Shown: in pieces, positions 1 to 64,000 of the stretch
How the letters are laid out: each line of letters starts with the position of its first letter
Numbering within the stretch: position 1 is the stretch's first letter
From: Mobula hypostoma
Taxonomy: Eukaryota
DNA length: 64,000 nucleotides
NCBI RefSeq assembly: GCF_963921235.1
Contig: NC_086097.1
Coordinates: 146,198,001-146,262,000 of the forward strand
Direction of reading: 5' to 3'
Notes under the pieces: generated by a model
The model's database searches: none
What the model was told of the DNA's origin: nothing
What the model saw: the letters and a program-made list of their open reading frames with translations, nothing else
Made by a program: the position numbers and the translations under genes

Positions 1-39
1 ATCACAACAGTATCCAATTAGTCACAGCCAGCCAACTTG

Positions 40-320
40 ATTAACCAACGAGGATAACTTCAATCACTGCTACTCTGAACTGACTTACTTTCAAAGTCTC
101 TTTACAACTCATGTTCGCAGTGTGATTGTTATTATTTGCAGCGTTTATCCTCTTTTCCACATTAGTTGTTTGTCAGCCATGTCTTTTTAGGTACAGTATA
201 GCCTTTTGTACAATAAATTTTTATTGTTCTTTTCCTATAAATGCCTGCAAGAAAATGAATCTCAAGATAACATACAGTAAAGCATATATGTACCTTAATA
301 ATAAATATACTTTGAACTTG
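40..320 (+). mobile_element. 3' remnant of a non-LTR retroelement (Rex1/L2-like tail)
   Basis: Ends in ...gcaagaaaatgaatctcaag...aataaatatactttgaacttg; a similar tail (AATAAA-like motif + TTGAAC repeat) recurs at 43803-43866 and, reversed, at about 61685. Confidence 0.45.
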
Positions 321-379
321 AAAATAACATGTTTACTCTCACTTTTTGTTCTTGATTGAAAACCAGTTCTCAATCTGTG

Positions 380-1030
380 ACAGGATGTTACTCCTGTCTC
401 CATGTGCTTGAACATTATAGATCAATCTACTGTGCAGGCCATTGAGAATCCTTTTCAAAAATCCAAATACACCATCTCCACTGTTTTTCCTTTATTTATT
501 GTACTAGCTCTATCATCAAAGAATTCCAGTACATTAGTCAAACATAATTTTTCTCTTTTTAGTCCATTTTGGCACTGTTCAGTCCTATTCTTCTTCTTCA
601 AGAGTTAATTACATCCTCCATTACAAATTGACCTTTGTTTTTACATAACAGGATCACATTTCTACCATTGGAACAACTCTGGGATCTATAAAACTTTGGA
701 ATGTGATAACAGAAGCATCTAACATTCCTGCAGTCAAAACTCTGAGAAGCAACTCATCCGACCCCTTGGATTTATTGGTTTTCAAGCAGACCAACTTCCC
801 TAGTATTATTTTCCTCACTCTCATTAAATCCTCTCTTCTCTAACTTACCTGGAAAGTTTATCATGTCTTCTGGAAGGACAGATACAAAGCAATTGTTTAA
901 ATCCTCTGCCATTTTCTTATTCACCATAACAAATTCTCTGTTCTGTTGAAAAGTGCCTTGCACTTTGCCCCACTTATCTTTTCCTCTTACGTACCTGTAA
1001 AAACATTTTTCTCTTTTTGTCAGTTCACTC
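380..1030 (-). mobile_element. Degenerate CR1 LINE ORF2 fragment
   Basis: ORF 772-1032 contains FYRYVRGK...MAEDLNNCFVSV, matching FYKYIKSK...MGEILNRFFASV of the intact CR1 ORF2 in this window. Confidence 0.6.
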
Positions 1031-1099
1031 ATATATTCTACGTTGTCTTAGATTACTCCACAGGTCTCCCTTGTCCATTCATCCATTCCCAGTAATCTC

Positions 1100-1248
1100 C
1101 CTACTGGCAGTTAACCTTGGAAGCCAAACAAATGCTACACCTTCCCATAACACCACCTCCTCACCACCATTCAGGGCCCCAAAAAGTCCTTCCTGGTGAG
1201 GTGCACTTTGCCTCCAGTCTGTCAGGGTCATCTACTTATATCCGGTAC
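1100..1248 (+). mobile_element. Penelope-like element remnant, left part (GIY-YIG region), interrupted by CR1
   Basis: Aligns with the Penelope remnant at 23500-23610 (aaatgctacacct...ccattcag...cctggtgagg...gtcatctac) and continues at 5434 after the CR1. Confidence 0.75.
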
Positions 1249-1313
1249 CATAGAAACTACAGTACAGAAACAGGCCCTTTGGCCCTTCTTGGCTGTGCCG
1301 AACCATTTTCTGC

Positions 1314-4250
1314 CTAGTCCCACTGACCTGCACATGGACCATATCCCTCCATACACCTCCCATCCATGTATCTGTCCAATTTATTCTTAAATGTTAAAAA
1401 AGAACCCGCATTTACCACTTCGTCTGGCAGCTCATTCCACACTCCCACCACTCTCTGTGTGAAGAAGCCCCCTCTAATGTTCCCTTTAAACTTTTCCCCC
1501 CTCACCCTTAACCCATGTCCTCTTAGATTACTCCACTTTTTCTCCCCTTGCCTCAGTGGAAAAAGCCTGCTTGCATTCACTCTATCTATACCCATCATAA
1601 TTTTATATACCTCTATCAAATCTCCCCTCATTCTTCTACGCTCCAGGGAATAAAGTCCTAACCTATTCAACCTTTCTCTGTAACTGAGTTTCTCAAGTCC
1701 CGGCAACATCCTTGTAAACCTTCTCTGCACTCTTTCAACCTTATTTATATCCTTCCTGTAATTTGGTGACCAAAACTGAACACAATACTCCAGATTCGGC
1801 CTCACCAATGCCTTATACAACCTCATCATAACATTCCAGCTCTTATACTCAATACTACGATTAATAAAGGCCAATGTACCAAAAGCTCTCTTTATGACCC
1901 TATCTACCTGTGACGACACTTTTAGGGAATTTTGTATCTGTACTCCCAGATCCCTCTGTTCCACTGCACTCCTCAGTGCCTTACCATTAACCCTGTATGT
2001 TCTACGTTGGTTTGTCCTTCCAACGTGCAATACCTCACACTTGTCAGTATTAAACTCCATCTGCCATTTTTCAGCCCATTTTTCCAGCTGGTCCAAGTCC
2101 CTTTGCAGGCTCTGAAAACCTTCCTCACTGTCTACTACACCTCCAATCTTTGTATCATCAGCAAACTTGCTGATCCAATTTACCACATTATCATCCAGAT
2201 CATTGATATAGATGACAAATAACAATGGACCCAGCACTGATCCCTGTGGCACACCACTAGTCACAGGCCTCCACTCAGAGAAGCAATTTTCTACCACCAC
2301 TCTCTGGCTTCTTCCATCGAGCCAATATCCAATCCAATTTACCACCTCTCCATGTATACCTAGCAACTGAATTTTCCTAACTAACCTCCCATGCGGGACC
2401 TTGTCAAAGGCCTTACTGAAGTCCATGTAGACAATATCCACTGCCTTCCCTTCACCCACTTTCCTGGTAACCTCCTCGAGAAACTCCAACAGATTGGTCA
2501 AACATGACCTACCACGCACAAAGCCATGTTGACTCTCCCTAATAAGCCCCTGTCTATCCAAATGCTTGTAGATTCTGTCTCTTAGTACTCCCTGAAATAA
2601 CTTACCTACTACTGACGTTAAACTCACTGGCCTATAATTTCCCGGATTACTTTTCGATCCTTTTTTAAACAACGGAACAACATGAGCCACTCTCCAATCC
2701 TCCGGCACTGCACCCGTAGACAGCGACATTTTAAATATTTCTGCCAGGGCCCCCGCAATTTCAACACTAGTCTCCTTCAAGGTCCGAGGGAAGACCCTGT
2801 CAGGTCCCGGGGATTTATCCACTTTAATTTTCCTCAAGACAGCAAGCACCTCCTCCTTTTCAATCTGTACAGTTGCCATGGTTTTACTACTTGATTCCCT
2901 CAATTCCATAGATTTCATGCCAGCTTCCTTAGTAAATACAGACGCAAAAAACCTATTTAAGATCTCCCCCATTTCCTTTGGTTCCGCACAAAGCCGACCA
3001 CTCTGATTTTCAAGAGGACCAATTTTATCCCTTACAATCCTTTTGCTCTTAATATACTTGTAAAAGCTCTTTGGATTATCCTTCACTTTGACTACCAAGG
3101 CAACCTCATGTCTTCTTTTAGCCCTCCTGATTTCTTTCTTAAGTATTTTCTTGCACTTCTTATACTCCTCAAGCACCTGATTTACTCCCTGTTTCCTATA
3201 CATTTCATACAACTCCCTCTTCTTCTTTATCAGAGTTGCATTATCCCTTGAGAACCAAGGTTCCTTATTCCTATTCAATTTGCTTTTAATCCTGACAGGA
3301 ACATACAAACTCTGCACTCTCAAAATTTCCCCTTTGAAGGCCTCCCACCTACCAATCACATCTTTGCCAGAGAACAACCTGTCCCAATCCACGCTTTTTA
3401 GATCCTTTCTCATTTCTTCAAATTTGGCCTTCTTCCAGTTCAGAACCTCAACCCTAGGACCAGATCTATCCTTGTCCATGATCAAATTGAAACTAATGGC
3501 GTTATGATCACTGGAACCAAAGTGCTCCCCTACACAGACTTCCGTCACTTGTCCTAACTCGTTTCCTAACAGGAGATCCAATATTGCATCCCCTCTAGTT
3601 GGTCCCTCTATATACTGATATAGAAAACTTTCCTGAACACATTTTACAAACTCTAAACCATCTAGACCCCGAACAGTATGGGAGTCCCAATCAATGTATG
3701 GAAAATTAAAATCCCCTACCACCACAACTTTATGTTTCCTGCAGTTGTCTGCTATCTCTCTGCAGATTTGCTCTTCCAAGTCTCGTTGACTATTGGGTGG
3801 TCTGTAATACAATCCCACTAATGTGGCCATACCTTTCCTGTTTCTCAGCTCCACCCATAAGGACTCAGTAGACAAGCCCTCTAATCTGTCCTGCCTGAGC
3901 ACTGCTGTAATATTTTCCCTAACAAGCAATGCTACTCCCCCACCTTTCATTCCTCTGCCTCGATCACATCTGAAACATCGGAACCCTGGAATATTAAGCT
4001 GCCAGTCCTGCCCCTCCTGTAGCCAAGTTTCACTAATTGCTACAACATCATAATTCCACGTGTCAATCCACGCCCTCAACTCATCCGCCTTCCCCGCAAT
4101 ACTCCTAGCATTGAAATATATACACCTCAGAAGATTTTTACCACCACTCACAACCTTTCTATCAGCGGATTTGCTTAAACTTTCAACATCATTTATTTTC
4201 ACCCCAGCCACACTGTCAGCTCTGGCACTCTGGTTCCCATCCCCCTGCAA
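1314..4250 (-). CDS. CR1 ORF2: APE endonuclease + reverse transcriptase (about 978 aa, no initiating AUG)
   Basis: APE motifs YFNARS, ISETWL, GDFN, SDH; RT motifs PGPD, YRPVSLTS, DFSKAFD, GVPQGSVLGP, FADD; uninterrupted frame. The track start is TTG and the first Met lies inside the endonuclease domain. Confidence 0.95.
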   Translation of the reverse strand: MQGDGNQSARADSVAGVKINDVESLSKSADRKVVSGGKNLLRCIYFNARSIAGKADELRAWIDTWNYDVVAISETWLQEGQDWQLNIPGFRCFRCDRGRGMKGGGVALLVRENITAVLRQDRLEGLSTESLWVELRNRKGMATLVGLYYRPPNSQRDLEEQICREIADNCRKHKVVVVGDFNFPYIDWDSHTVRGLDGLEFVKCVQESFLYQYIEGPTRGDAILDLLLGNELGQVTEVCVGEHFGSSDHNAISFNLIMDKDRSGPRVEVLNWKKAKFEEMRKDLKSVDWDRLFSGKDVIGRWEAFKGEILRVQSLYVPVRIKSKLNRNKEPWFSRDNATLIKKKRELYEMYRKQGVNQVLEEYKKCKKILKKEIRRAKRRHEVALVVKVKDNPKSFYKYIKSKRIVRDKIGPLENQSGRLCAEPKEMGEILNRFFASVFTKEAGMKSMELRESSSKTMATVQIEKEEVLAVLRKIKVDKSPGPDRVFPRTLKETSVEIAGALAEIFKMSLSTGAVPEDWRVAHVVPLFKKGSKSNPGNYRPVSLTSVVGKLFQGVLRDRIYKHLDRQGLIRESQHGFVRGRSCLTNLLEFLEEVTRKVGEGKAVDIVYMDFSKAFDKVPHGRLVRKIQLLGIHGEVVNWIGYWLDGRSQRVVVENCFSEWRPVTSGVPQGSVLGPLLFVIYINDLDDNVVNWISKFADDTKIGGVVDSEEGFQSLQRDLDQLEKWAEKWQMEFNTDKCEVLHVGRTNQRRTYRVNGKALRSAVEQRDLGVQIQNSLKVSSQVDRVIKRAFGTLAFINRSIEYKSWNVMMRLYKALVRPNLEYCVQFWSPNYRKDINKVERVQRRFTRMLPGLEKLSYRERLNRLGLYSLERRRMRGDLIEVYKIMMGIDRVNASRLFPLRQGEKKWSNLRGHGLRVRGEKFKGNIRGGFFTQRVVGVWNELPDEVVNAGSFLTFKNKLDRYMDGRCMEGYGPCAGQWD

Positions 4251-4252
4251 AT

Positions 4253-5188
4253 CTAGTTTAAAGCCTCCCCAATAGCACTAACAAACCTCCCTGAAAGGAT
4301 ATTGGTCCCCCTCTGGTTCAAGTGTAACCCGTCTCTCTTGTACAGGTCCCACCTGCCCCAGAAGAGGTCCCAATGATCCTGAAATCTGAAACCCTGCCCC
4401 CTACACCAGTTCCTCAGCCACTTGTTCCTCCTCCAGAGCATCCTATTCCTACCCTCACTGGCACCTAGCATAGGTAGCAATCCTGAGATTACCACCCTGG
4501 AGGTCCTGCTTTTCAACTTCCTACCAAGCTCTCTATACTCACTGTCCAGGACCTCTTCACTCTTCCTTGCTATGTCATTGGTGCCTATGTGCACCACGAC
4601 ATCTGGCTGGTCACCCTCCCACTTCAGAATGTCATGCAATCGATCAGAGACATCCTTGACCCTGGCACCTGGGAGGCAACAAACCATCCTGGATTCTCTG
4701 TCACGACCACAGAACCTCCTATCTGTACCTCTAACTATCGAGTCCCCTATCACTACCGCTCTCCTCTTTTCCCCCCCTCCCTTCTGCACTGCAGAGCCAG
4801 ACTCAGTGCCAGAGATCCGGCTACTGCAGCTAGTCCCAGGTAAGTCATCCCCCCCAACAGTATCCAATGCGGTATACTTGTTGCTGAGGGGAATGGCCAC
4901 AGGGGAACCCTGCTCTGCCTGCCCTTTCCTCTTCCCTCGCCTGACAGTGACCCAATTTCCTGTCCTCTGCTCCTTTGGCGTAACTACCTCCCTGTAGCTA
5001 CGATCTATAATGTCCTCATTCTCCCGAATGATCCGCAGGTCATCCAGCTCCTGCTCCAGTTCCCTAACGCAGTTTGTCAGGAGCTGCAGCTGGATGCACT
5101 TCTTGCAGGTGTCGTTGTCAGGGACACCAGAGGGCTCCCTGACTTCCCACATCCTGCAAGAGGAGCATTCCAACATCCTGCCTGGCAT
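4253..5188 (-). CDS. CR1 ORF1: zinc finger/leucine zipper + SGNH-type esterase (311 aa from first ATG)
   Basis: CSSC...CKKC, coiled coil VRELEQELDDLR, esterase blocks IGDSIVRG, HIGTND, DGLHLN; ATG at 5188. Confidence 0.92.
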   Translation of the reverse strand: MPGRMLECSSCRMWEVREPSGVPDNDTCKKCIQLQLLTNCVRELEQELDDLRIIRENEDIIDRSYREVVTPKEQRTGNWVTVRRGKRKGQAEQGSPVAIPLSNKYTALDTVGGDDLPGTSCSSRISGTESGSAVQKGGGEKRRAVVIGDSIVRGTDRRFCGRDRESRMVCCLPGARVKDVSDRLHDILKWEGDQPDVVVHIGTNDIARKSEEVLDSEYRELGRKLKSRTSRVVISGLLPMLGASEGRNRMLWRRNKWLRNWCRGQGFRFQDHWDLFWGRWDLYKRDGLHLNQRGTNILSGRFVSAIGEALN

Positions 5189-5433
5189 TCGCTCTACGCC
5201 TGACAATCTGAACAAAATACTTACTGGAACCTACCCTGGCCTGTGCCTGTCCTCGCCGAAGCCTGTTTGAGCCAAAGCCGTCCTACTCTGACTCAGTCCA
5301 CTCCAATGATGGCCGCTGTATATGGTCGTCTGCTTTTTAAACCTTGGCGCACTACGTCACGCGCCTGCGCAGTGCAGACCCTTCTCCCCGAGCAGTTCTT
5401 TAAAAGAAAAACGATTTTTCGACCCGAAATTCT

Positions 5434-5890
5434 TCCGGTACTCATGGTACAGCCTCCTCCACATCAGGGAAACCTGACACAGATTGGGTGACTGCTTTGC
5501 TGAGCACCCTTGCTCTGTCTGCTGCAAGAGGCAGGACATCCTGGTGGATATCCATTTTAACTCAACTTCCCACTCCTATTCTCGCCTGTCTGTCCATGGC
5601 CTCCTGTGCTGCCATGTTGAGGCCAAATTCAGGTTGGAGGAACACCACCTCATATTCCATCTGAGTAGCCTCCAACCTGATGGCATAGACTTCTGGTACG
5701 GTCCGGTAATTTCTCTCCCACCCTCTTGCTTACTCCTTTCCCTCCCCCACCTCTTATTCTGGCTTCTGCCTCCTTCCTTTCCAGTCTGGATAAAGGGTCT
5801 CAGTCAGAAATGTTGACTATTTGTTCCTCTCCATAGATTCTGCCTGAGTTGTTGATTTCCTCCAGCATTTTGTGTGCGCGTGTGTGTGTT
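5434..5890 (+). mobile_element. Penelope-like element remnant, right part (GIY-YIG C-terminal half + pLTR)
   Basis: Encodes GDCFAEH...HFNSTSHS...LEEHHLIFHLSSLQPDGI, followed by a pyrimidine tract and the pLTR motif aagggtctcag...gaaatgttgac...cagcattttgtgtg. Confidence 0.8.
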
Positions 5891-6994
5891 GTGTTGTGTT
5901 CCCTATCATTTCTTAGTTCTTCTCTACTGAGCTCTAAAATGCTTATTATTTTCAGGCCTACTACTGTTTCTGGAAACTTCCTTGGATTTAATGTTGTCTT
6001 TCATTTCTCTTATCAGACAATTTCTCTTATCATTTGTCCAGTCGATGTTTGTGCCATTTACAACTTGCGCACTATTTCTTTACTGCTAACTGTTGCCTGT
6101 CCTTCACACCTTTTAAAGTATTCTCCCACTCATCCACAGCCTGCTTTCCTCTCATGTATTCATGGCTTCTTTCATTTAGATTTTAGGCCCTCGTTTTGTT
6201 TGAACTTTCAAAGTCAGTTTTAAATCCTTTCATATTATGGTTTCTGTCTGGCAAAAGCCCCTCAACAAGATTATCTCATCTCATTACACATACCAAGAGC
6301 TATCTTCCTAACTGGTTTCTTAACATATTTATACAGGAAAGGATCTCATGTACAAGAATTCCAGGATTTTACCTTGTTTTGATTCAATCAGTCCTGACAC
6401 TGGTTAAAGTTTCCCATTATTACTGATTTATGCTACACCCAATGTTACAACTGCAATTTTTTGGACTACAAATAATTCCTGTCTAAATTTCCTGCCTCTT
6501 ACTATTTCCTAACTAAAACCAAAATGATTGTAGTTCCACATCATGCTGTGTTAAGCAAAGAAAAATTTTAACTACACCGATCTCCTCCTGTATTGATAGT
6601 TCTAATTTTTATTTCCACTACCATTTAGGCCTCTTAAGATCTTGGTCCTGCAGCCAAGAAATCACTATCTACACTACTCATTTATTCTACACATTCTTTA
6701 TCTCTCACTTAAATATTAGTATTTTTCTATCTCACGTCAATAAGAACAAAAATCGAACCAGGAAGCTTCTGCCCGAAGGAGAAACACAGGAACAGCCAAT
6801 GAAGAGCTGTGTATGTGGTACTTGAAACAACCACAAATGCAAAGCATGGGTATGTCAGAGAGAGAACTCACTGGCATGGTACAAAGCCAATTGACAAGGA
6901 AAAATTCCCAACTTTCAGGGGACTGAGAGGAAGGATATGGGCCTTTCCATTTTGAATGGAGTGGACAAGAAAGAGAGACAATGAAAGCTATATA

Positions 6995-7180
6995 CACTCT
7001 GGCCACATTATTTGTAACTTCCTGTAGCTTAATAAAGTGACCGCTGAGTTTCTCTTTCTGCTGCTGTAGCCCATCCACTTCAATGTTTGATGTGTTGTGT
7101 ATTCAGAGATGCTCTACCCCATCTTCCTCCTGTCAGCTTGATCCAGTCTGGCCTTTCTCCTCTGACCTCTCTCATTAACA
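6995..7180. mobile_element. Tc1/mariner remnant, left arm
   Basis: TA + cactct-ggccacattat terminal motif; body aligns with the Tc1 element at 59148-59375. Confidence 0.7.
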
Positions 7181-7310
7181 TTAGTAGTTTCCATTAAGAT
7201 TTTGACATGCTTGCTCACAAAGGCCTCTCTGAGACCAACAGAAAGCACAAATGTTTGTCTTAAACATTTTTCTTGTCATCAACAGACCCTGATAGATATT
7301 GGAAGTACAA

Positions 7311-7995
7311 AATTAGATTAGATTAGATCATGGGGACACTCAGTCCTCGTTTATTGTCATTTAGAAATGCATGCATGCATTAAGAAATGATACAATGTTC
7401 CTCCAGAGTGATATCACAAAAAAAGGACAAACCAAAGACTGACAAGACCACATAATTATAGCATATAGTTACAGCAGTGCAAAGCAATACCATAATTTGA
7501 TAAAGAGCAGACCATAGGAATGGTTTAAAAAAAAGTCTCAAAGTTCCAATCGACTCCCAATAGTCCCCCGATAGCAGGCAGCAGAAGGGAGAAACTCTCT
7601 CTGCCATAAACCTCCAGGCACCGACAACTGTCGATGCATTGGAAGCACCCGACCACAGCCAACTCTGAGTCCGTCCGAAAACTTCGAACCTCCGACCAGC
7701 CCTTCAACACTGAACACCGAGCACTATCTCTGCCGAGTGCTTCGACCCCATCCCGGCCACCGAGCAACAATCAAAGCCGAGTATTTGGGGCCTTCTCCTC
7801 TGGAGATTCTGGATCACACAGTAGCAGCTGCAGCAAAAAAGGCATTTCAGAAGTTTCTCCAGATGTTCCTCCATTCTCCAATGTCTGTCTCCATCAAATC
7901 AGGATTGAGCACGGCACCCTACTTGACAGATTACAGCTATAATTCACCGGAGTGGCCGCGCAAGCTGCGTCACGCCGCCATCTTCTCCTCTTCCA
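7311..7995 (-). mobile_element. About 690-bp non-autonomous retroelement
   Basis: On the - strand it starts with GC-rich gaagatggcggcg (YY1-like) and ends with AATAAA followed by a (TCTAA)n tail; no coding homology recognised. Confidence 0.55.
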
Positions 7996-8284
7996 TTCTG
8001 GTTCATTGAGAAGACTGATGGCAAGGTTGCTGCATGACCTTGGTTGTTGTGCAGACCAGGTGCTCTTTGCCGTGGTGTCTCCTATTACAGCCACCCAGGG
8101 GAGGATGTGCTGGACGTGGTGTGGGTGAGAATGGAGTAGCGGTAGGCATGCTGAAGTCCGTGCTAGGTTGGGAGCTGGCCTCTGCGGGAAGGCTCTCCCA
8201 TCAGTGCTGTTCATTCCCTGAGGCAAGCTGGATTGCCTTCGTCTGCACCCGCAAGGAATAAGGAACTGGTAAGTACTAAGTACA

Positions 8285-8548
8285 ACCAGCCTGGCCATTC
8301 TCCTCTGCTCTCTCAAGGCTTGTTCATTCGCAGAACACGTGCTCACTGAATGAACCACCCCGTCTGCCATCAAAGTCACCTAGATCACATTCCTTCCCCA
8401 TTCTGATATTTAGTCTGAACGACAACAGAACCTCTTGACCATGTCAGCATGCTTTTATGCATTGAATTGCTGCCACCTGATTGGCTGATTAGAAATTTGC
8501 CTTAATGAGCAGATGTACAGGTGTACCTAATAAAGTAGCTACTGAGTG
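8285..8548. mobile_element. Tc1/mariner remnant, right arm
   Basis: Ends gtacctaataaagtagctactgagtg + TA; - strand peptide QRRMARLV matches the transposase fragment at 59210-59404. Confidence 0.75.
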
Positions 8549-9489
8549 TATATTAAGACATTACTTCAGCTAAAGCTGACAATCAGATGAAGAACTGAAC
8601 TTTAAAGTATCAAGATGTTAAATCTGAACTGATACTAGGCAGTTTCGCATGATAAACATAATCCTAATTTCCGCACAGTGGGAGCTATCCTACTCATTGT
8701 GTCAGGCTGAATATTTTACCAGTTACTTTCTTTCTTTCTCTACTTGCCTAGCTATTTTTTCTTTTGGTATATATCCAATTCCTTTTGAAAAGATACTATA
8801 GAATCTGCTTCCACCATCAAGCAGTGATTTCTAGATCATAAGAACTTCCTTTTTTAAAGAAAAGGTATGTTTAACTTTCTTTAACTAATGCCCACACATA
8901 ATCTTATAAGAATATGTCTTCATTTACTCTTTGAAAATGGAGTATGGTTTAGAACACCTCAGTTAAATCTTACCTTAACAATATCATTTCTAATGAAAAC
9001 ACTTGTACAATGTTCTAAACCGATTCATTGAATAAATATAATTCTATTTAAGTGGGGGTGCAATGAAGAGACAAATAGAAATGGATCTGAGTCAATACTG
9101 AGGAGACTTTTTCATCTGTAATCTTGTATAATAAACATTTTTGTTAAGCATTGCATGAGAGAATGAGTAAGAAGACATCAAGAGGGTATTTTGGAAACCA
9201 TTGCACAGAAAGAAAGTACATCTTTGAGCCCATTGATCTTCACAAGCTTACCCAAGGTGTACTTCTGAATTACACAAGTCATGCTCAATTGGATCTGAAC
9301 ATTTTTGAAGTGGAGAAGGTTCTGGTGATTGTGAGCATTGGGAGAAGCTATGGTCTCTTGTGGGTCAATGTCAAGCTTGTGTGGAACGGTAAAATGTTTA
9401 AAATTCTGAATCACAACATTGTGCCACCTTTGGTACTTAAATATTAGAAGGGACCACGTGAATTATTTAACATCAGTTTGAAAGCTGAG

Positions 9490-9580
9490 AAATGCATATG
9501 AACGCTGGAGGGACTCAACATGTCAGTCAGCATCTGTGGAGAAACAGTTGATGGTTTCAGGCCGAGCCCTTCATCAGGAT
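9490..9580 (-). repeat. Penelope pLTR unit with hammerhead-like core
   Basis: - strand reads CTGATGA-agggctcggcct-GAAA-ccATC-aactg, then cagatgctgactgac...ccagc. Confidence 0.7.
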
Positions 9581-9822
9581 ACACAAAATGTTGATAAAAT
9601 AGAAAATTTTCACAGAACACAAAATACAAAATTTGAAACCTAATCTGGGCCTTATGAAGCCCAAAAGTTAAAAGGAGACAATAAATTTTGATCCAGGAAG
9701 AAAGTGCTTTTATTGTACCTATTGAATACAATTAACTGCTGAGAATAAACACTAATACCATCACTCCCTTCCAGTCTTCCTCCATAAATCATTCTGTTAC
9801 CTCCATAAAGCCCCAATGAAGA

Positions 9823-10835
9823 TAGACCATAAGATATAGGAGCAGAATTAGGCCATTCAGCCCATCAAATCTGCTCCACCATTCCATGACGGCAGATCGT
9901 GAGTCCCACTCAACCCCATACACCTGTCTGCTTGTCATATCTTTTGATGCCCTGACCTATTAGGAAACGATCAACTTCCGCCTTAAATATACCTTTTGGC
10001 TTGGCCTCCACCGCAGTCTGTGGCAGAGCATTCCACAGATTCACTACTCTCCAGCTAAAAAAAATTCCTCCTTTCCTCTGTTCTAAAAGGTCGCCCCTCT
10101 GTTTTGAGGCTGTGCCCTCTAATTCTGGGTACCCCTAGGATAGGGAACATTCTCTCTATATCCACCTTATCTAGTCCTTTCAACATTTGGTAAGTTTCAA
10201 TGAGATCCCCCACATTCTTCTAAGTTCCAGTGAGTACAGGCCCAAAGGTGCCAAATGCTCCACGTATGTTAACCCCTTCGTTCCTGGAATCATCCCTGTG
10301 AACCTCCTTTGGAGTCTCTCCAATGATGACACATCCTTTCTGAGGTATGGGACCCAAAACTGTTGGCAATACTCACTGTGGCCTGACTCATGTCTTATAA
10401 AGCCTCAGCATTATTTCCTTGCTTTTATATGTTGAAATAAATCCCAACATTGCATTTGCCTTCTTTACCATAGATTCAACCTGTGAATTAACCTTCTGGG
10501 AGTCTTGCACAAGAACTCTTAAGTCCCTCTGCACCTCTGATGTTTGAACCTTCTCCCCATTTAGATAATAGTCTGCACTATTGTTCCTTTTACCAAAATG
10601 CATTATCATGCATTTCCCAACACTGTTTCCATCTTTTTTGCCCATTCTTCCAATTTGTCTAAGTCCCGCTGCAATCACATTGCTTCCTCAGCACTACCCA
10701 TCCTTCCACCTATCTTCGTATCATCCGCAAACTTTGACACAAAGCCATCAATTCCACTATCCAAATTGTTGACAAACAACGTGAAAAGTAGTGGTCCTGA
10801 TACTGACCCCTTTGGGTCACCACTAGTCATTGGCC
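9823..10835 (-). mobile_element. 5'-truncated degenerate CR1 (second subfamily)
   Basis: RT C-terminal peptides CMIMHFGKRN, QRDLRVLV, MLRLYKT; 3' end (rc agaccataagatataggagcagaattaggcc) shared with copies at 49930 and 55212. Confidence 0.85.
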
Positions 10836-12759
10836 ACCATTCAATTTCTTCAAGCTCTGTTCTCTACCATTCTGGTCTCTGCTCTAGTCTACAATCTTGC
10901 TTTTGGTCTCTGATATGCCTTTTGGCCTCTAAAATCTCCTTACCCTTCCCAAAGTTACCATTTCTTTCACTGATTTGTTCCCAGATGTAAATACATGGCA
11001 GGAAACCCATCCTTCAGCGTTGCTTGACTTCAAAGTAACTTCTGTTTCTCTCAACACTTAAAATATACTTAATATCTAGTCCTATGAGTGACTTAATATT
11101 ATGATACACATCACAAATCTAAATAATGCAGTAAATATTTCCAATTAAAACACTAGTCTTAAGTCTCAGTGCACAAATAGGATTGGCAGGACCTGGAGAA
11201 ACCAATTTTTCTGGGGTTCTTGACATCAGGTTAAATTATGGATCATAGAAGTCGAAGTTCTAATGGAAGCTTTAACTCCATTTTAAAACAAATCCAACGA
11301 TGCGTGTTAGTTGGTGGAAGTATAGGCTAAAGAGTGGAATATTTTGCTAATTTATTCCTTGGCTAAGATATTTTTACTTTCTAATACTAAGATAATTTGT
11401 TATTTGAAAACTGGTCTTACAAGGGTAATGATTCGAGGTGCTTTAAGAGATTTGAACAAGTTCAGATTTGCATCAACTTGTATCTGATAATGTCATAAAT
11501 ATGAACTGTGATATTTTACTCACCAATAATTTCTGCATAACTTCATCAATGACCTGCTCGCTGCACTCAAATATTTTTAATCTGCTTGGTTAAACCTCTG
11601 GGTGTTTTGATTTACTTTAGCAGGACATAAAAGAGGTTGGAGACCTCTGCCTTATTGAATGTATACTTTCTAAAAACTGGATTGACAAATATCTTGAAAA
11701 TAATAGATTTTTGTTGGGTTACACACCATGTGCACTTGGTCATGTTGTTGGAAATGGCTTGGGAAAACAGTGGAGACCACAATATCGAATATCTGACTTG
11801 TGTAATATGGGTTTTGTGTTTTAAATTGGGTGGAATGCCAGAAATTTACACACCTGAATTTAGTAAGTTTTGGTGTGATGACTGGGCAGAAAATGACTGG
11901 AATGATAAGCAATCTCTACTATCACTTTGTTTACATATTACACTACTTAATTTACTTTTATACTGAAATAAAAGTACTTGATACTCAGTGTGGACATAAC
12001 AGGCCAAAGGTCCTATTTCTATCATGTACAACTTTGCATCACCCACTCAAATATCTCCTTTAAAAGGAAGCTCAAGCTTTGAGTCTAATGGGATTGCTCT
12101 GCTGAGAGCCAGCGTGTACTTGGTGCCCTGAATTCTTTTCGTCACTGGGAACAAAATCAGTCTTAAAGGCAAAAAAATCAAAGTTGCTTTTTCTCCCAAT
12201 AAAACTAACCCAGCCTCAGACCTTCTGAAGTCACTTTAAAGATGTTGACTTGGTTTTTAACAGAGGTCCTGTTGTGATGGAAAAAATTAGTTCAGAATAC
12301 ATTTCCTTTCAACGTTTTCTTACCTTGCTAAACTTGAGAGCTTGACAGAGAGACTCCTTCCCTTTTTTAGCAGCATTGTACTCGGTGGTTGAGAGACGAA
12401 GTATTAGGTCACAGTTCTAAATGAATTGACTAATCTATGACTGAAGAGATAAATATTGAAGTATAAAATCTGATATTTCTTGGTGTCTGTATCCAATTTT
12501 CTTTCAACTCTAAAGCAACCTACGCCATGACATGGAATGCTGATCGATGTCAGTTACTATTATAGGAAGCTATTGCTCACTACTGGCTGGGCAGTATCCC
12601 ATGAGAATATACCAGGTTTAAGCTATTATATTGCAGGTCAAAGGGTGCTGGGTTTTGATAAAGTTTGCAAACTATGCTTTAAAAAGAGTAATTTGCAATC
12701 TTCACTACATGTGAAATATTTACAATTACAAATACACTGTAATATTTAAAGTTCCTTAC

Positions 12760-12970
12760 CACTGACATCCACCCCCCCCACCCGTACTTTCCTCCAATCA
12801 CTTTAAATTTTGCCCATTCATATTAACTATTTCTGCCTTGGGAGAAAAATGTTGGCTGTCCACTCTAACTATGCCTCTTCTCATCTTATACACTTCAATC
12901 AAGTCACCGCTCATCCTCCCTTGTTCCAAAGAGGAGACCCTAGTTTACTCAACCTATCCTCGTAAGACAA
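12760..12970 (-). mobile_element. CR1 3' fragment
   Basis: Similar to the CR1 3' region at 1570-1680 and 50670-50760 (tccactctaactatgcctct...tcatcctcc...ccaaagag). Confidence 0.65.
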
Positions 12971-12984
12971 TGTGGGCTCAATTT

Positions 12985-13105
12985 GATGTCAGCCCAAAAC
13001 GTCTACTGTCTGTTTCCCGCTGTAGATTCTGCCTGACCTGCTGAGTTCCACCAGCACCTTGTGTGTGTTACTCAAGATCTCTAGCATCCGCAGAACCTTG
13101 TGTCT
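12985..13105 (+). repeat. Penelope pLTR unit (degenerate)
   Basis: cccaaaacgtctactg...tagattctgcctgacctgctgagttccaccagc...cagcatccgcag. Confidence 0.65.
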
Positions 13106-14700
13106 TTGAATTGTACCATATGACTGGAGAAATCCAAAAGAATTGTGTTCTCATTTTGATTTACAACATTATTTTGAATGGCTATGATCTGACTGGAGTG
13201 AATTTGTTTTGTCAGTGATAACACAGCTATATATCTGATTTTCTTGTACCATCAATCAGCCAGTTACTTTAGGTCAAGCTTTTCATTAATTGCCTGAAGT
13301 TTGAAATTAAGATCATGATGAAATGTGCCACAAGTATCTCCTTGACTATGCAGGCTGATATCTTGATATTTCTTCCTCATCAGTTATCCTATATTCCGGT
13401 ATGTACACTAGAATTTTATTACAGTGATACGGTTGTGTGTGGGATCCATTCAGATCGCCCACCTTCCAAACATGGCAGAAATCTCAAAGGTAACAACAAA
13501 CTGCAGAAAGCTTAAAGTTAAGCTTAAAGAAAGTTTTAAAGTTAAGATGAGATTAGATGTGTCATTGCTACTCACTCCTTTTCTGAGTTATTATTATTAT
13601 TATTATTATAATTTTAGTTTTTTTCTCAGCTCAAGATGCTAAAAGCTAAGGTACGGGCATAGCCAAGCACACTCAGTTCTTAATTGCTAGGACCTTTCAG
13701 ACTATTCTAATAATATTTAGTATTGTGGCTTCTGGAGACTGCCATGAATATTGTTGTATAGGCTTACTTGTTTAATGCTTTTATGTAATGATTTTGGGAT
13801 GATACCAGTTGCAGACACTGTATTACTTCTGGGACAAGAAATACCCTGTCATTGTTCCATAGTCTTTCAATTTCCTCTTTTAATTCAGCATTTTCCTGGA
13901 GTTTTTCACTTATTGATTTCTGTATGTTATGTGTGTTTGGAATAGCTATATCTATTAAGTTGTATCTGTAATAATGGATGGGTTGTAATACAACTTGTAG
14001 GACTTGCTCTAAAATTGGATCAGGGCTATATTTTTAATAAGATATATTATCTTTTGTCAGTTTGTATTTTAAAGCAAAACTTTGGTGAATGATATTTGCC
14101 ACTTGATTATACCTGAGGAAGTAATCAGTTGAATTATTTCTGGTTTCTCTTGGCATTTTCTGCATTTATGGTCTTGAATTTGTTGGTTTTTTATTATGTA
14201 TTTTTGATATTTTTTGTGTTAACCACCTTGTTCTGTATTGCCACAAGGAACCCTTCTGTTTCTGAGATGATGATGATGATGATTATTATAAATATCTGCA
14301 AACAGTGATAACATGACAATTAATTTCAATAAATTCCAGTACTGCAGACATCACTGACAAACAATGAAAAACAGGAATTCTAGCTGATAATATTTTTATC
14401 CACACATTTGCAGTTCTGGCACACAAGCTTTTTAGATTATTGTCCTTGAACGAAAACCTCAGTTAATTTCTGTAAAGCTCCTCCTATGCTCACTGAGTTC
14501 CATAGCCAATGAATTGAGCAAACTTGTACAACCAAATCATTGGACAAATTCATATACATAGCAAAGGGATAAATAAAGATGCATAAATCAGTTTGTGATA
14601 ATGGCTGAGGAATATATTTTGAGCTTTTTTGAAACAATCACATTTCTTTTAGAGTTTTGATTTTATGATTCATCCAAAGATACTTCTTGGGTGCAATCCT

Positions 14701-14940
14701 TGTTATGTTTTGTAACTTCAGAGGCTAATTGAAAGAAAAACACAGGAGCCAGGATACTTGTCTACTTAGCTTATTTCTTCCTTTTTATTTAGTAAGGCAC
14801 TCACATGTGATGTGAGTGATGGTGCAATAATGTATGCCATTCACCTACTTCCTACATATAACCTGTAATGAATTATGCATACAAAGAATGCTTCATCAAA
14901 CAATATAGTCACATATCACTGAAATATTGAATACAAAACA
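14701..14940. mobile_element. Possible solo LTR
   Basis: Begins TGTTATG and ends ...ACA, with AATAAA on the - strand; no clean TSD. Confidence 0.3.
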
Positions 14941-15399
14941 ATCTGACATGAACAATGGTGGATTATCAGTCCCTATAGGCTTTTGGAGCTATTGGTTCTG
15001 TTACTGCAGAAAGTACTGCCCATATACCTGAGTCTACCCAATGCCAAAGACCAAAGATATAAGCACTATGCCTTTGTAATCTGGTTGAATGGTTTAATAC
15101 TTTTCCAGAAAGGAAAATGGATACCTGTAAGTGAGTTACAGACTAGAAGTTAATTAAAAGATTCAGATAGTGTTTTTTTTAATACATTAAATGATAAACA
15201 GCTGAGAGGAAAATTTGTGACAGATATGTGCCAGAAAAACTTGACATGAGTTTTCTTGAATTTGGTCTGTATTCTGTTAGGGGCCTGGTGATATGATGAT
15301 TATTTGTTGGTCCATAGGCTTCCCATCTTTGGTAAGCAACCATATCTCCAAGAAACATGAGTTTCAGTGATGCTATTGTCATTTGCTTATCAAGCCACC

Positions 15400-15640
15400 A
15401 TTAACATCGTAAAGGAGAGCAGGAAGTGAAGTGGATCCCCGCCATCAGTTTAGCTGAGAACTCATGCGCTTATTATGTCCAAAGGCTCAGCCCAGTGAGC
15501 AAGTGCCATCAGCATGCTTGGCTCGCAGGGATGTCAACAGCATGAGTTTTCCAATGACTTTTGGAAGCAGTGATTGACTCAGCCTGATGGAGCAGCCAGA
15601 CTTCCAAATCCCTATATATAGAGCAAGCTTATCCTCCTAA
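15400..15640 (+). promoter_or_regulatory. Candidate XIRP1 promoter
   Basis: CAGGAAGT (ETS-like) near 15420, AP-1 TGACTCA 15575-15581, TATA/MEF2-type CTATATATAG 15612-15621 in non-repetitive sequence. Confidence 0.5.
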
Positions 15641-15816
15641 ACATAGATCACTGAGAGAATCAGCTGTCGGCATTTTCCCTAAGCCTGAAACAGACCCAGA
15701 CATAGCTGGAGCAGGTCTCCTTCCACCTACCATTAGTACTGAGAATTCAAATCTATCAACTGGAATTCTATGTTTAAACAGCCAAAGAAGACTGAAAAGT
15801 GAAGAAAAAGATTTTG
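15640..15816 (+). other. Candidate non-coding first exon of XIRP1
   Basis: Begins about 25 bp downstream of the TATA-like box and ends at donor TTG|GTAAGC (15817); an AG lies immediately before the XIRP1 ATG at 32049. Confidence 0.4.
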
Positions 15817-15976
15817 GTAAGCTCAATACTGCTTGTGAATTTTAAGGGAACTTTCTGAAGTGGGATATCATAATGCACAAGTAAAATAGAGCATAATACA
15901 TGTAATCGATGTACTACGATGACTTGAAATTTATGATCGCGAATCAAAATTAATGATTAGGCATATTATGCCCAAA

Positions 15977-16019
15977 CAGCTGTCTAGTCATTAACATAAA
16001 TAATTAGCCCTATTTATAA
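15977..16019 (+). promoter_or_regulatory. E-box + MEF2 site pair (candidate intronic muscle enhancer)
   Basis: CAGCTG 15977-15982; CTATTTATAA 16010-16019 fits the MEF2 consensus YTA(W)4TAR. Confidence 0.4.
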
Positions 16020-19000
16020 TATTGGCATTATTGACCATTAGCTATTACATATTAGGCTGCATTGCAGAATAGTTACTTTTGTTCTCAGCCTGAGAGTAGT
16101 TTCCTCTGGCTGACTAGTGATTCAGTAAATTCTTTCTATTCTGCTGACCATAATCAGTCTGGCTAGGCATCAAACAGTTTCTGGTCAATCCACTTGAAAC
16201 ACATCTGCGGTAACAGGGCACAAGCAACAGCTTTCAATTTGGGAATTCAATTGTTTCCATATAAAGTTTTTGAAAGTTGCCTGAAGCTCAGTTTGAAATA
16301 TCTGACTTACAGTAAGTTTTAATTTGAGTATGAAATTTGGAAGGGGAGGGGGGGTGTTGTAGATCTCTCTCCTGATATTTTTCTAATGATTTTTTCTTTT
16401 TGCATACCATTTAATATCTAAAACACTTTTGTATGAACATAAGTATAATGGCATTTTACAACAAAATTATTGATGCAGAAAAGTTGTACATAACATTGGG
16501 CTTCTCACATTTGCTGAGGAACTATTATTAACAAATTGTACTTTATTTTTATTTGTATGCTGTTGAGTGCTTAAGATGAACAATCGATCTGAGCTAAATT
16601 ACACCTGCAGTACTGATCGCTTAAACGGTAGTCTACCACTTCTGTCATGAAAAATTAATTCTACAAATATTGTCATAACTGAATAGTTAAGTTCAGGAAG
16701 TTTAAAGCCTGTTTCTCTGATCTGGAAATGTTCTAATTGACAGTTGCATGATCTGTGTTGAAATTCCTCATGAATATGAAGCATATGGTTAAAGCTCTAG
16801 AGTCTTTTCTAGTTATGTCTAAGGGAGTATTACAAATAGCACAGACATCATGAATATAAGTTTATATAGTGTCTTTGCCGGCTTAACAAATTAATATGTC
16901 AATTAGTTGGACATATGACTGGTGCTACAAATAAATGTAACTTCTGCTAATTATATACTAAAACTAACAAGAAAACAAAAACATCTCATGCTGTGCATGG
17001 ATTTAAAGAAGAATAAAAGGAGGAGTCAAGGGTATATTTCAGCAAAAATAGAACATTGGGATGAGAGGTTCCAAAAGAAGCTTTTAGTAAGAGATTTCGA
17101 AGTAACTACTTAAGTCTGGATAGTGGGTGAATGGGGAAGTATATAGTGGAGTGAACTTAGAAAAGCAGACCATATTAAAGGGCTGGGGACTTTATGGTGG
17201 GATCTACAGAATGTTATTTTGAAATCAACTGGAGAGGAATTTTTCATCATAAACAGAAATTGTGTGAGGCAGAATTAATGTGAGAGATCATGTGGAATCT
17301 GGAGTTCTACAGGGTTACCAAAAGAACCGCCTGATGTAATTTGACCTGCTCTGAACAGAGAGGAATGACGAAAGGGAAGATGGAGGTGGTGTAGATGGGG
17401 AAGGGTGGGTATGTTGTTTGAAAGCAGATTCTCTGTCAGTACTGGCACAAGAATTAAAATGTGACTCATCACCTGTTTTTTAACTTTTAAATAGAAATTA
17501 ACTCAATAACTTCTTTATTCAGATTCCAGACTTAAAGCTCTTTCTCTCTACAAATATCTTGCAACTTTTCAATAGAACAAATTCCATTAGTGGCTGTATC
17601 CTTCCAGTCCCTTTCTTGTATGTCATCTATGTGTGAGTAAAGACAGGCTCTTTGACCAAGTAGGCATTAGAACTAAACATGACTGTCTGCAGCATCTAAT
17701 GACTTGTCTTGTATGTCTCATCCTGGCAGCCAATCAAAGCACCCCAGATAAGAACAACCTTGGAACCAACTAAGGGTTGACCAAACTATAGATTCTAGTC
17801 ATGTAGCCAAAGGGGCATTTGATAAAGAAGGTATAAATCCTTATTAGCTTCATTTGACGGTTTTTCATTTCATAGCAATTATAATTGCAGCAATCTGAAT
17901 CTAGGTCAGTGGAATTAGTTTACAGGAGGAATAAGAAACAGCTGAGAAAACCAATGAATAAGTCTGCCAGCAGTCATTACCATTACACTGGGCCTGTTTA
18001 CCAGTGCCTCATTTTTATGATGGAACCACTCATTTTGTCCTTTCTCACTATCCCTAGAACATTCCTCTCCCTTGTATTTCTCCAATCTGGACCCATGTGC
18101 TTTAGAGCTGATGTTCAAGAGCTCTCTCCCTAGACTTTTCATCTCCCTTACTTCTTTGACCCAGATTTGGTCACTTATGGTGTTGTCTCCTCTTTTGCTT
18201 CAATGTTAATTTTTGTAGTCCTGTGAAATTCTTGGAGATGATTCCCTCTAATTAAAATCCCAGGCAGTTGATGTTTCTTGTTCCATCAGAAGTGCATTAA
18301 TTGATAAAAGTTGACAAGATTTCAATATAATTATAACTGCCAAGAATAGGGAAAGGAAAATCATTCTGAGATCCCATATATGTTGACTTGTATATTAACA
18401 TCTGTTGATACTTGAATGTTGGTTGTAGCCATATGGCCAAATATGCCATCATTTCTATACTGTTTAGGCTCACACACAAGAATGGACACAAAGTGGGTTT
18501 AAACATGTCCATGCACCTGCCCTTCAGTATGCAAGTGGCAATATACAAGGGTGTATCATTAAGCTTTATTGAATAAAATTAAATCACTGTTATTCTTTGT
18601 ATGTTGCTGTCGGTCATGTTATATGCATACACTTTATGTGGCATATAACTACTGCCGTAGGCATGGGAAACTGGGAACTCACAATCCACTGATGCCCACA
18701 GCATCTGCACATATCCTGAATCAAATAAAGAAAATATCTATAATAATCATAGGAAGTCCCAGAGAACGAAATACTTTCAAATGCAACCTTAGTGGTAGTG
18801 TAAGAAAAATGACTGCCAATTTAAGTACAGTAAACTACCAGAAGAAGCAGGATGTTAAAACATTGAAATGATTTATTTGGTTTTAAATCTGTTCATAGGA
18901 TAAAGCCAGCATTTATGACTTATGAACCATTTCAGAAGCAATTAAAAGTCACTCACATTGTTATGTCTGGAATTTTATACAGGAATGATATCCTTTCTGC

Positions 19001-20019
19001 AGTGTTCCTTTGCTAAAGAATATTAGTGAACCATATGATTTCCTTGAATGCAATCTAGTAGTTTCATAATCACTGTCATACTTTTAATCCAGATTGGTTG
19101 CATTAATGATCTGGATCGATGGATGCACACTGGGAGGCTGCCAAAGCTATCCTTTAGACAATGCCATTGTACATTTTAGGTCTCCTGTAGAGCTGAGCTG
19201 TGCTTTCATTTAAGGTCCGATCAGTGCAGAACATCTCAAAGTGCTGCATGCCTTGGTGTGTTGCAATGTTGGCCTATAATTTGTGTGTTCAAAGCACAAT
19301 CTTTTGATCCAGTGATAATCAATGTCCTGACTCTGTCAGTATCTGCCTCCATGATATTCAATGCTAGTATTGGCACAACTCAGTAAATTAAAATGGGAGA
19401 GGGATTGGGCTACCACCTGCTGTTGGACTGCTGAGGGATTCCTAGCAAAATAGCACTGTGTGAAGAAAGGCAATGACTGTGTCAGAACCTAAATAATTAG
19501 TTCATGTTCTGAACCTGCCCTCTTGCAACAACTGAACACTACAGCTCCCTAAACAGCCAGTGTTCAGGTCATCTTCATTTAAATTCCTCTCCAGAAATAG
19601 TAACTTCACATTCCTCTAATTCCTTACAATTGGCAGAAGCCTTAATGGATATTCTTTCTGATTTATGGCCTGTTCATGTCATAGACAATAATTGATACTT
19701 GATTTAATATCTGCAGTTTTGAAGAACACCAAATAGAGTCTAGCCAGGTATTTTATAAAATTGCCTAGTTTCTGACCATAATAGGGAGCCAAGGTCAGTA
19801 AGGCAAGATTTTAAGATCTGTAATAGAGAGGTAATACAAAAAGATGTGAATATTTGATGGTAAAGATCTCAGCTCTGGGACTATGGAGTGTTCTGTTCCA
19901 TTCGGAGTGCTTCTAATTACCAGGAGAAAGACCTTTATAATATTCTGGTATGGATTTATCAATGTCAGGTATTATTCATGCCACTTAAGGGTAAGGAAAT
20001 GACTAACTTCCAGTAGAGA

Positions 20020-20715
20020 AAATCTAACAGCCCATTGATGTTCAGCAGTGTCAGCATAGTCTTTGTGAAGTGCTCACCCCTCCCTGCTGCCACCAGCAGT
20101 ATTCTGCATGTAACCATTGGCAAGAAACTTAACATAAGCAGCCACATAAGAATGATGACTCTAAAAACAGGGCTGGGCACACTGCAGCAAGCAACTGACC
20201 TCTTAAACCCCACAAAGTCTTCTTACCAATTACATGAAACAATTTAGGAGCGTGAGAGAATGCTCTCCACATAATTTCACAGCACATGAGAAGATTGACA
20301 CCATTTAGCGCAAAAGAGCCATTGGATTTATATCCTTTCTACTGCCTTAACTATTCAGTTCCTCCAGCGCTGGTGTGGATGACTATTGCTTATTGGCTCC
20401 AGCATGCATTCCAGAAACTATTTAAGGTTCCCTAAACAGGACCTCTCAAAGCCACAAACTCTTCCACAATCTCAAGGGTACATAGGGACTCTACCATCAG
20501 CAAGTTCCCCTTCAAGTCACACACCACCCTGACTTGGAGATATATTATCTTTCATTCATCACCACGAGTCTAAATCTTGGAATTCCATATCTCAAGGTTA
20601 GCTTCACCATACAGGTTATGGTGTTCAATAAGGTGTCGCACTACCACCTCTCAAAGATAATTGGAGATGGGCAGCTGATTCCAGGCTTGCCAACAAAGCC
20701 GCTGTTGCGGGAATG
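20020..20715 (+). mobile_element. Old degenerate non-LTR retrotransposon 3' region
   Basis: Homologous to an opposite-strand copy at 25190-25910 (e.g. ttcccc..aagtcacac.accaccctgacttgg vs its reverse complement near 25350-25385). Confidence 0.5.
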
Positions 20716-21379
20716 AGGGAAAAAGAACAGGGCCAAGCTTAGATTAAAGAACCACATGTGTGGTTTGGAGCCCAAGGACTAAGCTGCAAGATGAAGCCCA
20801 GTTGCAGGAAACGTGCTTGTGATGCAGCAACATACATATGCAGTGGTAACTAGTCCCATGTGGTGTGGAGGCAATAGAAGTATGAATGAAACAAACCAGT
20901 TTCAGGACCCTCATCGCCTGAAGACCCACCTATCCCAGCCAGTAGGTGTGGAGTGTTTATGTGGATCTCTGAGCTCCAAATACCCACTCCTCCCAATCCT
21001 TTTCCCTCACTTACAGTACATGATAGCCTTTATGCTAACTTACTGAGGCTGCTATGGAGCGTATCCTTTGAAGATTTGACTCACTTCCCAGGGGTCAGTG
21101 CTGGATTGATTCGACGAGCTTTGCTGTCAGCTACTGAAAGGAAACGTGCAGCTAAAATGATAACAAATAAATATGGGTTAAAATTATCCTAGCACTTTCT
21201 ATTGAGATTTTCCCAAATTAAGAGACATTTCTTCCAGTTACCTGAATTGGGTAATTTGGGTACTAGGATTAAATGTCCATCAAAAGCAGGTAAAATCCAA
21301 TTTCTAGGTAGCAGTGATCTCATGTACAAATTGCTTGCTGAAATGTCCAATAGAAATATCATTGTTCTTTATAAAGAAA

Positions 21380-21510
21380 CCCGATGCAGGGTTTCATCCT
21401 GAAACATCAACAATTCCTTTCTCCTCTACAGCCTCACAGATGCTCTTGAACCTAATGAGTTCCACAAGCAGATTGTTGCTCTAGATTCCAGCATCCACAC
21501 TCTCTTGTGT
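21380..21510 (+). repeat. Penelope pLTR unit (degenerate hammerhead core)
   Basis: ccgatgc-agggtttcatcct-GAAAcATC...cagatgctc...gctctagattccagcatc. Confidence 0.6.
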
Positions 21511-22157
21511 CACAAATTGTGTGGAGTCTAGCTATCAATTTTGCCCTACTTAGTTTTAGTGATCATACTGAAGACCTGAAAGGGGCCATGTAAATTCAAG
21601 GTCTTTCTTTCAACGGATGAAAACACTAGGTGGATCTCACGTAATTTGGTTTGGTGAATCTTTGGAGGGCAGCGTAAGGTCTCCATGCATGTCAGACATT
21701 TAGCTGCCTAGACAATAAAAGCTTAGAAAGCTTAATAATGGGATAGCAAGCTGTGATGTGATTGTGCAGCAGATCCTGTGATTATTTATTGTTAGTAACC
21801 TAAGGCCCTAAAGCCAGTTGACAGTGATGCCTATAGAGAAGGATCACTGCCTCTTCCTGCCCTTGTTCTACACAATGGATGGGCTAGCATTCCCTTTGCT
21901 TGAGGTCATTGTTAATTTAGCACTGAGGCTCTGAATTGTTGGCTGACAATTCGGAGCAGCTACATGCTGACACTGCAGCTCCCTCTTTGTGTGTATGTGT
22001 GCTTGCTCCTTTTTGGCTATCAGTTGGCTCACTAAAGACTGGAGGGACATTTCTCCAAAAGCTGTATAGGACTATGAGACACTGGCAGATGAGTAGTTCC
22101 GCTTTGACATTACTGGCCATTTTGTGAATACATGTAATATATTTACCTGGATTAAAG

Positions 22158-22280
22158 GAGGGAAATGTGAGGAATGTGTCTTCACTGTCAGTGTTCTTTA
22201 AATGATAAATAAAGAAACCTTGAAGAATTCAAAATGAAGAGCTCGGTTTCCCACTTGGAATACCAGCAATGTTGAAAAGA
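22158..22280 (+). pseudogene. Possible degenerate upstream exon of a XIRP1 LIM-type isoform
   Basis: Peptides EGNVRNVSSLS and KSSVSHLEYQQC recall N-terminal motifs of non-mammalian Xin/LIM isoforms (from memory); ends at a GTAAGT donor at 22281; contains stops. Confidence 0.3.
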
Positions 22281-22299
22281 GTAAGTAAGATTCTTACCA

Positions 22300-22600
22300 G
22301 GGTCAACAAGGTGGAAGCAAGATGGAATGGATGTTTCCCCTGACTGAGGCTTCGAGAATGACGGGTTGCAGTCTCAGAGGTGTAGCCCATTTAGGGCAGA
22401 AATGAAGAGAAATTTCACCATGCAGACAGAGTGATAAGTCTTTGGAATTTTCTACTCAGAAGAACTATGGAATTCCAGTCACCGAGTTCCCTTAAAGTAC
22501 AGGTCAATAGATTTCTGGATATTAAGGGAATTGAGAAATATAGGTACACTGCGTAAAACTGGTGTTGATATCGAAAAGAGCCCTAATCTTGTCTTATGTA
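22300..22600 (+). mobile_element. CR1 3' fragment
   Basis: gatgtttcccctg...gaaatgaagagaaatt...tttggaattttctac...atagatttctggat pattern of the CR1 3' end. Confidence 0.6.
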
Positions 22601-23379
22601 GTAATGCTTTTATATCCATAAACATTGCTAGAATGTGTAAGATGATCAAAATAAATGGGGGGCTAAGGTTTTACCTCAAGGAAGTACACTCATGACTCGG
22701 ATTGGACTTCCACTCGTAGTCTGTGGGAAATGGATTGATTCAGAGTTCAACAGGAAGAGTAAGCAGGTTTCCTGTTCCTATCTACAACAATCTTTATATT
22801 CTTTCCCGAAACAAGGAAATCCTCACAAGACCCGCCTTTTATAACCTACATGGCTGTAGGCCTCTCTCTAACTTGTAATTTCAGCTTCTATCTGATCATT
22901 TTCGCTATAAAGCACCTTAGGAAGAGATGATACTGAACTGTGGAATACTGTAAGTTGTGTAGTTGGGAGCAGAGTGGTTACATGGGAATATAGACAATGT
23001 AAGTGAGTAGACAGAACTATGGCAGGTGGTGTTTAATGTAGAAACTGTGATGTCATTCATTTTGAAACTGAGAAAGTCAAACTGAAATATTTTCTTAATG
23101 ATGAGAAACCAGCTGCCATCGAGGAGTAAAATATCTTTGGTGTCTATCTGTGAACACAGGTCACTCAGTACTCAGATCACAGTTACTAATATGCTCAGGG
23201 AATGTTGACCTGCATCTCAAAGGACTGGAATGCAACTGTGAGGAAGTTATGTCTCAGAGTAATCTTTAATTCCAAGAACCCAGTCTCAGTAAATCATGGG
23301 CATCTCTGCATGATCTTCAGTAGACCGTTCTGGGCCTTTGGAACAGAGGTCAAGAAATTAGAAATACATTAATAATGTT

Positions 23380-24276
23380 TTACTTCCCTTTACCTTCCTC
23401 CCCACTCTCCAGTTTCTGCAAGGATTACTCCCTCCATGATTTCTTTGTCTATTTATCCCTCCGCACTAATCTCCCTCCTGGCATGTAACCCTGCAAGCAG
23501 CAGAAATGCAACACCTGCCCCTTCACCTCTTCCCTCACCTCCATTCAGAACCCCAAATAATCCCTCCTGGTGAGGCCTGTGAATCTGCTGGGATCATCTA
23601 CTCCATCCTGATGTGTGGTCTCTACATTGGTGAGACTCTATATAAATTGGGGTACAGCTTTGTTGAGCACCTCAGCTCAATCCACAAAAAGCAGAATTTC
23701 CCGGTGGCCAACCATTTTAAGTCCTATCCCCGCTCCTAATCTGACCTTTTGCTTCATGGCCTCCTCTTCTGCTGTGATGAGACCACTTTCAGGGTGGAGG
23801 AACAACTCCTCATATTCCTTCTATTTGATTTCTCCTCCTAGTATTTTCTTTACTCTCCCCCTTCCTGCTTCTATTCCCTACTGACCTCCTGTCTCTTCTC
23901 CTCATCTGCCTGTCACCACCCGTTGGTGCCCCTCCTCCTTCCATTTCTCACATGGTCCACTCTTCTCTTGTATCACATTCCTTTTTCTCCAGCCCTTTGC
24001 CTTTTCCACCTATCACCTACTAGCTTCTAACTTCATCCCCACCTTCCCCACCCGTCTGGCTTCCCCTATCACCTTCTAGCTTGTCCTCCTTCTCTTCCCT
24101 TCCCCCCACATTTTTACTCTGGCATCTTACCCCTTCCATTCTAATCACGATGAAGGGACTTGGTCCAAAACATCGACAGTTTATTAATTTCCATAGGTAG
24201 TGCCTGACCTGCTGAGTTCTTCCAGTGTTTTGTGTGTGTTGCTCTAGATTTCGAGCATCTGCAGATCTCTTGTGTT
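23380..24276 (+). mobile_element. Penelope-like element (GIY-YIG + pLTR) with 15-bp TSD
   Basis: Peptide CESAGIIYSI..CGLYIGET..LGYSFVEHL..PVANHF (GIY-YIG); pLTR at 24140-24270; direct repeat TACATTAATAATGTT at 23365-23379 and 24277-24291. Confidence 0.88.
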
Positions 24277-24359
24277 TACATTAATAATGTTAGCATTTTT
24301 CGGAGCAATGCTTGTAAAAAAAAATTGAAATTTGATAATAAGGGCTTTTTCTTTTGCAG

Positions 24360-24484
24360 GTGAGGAGAGATTGTTGTATCTGAGGACACCAAAGAGAAAT
24401 AACCAGCCACTATTGGAACAAGAGGTCATCCCTGTGGGAGAAAGGTCAGCCATCTATCTGTCTAAAGCTGAAGCTGGCCCCTGA
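24360..24484 (+). pseudogene. Probable degenerate coding exon of a XIRP1 LIM-type isoform
   Basis: Strong acceptor ctttttcttttgcag; reads (G)EERLLYLRTPKRNNQPLLEQEVIPVGERSAIYLSKAEAGP*; VGERSAIYLSK resembles the V-K-E-R-x-A-x-Y motif of XIRP2/LIMA1-type proteins. Confidence 0.45.
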
Positions 24485-25189
24485 GTGAAGTATTCAGCAT
24501 TCCATTCATTTTCTTTCTCGGTCATAGCTGCGGAGGTCAAGGGAACACAGTGAGCAGTTCTGGCTTGTGTTCTTAAAAGGGAACCTGTTTTATTAAACCT
24601 TGCTTAGAGGATTCTTAGACTTACTAGCAGGAAGTTTGTGATGGTTCCCTAAAATAAAATGGAAAAGTTAAGTACTTGGGCTTTCTGTTTGGTAAAGAGG
24701 AGAGTTAAGAGAGTGCACTAAAGATTTCAAAAAGAGCTGAGAAAATTAACCAGGTAGATTCAAGGATGCAGTAGGGCAGCAATAAGGATCTTCCTTATTT
24801 ACTTACATATCTAGATAAGTGATTCATATTAAATATACCAACTCAAGTTGAGACATTGAAACTGGTCTAAAAATATTAATGTAAAAGCTGGGTTGGACTA
24901 CAGTAGGCATAAGATAGAATAAGAATGGAGTGTGGGGTGAAGGGTGGGGGTTATTCACTTTCATTGATCCCGTTCAATGAGATCATGGCTGGCCTGTACC
25001 TTAACCCACTTGACTCCATATTTCTTAATATCTTAATCCACCAAAAGTCAAAATTTAAATTATTGATCAGCTAGAATCCATTTCTTAACATGGAAGAGAT
25101 TTTTTACATACTTTACCTGTCTCTCATTATGCTTAAAAAAACCTTTTAATCTCCCCGAATCAGCTGAATCATCATTTCTCTGAAACTGG

Positions 25190-25910
25190 GATCAGCATTT
25201 ATTGTCGGTACCTTAATGCCTTTGAAAAGGTGGTGCTGGACACCTTATGGAACTCGCGAGTCCCGCTGATGAAGTTATTCTTGTAGTGCTATTGGGTGGG
25301 GTGTTTAAGGATCTCAACCCAGCATTGATGAATGAATGGTGATTTAAATTCAAATCAAGATGATGTATGATTTCGAGGGGAACATGTAGGTTGCAATGCT
25401 CCCCTTCTTCATAATTTGGAAGGTTCTGCCAGAGTCGCTAGGTGGGTAATTGGAGTTCATTTATTTTGTAGATGGTACATACTACATTCACTCTGCGCCA
25501 TGGGTGGATGGGGCATCAGTCCAGTTGCTTTGTCCTGGGTGGTGCTGAGTTTCATGAGAGTTGCACTCATCCAAATGAGTGGAACACACTCCTGACTTGC
25601 ACCTTGTTGATGATACAAAGGGTTTGTTGTGTCAGGCGATGAGTTAATCTCCACAGGATCACCAACCTTTTATCTTATCTTGTCGTCATATTTATGTTGG
25701 AATTCTATATAAGTTTCTAGTTAATAACCACCCTCTAGGATACTGAAAGGGGGAGTGCAGTGAAGGTAATGCAGCTGAATGTCAACAGTCCCTTGTTGGC
25801 AATCATTATTGCCTACAGTTCGGTGGTGCAAATGGTATTTGTCACTTACCAGCTTATGCCTGAATGTTGTCTGGGTTTTGCTGCATACAGACATGATGTG
25901 CTTTGTTTTC
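25190..25910 (-). mobile_element. Old degenerate non-LTR retrotransposon 3' region
   Basis: Reverse-complement homologue of 20020-20715; AATAAA at its 3' end (tttatt near 25198). Confidence 0.5.
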
Positions 25911-25919
25911 TAAAGAAAT

Positions 25920-26250
25920 TTGATTTATAGTCATTGAAGTTTAGAAGAATGAGAGGTGCTTTTATTGAAAAATGCAATGATGAGGTTTATATTGAAATGG
26001 TTCCAATAGTTTAGAATTTTGAAAGAGGGGACACAATCACAAACTACTGCTTAAGTTTGCACAGATGATAGTGAATCTCTGGCATTTTCTGCTCCAGAGG
26101 ACTCTGAAGATACTGAAAGTAGGAAGTAGAAAAAAATACCAAATTGAGGGCAATGTGGATCTGGCACAGAAGAGGAGTTGAGGCCCAGGACAGACCAGCC
26201 ATGATCATACTGAAGCAGCTTTAAAGAGCTGAACGGCTTCCTCTTGCTCA
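25920..26250 (+). mobile_element. CR1 3' fragment
   Basis: tttagaagaatgagaggtg (F-R-R-M-R-G) and CR1-type 3' end cagccatgatcatactgaa...gctgaacggcttcctcttgctc. Confidence 0.6.
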
Positions 26251-27924
26251 TTTATTTAATCCTCAGAGAGTGATCAACACCGAAATGGGCCCGTCAGCCC
26301 AACTGGCCCATACTGACCCTAAGCTCAGTTGTAGGAGTTGTGAACGGCACCTTCTGCTACATCACTGGAAATAGTTTGCCAATTTATCAAAATTCCAACA
26401 CACAATAACCTCAATTTCAGGGAAGACATGTCTAATTTATATTTTTTGTATCAAACCACAACAGTTTAGTGACCTGTGTTCCTCCTTCTGAGAATCTCCA
26501 GAGTACTTAGCACACCGACATTTTTTTTAAAAAAAGCGATTGGAACCAAAATCCAAGATGAACAGCTGCACAGCCCTGCAATAAAATCTGCTGTAGCTTT
26601 GCCTTCTCAATTTATTTATCATTTTTTTTTGTAATTTATTCGATACTCCTGAAAAAGGTACCCCGGAAATAATTATATGTAGCTTTAATAAATTAATTGA
26701 CTGCAAAGTGTTTTAAGACGCTAAATAATTGCAAGTTTCACTCCATTGTGCTACTCATGAGGCTGAATTGGTTATGTTGTACAATATATCAGGCACAATG
26801 GTTCAATTTGCATCAGGCAAGAGCATCACATACTTTAACATGGCTGGATTTTGGATTTTAGAAGCATGCCCTAGCTTGCTAATCAAACTACAAGTTAATT
26901 AAATATCTCCCACAAGGACAACTTGTGTCCCTTTAAGGAACTGATTCAATAGTATTTGTTAAAAACAGTATATACATTCTTGCCATGCTATTTTTATCTG
27001 TCTTTGTTTTTTTTTATCTGAAGTGGTTTATTAATCTTCCACTTGATTCTGGTCAATGTTTGCTCAACTAGTGGCAGTTCTTTGGAAGCTCAGCATAGAA
27101 TGAAGCAGACGGACAGTTTTAGCTTCTGCAGTACGGGGCAGTTTCTGGTCGATACTAAAATGATTTCTGAACCAGATGATGGATGCATATCCTTACTTAA
27201 TACACTCCTGCCACCTATTGGAAGTTGTGGGGCACTACAGAATTAGAGCAGCACACACTTTTTTGTGATATTAACATTGGTCCTTGATCATGTCACACCA
27301 CTATCACCTATCAAACTCCAAGAGCTGACTTGCCCTTACATTGAAAGTAGTGTGACTGACATTGACTATATGAGTTTCCTAAAGCTGTTAATAAAGTACC
27401 ACACCATATTGTTAGTAAAATGAAAAGTAACGGATTCAATTGGACTGTAACATTGCGGACATAAAATTAGAAGAGAGACAAAAAGAAGAATAAATTGATT
27501 GATAAAGACTCGTTCTTCAGAACGAATAAGGAACAAAAGAGTGCCTTTCATGAGTAGAACCATTACAGCTGGCATATAGGCACAGACTTGGGACTGCAGT
27601 ACAGGGCTGGGGACAGCAAAACTCCAAGAAGCAGAGGAGTATTTGCAAGATTCAGTGGAACTGGACTATATTCTGGGATTCATCTTTGAATCTGAGGGAA
27701 TATCTCAGGGCTGTCACTGACTTCTCCCAGGCCTTGGCATGTGCCTTTGAGAAGACACTGAGTCTTCTCAAACCAGAAGCTCTGGATGAGCCAGAAGATT
27801 CACAGTCTGCCATATCTTGGCATTCAAGACAGGCAATCCTGAATCCTACAAGTTGTCCAGGTATGGCCATTGTGAGAGCAAAAAAACAACTCGAAGTGAA
27901 GCCAGAAAAAGAATCGCATGCACG

Positions 27925-28715
27925 ATAGCGGGATCATGATCAGCTAAGTGAGTGGGCTGAGGAATGGCAAGTGGAGTTTAATTCAGGTAAGTATCAGGTA
28001 TTGCACTTTGGACTTTCACAGGGCTTTGGAGTGTTGCAGATCAGAGGGACCCTAGAGTACAAGTACAAGGTACACTGAAAGTGGATTCGCAGGTAGACGG
28101 GGTGGAGAAGATGACGTTTGTCACGCTGGCCTCTACAAGTCAGCATTAAGAATAACATTTGGGAGGTCATGATACAGTTGTAGAGGACATTGGTGATGCT
28201 ACACTTGGAGTATTTTGTTCCGTTTCAGTCACCCTGTTATAGGAAAGATGTATTAAAACTGGAAAGAGTAGAGACAGATTTACAAGGATGCTGCCAGGAT
28301 TTAGTTACAGGGAGAGTTTGAATGGGCTACAATTAGACTGGGGGGAGAACTCCGAGAGGTGTATGAAATTGAGAGGGGCATAGATAGGGTAAAGACACTC
28401 CGTTTGTTTCCCTCCATTTGGGAAATCAAACACTAGGGATATATGTTTAAGTTGACAGGGAAGTGATTTAAGAAAACTTGAGGGCATTTTTTTTCAACAA
28501 AGGGGGTGCTATCTATTTGGAATCAGCTGCCAGAGGTAGTGGTTGAGGCAGGTACAATAACAAATTTTAGTAGACAGTTGGACAGGAACAGGGATTGGAA
28601 AGGTTTAGAAAGTTTTTGTCCACATGCTGTCAAATGAGACTAGCTTGGATGGAGCATCTGGTTGATGTGGACCAGTTGGGGCGAAAGGCCTGTTTCCATC
28701 CTGTACAACTCGATA
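27925..28715 (+). mobile_element. 5'-truncated degenerate CR1
   Basis: Decayed RT C-terminus (W-A-E-E-W-Q, QRD.., RFTRMLPG) and 3' hairpin region gaaaggcctgtttccat. Confidence 0.8.
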
Positions 28716-31054
28716 ACTCTATAAAAAGGAAGCTACTGCAACAACCATACTGCAGACAAGGAGTTGGATGGGATGCTGAATGTGCTTGTTCATGACAAGC
28801 TATGCTGTAAACATATGCAAATATTTCATCATGTATAGACTGGGATAAACATTCAATGAACAAGAAACACTTTTCAAAGCTGGTCATATTTCTTGTATGT
28901 TACTCTGCACACAGTTCTTTCTAGGTTAGAAATCGACAGGTAATATACATAGCACATGACTTGGTCCTAAAACCATATGCTGATGACAATAGCTTCTCTC
29001 CATTGCCCTCACCACAACTTTGTAATCTCTCTAACAAATCTCAAAAAAGAACAACTCCATATTTTCCAATCTAATTCTGAAGGAACTGAAATTCCTTTAT
29101 CTTTGAAATTATTCCAGTAAATCTTTTTTGCACTGTCACAAGAACTTTCCTAAATTTCTGGTAAGTAAAACTGAATAAAGCAAAAACACAAAAAGCTGGA
29201 AATGTGCAGCAGGCCTGGCAGTGTCTGTAGAGAGAGAAGCAGTTAACATTTCAAGTTCACCAACTTTTGTTAGAACCAAAACCACTGTTTAATTAAGATG
29301 AGAATGTCTGCTCCACAGTTATGCCTGTATAGGCTTTCTGTCTTTCCAACAGATTTGTAGAACATATTCTCGTCTAAATTATGAAATGTCTTTGATTTAT
29401 TTTTAGAACGTTACTTCTTGATAATACTTGACAAGCAGTAAAAAGGTCTCAGCAGATAGAGGTAAGAAAAGGCTGTGTTTGATGCTGCTGAAATTGATTG
29501 TTTTTGACTGTCTGAGTGCTCAACACTTTAGTTCTTTACTTCTTACCTAAATTTGGCTTCCACTAGTTCCCACTTGTTGTTCTGCTCTAAGCCAACCAGT
29601 TGTTACACCACTATTAATATTATATCAAGAAAGCACATTGCGCAACCATTTCCTATCAGTGATTGTTCTTCCTTCTTCCACACCACCCCCCACCACCACC
29701 TGCGGAGTTCTCCTTCCAAATTTCCATTCTCTACTGGGAGGTGGGGGGTCAAATGCAGCAGCCTTTACACTGAACTTCACGGCAGAGGGCTAGTATGGTC
29801 CACCTCACCAATTTTCTTTCTTCTGTTTTCATGTTTAATACTTTCTGTAAATATTGAAAGCACAAGGAGATTCATTTTTGGATGAATCTTTTGGTCTTGA
29901 TTGTTGAATATCCCCAAGAGGAAGTCAGGCGCAACAATTTACATTTATGTTACTATTAATCCTTAGAAATGTTAGTTAATACACCTGCAGACTGTAATTC
30001 CAGCCCTCGGTGATTTTGGGTAGATCTGAGAAGATACCGTTTTGCCACTTTTTATTATTTATAATCTATCACTGATTCACTTTAACCTCCGTCAAAAAGT
30101 AGTATGCAATCTTAATCTTTGGATATTGGTTAATGCAGTTAGGCCCATTTCAGTAAACCATCTCTATGCCTTGCTGCCATTCTACATAAAGAAAAATACC
30201 AATGAACTAGAGTTAAAAATTCATTTTGTTAATATTGCATTAGTAATAAGCAACATTCACCAATTCCTCACCCTAGTCAGGATCCAATCATAATCACTTA
30301 TTTGGTGCTCTTCAATTGACACTGTTGCCCATCTTTTTGCTGTTCAAATTGACAAACCATATTAATATCACATGCTAACTACTAATGCAAGAGATGATGT
30401 GTTCTTTAATGTGAAAATTTGTGTATTTTGTGGAAGTATGCTTGTTTATGCGTGAAATTTGCAGTGAATGAATTAGCAATATTTTAAAAGAATAGGAGAC
30501 TATCGTGATCAAAAGGCTATTGACACAAGCTTTCTAATTGTGTTCTAATACTGTTGCAAAAGCCATTGGGGAGATGGAATATTCCACTGACTGCAAGCAA
30601 CCCAAGCTCACTGGTCACCAACCCTTGAAATATGCTCTTTGGCATGGGATTTTATTGGGAGTAAGGTTGGCTAAAAAAGCACTGAAATCATTTGTAGTAA
30701 TTGGCCCATCTATAATAGTGCTCTGTTCTAAAATTCTTACTCTTATTGCCTTATCCCTCAGTTTCTGTGATCTCCTCCAACTCTATCTGGCTGTAAGATA
30801 TCTTTGCTCTAAATCTTGCTCTTCCTCATTTATTTTTGAATTATTTATTCCACCATTGAGAACCAAGGCCTGAATCTCTAAAATTCTTACCCTAAATTCT
30901 CTGCCCCACACTTGTTTCAATCCACGTCTTGAAATGTTCTTCTTTGGTCAGGTTTATCATCTCCAGCCTAATATTTCCTGATGTGTCGTGTTGATACTTT
31001 ATCAGATATTGTTTTGTTAAGACCAGAATATAAATGAAAATACCTGTTGATCAT

Positions 31055-31210
31055 GCAAACATGAGAAAATCTGCAGATGCTGGAAATTCAAGCAACACAC
31101 ACAAAATGCCAGTGGAACGCAGCAGGCCAAGCAGCATCTATAGGATGAAGTACAGTCAATGTTTCAGGTCGAGACCCTTCTTCCAGCAGCATTTTGTGTG
31201 TGTTTCTTGT
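31055..31210 (-). repeat. Penelope pLTR unit with short inverted partner
   Basis: rc pLTR (tctgcagatgctgg...acacacacaaaatg...gtttcaggtcgagacccttc) directly followed by + strand cagcattttgtgtgtgtt. Confidence 0.7.
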
Positions 31211-32048
31211 TGGTCATCATGTGTTTAATGCTAGAGTCTCTCAGTACACATCAGTTCTAGAATATTCCAGAAATAGTTGTCATTGTTCTCTTAAGCTTTC
31301 CAATACATTTACTACATTCTGAAGGTCAGATGCATAAATATGTTGGAAAGATAACCATGCCCACAGTCACTGCAATTTTTATATAAATTTAGGCAGCCTT
31401 GACTGGAATATGTCACGTTCACTCTTTTTGTGAGCCTTGTTCATTGAGGAAAAGTCTAGGGGCAGCGCAAGTTTTAGAGCTGCAGCCTCAAAGCTCAGCC
31501 ATTCTGTTTCAATCCTGACCTCATCTGGTGTCTTCGTGGTGTTTTCCATCACCCCGTGACAGTGCAAGTCTTCTCCGACTGCACCTAGCTTTTTTTCGCG
31601 TCCCAGTGTTGTGTGACTTGCTTGGTAATTTGTCCCTGGTGTGGAGGTGAGTGGTGGATTCTAGAGGAGTTGATGAGGATGGGGGGAGAGCATAACAGGA
31701 TGAGTTGGTGGTCAAGGTGGGTTCAATGGGTTGAAGCAGCTGCTTTTGTGTTGTCTGACTTTTTTAATAACTTGCTGTGCTGCTTTCTGTAATGTGAGGA
31801 TGTTCTCCTGAGTTTTGATAAAGCTGAGAACTGTGTGCTGTGCATTGATGCTCTTCTCTCGCCAACTTACTTTCCATGTTTTCTGCCAACACCACTAGTG
31901 AAAGGTTCAATAATTTTTCTTCTGCAAATCCATTTTAAGTTGTTCATAACTAACCATTTGAATTACATTTTGATTACCACTAAACCACACTGCATGAAGC
32001 AAGTGCCCTTGCTGATGAATCCTCACCTATAACCTTGTTTTACTAAAG

Positions 32049-35000
32049 ATGGCTCGGAACATGGATAAGATCCGATCATCGGAAGTGAGCCAGACCACGG
32101 AGGATGAATTTTTACCACCACCACCTCCTGATCTGCTTGAAGCTTCCACCAAGCCAGATGTAACAATGAAAGAGCAGACTCAAAAAATCTTACCCCCTCC
32201 ACGTCAGACCTTTGTCAAGTTCCATCAGCAACGGCAAATTAATGAATTGAAGAGGCTGTATAAGCACATGCACCCAGAGCTAAGGAAAAATTTGCAGGAG
32301 GTGGTCACTGAGGATTGGGCAGAAGTGCTGAATGCTGAACGCGTGGCTGCAGACTTAACAACTGGTGTCCACGGCAACAGTGATGCAGCACTTCAAACCG
32401 AGGTCCAGTCCATGCGCTGGATATTTGATAACTGGCCACTGGACACAATTGGAGATCACCAAGCTACTAAGAAGATGAAGGAAGAGGAGGCCATCCTCAG
32501 TGGAGATGTGAAGAGCACATCATGGAAGTTTGAAAACCAAACAATAGATGCCATCAGTTCCCAGCACTCTGAATTTTCTGCAAATTCCAGTGTTGCAAAA
32601 GAGCAAACAAAGGGTGATGTCCGCACAGCTTTGTGGCTGTTTGAAACTCAGCCAATGGATTCCCTGAATAAAATGTACTCCAAAGACAATGATCTACAAG
32701 AAGCAGTTCTGAAGGAACCATTACAAAAAGGAGATGTCAGAGGTACCAAGCTATTATTTGAAACTCATCCGTTGAGTGACTTGGGACGAAGCAACTCAAT
32801 GGAAGAAAGCAGCTTATTGCAACTGCGTTCAGAAGTACAAGAGGTGAAAGGGGATGTGAACAGAACCGTGAAGCTTTTTGAAACAGAGCCACTGTGTGCC
32901 ATTCGTGATACTGCCGGCAATATTCACCAGATCAAATCTATCTGCAGAGAAGAAATCCAACAGAGTGGTAATGTGCAAAGCACTCGGTGGCTATTTGAAA
33001 CACAGCCCCTCAGTAGCATTAACAGAGATTTCTCAAGGATGAAAATTATTCGAGGCATCTCCCTGGAAGGGACACAACAGGGGGGAAGTGTTGGCAAAAA
33101 GCGATGGCTCTTTGAAACACAGGCCTTGGACACCATCAAAGAGCAGACTGAGGAGTCAGACAGTAACATCGACGTCAGGGTGATAGAAGGAGGAGATGTA
33201 AATCAGAAATGCTGGCTTTTTGAAACTCAACCTCTTGACTCATTAAAAGAAAGTTCACCTGAAGAGCTATCTAAGGAACCAGTAATTGGAGGTAATGTGA
33301 ACTCTACTCTTTGGTTGTTTGAGACTCAGCCAATGGAAGTCCTGAAAGACAGCTTTGAAGTTAGCCAATTGAAAAGAGTTATTACAGAAGAAGAAAAGGG
33401 AGATGTGAAGCATAAGGCTCATGTGTTTGAAAGCTGTTCTATAGACAGCATCAACAAAGAACAATGTGACACTTCCAAAAGCAGTGAAGATACATTGGAG
33501 ATACAGAAGGGAGATGTCAAAGCTTACAAGTGTCTTTTTGAAACACTTCCCCTTGATTGTATTAAAAATTCTGAAGAAATATTAGTGGGGAATCATGTAG
33601 AAGTCTTGGGTGGAAATGTAAATGAGAACAGAGTTCTCTTTGAAACTGTCCCCCTTTATGCTATCATGGATGGTGCAGGCCACTGTCATCAAGTCAAGAC
33701 AGTAAGCCGAGAGCAAGTCATTAGTGGAGATGTCAAACACTATAAGTGGATGTTTGAAACCCGCCGCCTGGATCAGTTTGATGAAAGTACACAAAATGTG
33801 GAATTGGTTAAAGGCATCACCAAAGAGGAGATCCGATCCAACAACATGGAGACAACAAGGTGGCTATTTGAAACACAGCCGCTTGATGTAATCCACGCTA
33901 ATGTCAACAAAACAGAAAATCAGGGCTCTGAAAGGGAAGATTTAGTGAAAGGTGATGTGAGGACATGTAGGTGGCTGTTTGAAACACAGCCAATGGATGC
34001 TTTGTATGAAAAAGCTGAAGTTAAGCAAGACTGTGAAATGCAACCGAAAGGTGATGTCAAATCATACACCTGGCTCTTTGAAACACAAGCACTGGACAGC
34101 ATCAATGAGAATGAAGAGCAACACCTGAAAGTCCACACCATGCAAATGGATGATGTTAAAGGGGTTGATGTGAAGACTAAAAGATATCTGTTTGAAACAG
34201 AACAATGTGGAAATCTTGCTGGGGAATTTGATGCAGCTCAGAACATGAGGTACACAAGTGAAGTGGACATCCAGTCTGGGAAGGTGTCAAGAGTGAAAGA
34301 AATTTATCAGAGCACTTCACTCAGTGAAATAGGCGACACAGAAGAGAAGAGAAATAGCTTCACATCCTCAGAAGAGGATGGCACACAGCCGGGATCGGGC
34401 TGTGTACACAAGTTCACTTGGCTCTTTGAAAATTGCCCAATTAGCTCCATTAAAGAAACGCCTGAAGAGGCAATACCCAAGAGCACAATCACTGACGTAA
34501 AGGGGGGCGATGTTGGTGGCAAAAGGTTTGTTTTTGAGACCTATTCACTGGACCAAATAAAAGAGGACACTGATATGAAGGAATTGCATTCAACAAGGGA
34601 AGAAACTAATGCCAAGGGTGATGTGAAGTCATGCACCATGCTGTTCGAAACACAACCCCTCTATGCACTTCGGGATAAGGAAGGCCAGTATCATGAAGTT
34701 ACTACAGCAAAGAAAGAGGAAATCATGAAGGGTGATGTAAGAGGAACCAGGTGGCTCTTTGAAACAAAACCATTGGACACAATCAGGCCAATGGATGAGG
34801 TATTTGTGATCAGAGCTGTCACACAGGAAGATGTGCACAAAGGAGATGTGACAGCAGCTCGATGGAAATTTGAGACCCAGCCTTTGGATTCAATCAGAGA
34901 TGAAGCACAGCCAAGAATAAAGGTAGTGGATGAGGTTCAGGGAGGAGATGTTCAATCAAACAAGCAACGCTTTGAAGGGCAACAAGCAAGCCAGAGATAT

Positions 35001-38000
35001 GTGAGGATGGTTAGTGTCAGTGATGTTCAGAGTGGAGATGTCAGGACATCAACTTGGCTGTTTGAAAACATGCCCATTGACTGTTTGAAGGGAGAAACTG
35101 AAGAAACCACGGGTACGACGACAGTCCAACGAGAAGATATACAGAAAGGGGATGTGAAGAGATGTACTTGGCTGTTTGAGTCCCAACCACTGGATAGCCT
35201 AAAAGATTCAGACTTTTCAATTGACAAAGAAACCAAGGAGGAAGTGACTTGTGCAGATGTAAAGACTACAACATGGTTGTTTGAAACAACACCTTTAGAC
35301 ACATTCATTCTTTCACAATGTAGCACAGAAAGCACCAAGATGACAGAACAAAATATCCGTACAAGCTTGGAAACCCTCATCAACTCTGGAGCCATCAAGT
35401 CAAAGGGACTTATTATTGAATCAAGTGAGACAGGCATTCTAAAAATGGCCAAATATCAACTGATGAGTCAGAATGATCCACATATTCTCAAAGAAGAAGT
35501 TATAGGTGGAAACATGCAGAGAATTCTGATGCAGTTACTTCAAAGGAAGGAATCCCTTTATTCTGAAGGTATCATGCTGAAGGAAGATGAAAACGGAAGG
35601 ATTTCTCAAAGTAAGATTCAGCTTTTTGGCCAGTCAGGAGTTAACATTAATGAAAAGATTGTTAAAGAAGAAAGCACTCATACAATTTCTAGCTTTTTAA
35701 TGGAAGACAGTAAAATGAAACAAGGGATTTTGATTCAAGAAACCGACAAAGGAATTGCTCAGATTACCATCTATTCTCTTGTTAACCGGCCTCAATTTGA
35801 GGAGGTTGAAAATGGGACAATCAAAGGAGATGTAAAGTCTACAATTAATAGTCTTCTTGCTTCAACTCAGCAGCAGACTGCATCAACAGTAAAACGTGAG
35901 AAAAATGAAAGAGGAAATGTACAACTTTACACAACGTGCATTGAATCTGGGACACTGGACTATCTCAAAGGCCATCAGGAGGATTCTGATGATCCTGATG
36001 TTTCCTCTCAGGAAAAGGAGATTGTACGTGGTGATGTTGAAGGTGCCATAAGAAACCTAACAGAGAGCAGAGGCCAAATTGAAAAGTCAGTTGCTGATAT
36101 TATACCAGGAGATGTCCAAGGAACCAAAAAATACTTTTTAACAGAAGCACAGCGAGGCCAATGTGTTACTCAGAGAGATGGTGCATTTGATGCTGATGTC
36201 AGTTTTGCTCATCAGACCTTTGGGCAGGCTGCGAATGCAGGATTAAAAGACGAAATTGCACCTGGTGATGTTAAAACCAAGATGCAGTCACTGGACAATG
36301 TAAAATACCAAACAAAAATCCTGGATATGGAACATATTCCTCGCGGTAATGTGAAGGACCCGCTGCAGGAGTCAATATGTGATAAGAAAGAAGCAAGAGT
36401 AAAAGAGTGTACAGAATCCAGCTTTTGCTCACGAAGTGAAGGCTCCATCAGAGTTTCTAAGATGGGTGCAGAAAATGCCACAGGTCAGGACCTTCAGACA
36501 GCAATGGAGAACCTCAGAGAAGTTACTGCCAAAGCACATAGCATACAGCAGAAATCTAGGGTGCAAGAACATTTCCAGAGGAAATCACAAAGTACAGCAG
36601 AAGCTCCAGAACATTGTCACCAAGGCAATCAATTCAGGAATACGCTGGAGAAAGAGACAAAGAAGCACGCTCAGATCTCCACACAACAGCAAAGCAGTGC
36701 AGCATCAAGACATCAAGCAAGTGCCCATGTGACTGTCAAGCAGTACCAACAACTAAAGAGCCAACAGGATAGTCATCAGGTCAGTGCCTCTGTGGGAACG
36801 GAAGGACTTGTGGCGTTTGTGGCTTGCTCAAGTGAAAGTCAGAAATGTGAACACTTAACTGACATAGTTCAAAGCAGCAGAGGTGAGATGAGAGCTGCCT
36901 CAGAACAGATGCTGTCTCACGGTCAGCACTTGTTCAATACCTTAGAGAAGGAAGATCGGGCAGTAGCAGATCAGGAAATAATTGTCAAGGGCGACATAAA
37001 GTCAACTATAGAAGCTTTAAAGGATTCAGTGACAGAGCAAAGATCCATTGAGAAAGATGAGGTGGTCCGAGGTAATTTGCAGGCAGCTCTCCAATCCCTG
37101 GGAAAAGCTAATATGAACGTATCCAAAGGCGATTTTAAAGCCGCCATGATATATAGAACAGCAGGCCAGTCACATTCACGTGACCAAAAGAAGAGTGGTG
37201 TTAGAACTGTTTGTAATCAGATTTCACTACCACAGTCTGATGTTGAGTTTCCTTCTGCAGTTCCAGTGACAAAGTCCACTGTACCGTCGAACAAAGCTTG
37301 TGGCCATCTTCCAGTGGAAGGCACCCCTCTTCCTTTAAACCAGACAAGTCCACCTGCAGTGAAAAATCCAGCTTCGTCGCAATTTCCTCCACTACTTCCA
37401 CTCAAGACGAAGGAACAAAACATCGCAAATAAACCATCTATTGCACCAAAGCCACCTTCAATCCCTCCAAGACACATGCCAGTGCAGGGTGGGAAACCTA
37501 CTCTGCCTCCTAAACCAGAATATTTGCAAGTAATCCATGCTGTTCCAAGTCCACCCCCTCCACCAAGAAACTATGCATCAGTCATGCCTAAATCAAACCC
37601 ATTACCTCCAGTTGTGTGCAAATCACCTCCAGTAAAACCTACAAGAGCATCACTTCCTACAGTAACTACCACTCCATCAAAGTGTCAGGAAATGGAGCCA
37701 GAGAGGCAACAAGAACAGCTTCATTTGGAAGAAAAATCCACCACAATGCCTTCTTACACCACGGTAAAGAAAACTCCTTTGCAGTTGGCAGAGGAGAAAT
37801 ACAGGAAAGAAAAGGAAGGGCAGAGCAAGTTAAATGCGATGGTAACTCACCCATTATCAAATATACCACTGCAAGAGATGCAGCAGAGAGGAAGAAACTC
37901 CACTGGATGTCTTGATTACACCAACGTCTCCATGACAAGAGAACCAGAAGTGATACCTAACCAACAGAATGCTGCAGCGGAAGTCCAGCGGTTCGCACAG

Positions 38001-39794
38001 TCCTGTTCAAAAGAAAGCACAGCAAGCACTGAAATGTTTCAGGGAATGGTATCTGCTCCTCAAACCTTTGGTACCCAAAACAAACCAAATTCTACTCAAA
38101 TGGGCCTGCCGAACAACCCAGAAAAGAATCGGACAATGACCGAGGATAGATCTAATTTATCAAAGCAAGTTAAAACTGTGTCACCGACAACCTCTGCCAG
38201 GATCATTGCCCCACAGAGCTACCAACAAGCACAACTGAGTGCCGAGTCACATCACCGACAGCCAGTCAAAGCTTCGTTTGAACAATCAGAGTGTCAGACT
38301 GCCCAACGTCATGGGTGCTCCAACCAGCACCGGTTTAGTAACCAAGCACTAGCTGCAAATGACCAACAAGTGTTGTTGGACCAACAGCTGCAGCACAGCC
38401 CACGACCAGATGCAGTTGTCATGCGAGAGGGCCGACAACAATGTAAAGAGACAGAGGATGACCGCAGAAAAAGGTTATCTGTTCACAAGGAGGAGATAAT
38501 GAGAGGAAACGTGAAAGCAGCAATGGAGATCTTTGAAAACCTAAAGAAAAGAGAAGAATTGCAGAAGATATTGACCAGAGTTAAAGAATTTGAAGAGGAG
38601 ACTTTTAAAGTTGATGTGAAAGGTCTGAAGAGTTTATTTGAGAATGTGCCTGAGTGGGTGGTGCCTAAGAATAATGGGGTAAAGCAACTTAAAGCAGTTG
38701 ACAGCCGGAAGGATGAGATGCAGAATCAGCCCAGGATGGTCAAAGATGAAGCAGAAAGTTTGTCTTCAGTGGAACTTGTGTTTGAAGATCTTGAAAGGGC
38801 AAGTGCAGAGATAACGTATCTGAAGGAGCAGACATTGGCAAAGTTATTACATATTGAGGAGTCCATTAAGAAAGCCCTGTATTCAGTCTCCAACCTGAAA
38901 TCAGAGTCTGACATTGCAGGTCTCTCTGGTTTATTCGGAGAGTCACTGGGAGCTGCCACAAACTCCGCTACTCCTGGCAATATCAAGAAAATCAGTTTGG
39001 CCTCCAGCAAATCAAGCTCAGAGAACACCATGCAATTGAAAGAATATCATTCTCACAAAGAACAGTTAGAAAAGTCACTGGATCAAGCCAGGCCATCATT
39101 GGATATTCCACCTGTTTCCGCTCGTGTGGGCTCTCCATCATCTCCTTCCTACATTTCCATTGAATCAGCAGTTAGAAAACCTGCAGGTCCTTTGAAAACA
39201 AAATCATCTGCCTCACATCTTGACATTGAGTCCTTTTCACCCTCTCCTCAAAATCAAGCTGTCCCATCCTGTTCTGCAAAAGTGACAACCATTGATGATT
39301 GCAATGGTTTTTTTCTTTGCAATGGATACAAAAGTGCCAGCAAACAAACAGAGTTACCAAAACAACATTCGGTGCCAAGAAAGGAATTTGTGCAAAAAGA
39401 TACCAACAATGAGTTCATTCAAACAGGCCTAAAGGAAAGCAACATTGTTAAAGGGAGTGACAATGTGGCCAACTCACCTACAGGTTGCATCTCTCTGAGT
39501 GGATTTAAAACCAACGTTGTCGATAGAACTCAGAGCCCAGTGCCCCAGAGAAGCAAAAGTGTTGTGGAGTTCAAGACAGGCCCTGATGGAGGTGAAATAG
39601 TTGGTACAAAGACCATCATGGAAAAATATGAAGAAATTGATCGTTTTGGGAACAAAATTATCACGTCAAAAACCTCAACCACTGTCACAAAGCAGTCTGA
39701 GTCAACAACGTCATCCACATATGAAGTAGTTCAAGCACTACCTAGGTATGATGTTGTTGCTTCGCCCCTTCTTAATAGACATCTGCAGAGTTAG
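32049..39794 (+). CDS. XIRP1: Xin actin-binding repeat-containing protein 1 (2581 aa, single large exon)
   Basis: About 26-27 Xin repeats (GDV-x4-WLFETQPLD); N-terminal EVH1-binding [34 protein letters not shown] matches the XIRP1-type N-terminus; proline-rich region; conserved C-terminal block [17 protein letters not shown]...[12 protein letters not shown]. Confidence 0.93.
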   Translation: [2581 protein letters not shown]

Positions 39795-40670
39795 ACAAGG
39801 GCTGATGAAGATTCACGATCTAACATCGAGGAAGATGGAGGCTTGTTTCTTTCTATTGAGAATCCCAGTTCAGCGAAGAGATTAAAGTGATGCTGCAATC
39901 CTTTAACATACAACTACCACCGATCTAAGAAACACAGATGGGGAGAATAAAACGCATATTGAAACTGATAAATGAACAAAGTATGCATATAGTATGCAGG
40001 GTCAGCTTCTATGGAGATAGGTTAACGTGCTCATCCTTGGGCTGCCAAAGCAGAATCATTGCTAACAAAGGATCTATACTGAATGTCAACTTTTTGCAAT
40101 TGTCAAATTGAAACAAAAACAGTATCAACGTTCTAGAAAGGTATAGAAAAATACATCATCTGACTGATTAATGTTTGAGAGCCAGAGAACTGAGATTTAT
40201 TGAAAAATTTCCTTGTCCTCAGAGACTAGATTTGATACTGTGCTGAAGTTAAAATCTGTGGCATGTACTTTTAACTTTAATAAATGGAGTAAAACTGATT
40301 ATTTTGAATTAGCCACACATTATATACATCATCACCAATTTTTCTTTCCTCTCCATGAGAAAATTGAATTTGGTGGAGCTCTGGTGGCCAATTCAATATC
40401 ATCCATTTTATAGCATTTGAAAAAGGTGGAATTACCACATATATGTGACATAACTAATATTTCCTGTTTTTATGAAGACATAATGTTGTGCTCTGAATTA
40501 GATTACAATTATCCATTACTGTTCAATTTTTCTACTTACTTTTTCTCTAGTTTCTTTTGTACTTTAGTTGTACATTCAATGTATCAGCTCCACCAGGAAT
40601 CCCAAAGTCTTTTTGCTTTCAAACTGTTCTTCTTCTTTCCTGTTCTATTTTTATTCCCATAATTTGCTTT

Positions 40671-40676
40671 AATAAA
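40671..40676 (+). terminator. Candidate XIRP1 polyadenylation signal
   Basis: AATAAA followed by U/GU-rich sequence; alternative AATAAA at 39946 and near 40279. Confidence 0.35.
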
Positions 40677-42529
40677 CTTTTTAATATTTCTTCAGCTCTA
40701 TCTTGTTTTGGATATAATCTGTTTAAGGAATTTGTAGTTATTTGGGCTCTAATTTTAATGAGGCATTTTACATTGTTGTGTTGATCTGTAAAAATGAATT
40801 AATGGGATTGTAAATATTGAGAAACCAATTCTTCAGTAATAATCATCAAACAATGGAGGAACAATACTTGACCCCAGTGAGCACTCTAGGAGGGCAAGAA
40901 AATCAGCAAGGTTTCACTCTTCTTGCTATTCAGTGTCCCATTCTATATATAATACACAGGAACCCTCCATATCTACATTCAACTTCTATGCCTATGCTTC
41001 TATGTGAAAATTGGGACTTGATTTGAGGGTAAGATGATACAGCAGCAGAGGGGTTTAGTTTACTGTTAGAGAATACTATTTTCCATAATTGCACATGGAA
41101 CAAAACAATTGGTTAGTGTAATTTCTGTCTGTGAGTCAAAAGGTAGAGGGTTCAAAATATGTCCCAGAAAGCTTGGGGAATGGATATCAAAATTCTCCTG
41201 CTTAAATTTGAAATAGTAACCCACAACGATACATGCATTTGATGGGCTATGTGTTTTATGGGACTGTGGGATCTCATAAATTCTTCTGCCTTGAAGTACT
41301 ACTGTCCTAGCAGATGTGGAAAAAGGTGGTTATAGACACGTTTGAGAGATCTTTCCAGAAGTTCAAGCAAAAGCTAGTGGTACTTAAATTTAAATAGCAG
41401 CATTCTTTCACTCTTCTGAAGCTATAGTAGGTCATTGGGTATAGAGTGCCGTGCTGCATCATTACCTCGATCTTTAGTATATTGGAGTTAAACTCAACAC
41501 ACAGCTAAAGAGTTATGAAACTTCGTTCTTTGGATCACGAATCAATGCTAAATATATATTCAATTCTTTGAAATCCTCAACATATACACAATGCAATACC
41601 ACCTATTGTTTCTTCATTAAAAATGAATGAACATCTTTCTCAATATAATGGCCTGCATTTCCATGATCTGCAATACTTTGCAATTGAACCATTAATTGGA
41701 ACTCTAGCCTTTATTTTTCATACCATGTTATGCAACATTTTATGAAATAACCATTGAAAGTCGAAAAGCATCACCAACTGCACTATATTTATCAGCCACC
41801 TATCATTTCAAAAGGCATTTGTAAAGTGTTTCCTGAAAAAAAAAACCTAATTTTTATTTGAGTGAATTAATGCGTAATGTGAAAGTACTTTTCTTCTTCA
41901 AAGCAGTAAGGCTGTTAAACATGAAAGTCAGATGTCATACATTTATTGACTATCTATTACATGCAATGCAATTTAAACAAGAACATAAAGAGCCGTACTT
42001 AACAATAGAATCAGATAGATTGACGGGGGATTCAGTATTACAGTACTGAATTCAGTATCTTGGCCATGAAGTAACCTTCACAATTTGTATGTTTTTATAC
42101 ACTTATCTTATTTCTTCCATATGACAAGCCATATAAACCTGCATTAATTATGCAACCATTAAAATATAACTTCTGTTTACTTGAAACTGATGATAATACT
42201 TTCTATTTCCATGTTTACCAAGCTAATGGGATTTAAGTTATCTATAGTTTCACTCATTCTATATAATTTATATCATGCCAAATGAAACATAACTCTGTTC
42301 CTGTGTTTTATGTACAAGTACAAAAGAATAATGTCTCATGTTTCTTTGTAAAACTTACTGTGTGCCAAAAGTCCCATGTATCCTAATTTCCTCAGTTTCA
42401 TATTCCTGAATTTCAACTCACTTTCTTAAGACTTCTGGTCAAAAACTACTCTACCTCGGGCAACATGTTCCAGATAATCCACAAGACTCTTTGTTAAACT
42501 TCTATTATGTCTTCTTTTTCTTTTATTTT

Positions 42530-43165
42530 CATTTTTAAATCTTTTTATTAATTATTATTGAAAATCAACAACAAAAAAACATTAAAATAATCAAGTCAAT
42601 ATCTCAATATGTATAATAAGAGTCAAACTATTAACCAAGCTAAACAGTATATCAAGAATAATAATAAAAAAAAACAAAATGTTAAAGCTATTTTTTTTGA
42701 AAAAAGAAAGGAGAAAAAAAGAAACCCTACTAAGGAAAACAAAATAAAAACCCAGCTAACAAAAAAAAAAGAAAAAAAAACCATTTGGAGCACAAACATG
42801 GAGCTATACGCCATACAAACTTCTATAAAAGAAAAAGACATCAATCCGCCAACCAAATCCATTTACCCAAGAATCAGAAGGGGACCAGCTTACTTAACTC
42901 AAATCAAACGATAGTAGCAGGCAAAAGAACCCCTCCTTTTCTCAAAGTCAGATCAAGGATCAAAAGTTCAACTTCGGATTTTTTCCAAACTATGACATAG
43001 CATCATCTGAGAGAACCATTGTATCAAAGTGGGAGCAGAAGCATCTTTCCATTTTCATAAAATAGCCCTTCTAGCCAGTAATGTAACAAATGCAATTACA
43101 TGTTGGGCTGATATAGAAATACCATGAATATATTGAGGAATTATACCGAACAAAACTGTTAGGTT
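42530..43165 (-). mobile_element. LINE-1 (fish-type) 3' end
   Basis: - strand translation VIAFVTLLARRAIL*KWKDASAPTLIQWFSQMMLCHSLEKIRS is typical of the L1 ORF2 C-terminus; T-rich 3' UTR and A-rich tail. Confidence 0.75.
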
Positions 43166-43249
43166 ATAAATTAATTTTTAAAGCTTTAGAAATTGTAGAA
43201 AAAATAGATTTCCAAAACTGTTTCTTCTTTTAATTGTGTTCCTGGTCCT

Positions 43250-43866
43250 GTTGGAGCCTGTGATCTGCGGTTTTCAGGCCAATTGAGTGATCTGACACTT
43301 TGCTGTCTCTGAGAAGGTTCCAGGAGGTGAGCAACCTTGAGGCCAAAAAGCTTAGAGACCACGATCAACTCCATTTCTCGCTGATTAAAGCACCAAGGAA
43401 GACTGAAACCGAGGTAAGTGCAGAAGGTAATAACGGAAGACAAGCGAGTATTCAGCACCACCAAACAGCCTCTCAGTCACTGCTGCCGGAAGGTGGTGTC
43501 TGCATGTGATGGTCGCTCTCTCTGTCCCTCTTGCTCGCTGCTCCTGAAGGAAGGCCCTGAGGTTGAATGGTCTCTCTCTCTCCCTCGATGCTGTTGATGG
43601 ATGGTATTGAAGTCCTGGGTCTGAGGTTTCTGAATTGGACTGTAGTTCAATAGGACTGTTTTGAATTTGTGTTTTTATATTCTGTGTTTTTCCTCGTTCT
43701 TTCTTGTTGCAGTTTACATAATTTGTTTTTTGTGCATGGGGGCGGTGGTGGTTGATGTTTTTATTTGAACAGGTTCCATGGTTTTCTTTGTTTCATTTTG
43801 TCTGGAGAAGATGAATCTCAGGGTTGTAAACTGCATACGTACTTTGATCATAAATGAACCTTGAAC
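43250..43866 (+). mobile_element. Non-autonomous retroelement remnant
   Basis: Ends gatgaatctcagggttg...taaatgaaccttgaac, the same tail family as 245-320. Confidence 0.45.
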
Positions 43867-43915
43867 AGAAGTAAATTATGTGACTGCTGCAACTTAACAA
43901 AATCAAGGTTAATCT

Positions 43916-44009
43916 GAAGAAGGGTCTCAGCGCAAAACATCGACCGTTTGTTCATTTCCATGTATGCTGCCTGACCTGCTGAGCTCCTCCAGTATTTTGT
44001 GTTTCTTGC
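43916..44009 (+). repeat. Solo Penelope pLTR unit with 13-bp flanking direct repeat
   Basis: TCAAGGTTAATCT at 43903-43915 and 44010-44022 flanks gaagaagggtctcagcgcaaaacatcgac...gctgcctgacctgctgagc. Confidence 0.75.
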
Positions 44010-44854
44010 TCAAGGTTAATCTTATACTTCAACTCTACCTTCTCTCTGGAATTTCATAAATCGAATGATCTCAGTAATAAATAAATTTGATATCTGAGCT
44101 TTTTCGCCCCTTCTGATATTGAAAGCACAAGTTGCCACCCTTCTTTTGAAAGAATAACTCACCAGTCTTAAATATCCTGAGATGGTGTCGCCAGTTTATG
44201 GACTCATTAGCTAAAGTAAACACTCTGGGCAACCATGTTGTCAAACCTTTTTGAGATATTATATTCTTCTGTGAGATTAAAGTTCATTTTGCTAAAACCT
44301 AAAGAAATGTAATTCTATTCCTGTCTTTCCTTATAAGAACACCTTTCTGTAATGGTATGAAGTACTGAAGACAAAATCTCACCAAAATACTGCACAATTA
44401 TAGCAAAAGATCTTTGTTTCTTTGTCAATCTTGTTTGCTGTAAAGATCAGCAAGTAATTAATTCAGCAAATAGCATGCTGTACTTGAATTCTTACTTATA
44501 GTTCATGTACATGGAGATCCAAATCCCTAAACAATGACATTTAATAGTTGCATTGTTTCATAATCCTGTTTTCTTTCTTTCCACTGGCACAAATAGCCTC
44601 GTACTTACTTTCATTACACAGTACATGCTACTTCCTTGCCTACTCAGGCCATATCGCAAGGTCAATTATTACCACCTGTCAGCTTACTTTCCCATTTAAC
44701 TTTTTTTTTCCCCGAAATGGATGGGCTGGAAGACTGCCACTTTCTGGGCTGCAACAAGTATGAAAACACACCTGCAAAACTATGAGAAGTAAATTTGATG
44801 GGTATGGAACAGTAAGTGACAGCTTTGTACATCAGCATATTTTCCAGTCCTTCA

Positions 44855-45034
44855 TCATCATCATCATCAGGTGCCATGCCATAGGCAAGGTTTCTGAGCC
44901 TGAGAAGCAAATCTGGCAGGGCAAAGCTCAGCATTAGATGGCCTTCTTCAGAAATCATCAGGAGATTACTAAACACCCCACCCCCTCTACTACAGCAGGT
45001 CAGACAAGAGGAATATGCTGCCCCTCAAATCTGC
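44855..45034. repeat. TSD-flanked insertion: (TCA)n tail + copy of 46502-46645
   Basis: TCCAGTCCTTCA at 44843-44854 and 45035-45046; 44891-45032 is a near-identical copy of 46502-46645. Confidence 0.85.
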
Positions 45035-45189
45035 TCCAGTCCTTCACCAAGCTGAAAAGGTGATCCTTCCTCATGGGGTTATCTTGAGTCAAGGATCACT
45101 TTATGAGATGTGGAAAGCAGTCACATTCTTCGGTAGTTTGAAGGGTAGTGGTCACTCAGTGTATGCTTTTGACAAAGGTCTTGTATTAG

Positions 45190-45309
45190 TTCCAGTCTCC
45201 AAGTAGGGAATTCTGTGCTGCACGTCAAGATCCAGTTTATCACATGGAATGCATGGCCACAGACAAACCTTTCTTGCTTCTGCTGCAAGCACTGTGGGCT
45301 CAAGTTGAG
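45190..45309 (+). pseudogene. Degenerate LIM-domain exon, first half (XIRP1 LIM-type isoform)
   Basis: After acceptor tattag: FQSPSREFCAARQDPVYHMECMATDK / frameshift / SCFCCKHCGLKL(S); phase-2 donor AG|GCAAGT. Confidence 0.8.
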
Positions 45310-46169
45310 GCAAGTGCTTTTAAAAGTAGCATTGATTTTACCATTAACCTCCAATATTACTTCATTTATCTAATTTCAAATCTTTCCAATAGAAATACCT
45401 TGATTTTAATATAAATTTCATAAGCTCCCCATTTCTAACCCTGTAGGATCACAAGAAAATATCTGATTGTGTGCTAAATATTTCTTAAAGCAATAACGTC
45501 CTTTTGAAAGGACTTGTGAAAGTGTCACAAATCCAATGATACATCACCTAATTGGCTAGAAAAACTCAGAGGGTGGAGCAGCATTCCAGCAGATTGTGTT
45601 GTTCCAGATTCCTACACCTGCAGTTTCTCTATGTCTCCATTGATGGAACATATGGCACACACATATTATCTAACAGTCAATGGCACACAGGTAGTAAAAT
45701 GGTAGTTTTCCATTTAAATAAAAAGATGATAAATTCTTTCTCATGCCCCTGCCCTGCACAATGACTAGTGGCTATTTCTTCCTTGTCCACTGCATGTGGA
45801 TGCCAATGACAAGTCCTCTATAACTGCTGCCACCTCCACCAACTATCTGCAGAAACCTAATGTCTTCTTTACATATCTCAAATTCAGTCATATTAGATGT
45901 TCCAGCTCTATTTTAATCTTAGTAGGAACAGTTCAGTCAGCTGCCAGTTTTTTACTTAGGCCAATTTTAATCCCCACTGAAGGTGATGAAGAATAAAATT
46001 TGATTACATGTTATTTGAGCTTCCAGCTAGAATTATCCTTAAACCACAACAGGCCAGGATAGAACCAATAGCTCTGACTCCCAAAGTTAAATTTAATGAG
46101 CTTTTATTTAATTAACACAACAGCACCTAACACTTTACTTTCTTTGTTGTAATGTAGGATGTTTTTCTA

Positions 46170-46242
46170 TTCCAACCTGGGGTCCATGGAGCCCTTGATT
46201 AATGGTAGGGGTCCATAGCATAAAAAAGGTTGGGAACCACTG
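46170..46242. mobile_element. Short hAT-like MITE
   Basis: Inverted termini ttccaacct ... aggttgggaa(ccactg); internal ggggtccat repeated twice; lies 8 nt before the LIM exon-2 start. Confidence 0.6.
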
Positions 46243-46250
46243 GTTTACAG

Positions 46251-46660
46251 CCTCCTTAATTTTGTGCCAGTACAGGATGAATTCTATTGCAGGGTTCACT
46301 ATGATAAACACAATTACACTGAAAACTTTGACCTTAATCTTTGTGAAGAACTTTTGCTATCAACAGATACTAATCTTTGAGATTGCAGCCAAGAAGAAAG
46401 TTATCTACAAACTGAGGTAAATGATAACTTAGAAACTGCAAAAGGGGAATTAGACCTTATGTCTAATGCCAAGCATGACAATTTGGAAGTTATGGGGAAA
46501 TTTTCTGAGCCTGAGAAGCAAATCTGGCACAGCAAAGCTCAGCATTAGATGGCCTTCTTCAGAAATCATCAGGAGATTACTAAACACCCCACCCCCCGTC
46601 CCCCACAGCAGCTCAGACAAGAGGAATCTGCCACCCCTCAAATCTTCTGATTCGGAATAA
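46251..46660 (+). pseudogene. Degenerate LIM-domain exon, second half + C-terminal tail
   Basis: After tttacag: (S)LLNFVPVQDEFYCRVHYDKHNYTENF..., TGA at 46378-46380, later (other frame) KLSIRWPS resembling the KLxIxWPP motif of LIMA1/XIRP2; AATAAA at 46903. Confidence 0.72.
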
Positions 46661-47299
46661 CTTCATTCATGTACAGAACTGCACAAATATTTAAATCAGT
46701 TCACTTGGGCAAGAGGAAAGAAGGAAGAACATCGACTCACAAAAAGAGACTGTTCAAACATACAAATATGAAATGCATTGCAGACAAACCATCTGGAGAT
46801 CAAAATGAAAACAAACATCCAAGACTTATGGAGCTAAAGGAGATGATTAAGTTGAATGATGCCACTGACCATATGATCACTAGTCTATAGTGAAATGCAC
46901 AAAATAAAGGTACAGTGGATTCCAGTTAATTGGGTCACTGGTTATTCAGGACAATTGCTTATTTGGTACAACTCCTAAAAAACAAAACAATTATCAAGAA
47001 AATATCTGGGATTCCTTTTGTTTATTTGGGACACTATGCCGCTTAATTGGGATAGATAACTGTCGTTGTACAGTTTCAAACTAGCATCATTCACATGCAC
47101 TTGTGTGGCCATTAGACACTACACTGTGCTTGGAGCAAACAGTTGTTAGGTAGTGTCAGTTGTGTAAACTTGTGTTAAGTTTTCCATTTAGGGTGATGGA
47201 CACTGATTCCAAAAGCAGAGCTTTTTGATAATTTTGTTTTTTTATTTTGACTTTAACAAATTTTCAGACCCTTGAAAGCACATGAAAGGATTTGACACC

Positions 47300-48415
47300 A
47301 GAGTCATAGGAAAGTGCAGCACAGAAACAGGCTCTTCGGCCCATCTTGTCCATGCCCAACCATTTAAATTGCCTACCCTCACCGACCTGTACCAGGACCA
47401 TAGCCCTTCATACCCTTACCATCCATGTATTTATCCAAATGTCTTTTAAATGTTGAAATCAAGCTCACAAGCACTGCTTGTGCAGCCAGCTCATTCCACA
47501 CTCTCATGACCCTGAGAGCTTGCATTTACCCTATCTATACCTCTCATACGGCTGGTGGCGTAGTGGCATCAGTGCTGGACTGCGGGGCGGAGGGTCCAAA
47601 GTTCAAACCCAGCTTTCCATCCGTGTGGGGTTAAAAGTTGGTGATCTCTTTGAAAAAAAAACTCACCCGGCAGAAGGCAATGGCAAACTACTGCTGTAGC
47701 TTGCCTCGTACCTGAATTCCAACTACGTCAGAACAGCATGGGAGGAAGTCATTCGCTACCCGGAAAAATTCCGGATGCGACCTACATTATTATACCCCTC
47801 ATAATTTTGTATATCTCTATTACATCTCCTCTCAATCATCTACGTTCCAAGGAATAAAGTCCTAACCTATCCAATAGTTTAATACAGCTCAGCTCCTCCA
47901 GACCCGGCAACATCCTTGTAAATTTTCTGTGTACTCTTTCAGCCTTATTTACATACATCTTTCCTGTAGATAGGTGACAAGAACTGCACCAGTACCTTAA
48001 ATTAGGCCTCACCAGTGTCTTATACAACATCATCATAACATCCCATCTCCTGTACTCAATACTTCGATTTATGAAGGCCAATGTGCCAAACGCTTTCTTT
48101 ATAACTCTTATCAGTCTATGATGCCACTTTCGATAAGTTATGCACCTGCATCCCTAGATCCCTTTGCTCTACCGCACTCCTCGGTACCTTACCATTCACT
48201 GTGTAAGACCTACTGGGGGTGTGCAATACCTCGCACTTGACTGCATGAAATTCCATCTGCCTTTTTTAGCCCATTTTTCCAGCTGGTCCAGATTCTGCTG
48301 CAAGCCATGATAGTCTTCCTCACTGTCCACTACACCCGCAATACTGGTGGCATCCATAAATTTGCTGATCCATTTAACCACATTATCATCTAGATCATTG
48401 ATACTGATGACAAAG
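47300..48415 (-). mobile_element. 5'-truncated degenerate CR1 nested in the Tigger remnant
   Basis: Peptides INDLDDNVVKWISKF, AFINRSIEY, FTRMLPGLE close to the intact CR1 ORF2. Confidence 0.88.
47549..47790 (+). mobile_element. tRNA-derived SINE nested in CR1
   Basis: A box TGGCGTAGTGG, B box GTTCAAACC, RTE-like motif gaaggcaatggcaaac; 13-bp TSD with one mismatch (47536-47548 / 47791-47803). Confidence 0.78.
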
Positions 48416-49929
48416 ATCGTTGTTGATATAGATGAGTAGCTGAAAAAAATTACCTTATTGGACCAAATTAAAAGCCATTCACCTAACACCACTCATCGTC
48501 AGCTGACAGAGGTAGCACGAGTGCTGAAATCTACAATTGCATGCTTGCTACATCTGCAAGATAAAGTGCAGGATGGATGGACATTACATGAACAATAACA
48601 TGGAACATCACAAAAACGAAAGTTTGAAGGTAGGAATCCAAATGTTGAAGAGGACATCAATCACTGGTTTTCCATTGTCGCTAGATGAACTGAGTGTATG
48701 TGTGTTCCAATATCAAAACAAAACAAGTCAGAGGAGCTAGCTAAGAAGATGATCAAGAAGATTTTAAAGGTTGGCAGTCCAGGTGAAAATGTTGGCACAA
48801 CAGTAATTTCAAGAAAGCACACGGCAAGAAAGATAGTGCAGTGTTGAAACACGGAAATATACAAAACTCCCCAACTTGCTTCAAAATGTTGGGCAGATAT
48901 CTACAAGCCAATGAAACAGACTATTTTTTTTTATTGTGACATGGTTCCGCTCACTACAAACATGCGACATTATCCAGTTCAAAGAAAGCAATGGATTACG
49001 TAATAGATTGATTATCTGCATTATGCATCAGTACTGATCTTGTTCATTTACAGTCAATCAAAAGAACATGGCAGCATACACTGCATGAATTCCTCTATCA
49101 ATAAATGTTAGCAGCTAATAGTTTTATATTACTGTAGGAGTGTTGCCAGTGTTCTATTTTTTTCTGTATTTCATTTAAATACATAATTTGTTACTCAGTT
49201 AAATAGCAGCTTGTCTTTCTTATTCCTTTTTAGCTATTTTCATGAAACTTTAGCTAAATGGGGTAACTGCCTAATTGGGCCAAAATGTACTAGTCCCAAT
49301 TGTCCCAAGTAACCAGAAGAATTTTTATAACTTTTTTTTTGGTTAGGGTTATTGACATTATGAAATTCAGATTTTATTCTTTGAAAATTTGTAAGAGCCT
49401 TTTAACGTTCTAGAATTAAAACAAAATGTAATGTATTGGATCTCAACAACATAAATAATTCTTCTGATGTGGGAGGACAATGATAGATTTAACTAGAAGA
49501 AACATACGAAATCCTCAAGAAAGTAAAAAAAAATTCAAGTTGTTAACTTGTTTCAAACAAGAAAACGATATTCAAGAAATCAACTCTAAAGACTGAAAAT
49601 GCAAACAATCCTCTTCAATGAATGGCAGAATTGAACAAGAACAAAAAAAGTCATATCTCCAACAGAACCTTCAGAATTAGTTCAAGTCAATGAACAACAG
49701 CACCATCTCCATTATGTTCTAAAGGAGGCCCTTGCCCCAAACCAGAAATATAATTCCCCTTCCCTTGCAGGTCAGGCGAGACTGTTTCCATCTGTGCTCA
49801 CAGTACAAGAAAATAAAGGAAATACTTTAACCTAAAGTTACTGAAGACAAAATTCTTACCAGAGTAACCTGGAATACGATGACTTCTAATTAGAAAGATG
49901 AATAATATTTGTTTTCCTCAGCCTGAGTT

Positions 49930-50260
49930 AGACCATAAGACATAGGAACAGAATTAGGCCATCTGGCCCAGCGAGTCTGTTCCATCATTCAATCATGGCT
50001 GATCCCTTTTTTTCCCCCTTCTCCTCAACCCCAGTTCCCTGCCTTCTCCCTGTAACCTTTGATGCCATGTCCAATCAAGAACCTATCAATCTCTGCCTTA
50101 AATACAGCCAATGACCTGGCCTCTCCAAAGCTGCATGTAGCAACAAATTCTACAAATTCATCACACTTTGGCTAAAAAAAATTCTCAGAATCTCTGTTTT
50201 GAAAGGTTCTGACCATCTACCCTATTTATGCCCATCATAATTTTTATAAACCTTTAAAAG
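49930..50260 (-). mobile_element. CR1 3' fragment (second subfamily)
   Basis: agaccataagacataggaacagaattaggcc end shared with 9823 and 55212. Confidence 0.75.
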
Positions 50261-50361
50261 GTCAAATTAGGCATGGATATTTGTGAAAAGTAATAGATTA
50301 AAACACTTACATTATTTTCCATCATCTTCTTTTAGGGAAACTTTGTGACACAGCGACAATA

Positions 50362-53300
50362 ATAGAACATAGAACATAGAATAGTACAGCACAGTACAGG
50401 CCCTTCGGCCCACAATGTTGTGCCGACCCTCAAACCTTGCCTCCCATATAAGCCCCCACCTTAGATTCCTCCATATACCTGTCTAGTAGTCTCTTAAACT
50501 TCACTAGTGTATCTACCTCCACCACTGACTCAGGCAGTGTATTCCACGCACCAACCACTCTCTGAGTAAAAAACCTTCCTCTAATATCCCCCTTGAACTT
50601 CCCACCCCTTACCTTAAAGCCATGTCCTCTTGTATTGAGCAGTGGTGCCCTGGGGAAGAGGTGCTGGCTATCCACTCTATCTATTCCTCTTATTATCTTG
50701 TACACCTCTATCATGTCTCCTCTCATCCTCCTCCTCTCCAAAGAGTAAAGCCCTAGCTCCCTTAATCTCTGATCATAATGCATACTTTCTAAACCAGGCA
50801 GCATCCTGGTAAATCTCCTCTGTACCTTTTCCAATGCTTCCACATCCTTCCTATAGTGAGGTGACCAGAACTGGACACAGTACTCCAAGTGTGGCCTAAC
50901 CAGAGTTTTATAGAGCTGCATCATTACATCGCATCTCTTAAACTCTATCCCTCGACTTATGAAAGCTAACACCCCATAAGCTTTCTTAACTACCCTATCC
51001 ACCTGTGAGGCAACTTTCAGGGATCTGTGGACATGTACCCCGAGATCCCTCTGCTCCTCCACACGACCAAGTATCCTGCCATTTACTTTGTACTCTGCCC
51101 TGGAGTTTGTCCTTCCAAAGTGTACCACCTCACACTTCTCCAGGTTGAACTCCATCTGCCACTTCTCAGCCCACTTCTGCATCCTATCAATGTCTCTCTG
51201 CAATCTTTGACAATCCTCTGCACTATCTACAACACCACCAACCTTTGTGTCGTCTGCAAACTTGCCAATACACCCTTCTACCCCCACATCCAGGTCGTTA
51301 ATAAAAATCATGAAAAGTAGAGGTCCCAGACCAGATCCTTGTGGGACACCACTAGTCACAATCCTCCAATCTGAATGTACTCCCTCCACCACCACCCTCT
51401 GCTTTCTGCAGGCAAGCCAATTCTGAATCCACCTGGTCAAACTTCCCTGGATCCCATACCTTCTAACTTTCTGAATAAGCTTACCATGTGGAACCTTGTC
51501 AAATGCCTTACTAAAATCCATATAGATCACATCTACTGCACTACCCTCATCTATATGCCTGGTCACCTCCTCAAAGAACTCTATCAGGCTTGTTAGACAC
51601 GATCTGCCCTTCACAAAGCCATGCTGACTGTCCCTGATCAGACCATGATTCTCTAAATGCCGATAGATCCTATCTCTAAGAATCTTTTCCAACAGTTTTC
51701 CCACCACAGACGTAAGGCTCACTGGTCTATAATTACCCGGAATATCCCTACTACCTTTTTTGAACAAGGGAACAACATTCGCCTCCCCCCAGTCCTCCGG
51801 TACCATTCCCGTGGACAACGAGGACATAAAGATCCTAGCCAGAGGCTCAGCAATCTCTTCTCTTGCCTCGTGGAGCAGCCTGGGGAATATTCCGTCGGGC
51901 CCCGGGGACTTATCTGTCCTAATGTATTTTAACAACTCCAACACCTCCTCTCCCTTAATATCAACATGCTCCAGAACATCAACCTCACTCATATTGTCCT
52001 CACCATCATCAAGTTCCCTTTCATTGGTGAATACCGAAGAGAAGTATCCATTGAGGACCTCGCTCACTTCCACAGCCTCCAGGCTCATCTTCCCACCTTT
52101 ATCTCTAATCGGTCCTACCTTCACTCCTATCATCCTTTTTTTCTTCACATAATTGAAGAATGCCTTGGTTTTCCTTTACCCTACTCACCAAGGCCTTCTC
52201 ATGTCCCCTTCTTGCTCTTCTCAGCCCCTTCTTAAGCTCCTTTCTTGCTTCCCTATATTCCTCAATAGACCCATCTGATCCTTGCTTCCTAAACCTCATG
52301 TATGCTGCCTTCTTCCACCTGACTAGATTTTCCACCTCACTTGTCACCCATGGTTCCTTCACCCTACCATTCTTTGTCTTCCTCACCGGGACAAATTTAT
52401 CCCTTACATCCTGCAAGAGATTTCTAAACATCGACCACGTGTCCACAGTACATTTCCCTGCAAAAACATCATCCCAATTCACACCCGCAAGTTCTAGCCT
52501 TATAGCCTCATAATTTGCCTTTCCCCAATTAAAATTTTTCCTGTCGTCTTTGACTTTATCCTTTTCCATGATAATTATAAAGGCCAGGGAGCGGTGGTCA
52601 CTGTCCCCCAGATGCTCACCCATTGAGAGGTCTGTGACCTGACCCGGTTCATTACCTAGTACTAGATCTAGTATGGCATTCCCCCGGTCGGCCTGTCCAC
52701 GTACTGTGACAGGAATCCATCCTGGACGCACTTAACAAATTCTGCCCCATCTAAACCCTTGGAACTAATCAGGTGCCAATCAATATTAGGGAAGTTAAAG
52801 TCACCCATGATAACAACCCTGTTATTTTTGCACCTTTCCAAAATCTGCCTCCCAATCTGCTCCTCTGTATCTCTGCTGCTACCAGGGGGCCTATAGAATA
52901 CCCCCAGTAGAGTAACTGCTCCCTTCCTGTTCCTGACTTCCACCCATATTGACTCAAAAGAGGATCCTGCTATATTACCCACCCTTTCTGTAGCTGTAAT
53001 AGTATCCCTGACCAGTAATGCCACCCCTCCTCCCCTTTTTCCGCCCTCTCTATCCCTTTTAAAGCACTGAAATCCAGGAATATTGAGAATCCATTCCTGC
53101 CCTTGTGCCAGCCAAGTCTCTGTAATGGCCACTACATCATAATTCCATGTATGTATCCAAGCTCTCAGTTCATCACCTTTGTTCCCGATGCTTCTTGCAT
53201 TGAGGTACACACATTTCAGCCCTTCTACCTTACTACCTTTACACTGTTTATTCTGCTTCTCTTTCCTCAAAGCCTCTCTGTATGTTAGATCTGGCTTTAC

Positions 53301-54385
53301 TCCATGCACTTCTTTCATTGCTCTATCGCTCTGGGTCCCATCCCCCTCGCAAATTAATTTAAACCCTCCCGAACCATGCTAGCAAACCTACCTGCAAGGA
53401 TATTTCTCCCCCTCGAGTTCAGGTGCGACCCATCCAATCTGTACAGGTCCCACCTTCCCCAGAAGAGATCCCAATGATTCAAAAATCTAAAACCCTGCTC
53501 CCTGCACCAACTCCTCAGCCGCGCATTCAACTGCCATCTCCTCCAATTTTTACCATCTCTGTCACATAGCACTGGCAGCAATCCTGAGAATGTCACCCTT
53601 GAGGTCCTGTTCTTCAGCCTTCTGCCTAATTCCCGAAACTCACACTTCAGGACCTCATCCCTCTTCCTGCCTATGTCGTTGGTCCCAACATGTATCATGA
53701 CTTCTGGTTGCTTTCCCTCTCGTACCAGGTTGTCATGCACCCGGTCAGAGACAGCCCGGACCCTGGCACCCGGGAGGCACCAAACCATGCGGGTATCCTT
53801 CTCACGTCCACAAAATCTCCTGTCTGCTCCCCTGACTATAGTGTCTCCAATGACAGCTCTCCTCTTCTCTGTCCCACCCTTCTGCACCACAGGGTCAGAC
53901 TCAGTGCCGGAGGCCCTGCCACCGTGGCTCACACCTGGTCGGTTGTCCCTGCCAACAGTATCCAGGATGGTAAGCTTATTATTCAGGGGAATGGCTACAG
54001 GGGTGCTCTGCACTACCTGTCTGCTCACCTTCGCTTTCCCCCCTCTGACTGTCACCCAACAACCTGCTTCCGACAGCCTAGGTGTGACTACCTCCCTGTA
54101 GCTCTGATCTATGACTGCCTCATTCTCCCTTATGAGTCAAAGGTCATCCAACTGCTGCTTCAGATTCCTTACACGGTCTTCCAGATCGCCCAGCCGTATG
54201 CACTTCTGGCAGATGGGGGAGAGGGGCGTTCCCCCAAGACTGCCACATCTCACAGGAGAGGCACATCACCGTCTCAGGAGACATTGTAAAAACTAACTGC
54301 GAGCGAGCTCATCCTCCGCCTCTTCTCATCGAAGCCTTTCGAGTCAAAGCCTCAAAGCTCCACTCCTTCACTGGCCCACTCACGC
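50362..54385 (-). mobile_element. Near full-length CR1, inactivated
   Basis: ORF1 esterase part 53354-54055 (zinc-finger part disrupted); ORF2 in three pieces (52668-53318, 52105-52731, 50430-52148) with frameshifts near 52680 and 52165; (TTCTATG)n tail. Confidence 0.93.
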
Positions 54386-54939
54386 ACGCAAGGAGAATGT
54401 AAGGAAATACAATGAAAATGAAACAAGAATTTAAGATTGTTACGTCATTTCCTTCAAGACAAGTCTACCATTACGTCTATTTTATGCAATTATGTTTCCG
54501 TGCATTAGGTAAAGCACTGTGACAAATATATGTTCTACTTGAGATCCCACAGATGGACTCCTATCATTATTATGTTTATGAAATCCTGTGGATACTTTCC
54601 TATACATTTCATGAATATCTACAGTATTAGTTGCCTTAAAAACAAAGGAAAGTACACCATCATACATATATCACGCATTGGCTAATTTCAGTCACATAAA
54701 ATAAAGAATTCCTCTGACTCATTGTACTAGGCTCTGATGACATCCTGTGTTCAAATTACTAATACAGAATTACTCAATAATCTTTTTAAAGCCAATTTCT
54801 GATCCAATTTTTCTTTTGACAAATTGACATATTGTTTCCTGCAAATGAACATGAGCTAAAAGTTAAAATGCAGTGTAGTTCTGAAGAGGTTGCAGTCAGT
54901 GCTGCTCAAATTCAGGCCATTCTTCAAAATCATGTAGCA

Positions 54940-55030
54940 TCACATTCGTGTGCTCATAGTGAAGTTTCCTTCAGCATCTGCTGCAGACTGATGGCATGCA
55001 TTTTCTACATCACTTTTGCCATTCACTTCC
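54940..55030 (-). CDS. SLC22 transporter, terminal coding exon
   Basis: Acceptor ttgtctctag; phase matches the upstream exon (AT|G); encodes EVNGKSDVENACHQSAADAEGNFTMSTRM*, ending in an SLC22-like PDZ-binding tail. Confidence 0.7.
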
Positions 55031-55211
55031 CTAGAGACAACGTAAAGCAGTTAATCAACTGCATAACAAGGCATTAACAGATTAAAGGTGATCTAAAGAG
55101 AAGTTTGCATTCTAAGGTTAAAGATCTCCTCTGATAACCTTAATGATTGGAAAAAGACAGTATGTGGCATGTGACTCCAGTAAAATAAACATCTTTATGT
55201 AAATATATGCT

Positions 55212-56092
55212 TAGACCATAACACCATAAGACATAGGAGTAGAATTAGGCCACTCATCCCCATCAATCATGGATCATATTAACCCTCTCAACCCTATTTT
55301 CCTGGTGTCTTCCTGTAACCTTTGACAACCTTACAAATCAAGAACCGATCAATCTCTGCTTTAAATATACCCAATGACTTCACCTGCAGAGCCATCAGTG
55401 GCAATGAATTCCACAGATTAACCCACTCTGGCTCAGGAACTTCCTCCTCATCACTGTTTAAAAGAGATGTCCTTCTAATTTGAGGCTGTGTCCTCTGGTC
55501 CTACACTCTCGCACTATTTCAAACATTTTTCCATGTCCCCTCTAACTGGGTCTTTCAATATTCAAACAGGTTTCAATGTGATCGCCCCGTCATTCTTCTA
55601 AATTCTAGTGAATACAGGCCCAAGACCATCTAACGCTCCTTGTCAATTAACCCTTTCATTCCTGGGATCATTCTCATAAACCTACTTTGGACTTTCTCCA
55701 ACGTCAACACATCCTTCCTCAGATAAGTTGCCCAAAACTGCTTACAGTACTCCAAATGCCTTATAAAACCTAAGGATTATATCTTTGCTTTTATATTATA
55801 GTCCTCTTCAAATGAATGCCTACATTGCATTTATCTTCCTTACTACTGATTTTTTCTGCAAGCTAATCTTTAGGGAATCTTGCACAAGGACTCCCAAGCT
55901 CCTTTGTACCCCTGATTTCTGAACTCATTCCCCATTTAGAAAATAGTCTACGCCTTTATTCTTTCTACTAAAGTGTATGACCATACACTTCCCTATACTG
56001 TATTCCATCTGCCACTTCTTCACCCATTCTTCTAATCTGTCCAAATTCTTCTGCAAACTCTCTGCATTCTCAACACAACCTGCCCCACCCAT
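55212..56092 (-). mobile_element. 5'-truncated degenerate CR1 (second subfamily)
   Basis: LQKNLDRLEEWVKKWQMEY..KCMVIHF; 3' end (rc) agaccataacaccataagacatagg. Confidence 0.85.
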
Positions 56093-57169
56093 TTTAGGAG
56101 CTTTGAGATTATTAGCAATACACATATTTTTGTGATAATCTGGTCAGATCATCAATCTTCATGATGATAGATCCTAATTACCTTTTGGAAACCATTCCTT
56201 CACTCACTAATGACATTTTTGTTCCAAAAAGAAAGTAATGGGAAAAAAAATGACCCCGGAACTACTATTGATTATTTTTTTGCTTCGTGTAATTTACTTA
56301 AATCAACATCATACAGAGATTTAAGGGAAAGTATTTCAAATACAAATCAAGCTTTTCCAGTCTTTGTTAGAGATCAGCATTACTCACAAAATCGGTATAA
56401 TCCTAAGGCATGAATGCATCACTATTGGTAGCTTCAACTACTGCAATAAACTTTGCACACCTTTAGTTTTAAAAGTTAAATTTGTTTTTTTTTGTGGGAG
56501 CGGAACAAGGATACTAATAAAATGTTTTAAAAGCTTTTGACTGTCATATTATTAATTTTTTTTTCCAAGGAACAGGCTTTTCCACTAAGCTTTCAAACTG
56601 TTTTGGTAATTTAAAGTAAGGTTACTTATAAGCAATGGATTAAAATATTGCTATAACAATATTTATAATAATTTTCAGCTATCTTAATCAAATTGAACAC
56701 ATATCAAGAAAACTATTGTAACGCAAAATCTTTAGTCTTTATATTTTTAAACACAATGCAATAGTGCTGGCTTATTGCAGAACTTGCAATTCATGATATG
56801 CAAATATATTTCACTGAAAATCAAAGTTCTCAAAATTGGTATAATAGTCCAGAGTACAAATTCAGCCCCTACACACCAGACTGATAAATAATAATTATAA
56901 CTTGGGGAAGTCAAACCTGACATCACAGCTTTCTTTGTAAAGAAAATTTTCTATCCAAATGAGGAAGTTCTCTTATATTCACCTGCCAAACATTCTTTAA
57001 TGGATTTAGTTTAGCTTCTAATTGTAGCAGAGCCAAAAATTGTAATTCACGGGTGCGCTAGAAAGGCACTGCAGCAGTAAGTAAATGACCAATTCAAGAG
57101 ACTGGGAGTTGGATATCTTGATTTGAAGCAAGGCTAATTCATTCTCCTTTCTGAAGATGAGCTCCAGAG

Positions 57170-57750
57170 GCACGTAAAGGCGGATCGGAGTGATGATGGT
57201 GCTAAACGGCGGCTCCTTTGTTTGCATCTTCGGAAACAGCTCTATTTCCATCTTTAATATCTTTACTTTTCCCTTTCAGGGTTTGTTTGAAGACCCCGAC
57301 CTGGAATTACACGCTGACTACGGTTCTTTGCGGGAATGGGACCCACTCTCGGGGTTTCATGACTGGCTGTTCGGCATGGCAAAGGCTCGGCCTAAGTATT
57401 AGGGAGAGAGAGAGCCTGTGGTATGTCGAATGCCAGGTGAACAATGTAGTCCTTGGGGTAACTACAAGTCTGCGTCTTTACTGTTGCTTTGCTCACGCTT
57501 GAGTATTTGCTGGCGGGCGCTGATGCGCTTTTTTTTGTTGGTGGGGGGTGCAGGGAGGGGGGATTGTTGCTTGCTGCCACTTTCGCACAGAAAGGGGGGA
57601 GCTGGGGGGTACTTTGGGCTTTTAACATTTGTCTGTCGTTCATTCTCTGGGGCACACTTCTGTTTTCGTGGATGGTTGTGAAGAAAAAGCATTCCAGGAT
57701 GTATATTGTATACATTTCTCTCACATTAAATTGTATCTTTGTACCTTTGA
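57170..57750 (+). mobile_element. Non-autonomous retroelement (probable)
   Basis: CpG-richer 5' part; 3' end aagaaaaagcattccaggatgtatattg...attaaattgtatctttgtacctttga resembles the LINE-type tails at 245-320 and 43803-43866. Confidence 0.45.
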
Positions 57751-57901
57751 GATTAGCAGCTTGATTGAGCTTGTGCAGTAGCAAGAAGGGTTGGGACTGA
57801 GAGTGAGATATTAGGATTTGGACAACAAGGTTGATGGTGATTGGAGAACACAGAAAGAAAAGTTGGGACTTGCGGCTCAAAAATGGGAAGGAGAAATGGG
57901 A

Positions 57902-58013
57902 AACGAGAGAATCTGCAGATGCTGGAAATCCAAGCAACACACACAAAATGCTGGAGGAACTCAGCAGGCCAGACAGCATCTATGGAAAGAAGTACAGTTG
58001 ATGTTTTGGGCCA
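57902..58013 (-). repeat. Solo Penelope pLTR unit
   Basis: rc pLTR consensus; flanked by AGAAATGGGA at about 57892-57901 and 58014-58023. Confidence 0.7.
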
Positions 58014-58668
58014 AGAAATGGGATTTGATTTGAGGTGTGTTTCAAGAGGACTCTTTGTACATCAGCTGTGGACTCCAGCTACTTCCTCACTTACTGCCAA
58101 TCAACAATTAATAAGAATCTCAATTGTGGGTGAATTTGGTCACCAATTAATCTGTTTTCATTGGTGATGGCTGTTGGCAAGAAGGAACAATCCCTGACTG
58201 GAGGGGATTCTAGTCCTGAAATGATGTATTATCTTAGAACCTCTTATATTCCAAATTGGAACTTCCACTGAAGAGAAAGATAAAGCAGACTAGTATCTCA
58301 TATTCTTGACAAAAAAAAATGAATAGCTCAAGATGACCATGCTACAGTCAGATGTGGTTTAGCCATTGCTGATTCTCATTATAATTCAATGCAGTACAAT
58401 ATTCTGGGAGGTCAATAGCTGTTGACTGTTTTCTTTTGAATAGAACATTCAACCAAGACAAGTGTTAGTCATCTCATGTAGACACAAAAAATGATACTTT
58501 AGAGGCACTTAATAAATAAAACAATTTTTGAACCTTCCCAAGATCGGTAAGAGCACTATGTAATTTCAGATTCTATTTTCCCTTCTTACTGATCATAAAT
58601 GCTGGGTTGGAATATTAAACTGTGACCAAATGGGGCCAAGCTCATAGCTTAATTAAAACAGTACTAAC

Positions 58669-58878
58669 ATTTTAACATTTCCAAGTTGTCTAGTGTGATC
58701 CGGCAATTCTTTGTTGGCAGTTTCAGGCAGCAGGAGGCTCAGGGCACTGGTGATTATGGATGTGATTCCAAATAAGATCAAGGAGATACCTGGATAGTCC
58801 TGTTCCAAAATCATAATCAAGGGAACAATCGTGCCACCTAACCGAGCAAATATGGACACCAAACCAATGCCACTCTGC
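58669..58878 (-). CDS. SLC22 organic ion transporter (SLC22A13-like by presumed synteny), penultimate exon
   Basis: (R)QSGIGLVSIFARLGGTIVPLI...LLLPETANKELPD (TM11-12 and PET motif); AG acceptor and GTTAGT donor; phases consistent. Confidence 0.88.
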
Positions 58879-59147
58879 CTGCATTAGCAAAAGAAGGAGC
58901 TATAAACTTGTCAGCAATACAATCTTTTTCTCATACACTGTTCATTTTTATGGCTGACAATCATTTCTAAAGAATTTTTTTCTATCATCATAGGTGTCAG
59001 TTAAAATGAGACCATGCAACATAAACAGTTTATTCTCTTTGGAAATTTGGAGTTTAAATGCTTAACTGTTTATTCTTCTACATTTGTTGTTTCATTACTT
59101 GATCACTGATTTCACAGGTTGCAAAGAATAAATAAAATGTGAAAGTA

Positions 59148-59658
59148 CACTCAGTGGCTAATTTATTAGGTACCTCCTGCATCTAATAAAGTGGCTACTG
59201 ACTGTATGTTCATGATCTTCTGCTGCTGTGGCCTGTCCACTTCAATGTTGGATGTGTTGTGCATTCAGAGATGCTCTTCTGCACACCATTGTTGTAACAC
59301 ATGGTTAGTTGAGTTTCTGTCACCTTCCAGTCAGCTTGAACCTGTCTGGCCATTCTCCTCTGACCTCTCTCATTGACATTTTCTCCCATAGTACTGCTAA
59401 TCACTGGATTTATTTATTCTTTTTGTTTTTCGCACCAGGTGATCAGCAGTTACTGAGAAATTTAAACCACCCCATCTGATAGCAACAATGATTGCACAGT
59501 CAAAGTCACTTAGATCACGTTTCTTCCCCAATCTGCTGTTTGGTCTGAACAACAGCCGAACCTCCTAGGCATTGGGTTTCTGCCACCTGACTGGCTGATT
59601 AGATATTTACATTAATGAGCAAGTGTACAGGTGCACCTCATAAAGTGGTCACTGAGTG
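59148..59658 (-). mobile_element. Internally deleted Tc1/mariner transposon
   Basis: TA-flanked TIRs cactcagtggctaatttattaggtac / gcacctcataaagtggtcactgagtg; transposase HTH fragment RGQRRMARQVQAD...SISECTT. Confidence 0.85.
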
Positions 59659-59977
59659 TAGGTTTCATTGTGATTCTAAATTCAGTGGAATATCTTGAAA
59701 TGCAAATCGTGAATAGTAAGGTGAAGTAAAGCAATTGGGAGTTTAAAAAATATTTGCTCACATATTGGTAAAAATAAGCAGTTAATAAGCTTCAATATGA
59801 AAGAAAAATTTAATAAATAGAAGGATTAGGTCATTCAAGCCTTCAGGACTTACTCATCTTAAATCCACCTTCTTACACAATTCCTTTATTCCTTACATTG
59901 CCCATGATTTGCCACCCATTAGCACTCAGGGTTCTGAGACATAAAATGCCATTTTAATAGTATACTCATAAGGAAGT

Positions 59978-60545
59978 CAGAATCAGGTTTACTATCACCA
60001 GTGTATGATGTGAAATTTGTTAACTTACCAGCAGGATTTCAATACAATACATAATCTAGCAGAGAAAAAATAATAATAAACAAAATAAAAATAATAAATA
60101 AACAAGTAAATCAATTATGTATATTGAATAGATTTTAAAAAGTGCGAAACAGAAATACTACATATTATAAAAGGTGAGGAAATGTCCAAAGATTCAATGT
60201 CCATTTAGGAATCGGATGGCAGAGGGGAAGAAGCTGTTTCTGAATCGCTGAGTGTGTGCCTTTAGGCTTCTGTACCTCCTACCTGATGGTAACAGTGAGA
60301 AAAGGGCATGCTCTGGGTGCTGGAGGTCCTTAATATTGGACGCTGTCTTTCTGAGACACCGCTCCCTGAAGATGTCCTGGGTACTTTGTAGGCTAGTAAC
60401 TAAAATGGAGCTGACTAGATTTACAATCGTCTGCAGCTTCTTTCGGTCCTGTGCAGTAGTCCCTCCATACCAGACAGTGATACAGCCTGTCAGAATGCTC
60501 TCCACAGTACAATTGTAGAAGTTTTTGAGTGTATTTGTTGAAAGT
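59978..60545 (-). mobile_element. Rex1/Babar-type LINE 3' end
   Basis: NFYNCTVESILTGCITVWYG...LFSLLPSGRRYRS...RFRNSFFPSAIRFLN; 3' UTR ending aaacctgattctgac. Confidence 0.85.
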
Positions 60546-61263
60546 GCCAGAACTTTAGGCAATGAAAGTCGAAGGAATTGTAAAATTTGTGGGATGAAAA
60601 ACAATTACATTTTCCAGTTAATGACCTTTCAAAATAGACCGATGAAACATTAATTTTATTTCTCTTGCAACAGAAAGCTATCTGGCCATATGGCATTTTC
60701 ACTTTCTCAGAATCTGTTTTTTGTTTATTTACAGTGAAGATACTGATCCACAGCTCCTGAAATTTATTATCGTCTGCTATTTGCCAAGAAAAAGTAGTGA
60801 CAGAAGTCAGTTGTTTAGTTAACCCCTTTAGAGATTAATTAACAGTCAGCCATTTTGGTATGCATGTCGTTTCATGTTCAGCACAGACCATTTCATGTGA
60901 AGGGAGGTATATTTGTACCCTTGAGGTTACTTGTGCACATGGTGGGTTTTTAACACTTTGTGGTCACTTTTTCTGATAACAGTTTTTTACTTCACGACTT
61001 GACATTAAATACAAATCGTCATGGTGGGCTATGAACTCATCTTCATTATCAATCCTGTATTATAAGTAATAGAGGGATCATACAAACTGCACAACCAGAA
61101 TGTGACTGAGGCAAGTTGCTGCAAATTGCTGTCTACATTTCACAAATTCTGTGCCTGATCTCCGAATGCTTGATATACAGTTGAACAGATGGATGAAACA
61201 TTCCAGTATAAAAATAGTGAGATTTCACACAGCTCAATACATACTTTTTCTAATCCATCATAC

Positions 61264-61372
61264 CTGATCACAGTCGGGAATAACTCAGTAGAATAAACAA
61301 AAGTTACTGAGAAGGAGCATGAGATTGACAATTTTGCAAGGACAGCAAGCACCGTGACTTCCAGAGCCATTC
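61264..61372 (-). CDS. SLC22 transporter internal exon (109 nt)
   Basis: GMALEVTVLAVLAKLSISCSFSVTFVYSTELFPTVIR (ELFPT signature); canonical AG/GT; phases match neighbouring exons. Confidence 0.9.
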
Positions 61373-61684
61373 CTGAAACAGCAAGAACAGACACCACAGC
61401 AGGGTTATGCTTGAACACGCTCTGGTTTGCAAGGAATCCATTTTAATTAGTTCTCTAAAAGCTGCGCCTGATATTTTTCTGATATCCCACTTATGGTCAC
61501 TGTGACTGAGAAAGCAAAGTTGCTCCTTTACACTGAAAAAAAGACTGAATTTGAAATGACAAACCTGATAGTGAAAGGAAAGTGAATGTTTTGGATGATA
61601 ACATCACTCACACCCTGAGAAACGTGCGTATTTCAAAATCTGCTTTACTGTTTAGTTTACTCTGGCCCCTGGTCTCCTATTCCA

Positions 61685-61930
61685 AGTTCAAGTTCAAGTT
61701 TAATTGTCAGTCAACCATACAAATGAAATAATGTTCCTCTGGGGCCAAGGTGCAAAACACAGTACCCACAATCACACACAGCACACATCACAAGTATCAC
61801 ATATAATTATGATAGCAGAAAAATATATAGTTACAAAAATATTAAAAATGATAATATAGCCCAAGTCACTGAGTGTCATAGTCTGTAGATTAATGGTGCA
61901 TGGATGTTTTCCTGGAGCCATGTTTCCAAT
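61685..61930 (-). mobile_element. Retroelement 3' tail remnant
   Basis: (TTGAAC)n tail on the - strand (caagttcaagttcaagtttaattg). Confidence 0.45.
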
Positions 61931-63003
61931 CTCCCAGATTTCAGGTTATGTAGTACTAATCTCACTCCCACTTGTGTAGAGTGCATAAAATATTCAGTAT
62001 TATTCTCCCCTCATGGAGCTCAGTAACTTACACTTTCAACCTATACGGATCTCTTTTAATTAGCGAAACCAGTACTTTCTCATGCCACTACCTTAGATTT
62101 GTGCAGTTGGGTTAAAAGCAACTGCAGATGCACTAGATATCAATTAAGAACCATATTTCCTCAATTATTATTTTATATAGAGATTATTTTGAATGTCTTT
62201 GCTAGATTTCACCCACTCTTCTATACATAAATGATTTTAACTCATTTAACATACTAGATACATTACAACTAAATTACTACATACAAGTCTGACCACTGAA
62301 AGAATGTGATGTTACAAGAGGGGGCTTAGAGAAGATTTGCGGATTTTTGACTGAATAAGTTTAGTTACAATAAAAATATATGAAACTGAGGGAAATTGTG
62401 AGAGAACTGGATAGGCCCAAGAGAAAGGAATTATTCCCCAATGTAGAGAGCATAATATCTAGGAGACGCAGACCTAAGTTCACAGAAGGATTAGAAGAGA
62501 AAAGATAATTTCACAAAGGAGTGGCGAAAGATCGCACTCTCTGGAGCAAAAATTTCAATACATTTATAAGCTATCAAATAAGCACCCAAAACCTACAAAT
62601 GGCAAAGCTACAGTCTGAGAGTGAAGAAGCAGGATTGACATTAATAGCCGGCTTTCAGCCAGCATTGAGAGAATGAACCAAGTTATACATTGCTTGGATT
62701 CTATGAGTGCTTCTGTTAGTTTCCAGCCTCGCATTCTATTGTACTCATGATAAATCAATAAAACTATTAAGCTGGATGGTTTCAAAGTCATGGATTACAT
62801 TGCCCAAATAGTCTGGAAACAGAGCCAGTAATACTTTTTTAAAGGAATCAAAGGAAGCAGTTGTGTGACTTTGGGAAAAGACAGAGTGAGTGGAACACGG
62901 TTCATTTCAATAGACAGCAGAGGAATGGTGTAAATGACAGGACCATCCTGGATACATATGATGGGATCCTGACTGCTCCATCACTCATTTACTTCACTCC
63001 TAC

Positions 63004-63215
63004 CTTCCGGAAAAGTCAGTATGAGGAGGCATGTAACACCACCAAGCAACAGGAAACATCCTTGACATTTTTTCCGACCAAATCTCGCCAAGAACCAGAT
63101 GCAAGAAACACGGAGGATTTCCATTAATCCAAAGATGAAGTTTGTTAGGTAAATGTTCTTGCCAAAACTTCCAACACTGAAGCATAATCCATAATACACA
63201 AAGCTGTTTACAGAC
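63004..63215 (-). CDS. SLC22 transporter internal exon (212 nt); gene continues beyond the window
   Basis: SVNSFVYYGLCFSVGSFGKNIYLTNFIFGLMEI...RFGRKK...LLILTFPE (TM7-9, GRK loop); canonical splice sites. Confidence 0.9.
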
Positions 63216-63399
63216 CTGTGATACCAAGAAAGAAATGTGATCATTTTGTAACTTATAGTGATTTTTTAATGTCTTTGTATTGTATTGCTACTGCAATAAA
63301 ACAAATCACATAATATGCAAATCAGCAATGAAATCCTGGATCTGTTTCCTTACTGCAGCTCACTTTCCGTATTGATAAAACTATACACATATATACAAA

Positions 63400-63790
63400 A
63401 ATAACAACATTTTGGTCCCATTGTTTAAGAAAGGATTTTTCTGAACCATTGGAGGCCAGAAGGAATTCACTAGGCTAATTCCTAGGGTGAGAACAATCTC
63501 CTATCATGAATGGTTTGAAAACAAGTTACACTTGTTTGGAGTTTAGAAGAATGAGAGATGAAATTTTTGAAACATCAGAAACTAGGGGGACATGATGACA
63601 GAGTAGATATTGAGATGTTGGATACTTGACATGAAGCAAATGCTATAAGGGGGCAGTCATTTAAAACTTATGTCTAAAGGAATTTCTTGCTACAGAAATT
63701 GATAAAACTCTGGAGTTCTTTGGCTTTGAGAACTCTGAAGGATAGTTCACCGGAGATGGTTAAAAGAGGGGTAGGTAATGTTTTGAATGA
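63400..63790 (+). mobile_element. Degenerate CR1 3' fragment
   Basis: ttttggtccc...ttcactaggctaattcctaggg...ggagtttagaagaatgagag pattern of the CR1 RT C-terminus. Confidence 0.6.
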
Positions 63791-64000
63791 CTATGCCTAC
63801 TTTCTTCTGTGCGTTGACAGTTTTGCACTTTAAAAGGAAGGAATAAGCATTCTTCTTAAGCTGAGGAAGGAAGGGATATGGCAGGTTTCTTGTGACGATA
63901 AGAGGCAGGAGGAAGAAATTGGTCTTCTGCAGTGTGGTGTTACAATGGAGAGGACTAGCCCAGTAATCATATTGGGATTTGGGGGAAAGTTCAGCTTAGC

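Follow-up and report, generated by a model that had tools for sequence, protein, structure and literature searches.

How the second open reading frame (ORF2) of a CR1-type retrotransposon reaches the ribosome is the question raised by a full-length element on the minus strand of Mobula hypostoma contig NC_086097.1, lying within the 64,000-nucleotide stretch of DNA that was analyzed here (the window). In the accessible part of a review, translation of LINE ORF2 is termed an open question (PMC3894237), and the text available from PMC13343379 calls the CR1 group the dominant retrotransposon of most vertebrate species. The element itself is ordinary; the novelty lies in the proposed mechanism at its ORF1/ORF2 junction. 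It ends 3′ in short TTCT-type repeats with no poly(A). ORF1 encodes N-terminal Cys pairs and an SGNH esterase with GDS, GTND and DGLH motifs (Pfam PF13472, E=1.7e-13; profile match with 4C1B, a LINE ORF1 esterase, E=1.3e-45), and ORF2 encodes an endonuclease, preceded by a linker of about 50 codons, and a reverse transcriptase (PF03372, E=1.1e-17; PF00078, E=1.8e-34). This architecture is as expected of a CR1 clade LINE with an esterase ORF1, and the element is provisionally assigned to CR1 on its domain layout and on the likeness of its junction to published CR1 rows. The features are collected in the table.

Table. Features of the CR1-type element and of a second junction in the window (window positions).
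Feature	Position	Strand	Remarks
Full-length CR1-type LINE, both ORFs open	1249..5433	-	4185 bp; ends set by duplicated 8-mer
8-bp target-site duplication, 5′ copy	5434..5441	-	
8-bp target-site duplication, 3′ copy	1241..1248	-	
ORF1, 311 aa, ATG at 5188	4253..5188	-	open; ends Leu-Asn-stop
ORF2, 987 aa stop-to-stop, APE endonuclease and reverse transcriptase	1314..4277	-	open
Putative slippery heptamer U_UUA_AAC, last ORF1 codons, register X_XXY_YYZ with ORF1	4256..4262	-	
ORF1 stop TAG, immediately 3′ of heptamer	4253..4255	-	
G-rich run, begins 10 nt past heptamer (+11), candidate element	4236..4245	-	common to most relatives
First in-frame AUG of ORF2, within endonuclease domain	3948..3950	-	
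Junction of second, decayed CR1 family: U_UUA_AAU and TAA, also -1 phase	53354..53363	-	

A reading made from the letters alone (the sequence-only reading) had placed a -1 slippery heptamer at the junction, and its description was borne out: minus-strand positions 4267-4253 carry the quoted GAG GCT TTA AAC TAG as the end of ORF1, TTTAAAC stands exactly where it was placed and in ORF1 register, and the -1 frame through it is ORF2, with both frames open. The same reading had found no ORF2 AUG for about 100 codons, past the first endonuclease motifs; counted in the stop-to-stop frame, the first one is codon 110, which falls about 104 codons past the heptamer and after two endonuclease motifs, NARS at codon 56 and SETW at codon 82. 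The exact heptamer is present 20 times in the window (both strands), and a single one of the 6893 stop triplets there directly follows a U_UUA_AAC heptamer, with 26 of 6893 (0.4%) directly following any X_XXW_WWH heptamer. When contigs of four runs were compared with the window, three of the four had their greatest accumulation of loose ends, among those listed, at 4262, which indicates that diverged families begin to match exactly at the first heptamer base. Among the 40 of 188 rows listed in the variant table made from contigs, no site lay in 4216-4262, a result of little weight.

Conservation of the heptamer across CR1 consensuses, a check that the sequence-only reading had called for, was found in 18 published family consensuses (PMC13343379 table; first 400 letters of each covered), these rows forming no census, since the motif itself, or anchors taken from rows that it had found, served to collect most of them. 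The hosts are cartilaginous fish, bony fish, coelacanth, frog, crocodilians and a lizard. In that table 17 of the 23 motif matches lay at a CR1-type ORF1 end, and one lizard family with TGA was added to these. That reading had named free synonymous variation at these codons and a variable ORF1/ORF2 phase as observations that would tell against frameshifting. The heptamer letters are fixed in the 18 consensuses while their surroundings vary: the stop is TAG, TAA or TGA, the codons past it differ from family to family, and the codon ahead of Leu-Asn varies at positions 1-2 with its third base always T. Of 17 matches to variants with a synonymous Leu codon or another first base, none fell at the ORF1 end of a CR1. 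The heptamer thereby appears to be conserved at the nucleotide level beyond amino-acid need, in a sample whose ascertainment is partly motif-driven. As to phase, it is -1 in all three translated elements, namely the window copy, the second family in the window (copy 2) and a metagenome locus, L002. Supplementary material from two further sources held no junctions, with two matches in the portion available from PMC4316615, each close to the 3′ end of ORF2, and none in the PMC11303007 supplement.

Copy 2 (roughly 54300-50400, about 70% identical) has an in-frame AUG 15 codons past its heptamer. Taken alone it is weak evidence, because toward the end of ORF1 it is in any case identical to the window copy at 26 of 36 shared codons. 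L002, the only one of 20 loci from a metagenome scan to show the CR1 junction, encodes an esterase 43% identical to that of the window copy, with the same heptamer, stop and phase, and neither it nor the window copy has an AUG ahead of the NARS motif. Another of these loci, L006, has an esterase, then an in-frame stop and an endonuclease-like frame, and lacks the heptamer; the remaining 18 were bacterial-type or fragmentary, with no such junction. In the window copy only 5 codons of the ORF2 frame are open ahead of the heptamer, none of them a near-cognate start, and the same closure is seen in all three translated elements, so that the fixed letters cannot be put down to dual coding from an upstream start. 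Vertebrate CR1 was not found in viral-contig scans and a plasmid tblastn gave zero matches. A contig pattern scan returned 24 prokaryotic matches, which were taken as chance from their titles.

The RNA 3′ of the heptamer was searched for a stimulator. No pseudoknot had been identified there by eye, and folding agreed: the 96 nt downstream gave an MFE of -16.3 kcal/mol (z = +1.13 versus shuffles) with no stimulatory structure, and the corresponding region of L002 is nearly unstructured. In the three elements 72, 30 and 100 of 100 shuffles did as well as the best pseudoknot or better, and no quadruplex was predicted downstream in any of them. The usual spacer between heptamer and stimulator is 5-8 nt, as given in the accessible text of PMC3919603, and the window junction has no classic 3′ stimulatory structure at that distance. 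The G-rich run (G4Hunter 1.5, top 1-2% of windows) lies at 10 nt and thus outside this range. A long-range duplex (-25.9 kcal/mol) of this run with a C-rich part of ORF1 some 650 nt upstream was rejected, as copy 2 and L002 each had a better partner for the run. The missing stimulator lowers the membership of the junction in the classic pseudoknot type and leaves the working model as it is.

In that model the junction is probably a programmed -1 ribosomal frameshift site. U_UUA_AAC is among the most shift-prone eukaryotic heptamers, according to the part of PMC5009743 available. The majority of ribosomes would translate ORF1 and halt at its stop, giving the 311-aa esterase protein. In a minority, tRNA-Leu on UUA and tRNA-Asn on AAC would re-pair one base back on UUU and AAA, the movement of both tRNAs being suggested by the fixed first U; the shifted ribosomes would take the codon at 4256-4254 and then read the linker, the endonuclease and the reverse transcriptase. 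The product would be a 1291-aa (148 kDa) ORF1-ORF2 fusion, in a ratio like that of Gag to Gag-Pol, and the pause may come from the adjacent stop, the G-rich run or both in place of a classic pseudoknot. Fusion by -1 frameshifting, as proposed in the sequence-only reading, finds support of a comparative kind in the phase and the fixed heptamer. It also seems rather likely, if less so than for the single junction, that in jawed vertebrates the esterase CR1 LINEs have relied on a frameshift fusion, made at a coronavirus-type heptamer, as the sole form of their reverse transcriptase since before the cartilaginous/bony fish split, with a pause from the stop and the G-rich element and no pseudoknot. 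Points against frameshifting are the lack of a 3′ stimulator, a UAAUG in three of the 18 families, the AUG of copy 2 and the near-cognate codons present in the linker of every element. A natural single-ORF esterase-EN-RT protein was not seen among 2683 longer candidates (three matches), a weak test.

The main alternative is termination-reinitiation, in which ribosomes would begin again in the -1 frame, either at an AUG that overlaps the stop (UAAUG) or at a non-AUG codon, and the heptamer would act in cis to promote termination or 40S retention. It would fit the absence of any stimulator in the structure searches, the UAAUG spans the stop in ScyCan_CR1-1a, SquAca_CR1-17a and SquAca_CR1-6c, and a TTG stands four codons past the first heptamer codon in the window copy. 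The accessible parts of PMC3894237 and PMC5009743 describe such coupling in SART1 and, for L1, initiation that needs no AUG. However, the overlapping AUG is missing in the other 15 families, codons past the stop differ from one family to another, and reinitiation gives no reason for an in-register X_XXY_YYZ heptamer that is competent for re-pairing and includes the first U; this route is considered unlikely.

Much less probable still is that the Leu-Asn end serves the ORF1 protein only, the heptamer being inherited baggage and ORF2 being made otherwise. Of the 85 ORF1 homologues whose C-terminus is intact, 77 do end in Leu-Asn, and in 74 of 90 the distance of this end from the His-Leu motif is the same, figures that also count in favor of frameshifting; related families share ancestry, and the window copy and copy 2 are unsaturated at synonymous sites. 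Yet protein constraint leaves unfixed both the TTA codon (15% of Leu codons in the window element) and the T before it, the variant matches mentioned above avoid the junction, and the crystallized LINE esterase 4C1B aligns only as far as profile position 318 of 322. A rough null of 0.153 x 0.5 per lineage comes to 1.5e-8 over seven deep host lineages if these are independent and unbiased, which is only partly so. A point against frameshifting is that a protein-level test of the residue before Leu-Asn lost significance on clustering (p = 0.014 at 70%, 0.10 at 60%). It would be equally surprising if ORF2 came from a spliced RNA, with an AG acceptor at or just past the stop, or from polymerase slippage on the T3A3 run. 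Two AG dinucleotides do lie within 11 nt of the heptamer in the window copy, after a pyrimidine/A-rich stretch, but the AG is gone in families with a TAA or TGA stop, and none of the 15 listed joints (of 299) ends at these AGs, contigs being a weak test. The T and A runs, at three bases each, are short for polymerase slippage, which counts against it.

The proposed frameshifting at this junction has known counterparts. The coronavirus 1a/1b site (IBV) has the identical U_UUA_AAC in the same register, as given in the accessible text of PMC5009743, and IBV 1a/1b, retroviral gag-pol and the CR1 model are alike in pairing an abundant upstream protein with a rare fused polymerase. Unlike these, the putative CR1 site belongs to a vertebrate non-LTR retrotransposon, its 0-frame stop is immediate and no pseudoknot or hairpin is predicted. 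Closer in element type are Dictyostelium TRE5-A and TRE3-A, APE-type two-ORF LINEs stated in the available part of PMC5911963 to need a -1 frameshift for ORF2; they differ in clade, host and an unrelated ORF1. In SART1, where UAAUG couples the two ORFs, ORF2 likewise lies in the -1 frame. The SART1 and L1 routes yield a separate ORF2 protein, whereas the CR1 model yields a fusion, and the window copy differs from both in layout: its junction holds no AUG, and its ORFs overlap with no inter-ORF spacer and no ORF2 AUG before the endonuclease.

If the model is true, the real CR1 enzyme is an esterase-EN-RT fusion, which would change CR1 ORF2 annotation, the picture of its ribonucleoprotein and the design of retrotransposition assays, and a Gag-Pol-like strategy would operate in a group that ranks among the most abundant retrotransposons of vertebrates. 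The junction would then be a natural frameshift cassette free of a pseudoknot; it is short, has no obvious pseudoknot and is directly testable. A literature search, whose reach ended short of the original CR1 papers, found no proposal of frameshifting for CR1, and the first 300,000 of 449,034 characters of a major frameshifting review hold no mention of CR1. The word "frameshift" is likewise absent from the main text and visible supplement of PMC13343379, the source in which PriPec_CR1-7, HypSab_CR1-6b and ScyCan_CR1-1a combine an esterase ORF1 and an APE-RT ORF2 with a closely similar junction.

The CR1-type LINE in the window is complete, and its two ORFs meet at the slippery heptamer U_UUA_AAC, which covers the third base of an Ala codon plus the Leu and Asn codons that end ORF1, with the TAG stop directly 3' and ORF2 in the -1 frame relative to ORF1. 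This confirmed the X_XXY_YYZ register at the ORF1 end proposed by the sequence-only reading. The same reading held that ORF2 has no in-frame AUG for about 100 codons, past the first endonuclease motifs, and the earliest AUG is indeed codon 110 (position 3950), beyond NARS (codon 56) and SETW (codon 82). The ORF2 frame is shut by a stop 5 codons 5' of the heptamer, and none of the 5 ORF2-frame codons upstream of the heptamer is a near-cognate start. A canonical heptamer of any kind precedes 26 of the 6893 stop triplets in the window and U_UUA_AAC only one; TTA makes up 18 of the 118 Leu codons of this CR1. Among the matches listed, rays and sharks supply the nearest ORF1 relatives with a named host, so this CR1 probably resides in a cartilaginous fish.

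Features of the window CR1 (window positions)
Feature	Position	Strand	Basis
Complete LINE	5433-1249	minus	ends set by 8-bp duplication
8-bp duplication	5441-5434 and 1248-1241	minus	flanks LINE on both sides
ORF1, 311 aa, SGNH esterase	ATG 5188 to stop 4253	minus	PF13472, E=1.7e-13
ORF2, 987 aa, APE endonuclease and RT	stop-to-stop 4277-1314	minus	open frame and domains
Heptamer U_UUA_AAC	4262-4256	minus	read from sequence

Conservation was assessed in published consensuses (first 400 letters per row of Supplementary Table 2 of PMC13343379), with junctions judged by eye and hosts inferred from row prefixes. The heptamer followed by TA gave 23 matches, 17 at a CR1-type ORF1 end and six elsewhere; the 17 rows covered cartilaginous hosts (chimaera, ray, sawfish, catshark, dogfish) as well as bowfin, a teleost (row labelled Crack), coelacanth, frog, alligator and crocodile. 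With a TGA stop, one of six matches was such a junction, from a lizard family, so that conservation across CR1 consensuses, left by the earlier reading as a check, was upheld in 18 families of these rows by a motif-led search. Across them TAG, TAA and TGA are all used as the ORF1 stop, and the codon ahead of Leu-Asn varies at positions 1 and 2 with its third base always T. An upstream His-Leu codon anchor (22 of 23 places listed) found nine CR1 rows and the heptamer in all eight with a visible ORF1 end, a result that is not independent because the anchors were partly drawn from rows already seen. A downstream G-run anchor (24 of 27 places listed) recovered the heptamer in 7/7 full junctions, one further row starting inside it. 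Nine strings with another Leu codon or first base, a non-exhaustive set of variants, gave 17 matches in the table and none at a CR1 ORF1 end, and none of the places listed for the AAU form (10 of 16) was a junction.

Contigs from four sequencing runs, which are silent on expression, were placed on 4000-4560 at 80% likeness. Among the rows listed (24 of 2306), the largest pile of loose ends fell at 4262 in the three large runs (352, 319 and 310), all of which also had loose ends piled at 4221, and one of them at 4226 as well. The fourth run had none at 4262 among these rows. Diverged families therefore match from the first heptamer base for about 40 nt. Among 40 of 188 variable sites listed, 4263, just beyond the heptamer, was included and none fell in 4216-4262.

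The window also contains a decayed CR1 of a second family (copy 2, about 70% identical), which reads U_UUA_AAU then TAA at 53363-53354 (minus strand) in the same -1 phase. Taken by itself this is weak evidence, since the DNA of the two copies agrees fully at 26 of the 36 codons they share close to the ORF1 end. Copy 2 is near full-length (~54300-50400, minus), its ORF1 interrupted by one stop and its ORF2 by two frame breaks; further CR1 fragments lie at ~48414-47305 (minus) and 27953-28329 (plus). One of 20 loci from a metagenome scan (L002, esterase 43% identical to that of the window copy) contained a CR1 junction, with the identical heptamer, TAG and -1 phase; its ORF2 frame lacks an AUG ahead of NARS. 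A stop closes the ORF2 frame exactly 5 codons 5' of the heptamer in each of the three elements translated (4280-4278, 53381-53379 and in L002), a shared distance that may be a coincidence of ORF1 codons. Another scan locus (L006, 1301-1750) has an esterase-like ORF closed by TGA, after which an endonuclease-like frame runs on in that same phase for 138 open codons, with no heptamer, possibly a stop-readthrough junction of another LINE.

At the protein level, 120 of 163 ORF1 homologues were listed, and the 90 with a His-Leu anchor were kept and the 30 without it dropped; those named include sharks, rays, coelacanth, frogs, turtles, lizards and one snake. In 85 of the 90 the protein terminates 19-26 residues past His-Leu (74 at exactly 23), and among these best 120 of 163 the C-terminal end is Leu-Asn in 77/85, the eight exceptions being one Ile-Asn, one Val-Asn, two short read-throughs, three Leu-Ser-Asn and one Gln-Gly-Asn. 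Residues with no codon ending in T (K/Q/E/M/W) precede Leu-Asn in 1/77, which agrees with a fixed first U of the heptamer; this scarcity gave p = 0.014 after clustering at 70%, was not significant at 60%, and is similar at two buried helix positions. The Leu-Ser-Asn and Gln-Gly-Asn ends belong to distant esterase ORF1s (P0107, P0108, P0110, P0119) and fall one or two residues later; Gln-Gly-Asn could be encoded by G_GGA_AAC, another strong heptamer. One deposited Pseudomonas aeruginosa hydrolase (P0011) is a CR1 ORF1 66% identical to that of the window, probably host contamination of the bacterial record.

The junction is a real, deeply conserved feature, and on comparative grounds it would work like a -1 frameshift cassette. 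ORF2 is probably made in this way: tRNAs on UUA and AAC would slip together onto UUU and AAA, yielding a minority ORF1-ORF2 fusion of 1291 aa and 148 kDa. Two-tRNA slippage is favored because the first U of the heptamer is fixed. The main rival, termination-reinitiation at the junction, draws on UAAUG at the stop in three of the 18 consensus families, an in-frame AUG 15 codons past the heptamer in copy 2 and near-cognate codons in every linker; it gives no account, however, of why the invariant part should be a re-pairing heptamer in register, and is considered unlikely. Constraint on the ORF1 protein alone would fit the recurrent Leu-Asn end, but it fits the codon and stop patterns poorly, as do splicing or polymerase slippage, and each of these is given very little credence. 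A search of longer proteins, itself a weak test, turned up no natural fusion encoded by a single ORF.

The classic 3' structure of a -1 frameshift cassette was not found at the window junction. The earlier reading had identified no stimulatory pseudoknot by eye, and computation agreed: the 96 nt 3' of the heptamer fold worse than most shuffles (z = +1.13), in a brute-force pseudoknot search of the three elements, 72, 30 and 100 of 100 shuffles did at least as well as the real site, and quadruplex-aware folding of the three returned no quadruplex. A G-rich run starts 10 nt past the heptamer in the window copy, with comparable runs after the stop in most relatives, and its G4Hunter score, taken from the best of 12 windows, falls within the top 0.2-1.8% of windows. 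Quadruplexes in synthetic constructs can drive -1 shifting at 6-8 nt spacers, according to passages of PMC3919603, and the run as a putative stimulator is a lead, not a finding; it and the adjacent stop are candidate pauses.

In passages of the papers cited, U_UUA_AAC is a known strong slippery site and L1 uses AUG-independent initiation (both PMC5009743), and SART1 ORF2 is translated by UAAUG coupling (PMC3894237). A -1 frameshift in LINEs is stated for Dictyostelium TRE5-A and TRE3-A in a figure legend of PMC5911963. Among the open-licence titles and abstract starts listed for CR1 or LINE frameshifting, none proposed -1 frameshifting of CR1, though an earlier proposal may exist, and no CR1 frameshift passage occurs in the portions covered of PMC11835228 (first 300,000 characters), PMC13343379, PMC4120745, PMC3905857, PMC2881922, PMC4255032, PMC5006619 and PMC11303007.

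Elsewhere in the window, 32019-39794 (plus) is one open frame of 2591 codons that carries 18 copies of the Xin repeat (PF08043, E=1.4e-140), the large exon of a gene for Xin actin-binding repeats. Both flanks of the CR1 target duplication (1060-1248 and 5434-5720, plus strand) read as one interrupted, decayed gene, with no Pfam match, which presumably resembles the end of a Penelope-type GIY-YIG endonuclease; an older element was apparently the target of the CR1 insertion.

Follow-up and report, generated by a model that had tools for sequence, protein, structure and literature searches.

Probable remnants of a second, LIM-domain product of XIRP1 downstream of the intact Xin exon in a Mobula ray

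The XIRP1 gene of the ray Mobula hypostoma very probably once encoded a second product, an EPLIN-class LIM protein, that is now dead in this ray. The window (a 64,000-nt stretch of contig NC_086097.1 in assembly GCF_963921235.1) contains what we take to be the last two exons of that product, both broken (exons A and B in Table 1), behind an intact Xin exon that the product likely skipped. The case is built on homology, on exon phases, on lesions in isoform-specific exons both 5' and 3' of the Xin exon, on an 11-nt frameshift shared with other organisms and on neutral substitution. An earlier note had already described the segments as dead exons of a Xin-skipping XIRP1 LIM isoform. This reading is borne out by intact orthologous gene models in horn shark, sawshark and teleosts, and by a tree.

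The window carries a large exon with Xin repeats whose best matches are XIRP1 proteins, and it is assigned to XIRP1 on this basis. There is only one long open reading frame on the + strand (32019-39794; Pfam Xin on the large exon, E 1e-140), and the Xin exon is as intact as the earlier note had stated (Table 1). The encoded protein is 98.2% identical to an XIRP1-like protein of Mobula birostris, 92% to two stingray proteins, 83% to the sawfish protein and 71-72% to those of horn shark and sawshark. Most of the best 120 listed protein matches are named XIRP1 or XIRP1-like, and none is named XIRP2; the remaining ones are hypothetical, unnamed or, in the case of coelacanth, "LIM domain-containing". 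The acceptor AG of the Xin exon directly abuts the ATG (phase 0), so that the exon can be skipped in frame. In two presumed-RNA runs from two studies, deep or long contigs stop at about 40710-40750, shortly behind a candidate poly(A) signal, while DNA runs continue; this is a weak hint that Xin transcripts end there.

Table 1. Features of the XIRP1 locus in the window (all on the + strand)
Feature	Position	Strand	Remarks
Upstream exon remnant, short isoform	24360..24484	+	tblastn of P0122/P0005, E 9e-7 to 5e-6; 3' end approximate
Xin exon coding sequence, intact	32049..39794	+	2581 aa, 23 Xin stretches
AATAAA, candidate poly(A) signal	40671..40676	+	would end the Xin transcript ahead of the LIM exons
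Local 147-bp duplicate (92%) of 46502-46648	44891..45035	+	bears the 46513 frameshift
Decayed LIM exon A	45190..45309	+	starts in phase 0, ends in phase 2
Second zinc ligand = Arg (CGT)	45223..45225	+	sequence, alignment of relatives
11-nt frameshifting deletion, His ligand removed	45270..45271	+	position set from the letters of relatives
GC donor, AG|GCAAGT	45310..45311	+	GT in organisms E and F and in three paralogues
High-copy short repeat just ahead of the exon B acceptor	46172..46242	+	read depth, loose contig ends
Decayed last exon B	46251..46878	+	second LIM half, eroded EPLIN motif; end approximate

Exon A begins behind the acceptor AG|45190, and the frame from 45190 reads FQSPSREFCAAR..., while the half of the LIM domain that reads CFCCKHCGLKL falls in the next frame. 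Exon B begins with the acceptor AG|C at 46251, where pyrimidines occupy only 9 of the 20 positions upstream of the AG. Both acceptors and the donor at 45310 are present in the sequence, and the two segments join in phase as had been proposed. The phases of exon A match those of the LIMA1, LIMD2 and XIRP2 paralogues in the same genome, and the intron between exons A and B (941 nt) has the same place and phase as in these paralogues.

Several lesions disrupt this arrangement. The Arg codon that replaces the second Cys is confirmed. The spacing from ME to SCF is 22 nt rather than the 33 nt expected from the horn-shark model, so that the deletion removing the His ligand, previously put at about 11 nt, is exactly 11 nt long. 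The in-frame TGA at 46378 in exon B is likewise present. Three features had escaped the earlier note: a 15-nt in-frame deletion at 46305/6, inside the EPLIN motif; a frameshift near 46513; and the onward course of the remnant, with homology to the sawshark model reaching about 46878 and repeats from about 46911. The frameshift-aware alignment adds a TAA at 46658 and a frameshift near 46760. The motif KLSIRWPS, which the earlier note had compared to that of LIMA1 and XIRP2, is found at 46535-46558, but in a different frame owing to the frameshift near 46513, which had gone unnoticed. The 147-bp duplicate carries the 46513 frameshift and must therefore be younger than that lesion. It is located 155 bp upstream of exon A, directly after a high-copy repeat ending in (CAT)n. 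The contigs of another organism (B) break at the same places as this duplicate, and the duplication is probably common to organism B.

The read-through peptide (with X at the breaks) scored 53.0 bits with a LIM HMM, against 10.4 bits for the best of 1000 shuffles. The HMM was home-built from 21 LIM rows, one of which later fell among the teleost XIRP1-locus rows. By this profile match, the segment belongs by descent to the LIM superfamily, in agreement with the initial identification. When single exons or exon pieces were submitted to Pfam, none of the four matched LIM; these pieces are too short and too broken to refute the assignment. A functional LIM domain has the eight ligands C-C-H-C / C-C-C-H in one open frame. 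The window has C-R-(deleted)-C / C-C-C-H (two of eight lost), and its frame is interrupted by the 11-nt deletion, then by the TGA at 46378 and by breaks behind the domain. The EPLIN motif, scored as the 22 columns after the LIM domain in substitution for the motif table of Koch et al. 2012, is alignable but eroded, with 7/22 matches to LIMA1 of the same genome. The corresponding values are 13/22 for horn shark, 18/22 for sawshark, 15-19/22 for the teleost rows and 8/22 for sawfish.

The 11-nt frameshift in exon A is shared with five other organisms (B to F); together with organism A, these are probably stingray-like rays. In organism B, exon A aligns ungapped, and the only three gap letters within 44939-46203 are at 45725. 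Organism B also lacks seven letters somewhere in 46178-46561 (repeat or exon B). Organisms C to F (88-92% alike) were aligned on 45160-45340. The site of the 11-nt deletion is gapless in all four, and none has a listed difference at position 45223 (one reads CAT), so that both lesions, the frameshift and the lost second Cys, are older than the divergence of these organisms. Later, independent lesions are a TAA at 45238-40 in C, one additional nucleotide at the acceptor in D and four additional nucleotides in E and F. By hand count, 5 of the 28 listed substitutions in exon A are synonymous (neutral expectation 5.2-7.7), and an omega of 0.3 is rejected (P <= 0.004); the count is the unpolarised union of rows, with 1-4 differences per run lying outside the listed set. 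Exon A, the one exon covered by this comparison, has all the marks of a neutral pseudo-exon: a shared lesion, later independent lesions and a neutral substitution ratio.

This changes two points of the earlier note. The isoform had been described as being lost in this lineage. Given a frameshift common to five other organisms and the neutrality of exon A, this cannot be upheld; the loss is likely finished and old, not under way. The GC donor had been counted as a lesion. It is present, and judged by the GT of organisms E and F it is a derived state that arose late, after the frameshift. A GC donor with a consensus of the AG|GCAAGT type need not be a lesion.

The exons could in principle be used in the other frame. 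A phase 2 donor exists inside the Xin exon (AG|GTATGA at 39745/6), and splicing from there to 45190 would yield the Xin protein with a half-LIM tail that ends at the stop at 46378. That frame is open across exon A, the 11-nt deletion leads into finger 2, and the four ligands of finger 2 are intact. There is also a precedent, as a passage in PMC10259482 describes that the LIM exon of mouse XIRP2 is read in overlapping frames in the long and short isoforms. However, the frame contains a stop in organism C (45256 G>A, giving TGA), and in E and F it is hit by the 4-nt shift and a TAA. Of the 24 listed changes, 7 are synonymous in it, with a neutral expectation of 5.3-7.0. By our own estimate, an open stretch of about 27 codons is common by chance (roughly 1 in 4), and the presumed-RNA contigs pass 39745 unspliced. 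We thus consider such a use very unlikely.

Presumed-RNA contigs from two runs also cross the donor of exon A (44921-45437) and the acceptor of exon B (45684-46632) unspliced, and the 45309-46251 joint is absent among the 15 joints listed, beside which there are 664 more; as contigs drop rare forms, no weight is given to this. One presumed-RNA contig ends at 45311 with three unaligned letters, which are too short to carry meaning.

That the remnants belong to XIRP1 is indicated by gene models from other fish. A horn-shark model of 445 aa (P0122, XP_067887537.1) consists of XIRP1 upstream exons and an intact LIM domain, without Xin repeats. Its accession directly follows that of horn-shark XIRP1 (XP_067887536/37/38). 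It maps in order to 24362-24475, 45190-45307 and 46249 onward in the window, so that its exons flank the Xin exon on both sides. The N-terminal extension of Heptranchias XIRP1, when compared to shorter proteins, gave two matches, both from horn shark, and in the Heptranchias model (P0005) the homologous upstream exons are joined to the Xin exon. The medaka protein XP_078791616.1, which bears the name XIRP1 isoform X7, combines the N-terminus with the LIM domain and the tail and lacks Xin repeats. The same LIM domain was found by HMMER and look-ups in models from sawshark (1292 aa) and sawfish (146 aa), and together with the same N-terminus in models from eel, mormyrid, catfish, sardine, stickleback, wrasse, clownfish and medaka. 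This survey covered the best 150 of 2322 HMMER matches, 17 of which were looked up. All intact copies of the LIM isoform, in every species, are automatic gene models.

The comparison with sharks and bony fish that the earlier note had called for thus finds intact LIM exons in horn shark, sawshark and medaka, and all eight ligands are retained in the horn-shark and medaka models. The horn-shark and medaka models and the sawfish model (XP_051879284.1) are orthologous to the window in exons and architecture, but have open frames. The suggestion that ancestral XIRP1 made a LIM isoform is supported by these models; what does not hold is its restriction to the past, as the isoform is present in shark and teleost models and, by these, appears to be alive in both groups. 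Word-based searches for the short XIRP1-LIM form in cartilaginous fish gave only horn shark among the matches listed (120 of 206), and no LIM model from stingray, skate or electric ray is among the named rows, which are some of the best 150 matches. The rest of the sawshark tail (1000 aa) was not found in the 97 kb downstream, where 34 search windows gave one weak match on the wrong strand; with so fast-evolving a tail, little weight attaches to its absence.

A tree of 36 rows pairs the window with sawfish P0287 (100/100; 80% over 61 columns) and then unites this pair with horn shark and sawshark (100/98), away from LIMA1, XIRP2 and LIMD2. The stem branch of the sawfish-window pair is long (0.79). 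The sawfish model keeps its ligands, the His included, and the frame, starts at an internal Met and stops just past WPP; we infer that it adjoins XIRP1. The shark and teleost XIRP1-locus rows do not form a single clade in the free LIM tree, so that the case for their orthology is made by the position of the genes and by the similar N-termini. A tree constrained to unite them is not rejected (p-AU 0.08; 15 rows vs 20, with gecko left out and one row added after the tree was seen), which falls short of proof.

The upstream exons of the short isoform are decayed as well. The remnant at 24360-24484 carries a TGA (24482-24484) where the horn-shark model has Ser. Beyond the window, a 54-nt upstream exon retains its AG and GT ends (contig positions 146187509-146187562), and a further remnant (146188630-146188807) is preceded by a frameshift and stop codons. 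The 200 kb upstream contained neither a recognisable first coding exon nor two of the middle upstream exons, and the last upstream exon, expected to end at phase 0 before 45190, was not found in the genome. The phases allow for skipping of the Xin exon: the junction behind the upstream part reads IK|FQS in the horn-shark model and IK|MSQ in the Heptranchias model, and the acceptors at 32049 and 45190 are both of phase 0.

Alternatively, the segment might be independent of XIRP1 and lie behind it by chance, either as a decayed copy of LIMA1, LIMD2 or XIRP2 or as a processed pseudogene. The horn-shark and sawfish models are indeed named "LIM domain and actin-binding protein 1-like" by NCBI, apart from the Xin protein, and the exon phases equal those of all three paralogues. 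A processed pseudogene has no introns, however, and this segment has retained one. Intact LIM exons of the LIMA1, LIMD2 and XIRP2 types (names assigned from the tree) are found elsewhere in the genome, with GT donors and all eight ligands, and the window groups with none of them. Moreover, the LIM model has its N-terminal exons on the far side of the Xin exon, and in models from Heptranchias, gar, turtle and bird they are joined to it. A chance neighbour is therefore highly improbable, and the segment is best attributed to XIRP1 itself.

That the lesions are assembly errors in an intact isoform has practically no probability left, even though the only run to confirm the TGA at 46378 (no differences over 44956-46227 and 46211-46596) may stem from the sample used for the assembly: a second sample of this organism yields a contig with no differences over 44921-45437, the deletion is common to five other organisms and the 46513 frameshift occurs in both local copies. 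For exon A, assembly error is refuted by the second sample and the five other organisms.

The order of events in the decay can be reconstructed tentatively. Ancestrally, as the gene models imply, short 5' exons would have had two splice partners, the Xin exon or, with this exon skipped, the LIM exons. Constraint may have been relaxed in the common ancestor with sawfish, judging by the EPLIN motif (8/22 in sawfish vs 18/22 in sawshark). The Cys-to-Arg change and the 11-nt deletion would have followed before organisms A to F split, and the GT-to-GC change, further stops, indels, the local duplication and repeat insertions would have occurred afterwards. At present, at the DNA level, the LIM route gives a frameshifted product with two of the four finger 1 ligands gone, and its exons are drifting. 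With an ATG and a stop of its own, and a likely poly(A) site ahead of the LIM exons, the Xin product would not suffer from this decay. The persistence of intact LIM exons in LIMA1, LIMD2 and XIRP2 is the probable reason why the loss was tolerated.

The layout resembles that of XIRP2, where short exons flank a large Xin exon and skipping yields a product with a LIM domain and a C-terminal tail, as described in sections of PMC10259482 and PMC3280289. This short isoform is known from mouse and from zebrafish xirp2a/b. The LIM exon phases in the window equal those of XIRP2 in the same genome. Unlike in that system, the gene here is XIRP1, and the LIM product is destroyed. Zebrafish xirp1 is portrayed as one large exon (in part of PMC3280289), and the three human Xin variants are attributed to intraexonic splicing (in part of PMC3810769). 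The human EPLIN class, as given in a portion of Koch et al. 2012 (PMC3305314), comprises LIMA1, XIRP2 and LIMD2 and no XIRP1 product. As in this class, the window has a single LIM domain, behind which the 22-residue EPLIN motif region can still be aligned, and further on a counterpart of the K-L-x-I-x-W-P motif of LIMA1, XIRP2 and the shark models. In contrast to the members of this class, it has a broken frame, has lost two of eight ligands and matches the motif at only 7/22 positions.

Isoforms can be lost by decay of alternative exons (pseudoexons) in live genes while the other product stays under selection. The XIRP1 case is similar in that isoform-specific exons have gathered frameshifts and stops. 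It differs from usual pseudoexon decay because the two XIRP1 products share almost no coding sequence, so that a whole protein is lost; in form, it comes close to a unitary pseudogene that surrounds a live exon. No publication on an XIRP1 LIM isoform, or on its loss in rays, was found outside subscription papers and supplements, and LIM, EPLIN and shark are absent from the main text of a paper on Xin evolution (PMC2478706). The isoform is already contained in automatic gene models, often under other names, and the second product of XIRP1 looks overlooked.

We think it rather likely that XIRP1 is basically a LIM gene of the EPLIN class in which the Xin exon forms a skippable cassette, and thus a fourth EPLIN paralogue of jawed vertebrates beside LIMA1, LIMD2 and XIRP2. 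The product would be alive but undescribed in sharks and teleosts, where it would escape mutations in the Xin exon. Erosion or loss would have happened repeatedly: step by step in rays, with relaxed constraint in sawfish and a dead product in the present lineage, while a gecko model has it in degenerate form and the human EPLIN list does not include it. This changes the picture of XIRP1 as a single-exon gene, and a two-product layout like that of XIRP2 appears ancestral to both genes. The short form of XIRP2 matters in the repair of hair-cell stereocilia (in part of PMC10259482), and given this role, a fish XIRP1 counterpart would be worth testing. The xirp1 truncation made in zebrafish lies in the Xin protein (part of PMC3280289) and would likely spare the LIM isoform, if zebrafish has one. 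In ray XIRP1, nature has supplied a knockout whose lesions can be read in their order; the mechanism of decay is itself ordinary.

A few minor observations concern XIRP1 and its surroundings. The gecko model (P0020) fuses the Xin exon to a degenerate LIM domain (residues 2521-2573; Pfam E 3e-4, under the cut-off), in which the His ligand is replaced and the EPLIN motif is reduced to 6/22. An independent decay in lizards is possible; the gecko model is ab initio and flagged as unverified. The XIRP1 protein of coelacanth (P0014) is named "LIM domain-containing protein" yet has no LIM match, which suggests that the gene name derives from a LIM isoform. In the window, a TAG closes the Xin protein about 30 codons short of the end reached in the sawfish, electric-ray and shark models (window 39792-39889), which extend to a conserved end of the VxFGN type. 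The Hypanus model terminates at the same place as the window protein, which points to a short C-terminal loss common to stingrays. Related LINE copies with endonuclease and reverse-transcriptase remnants are found at 1314-5230 and 47305-54215, the latter set shortly behind the broken last exon.
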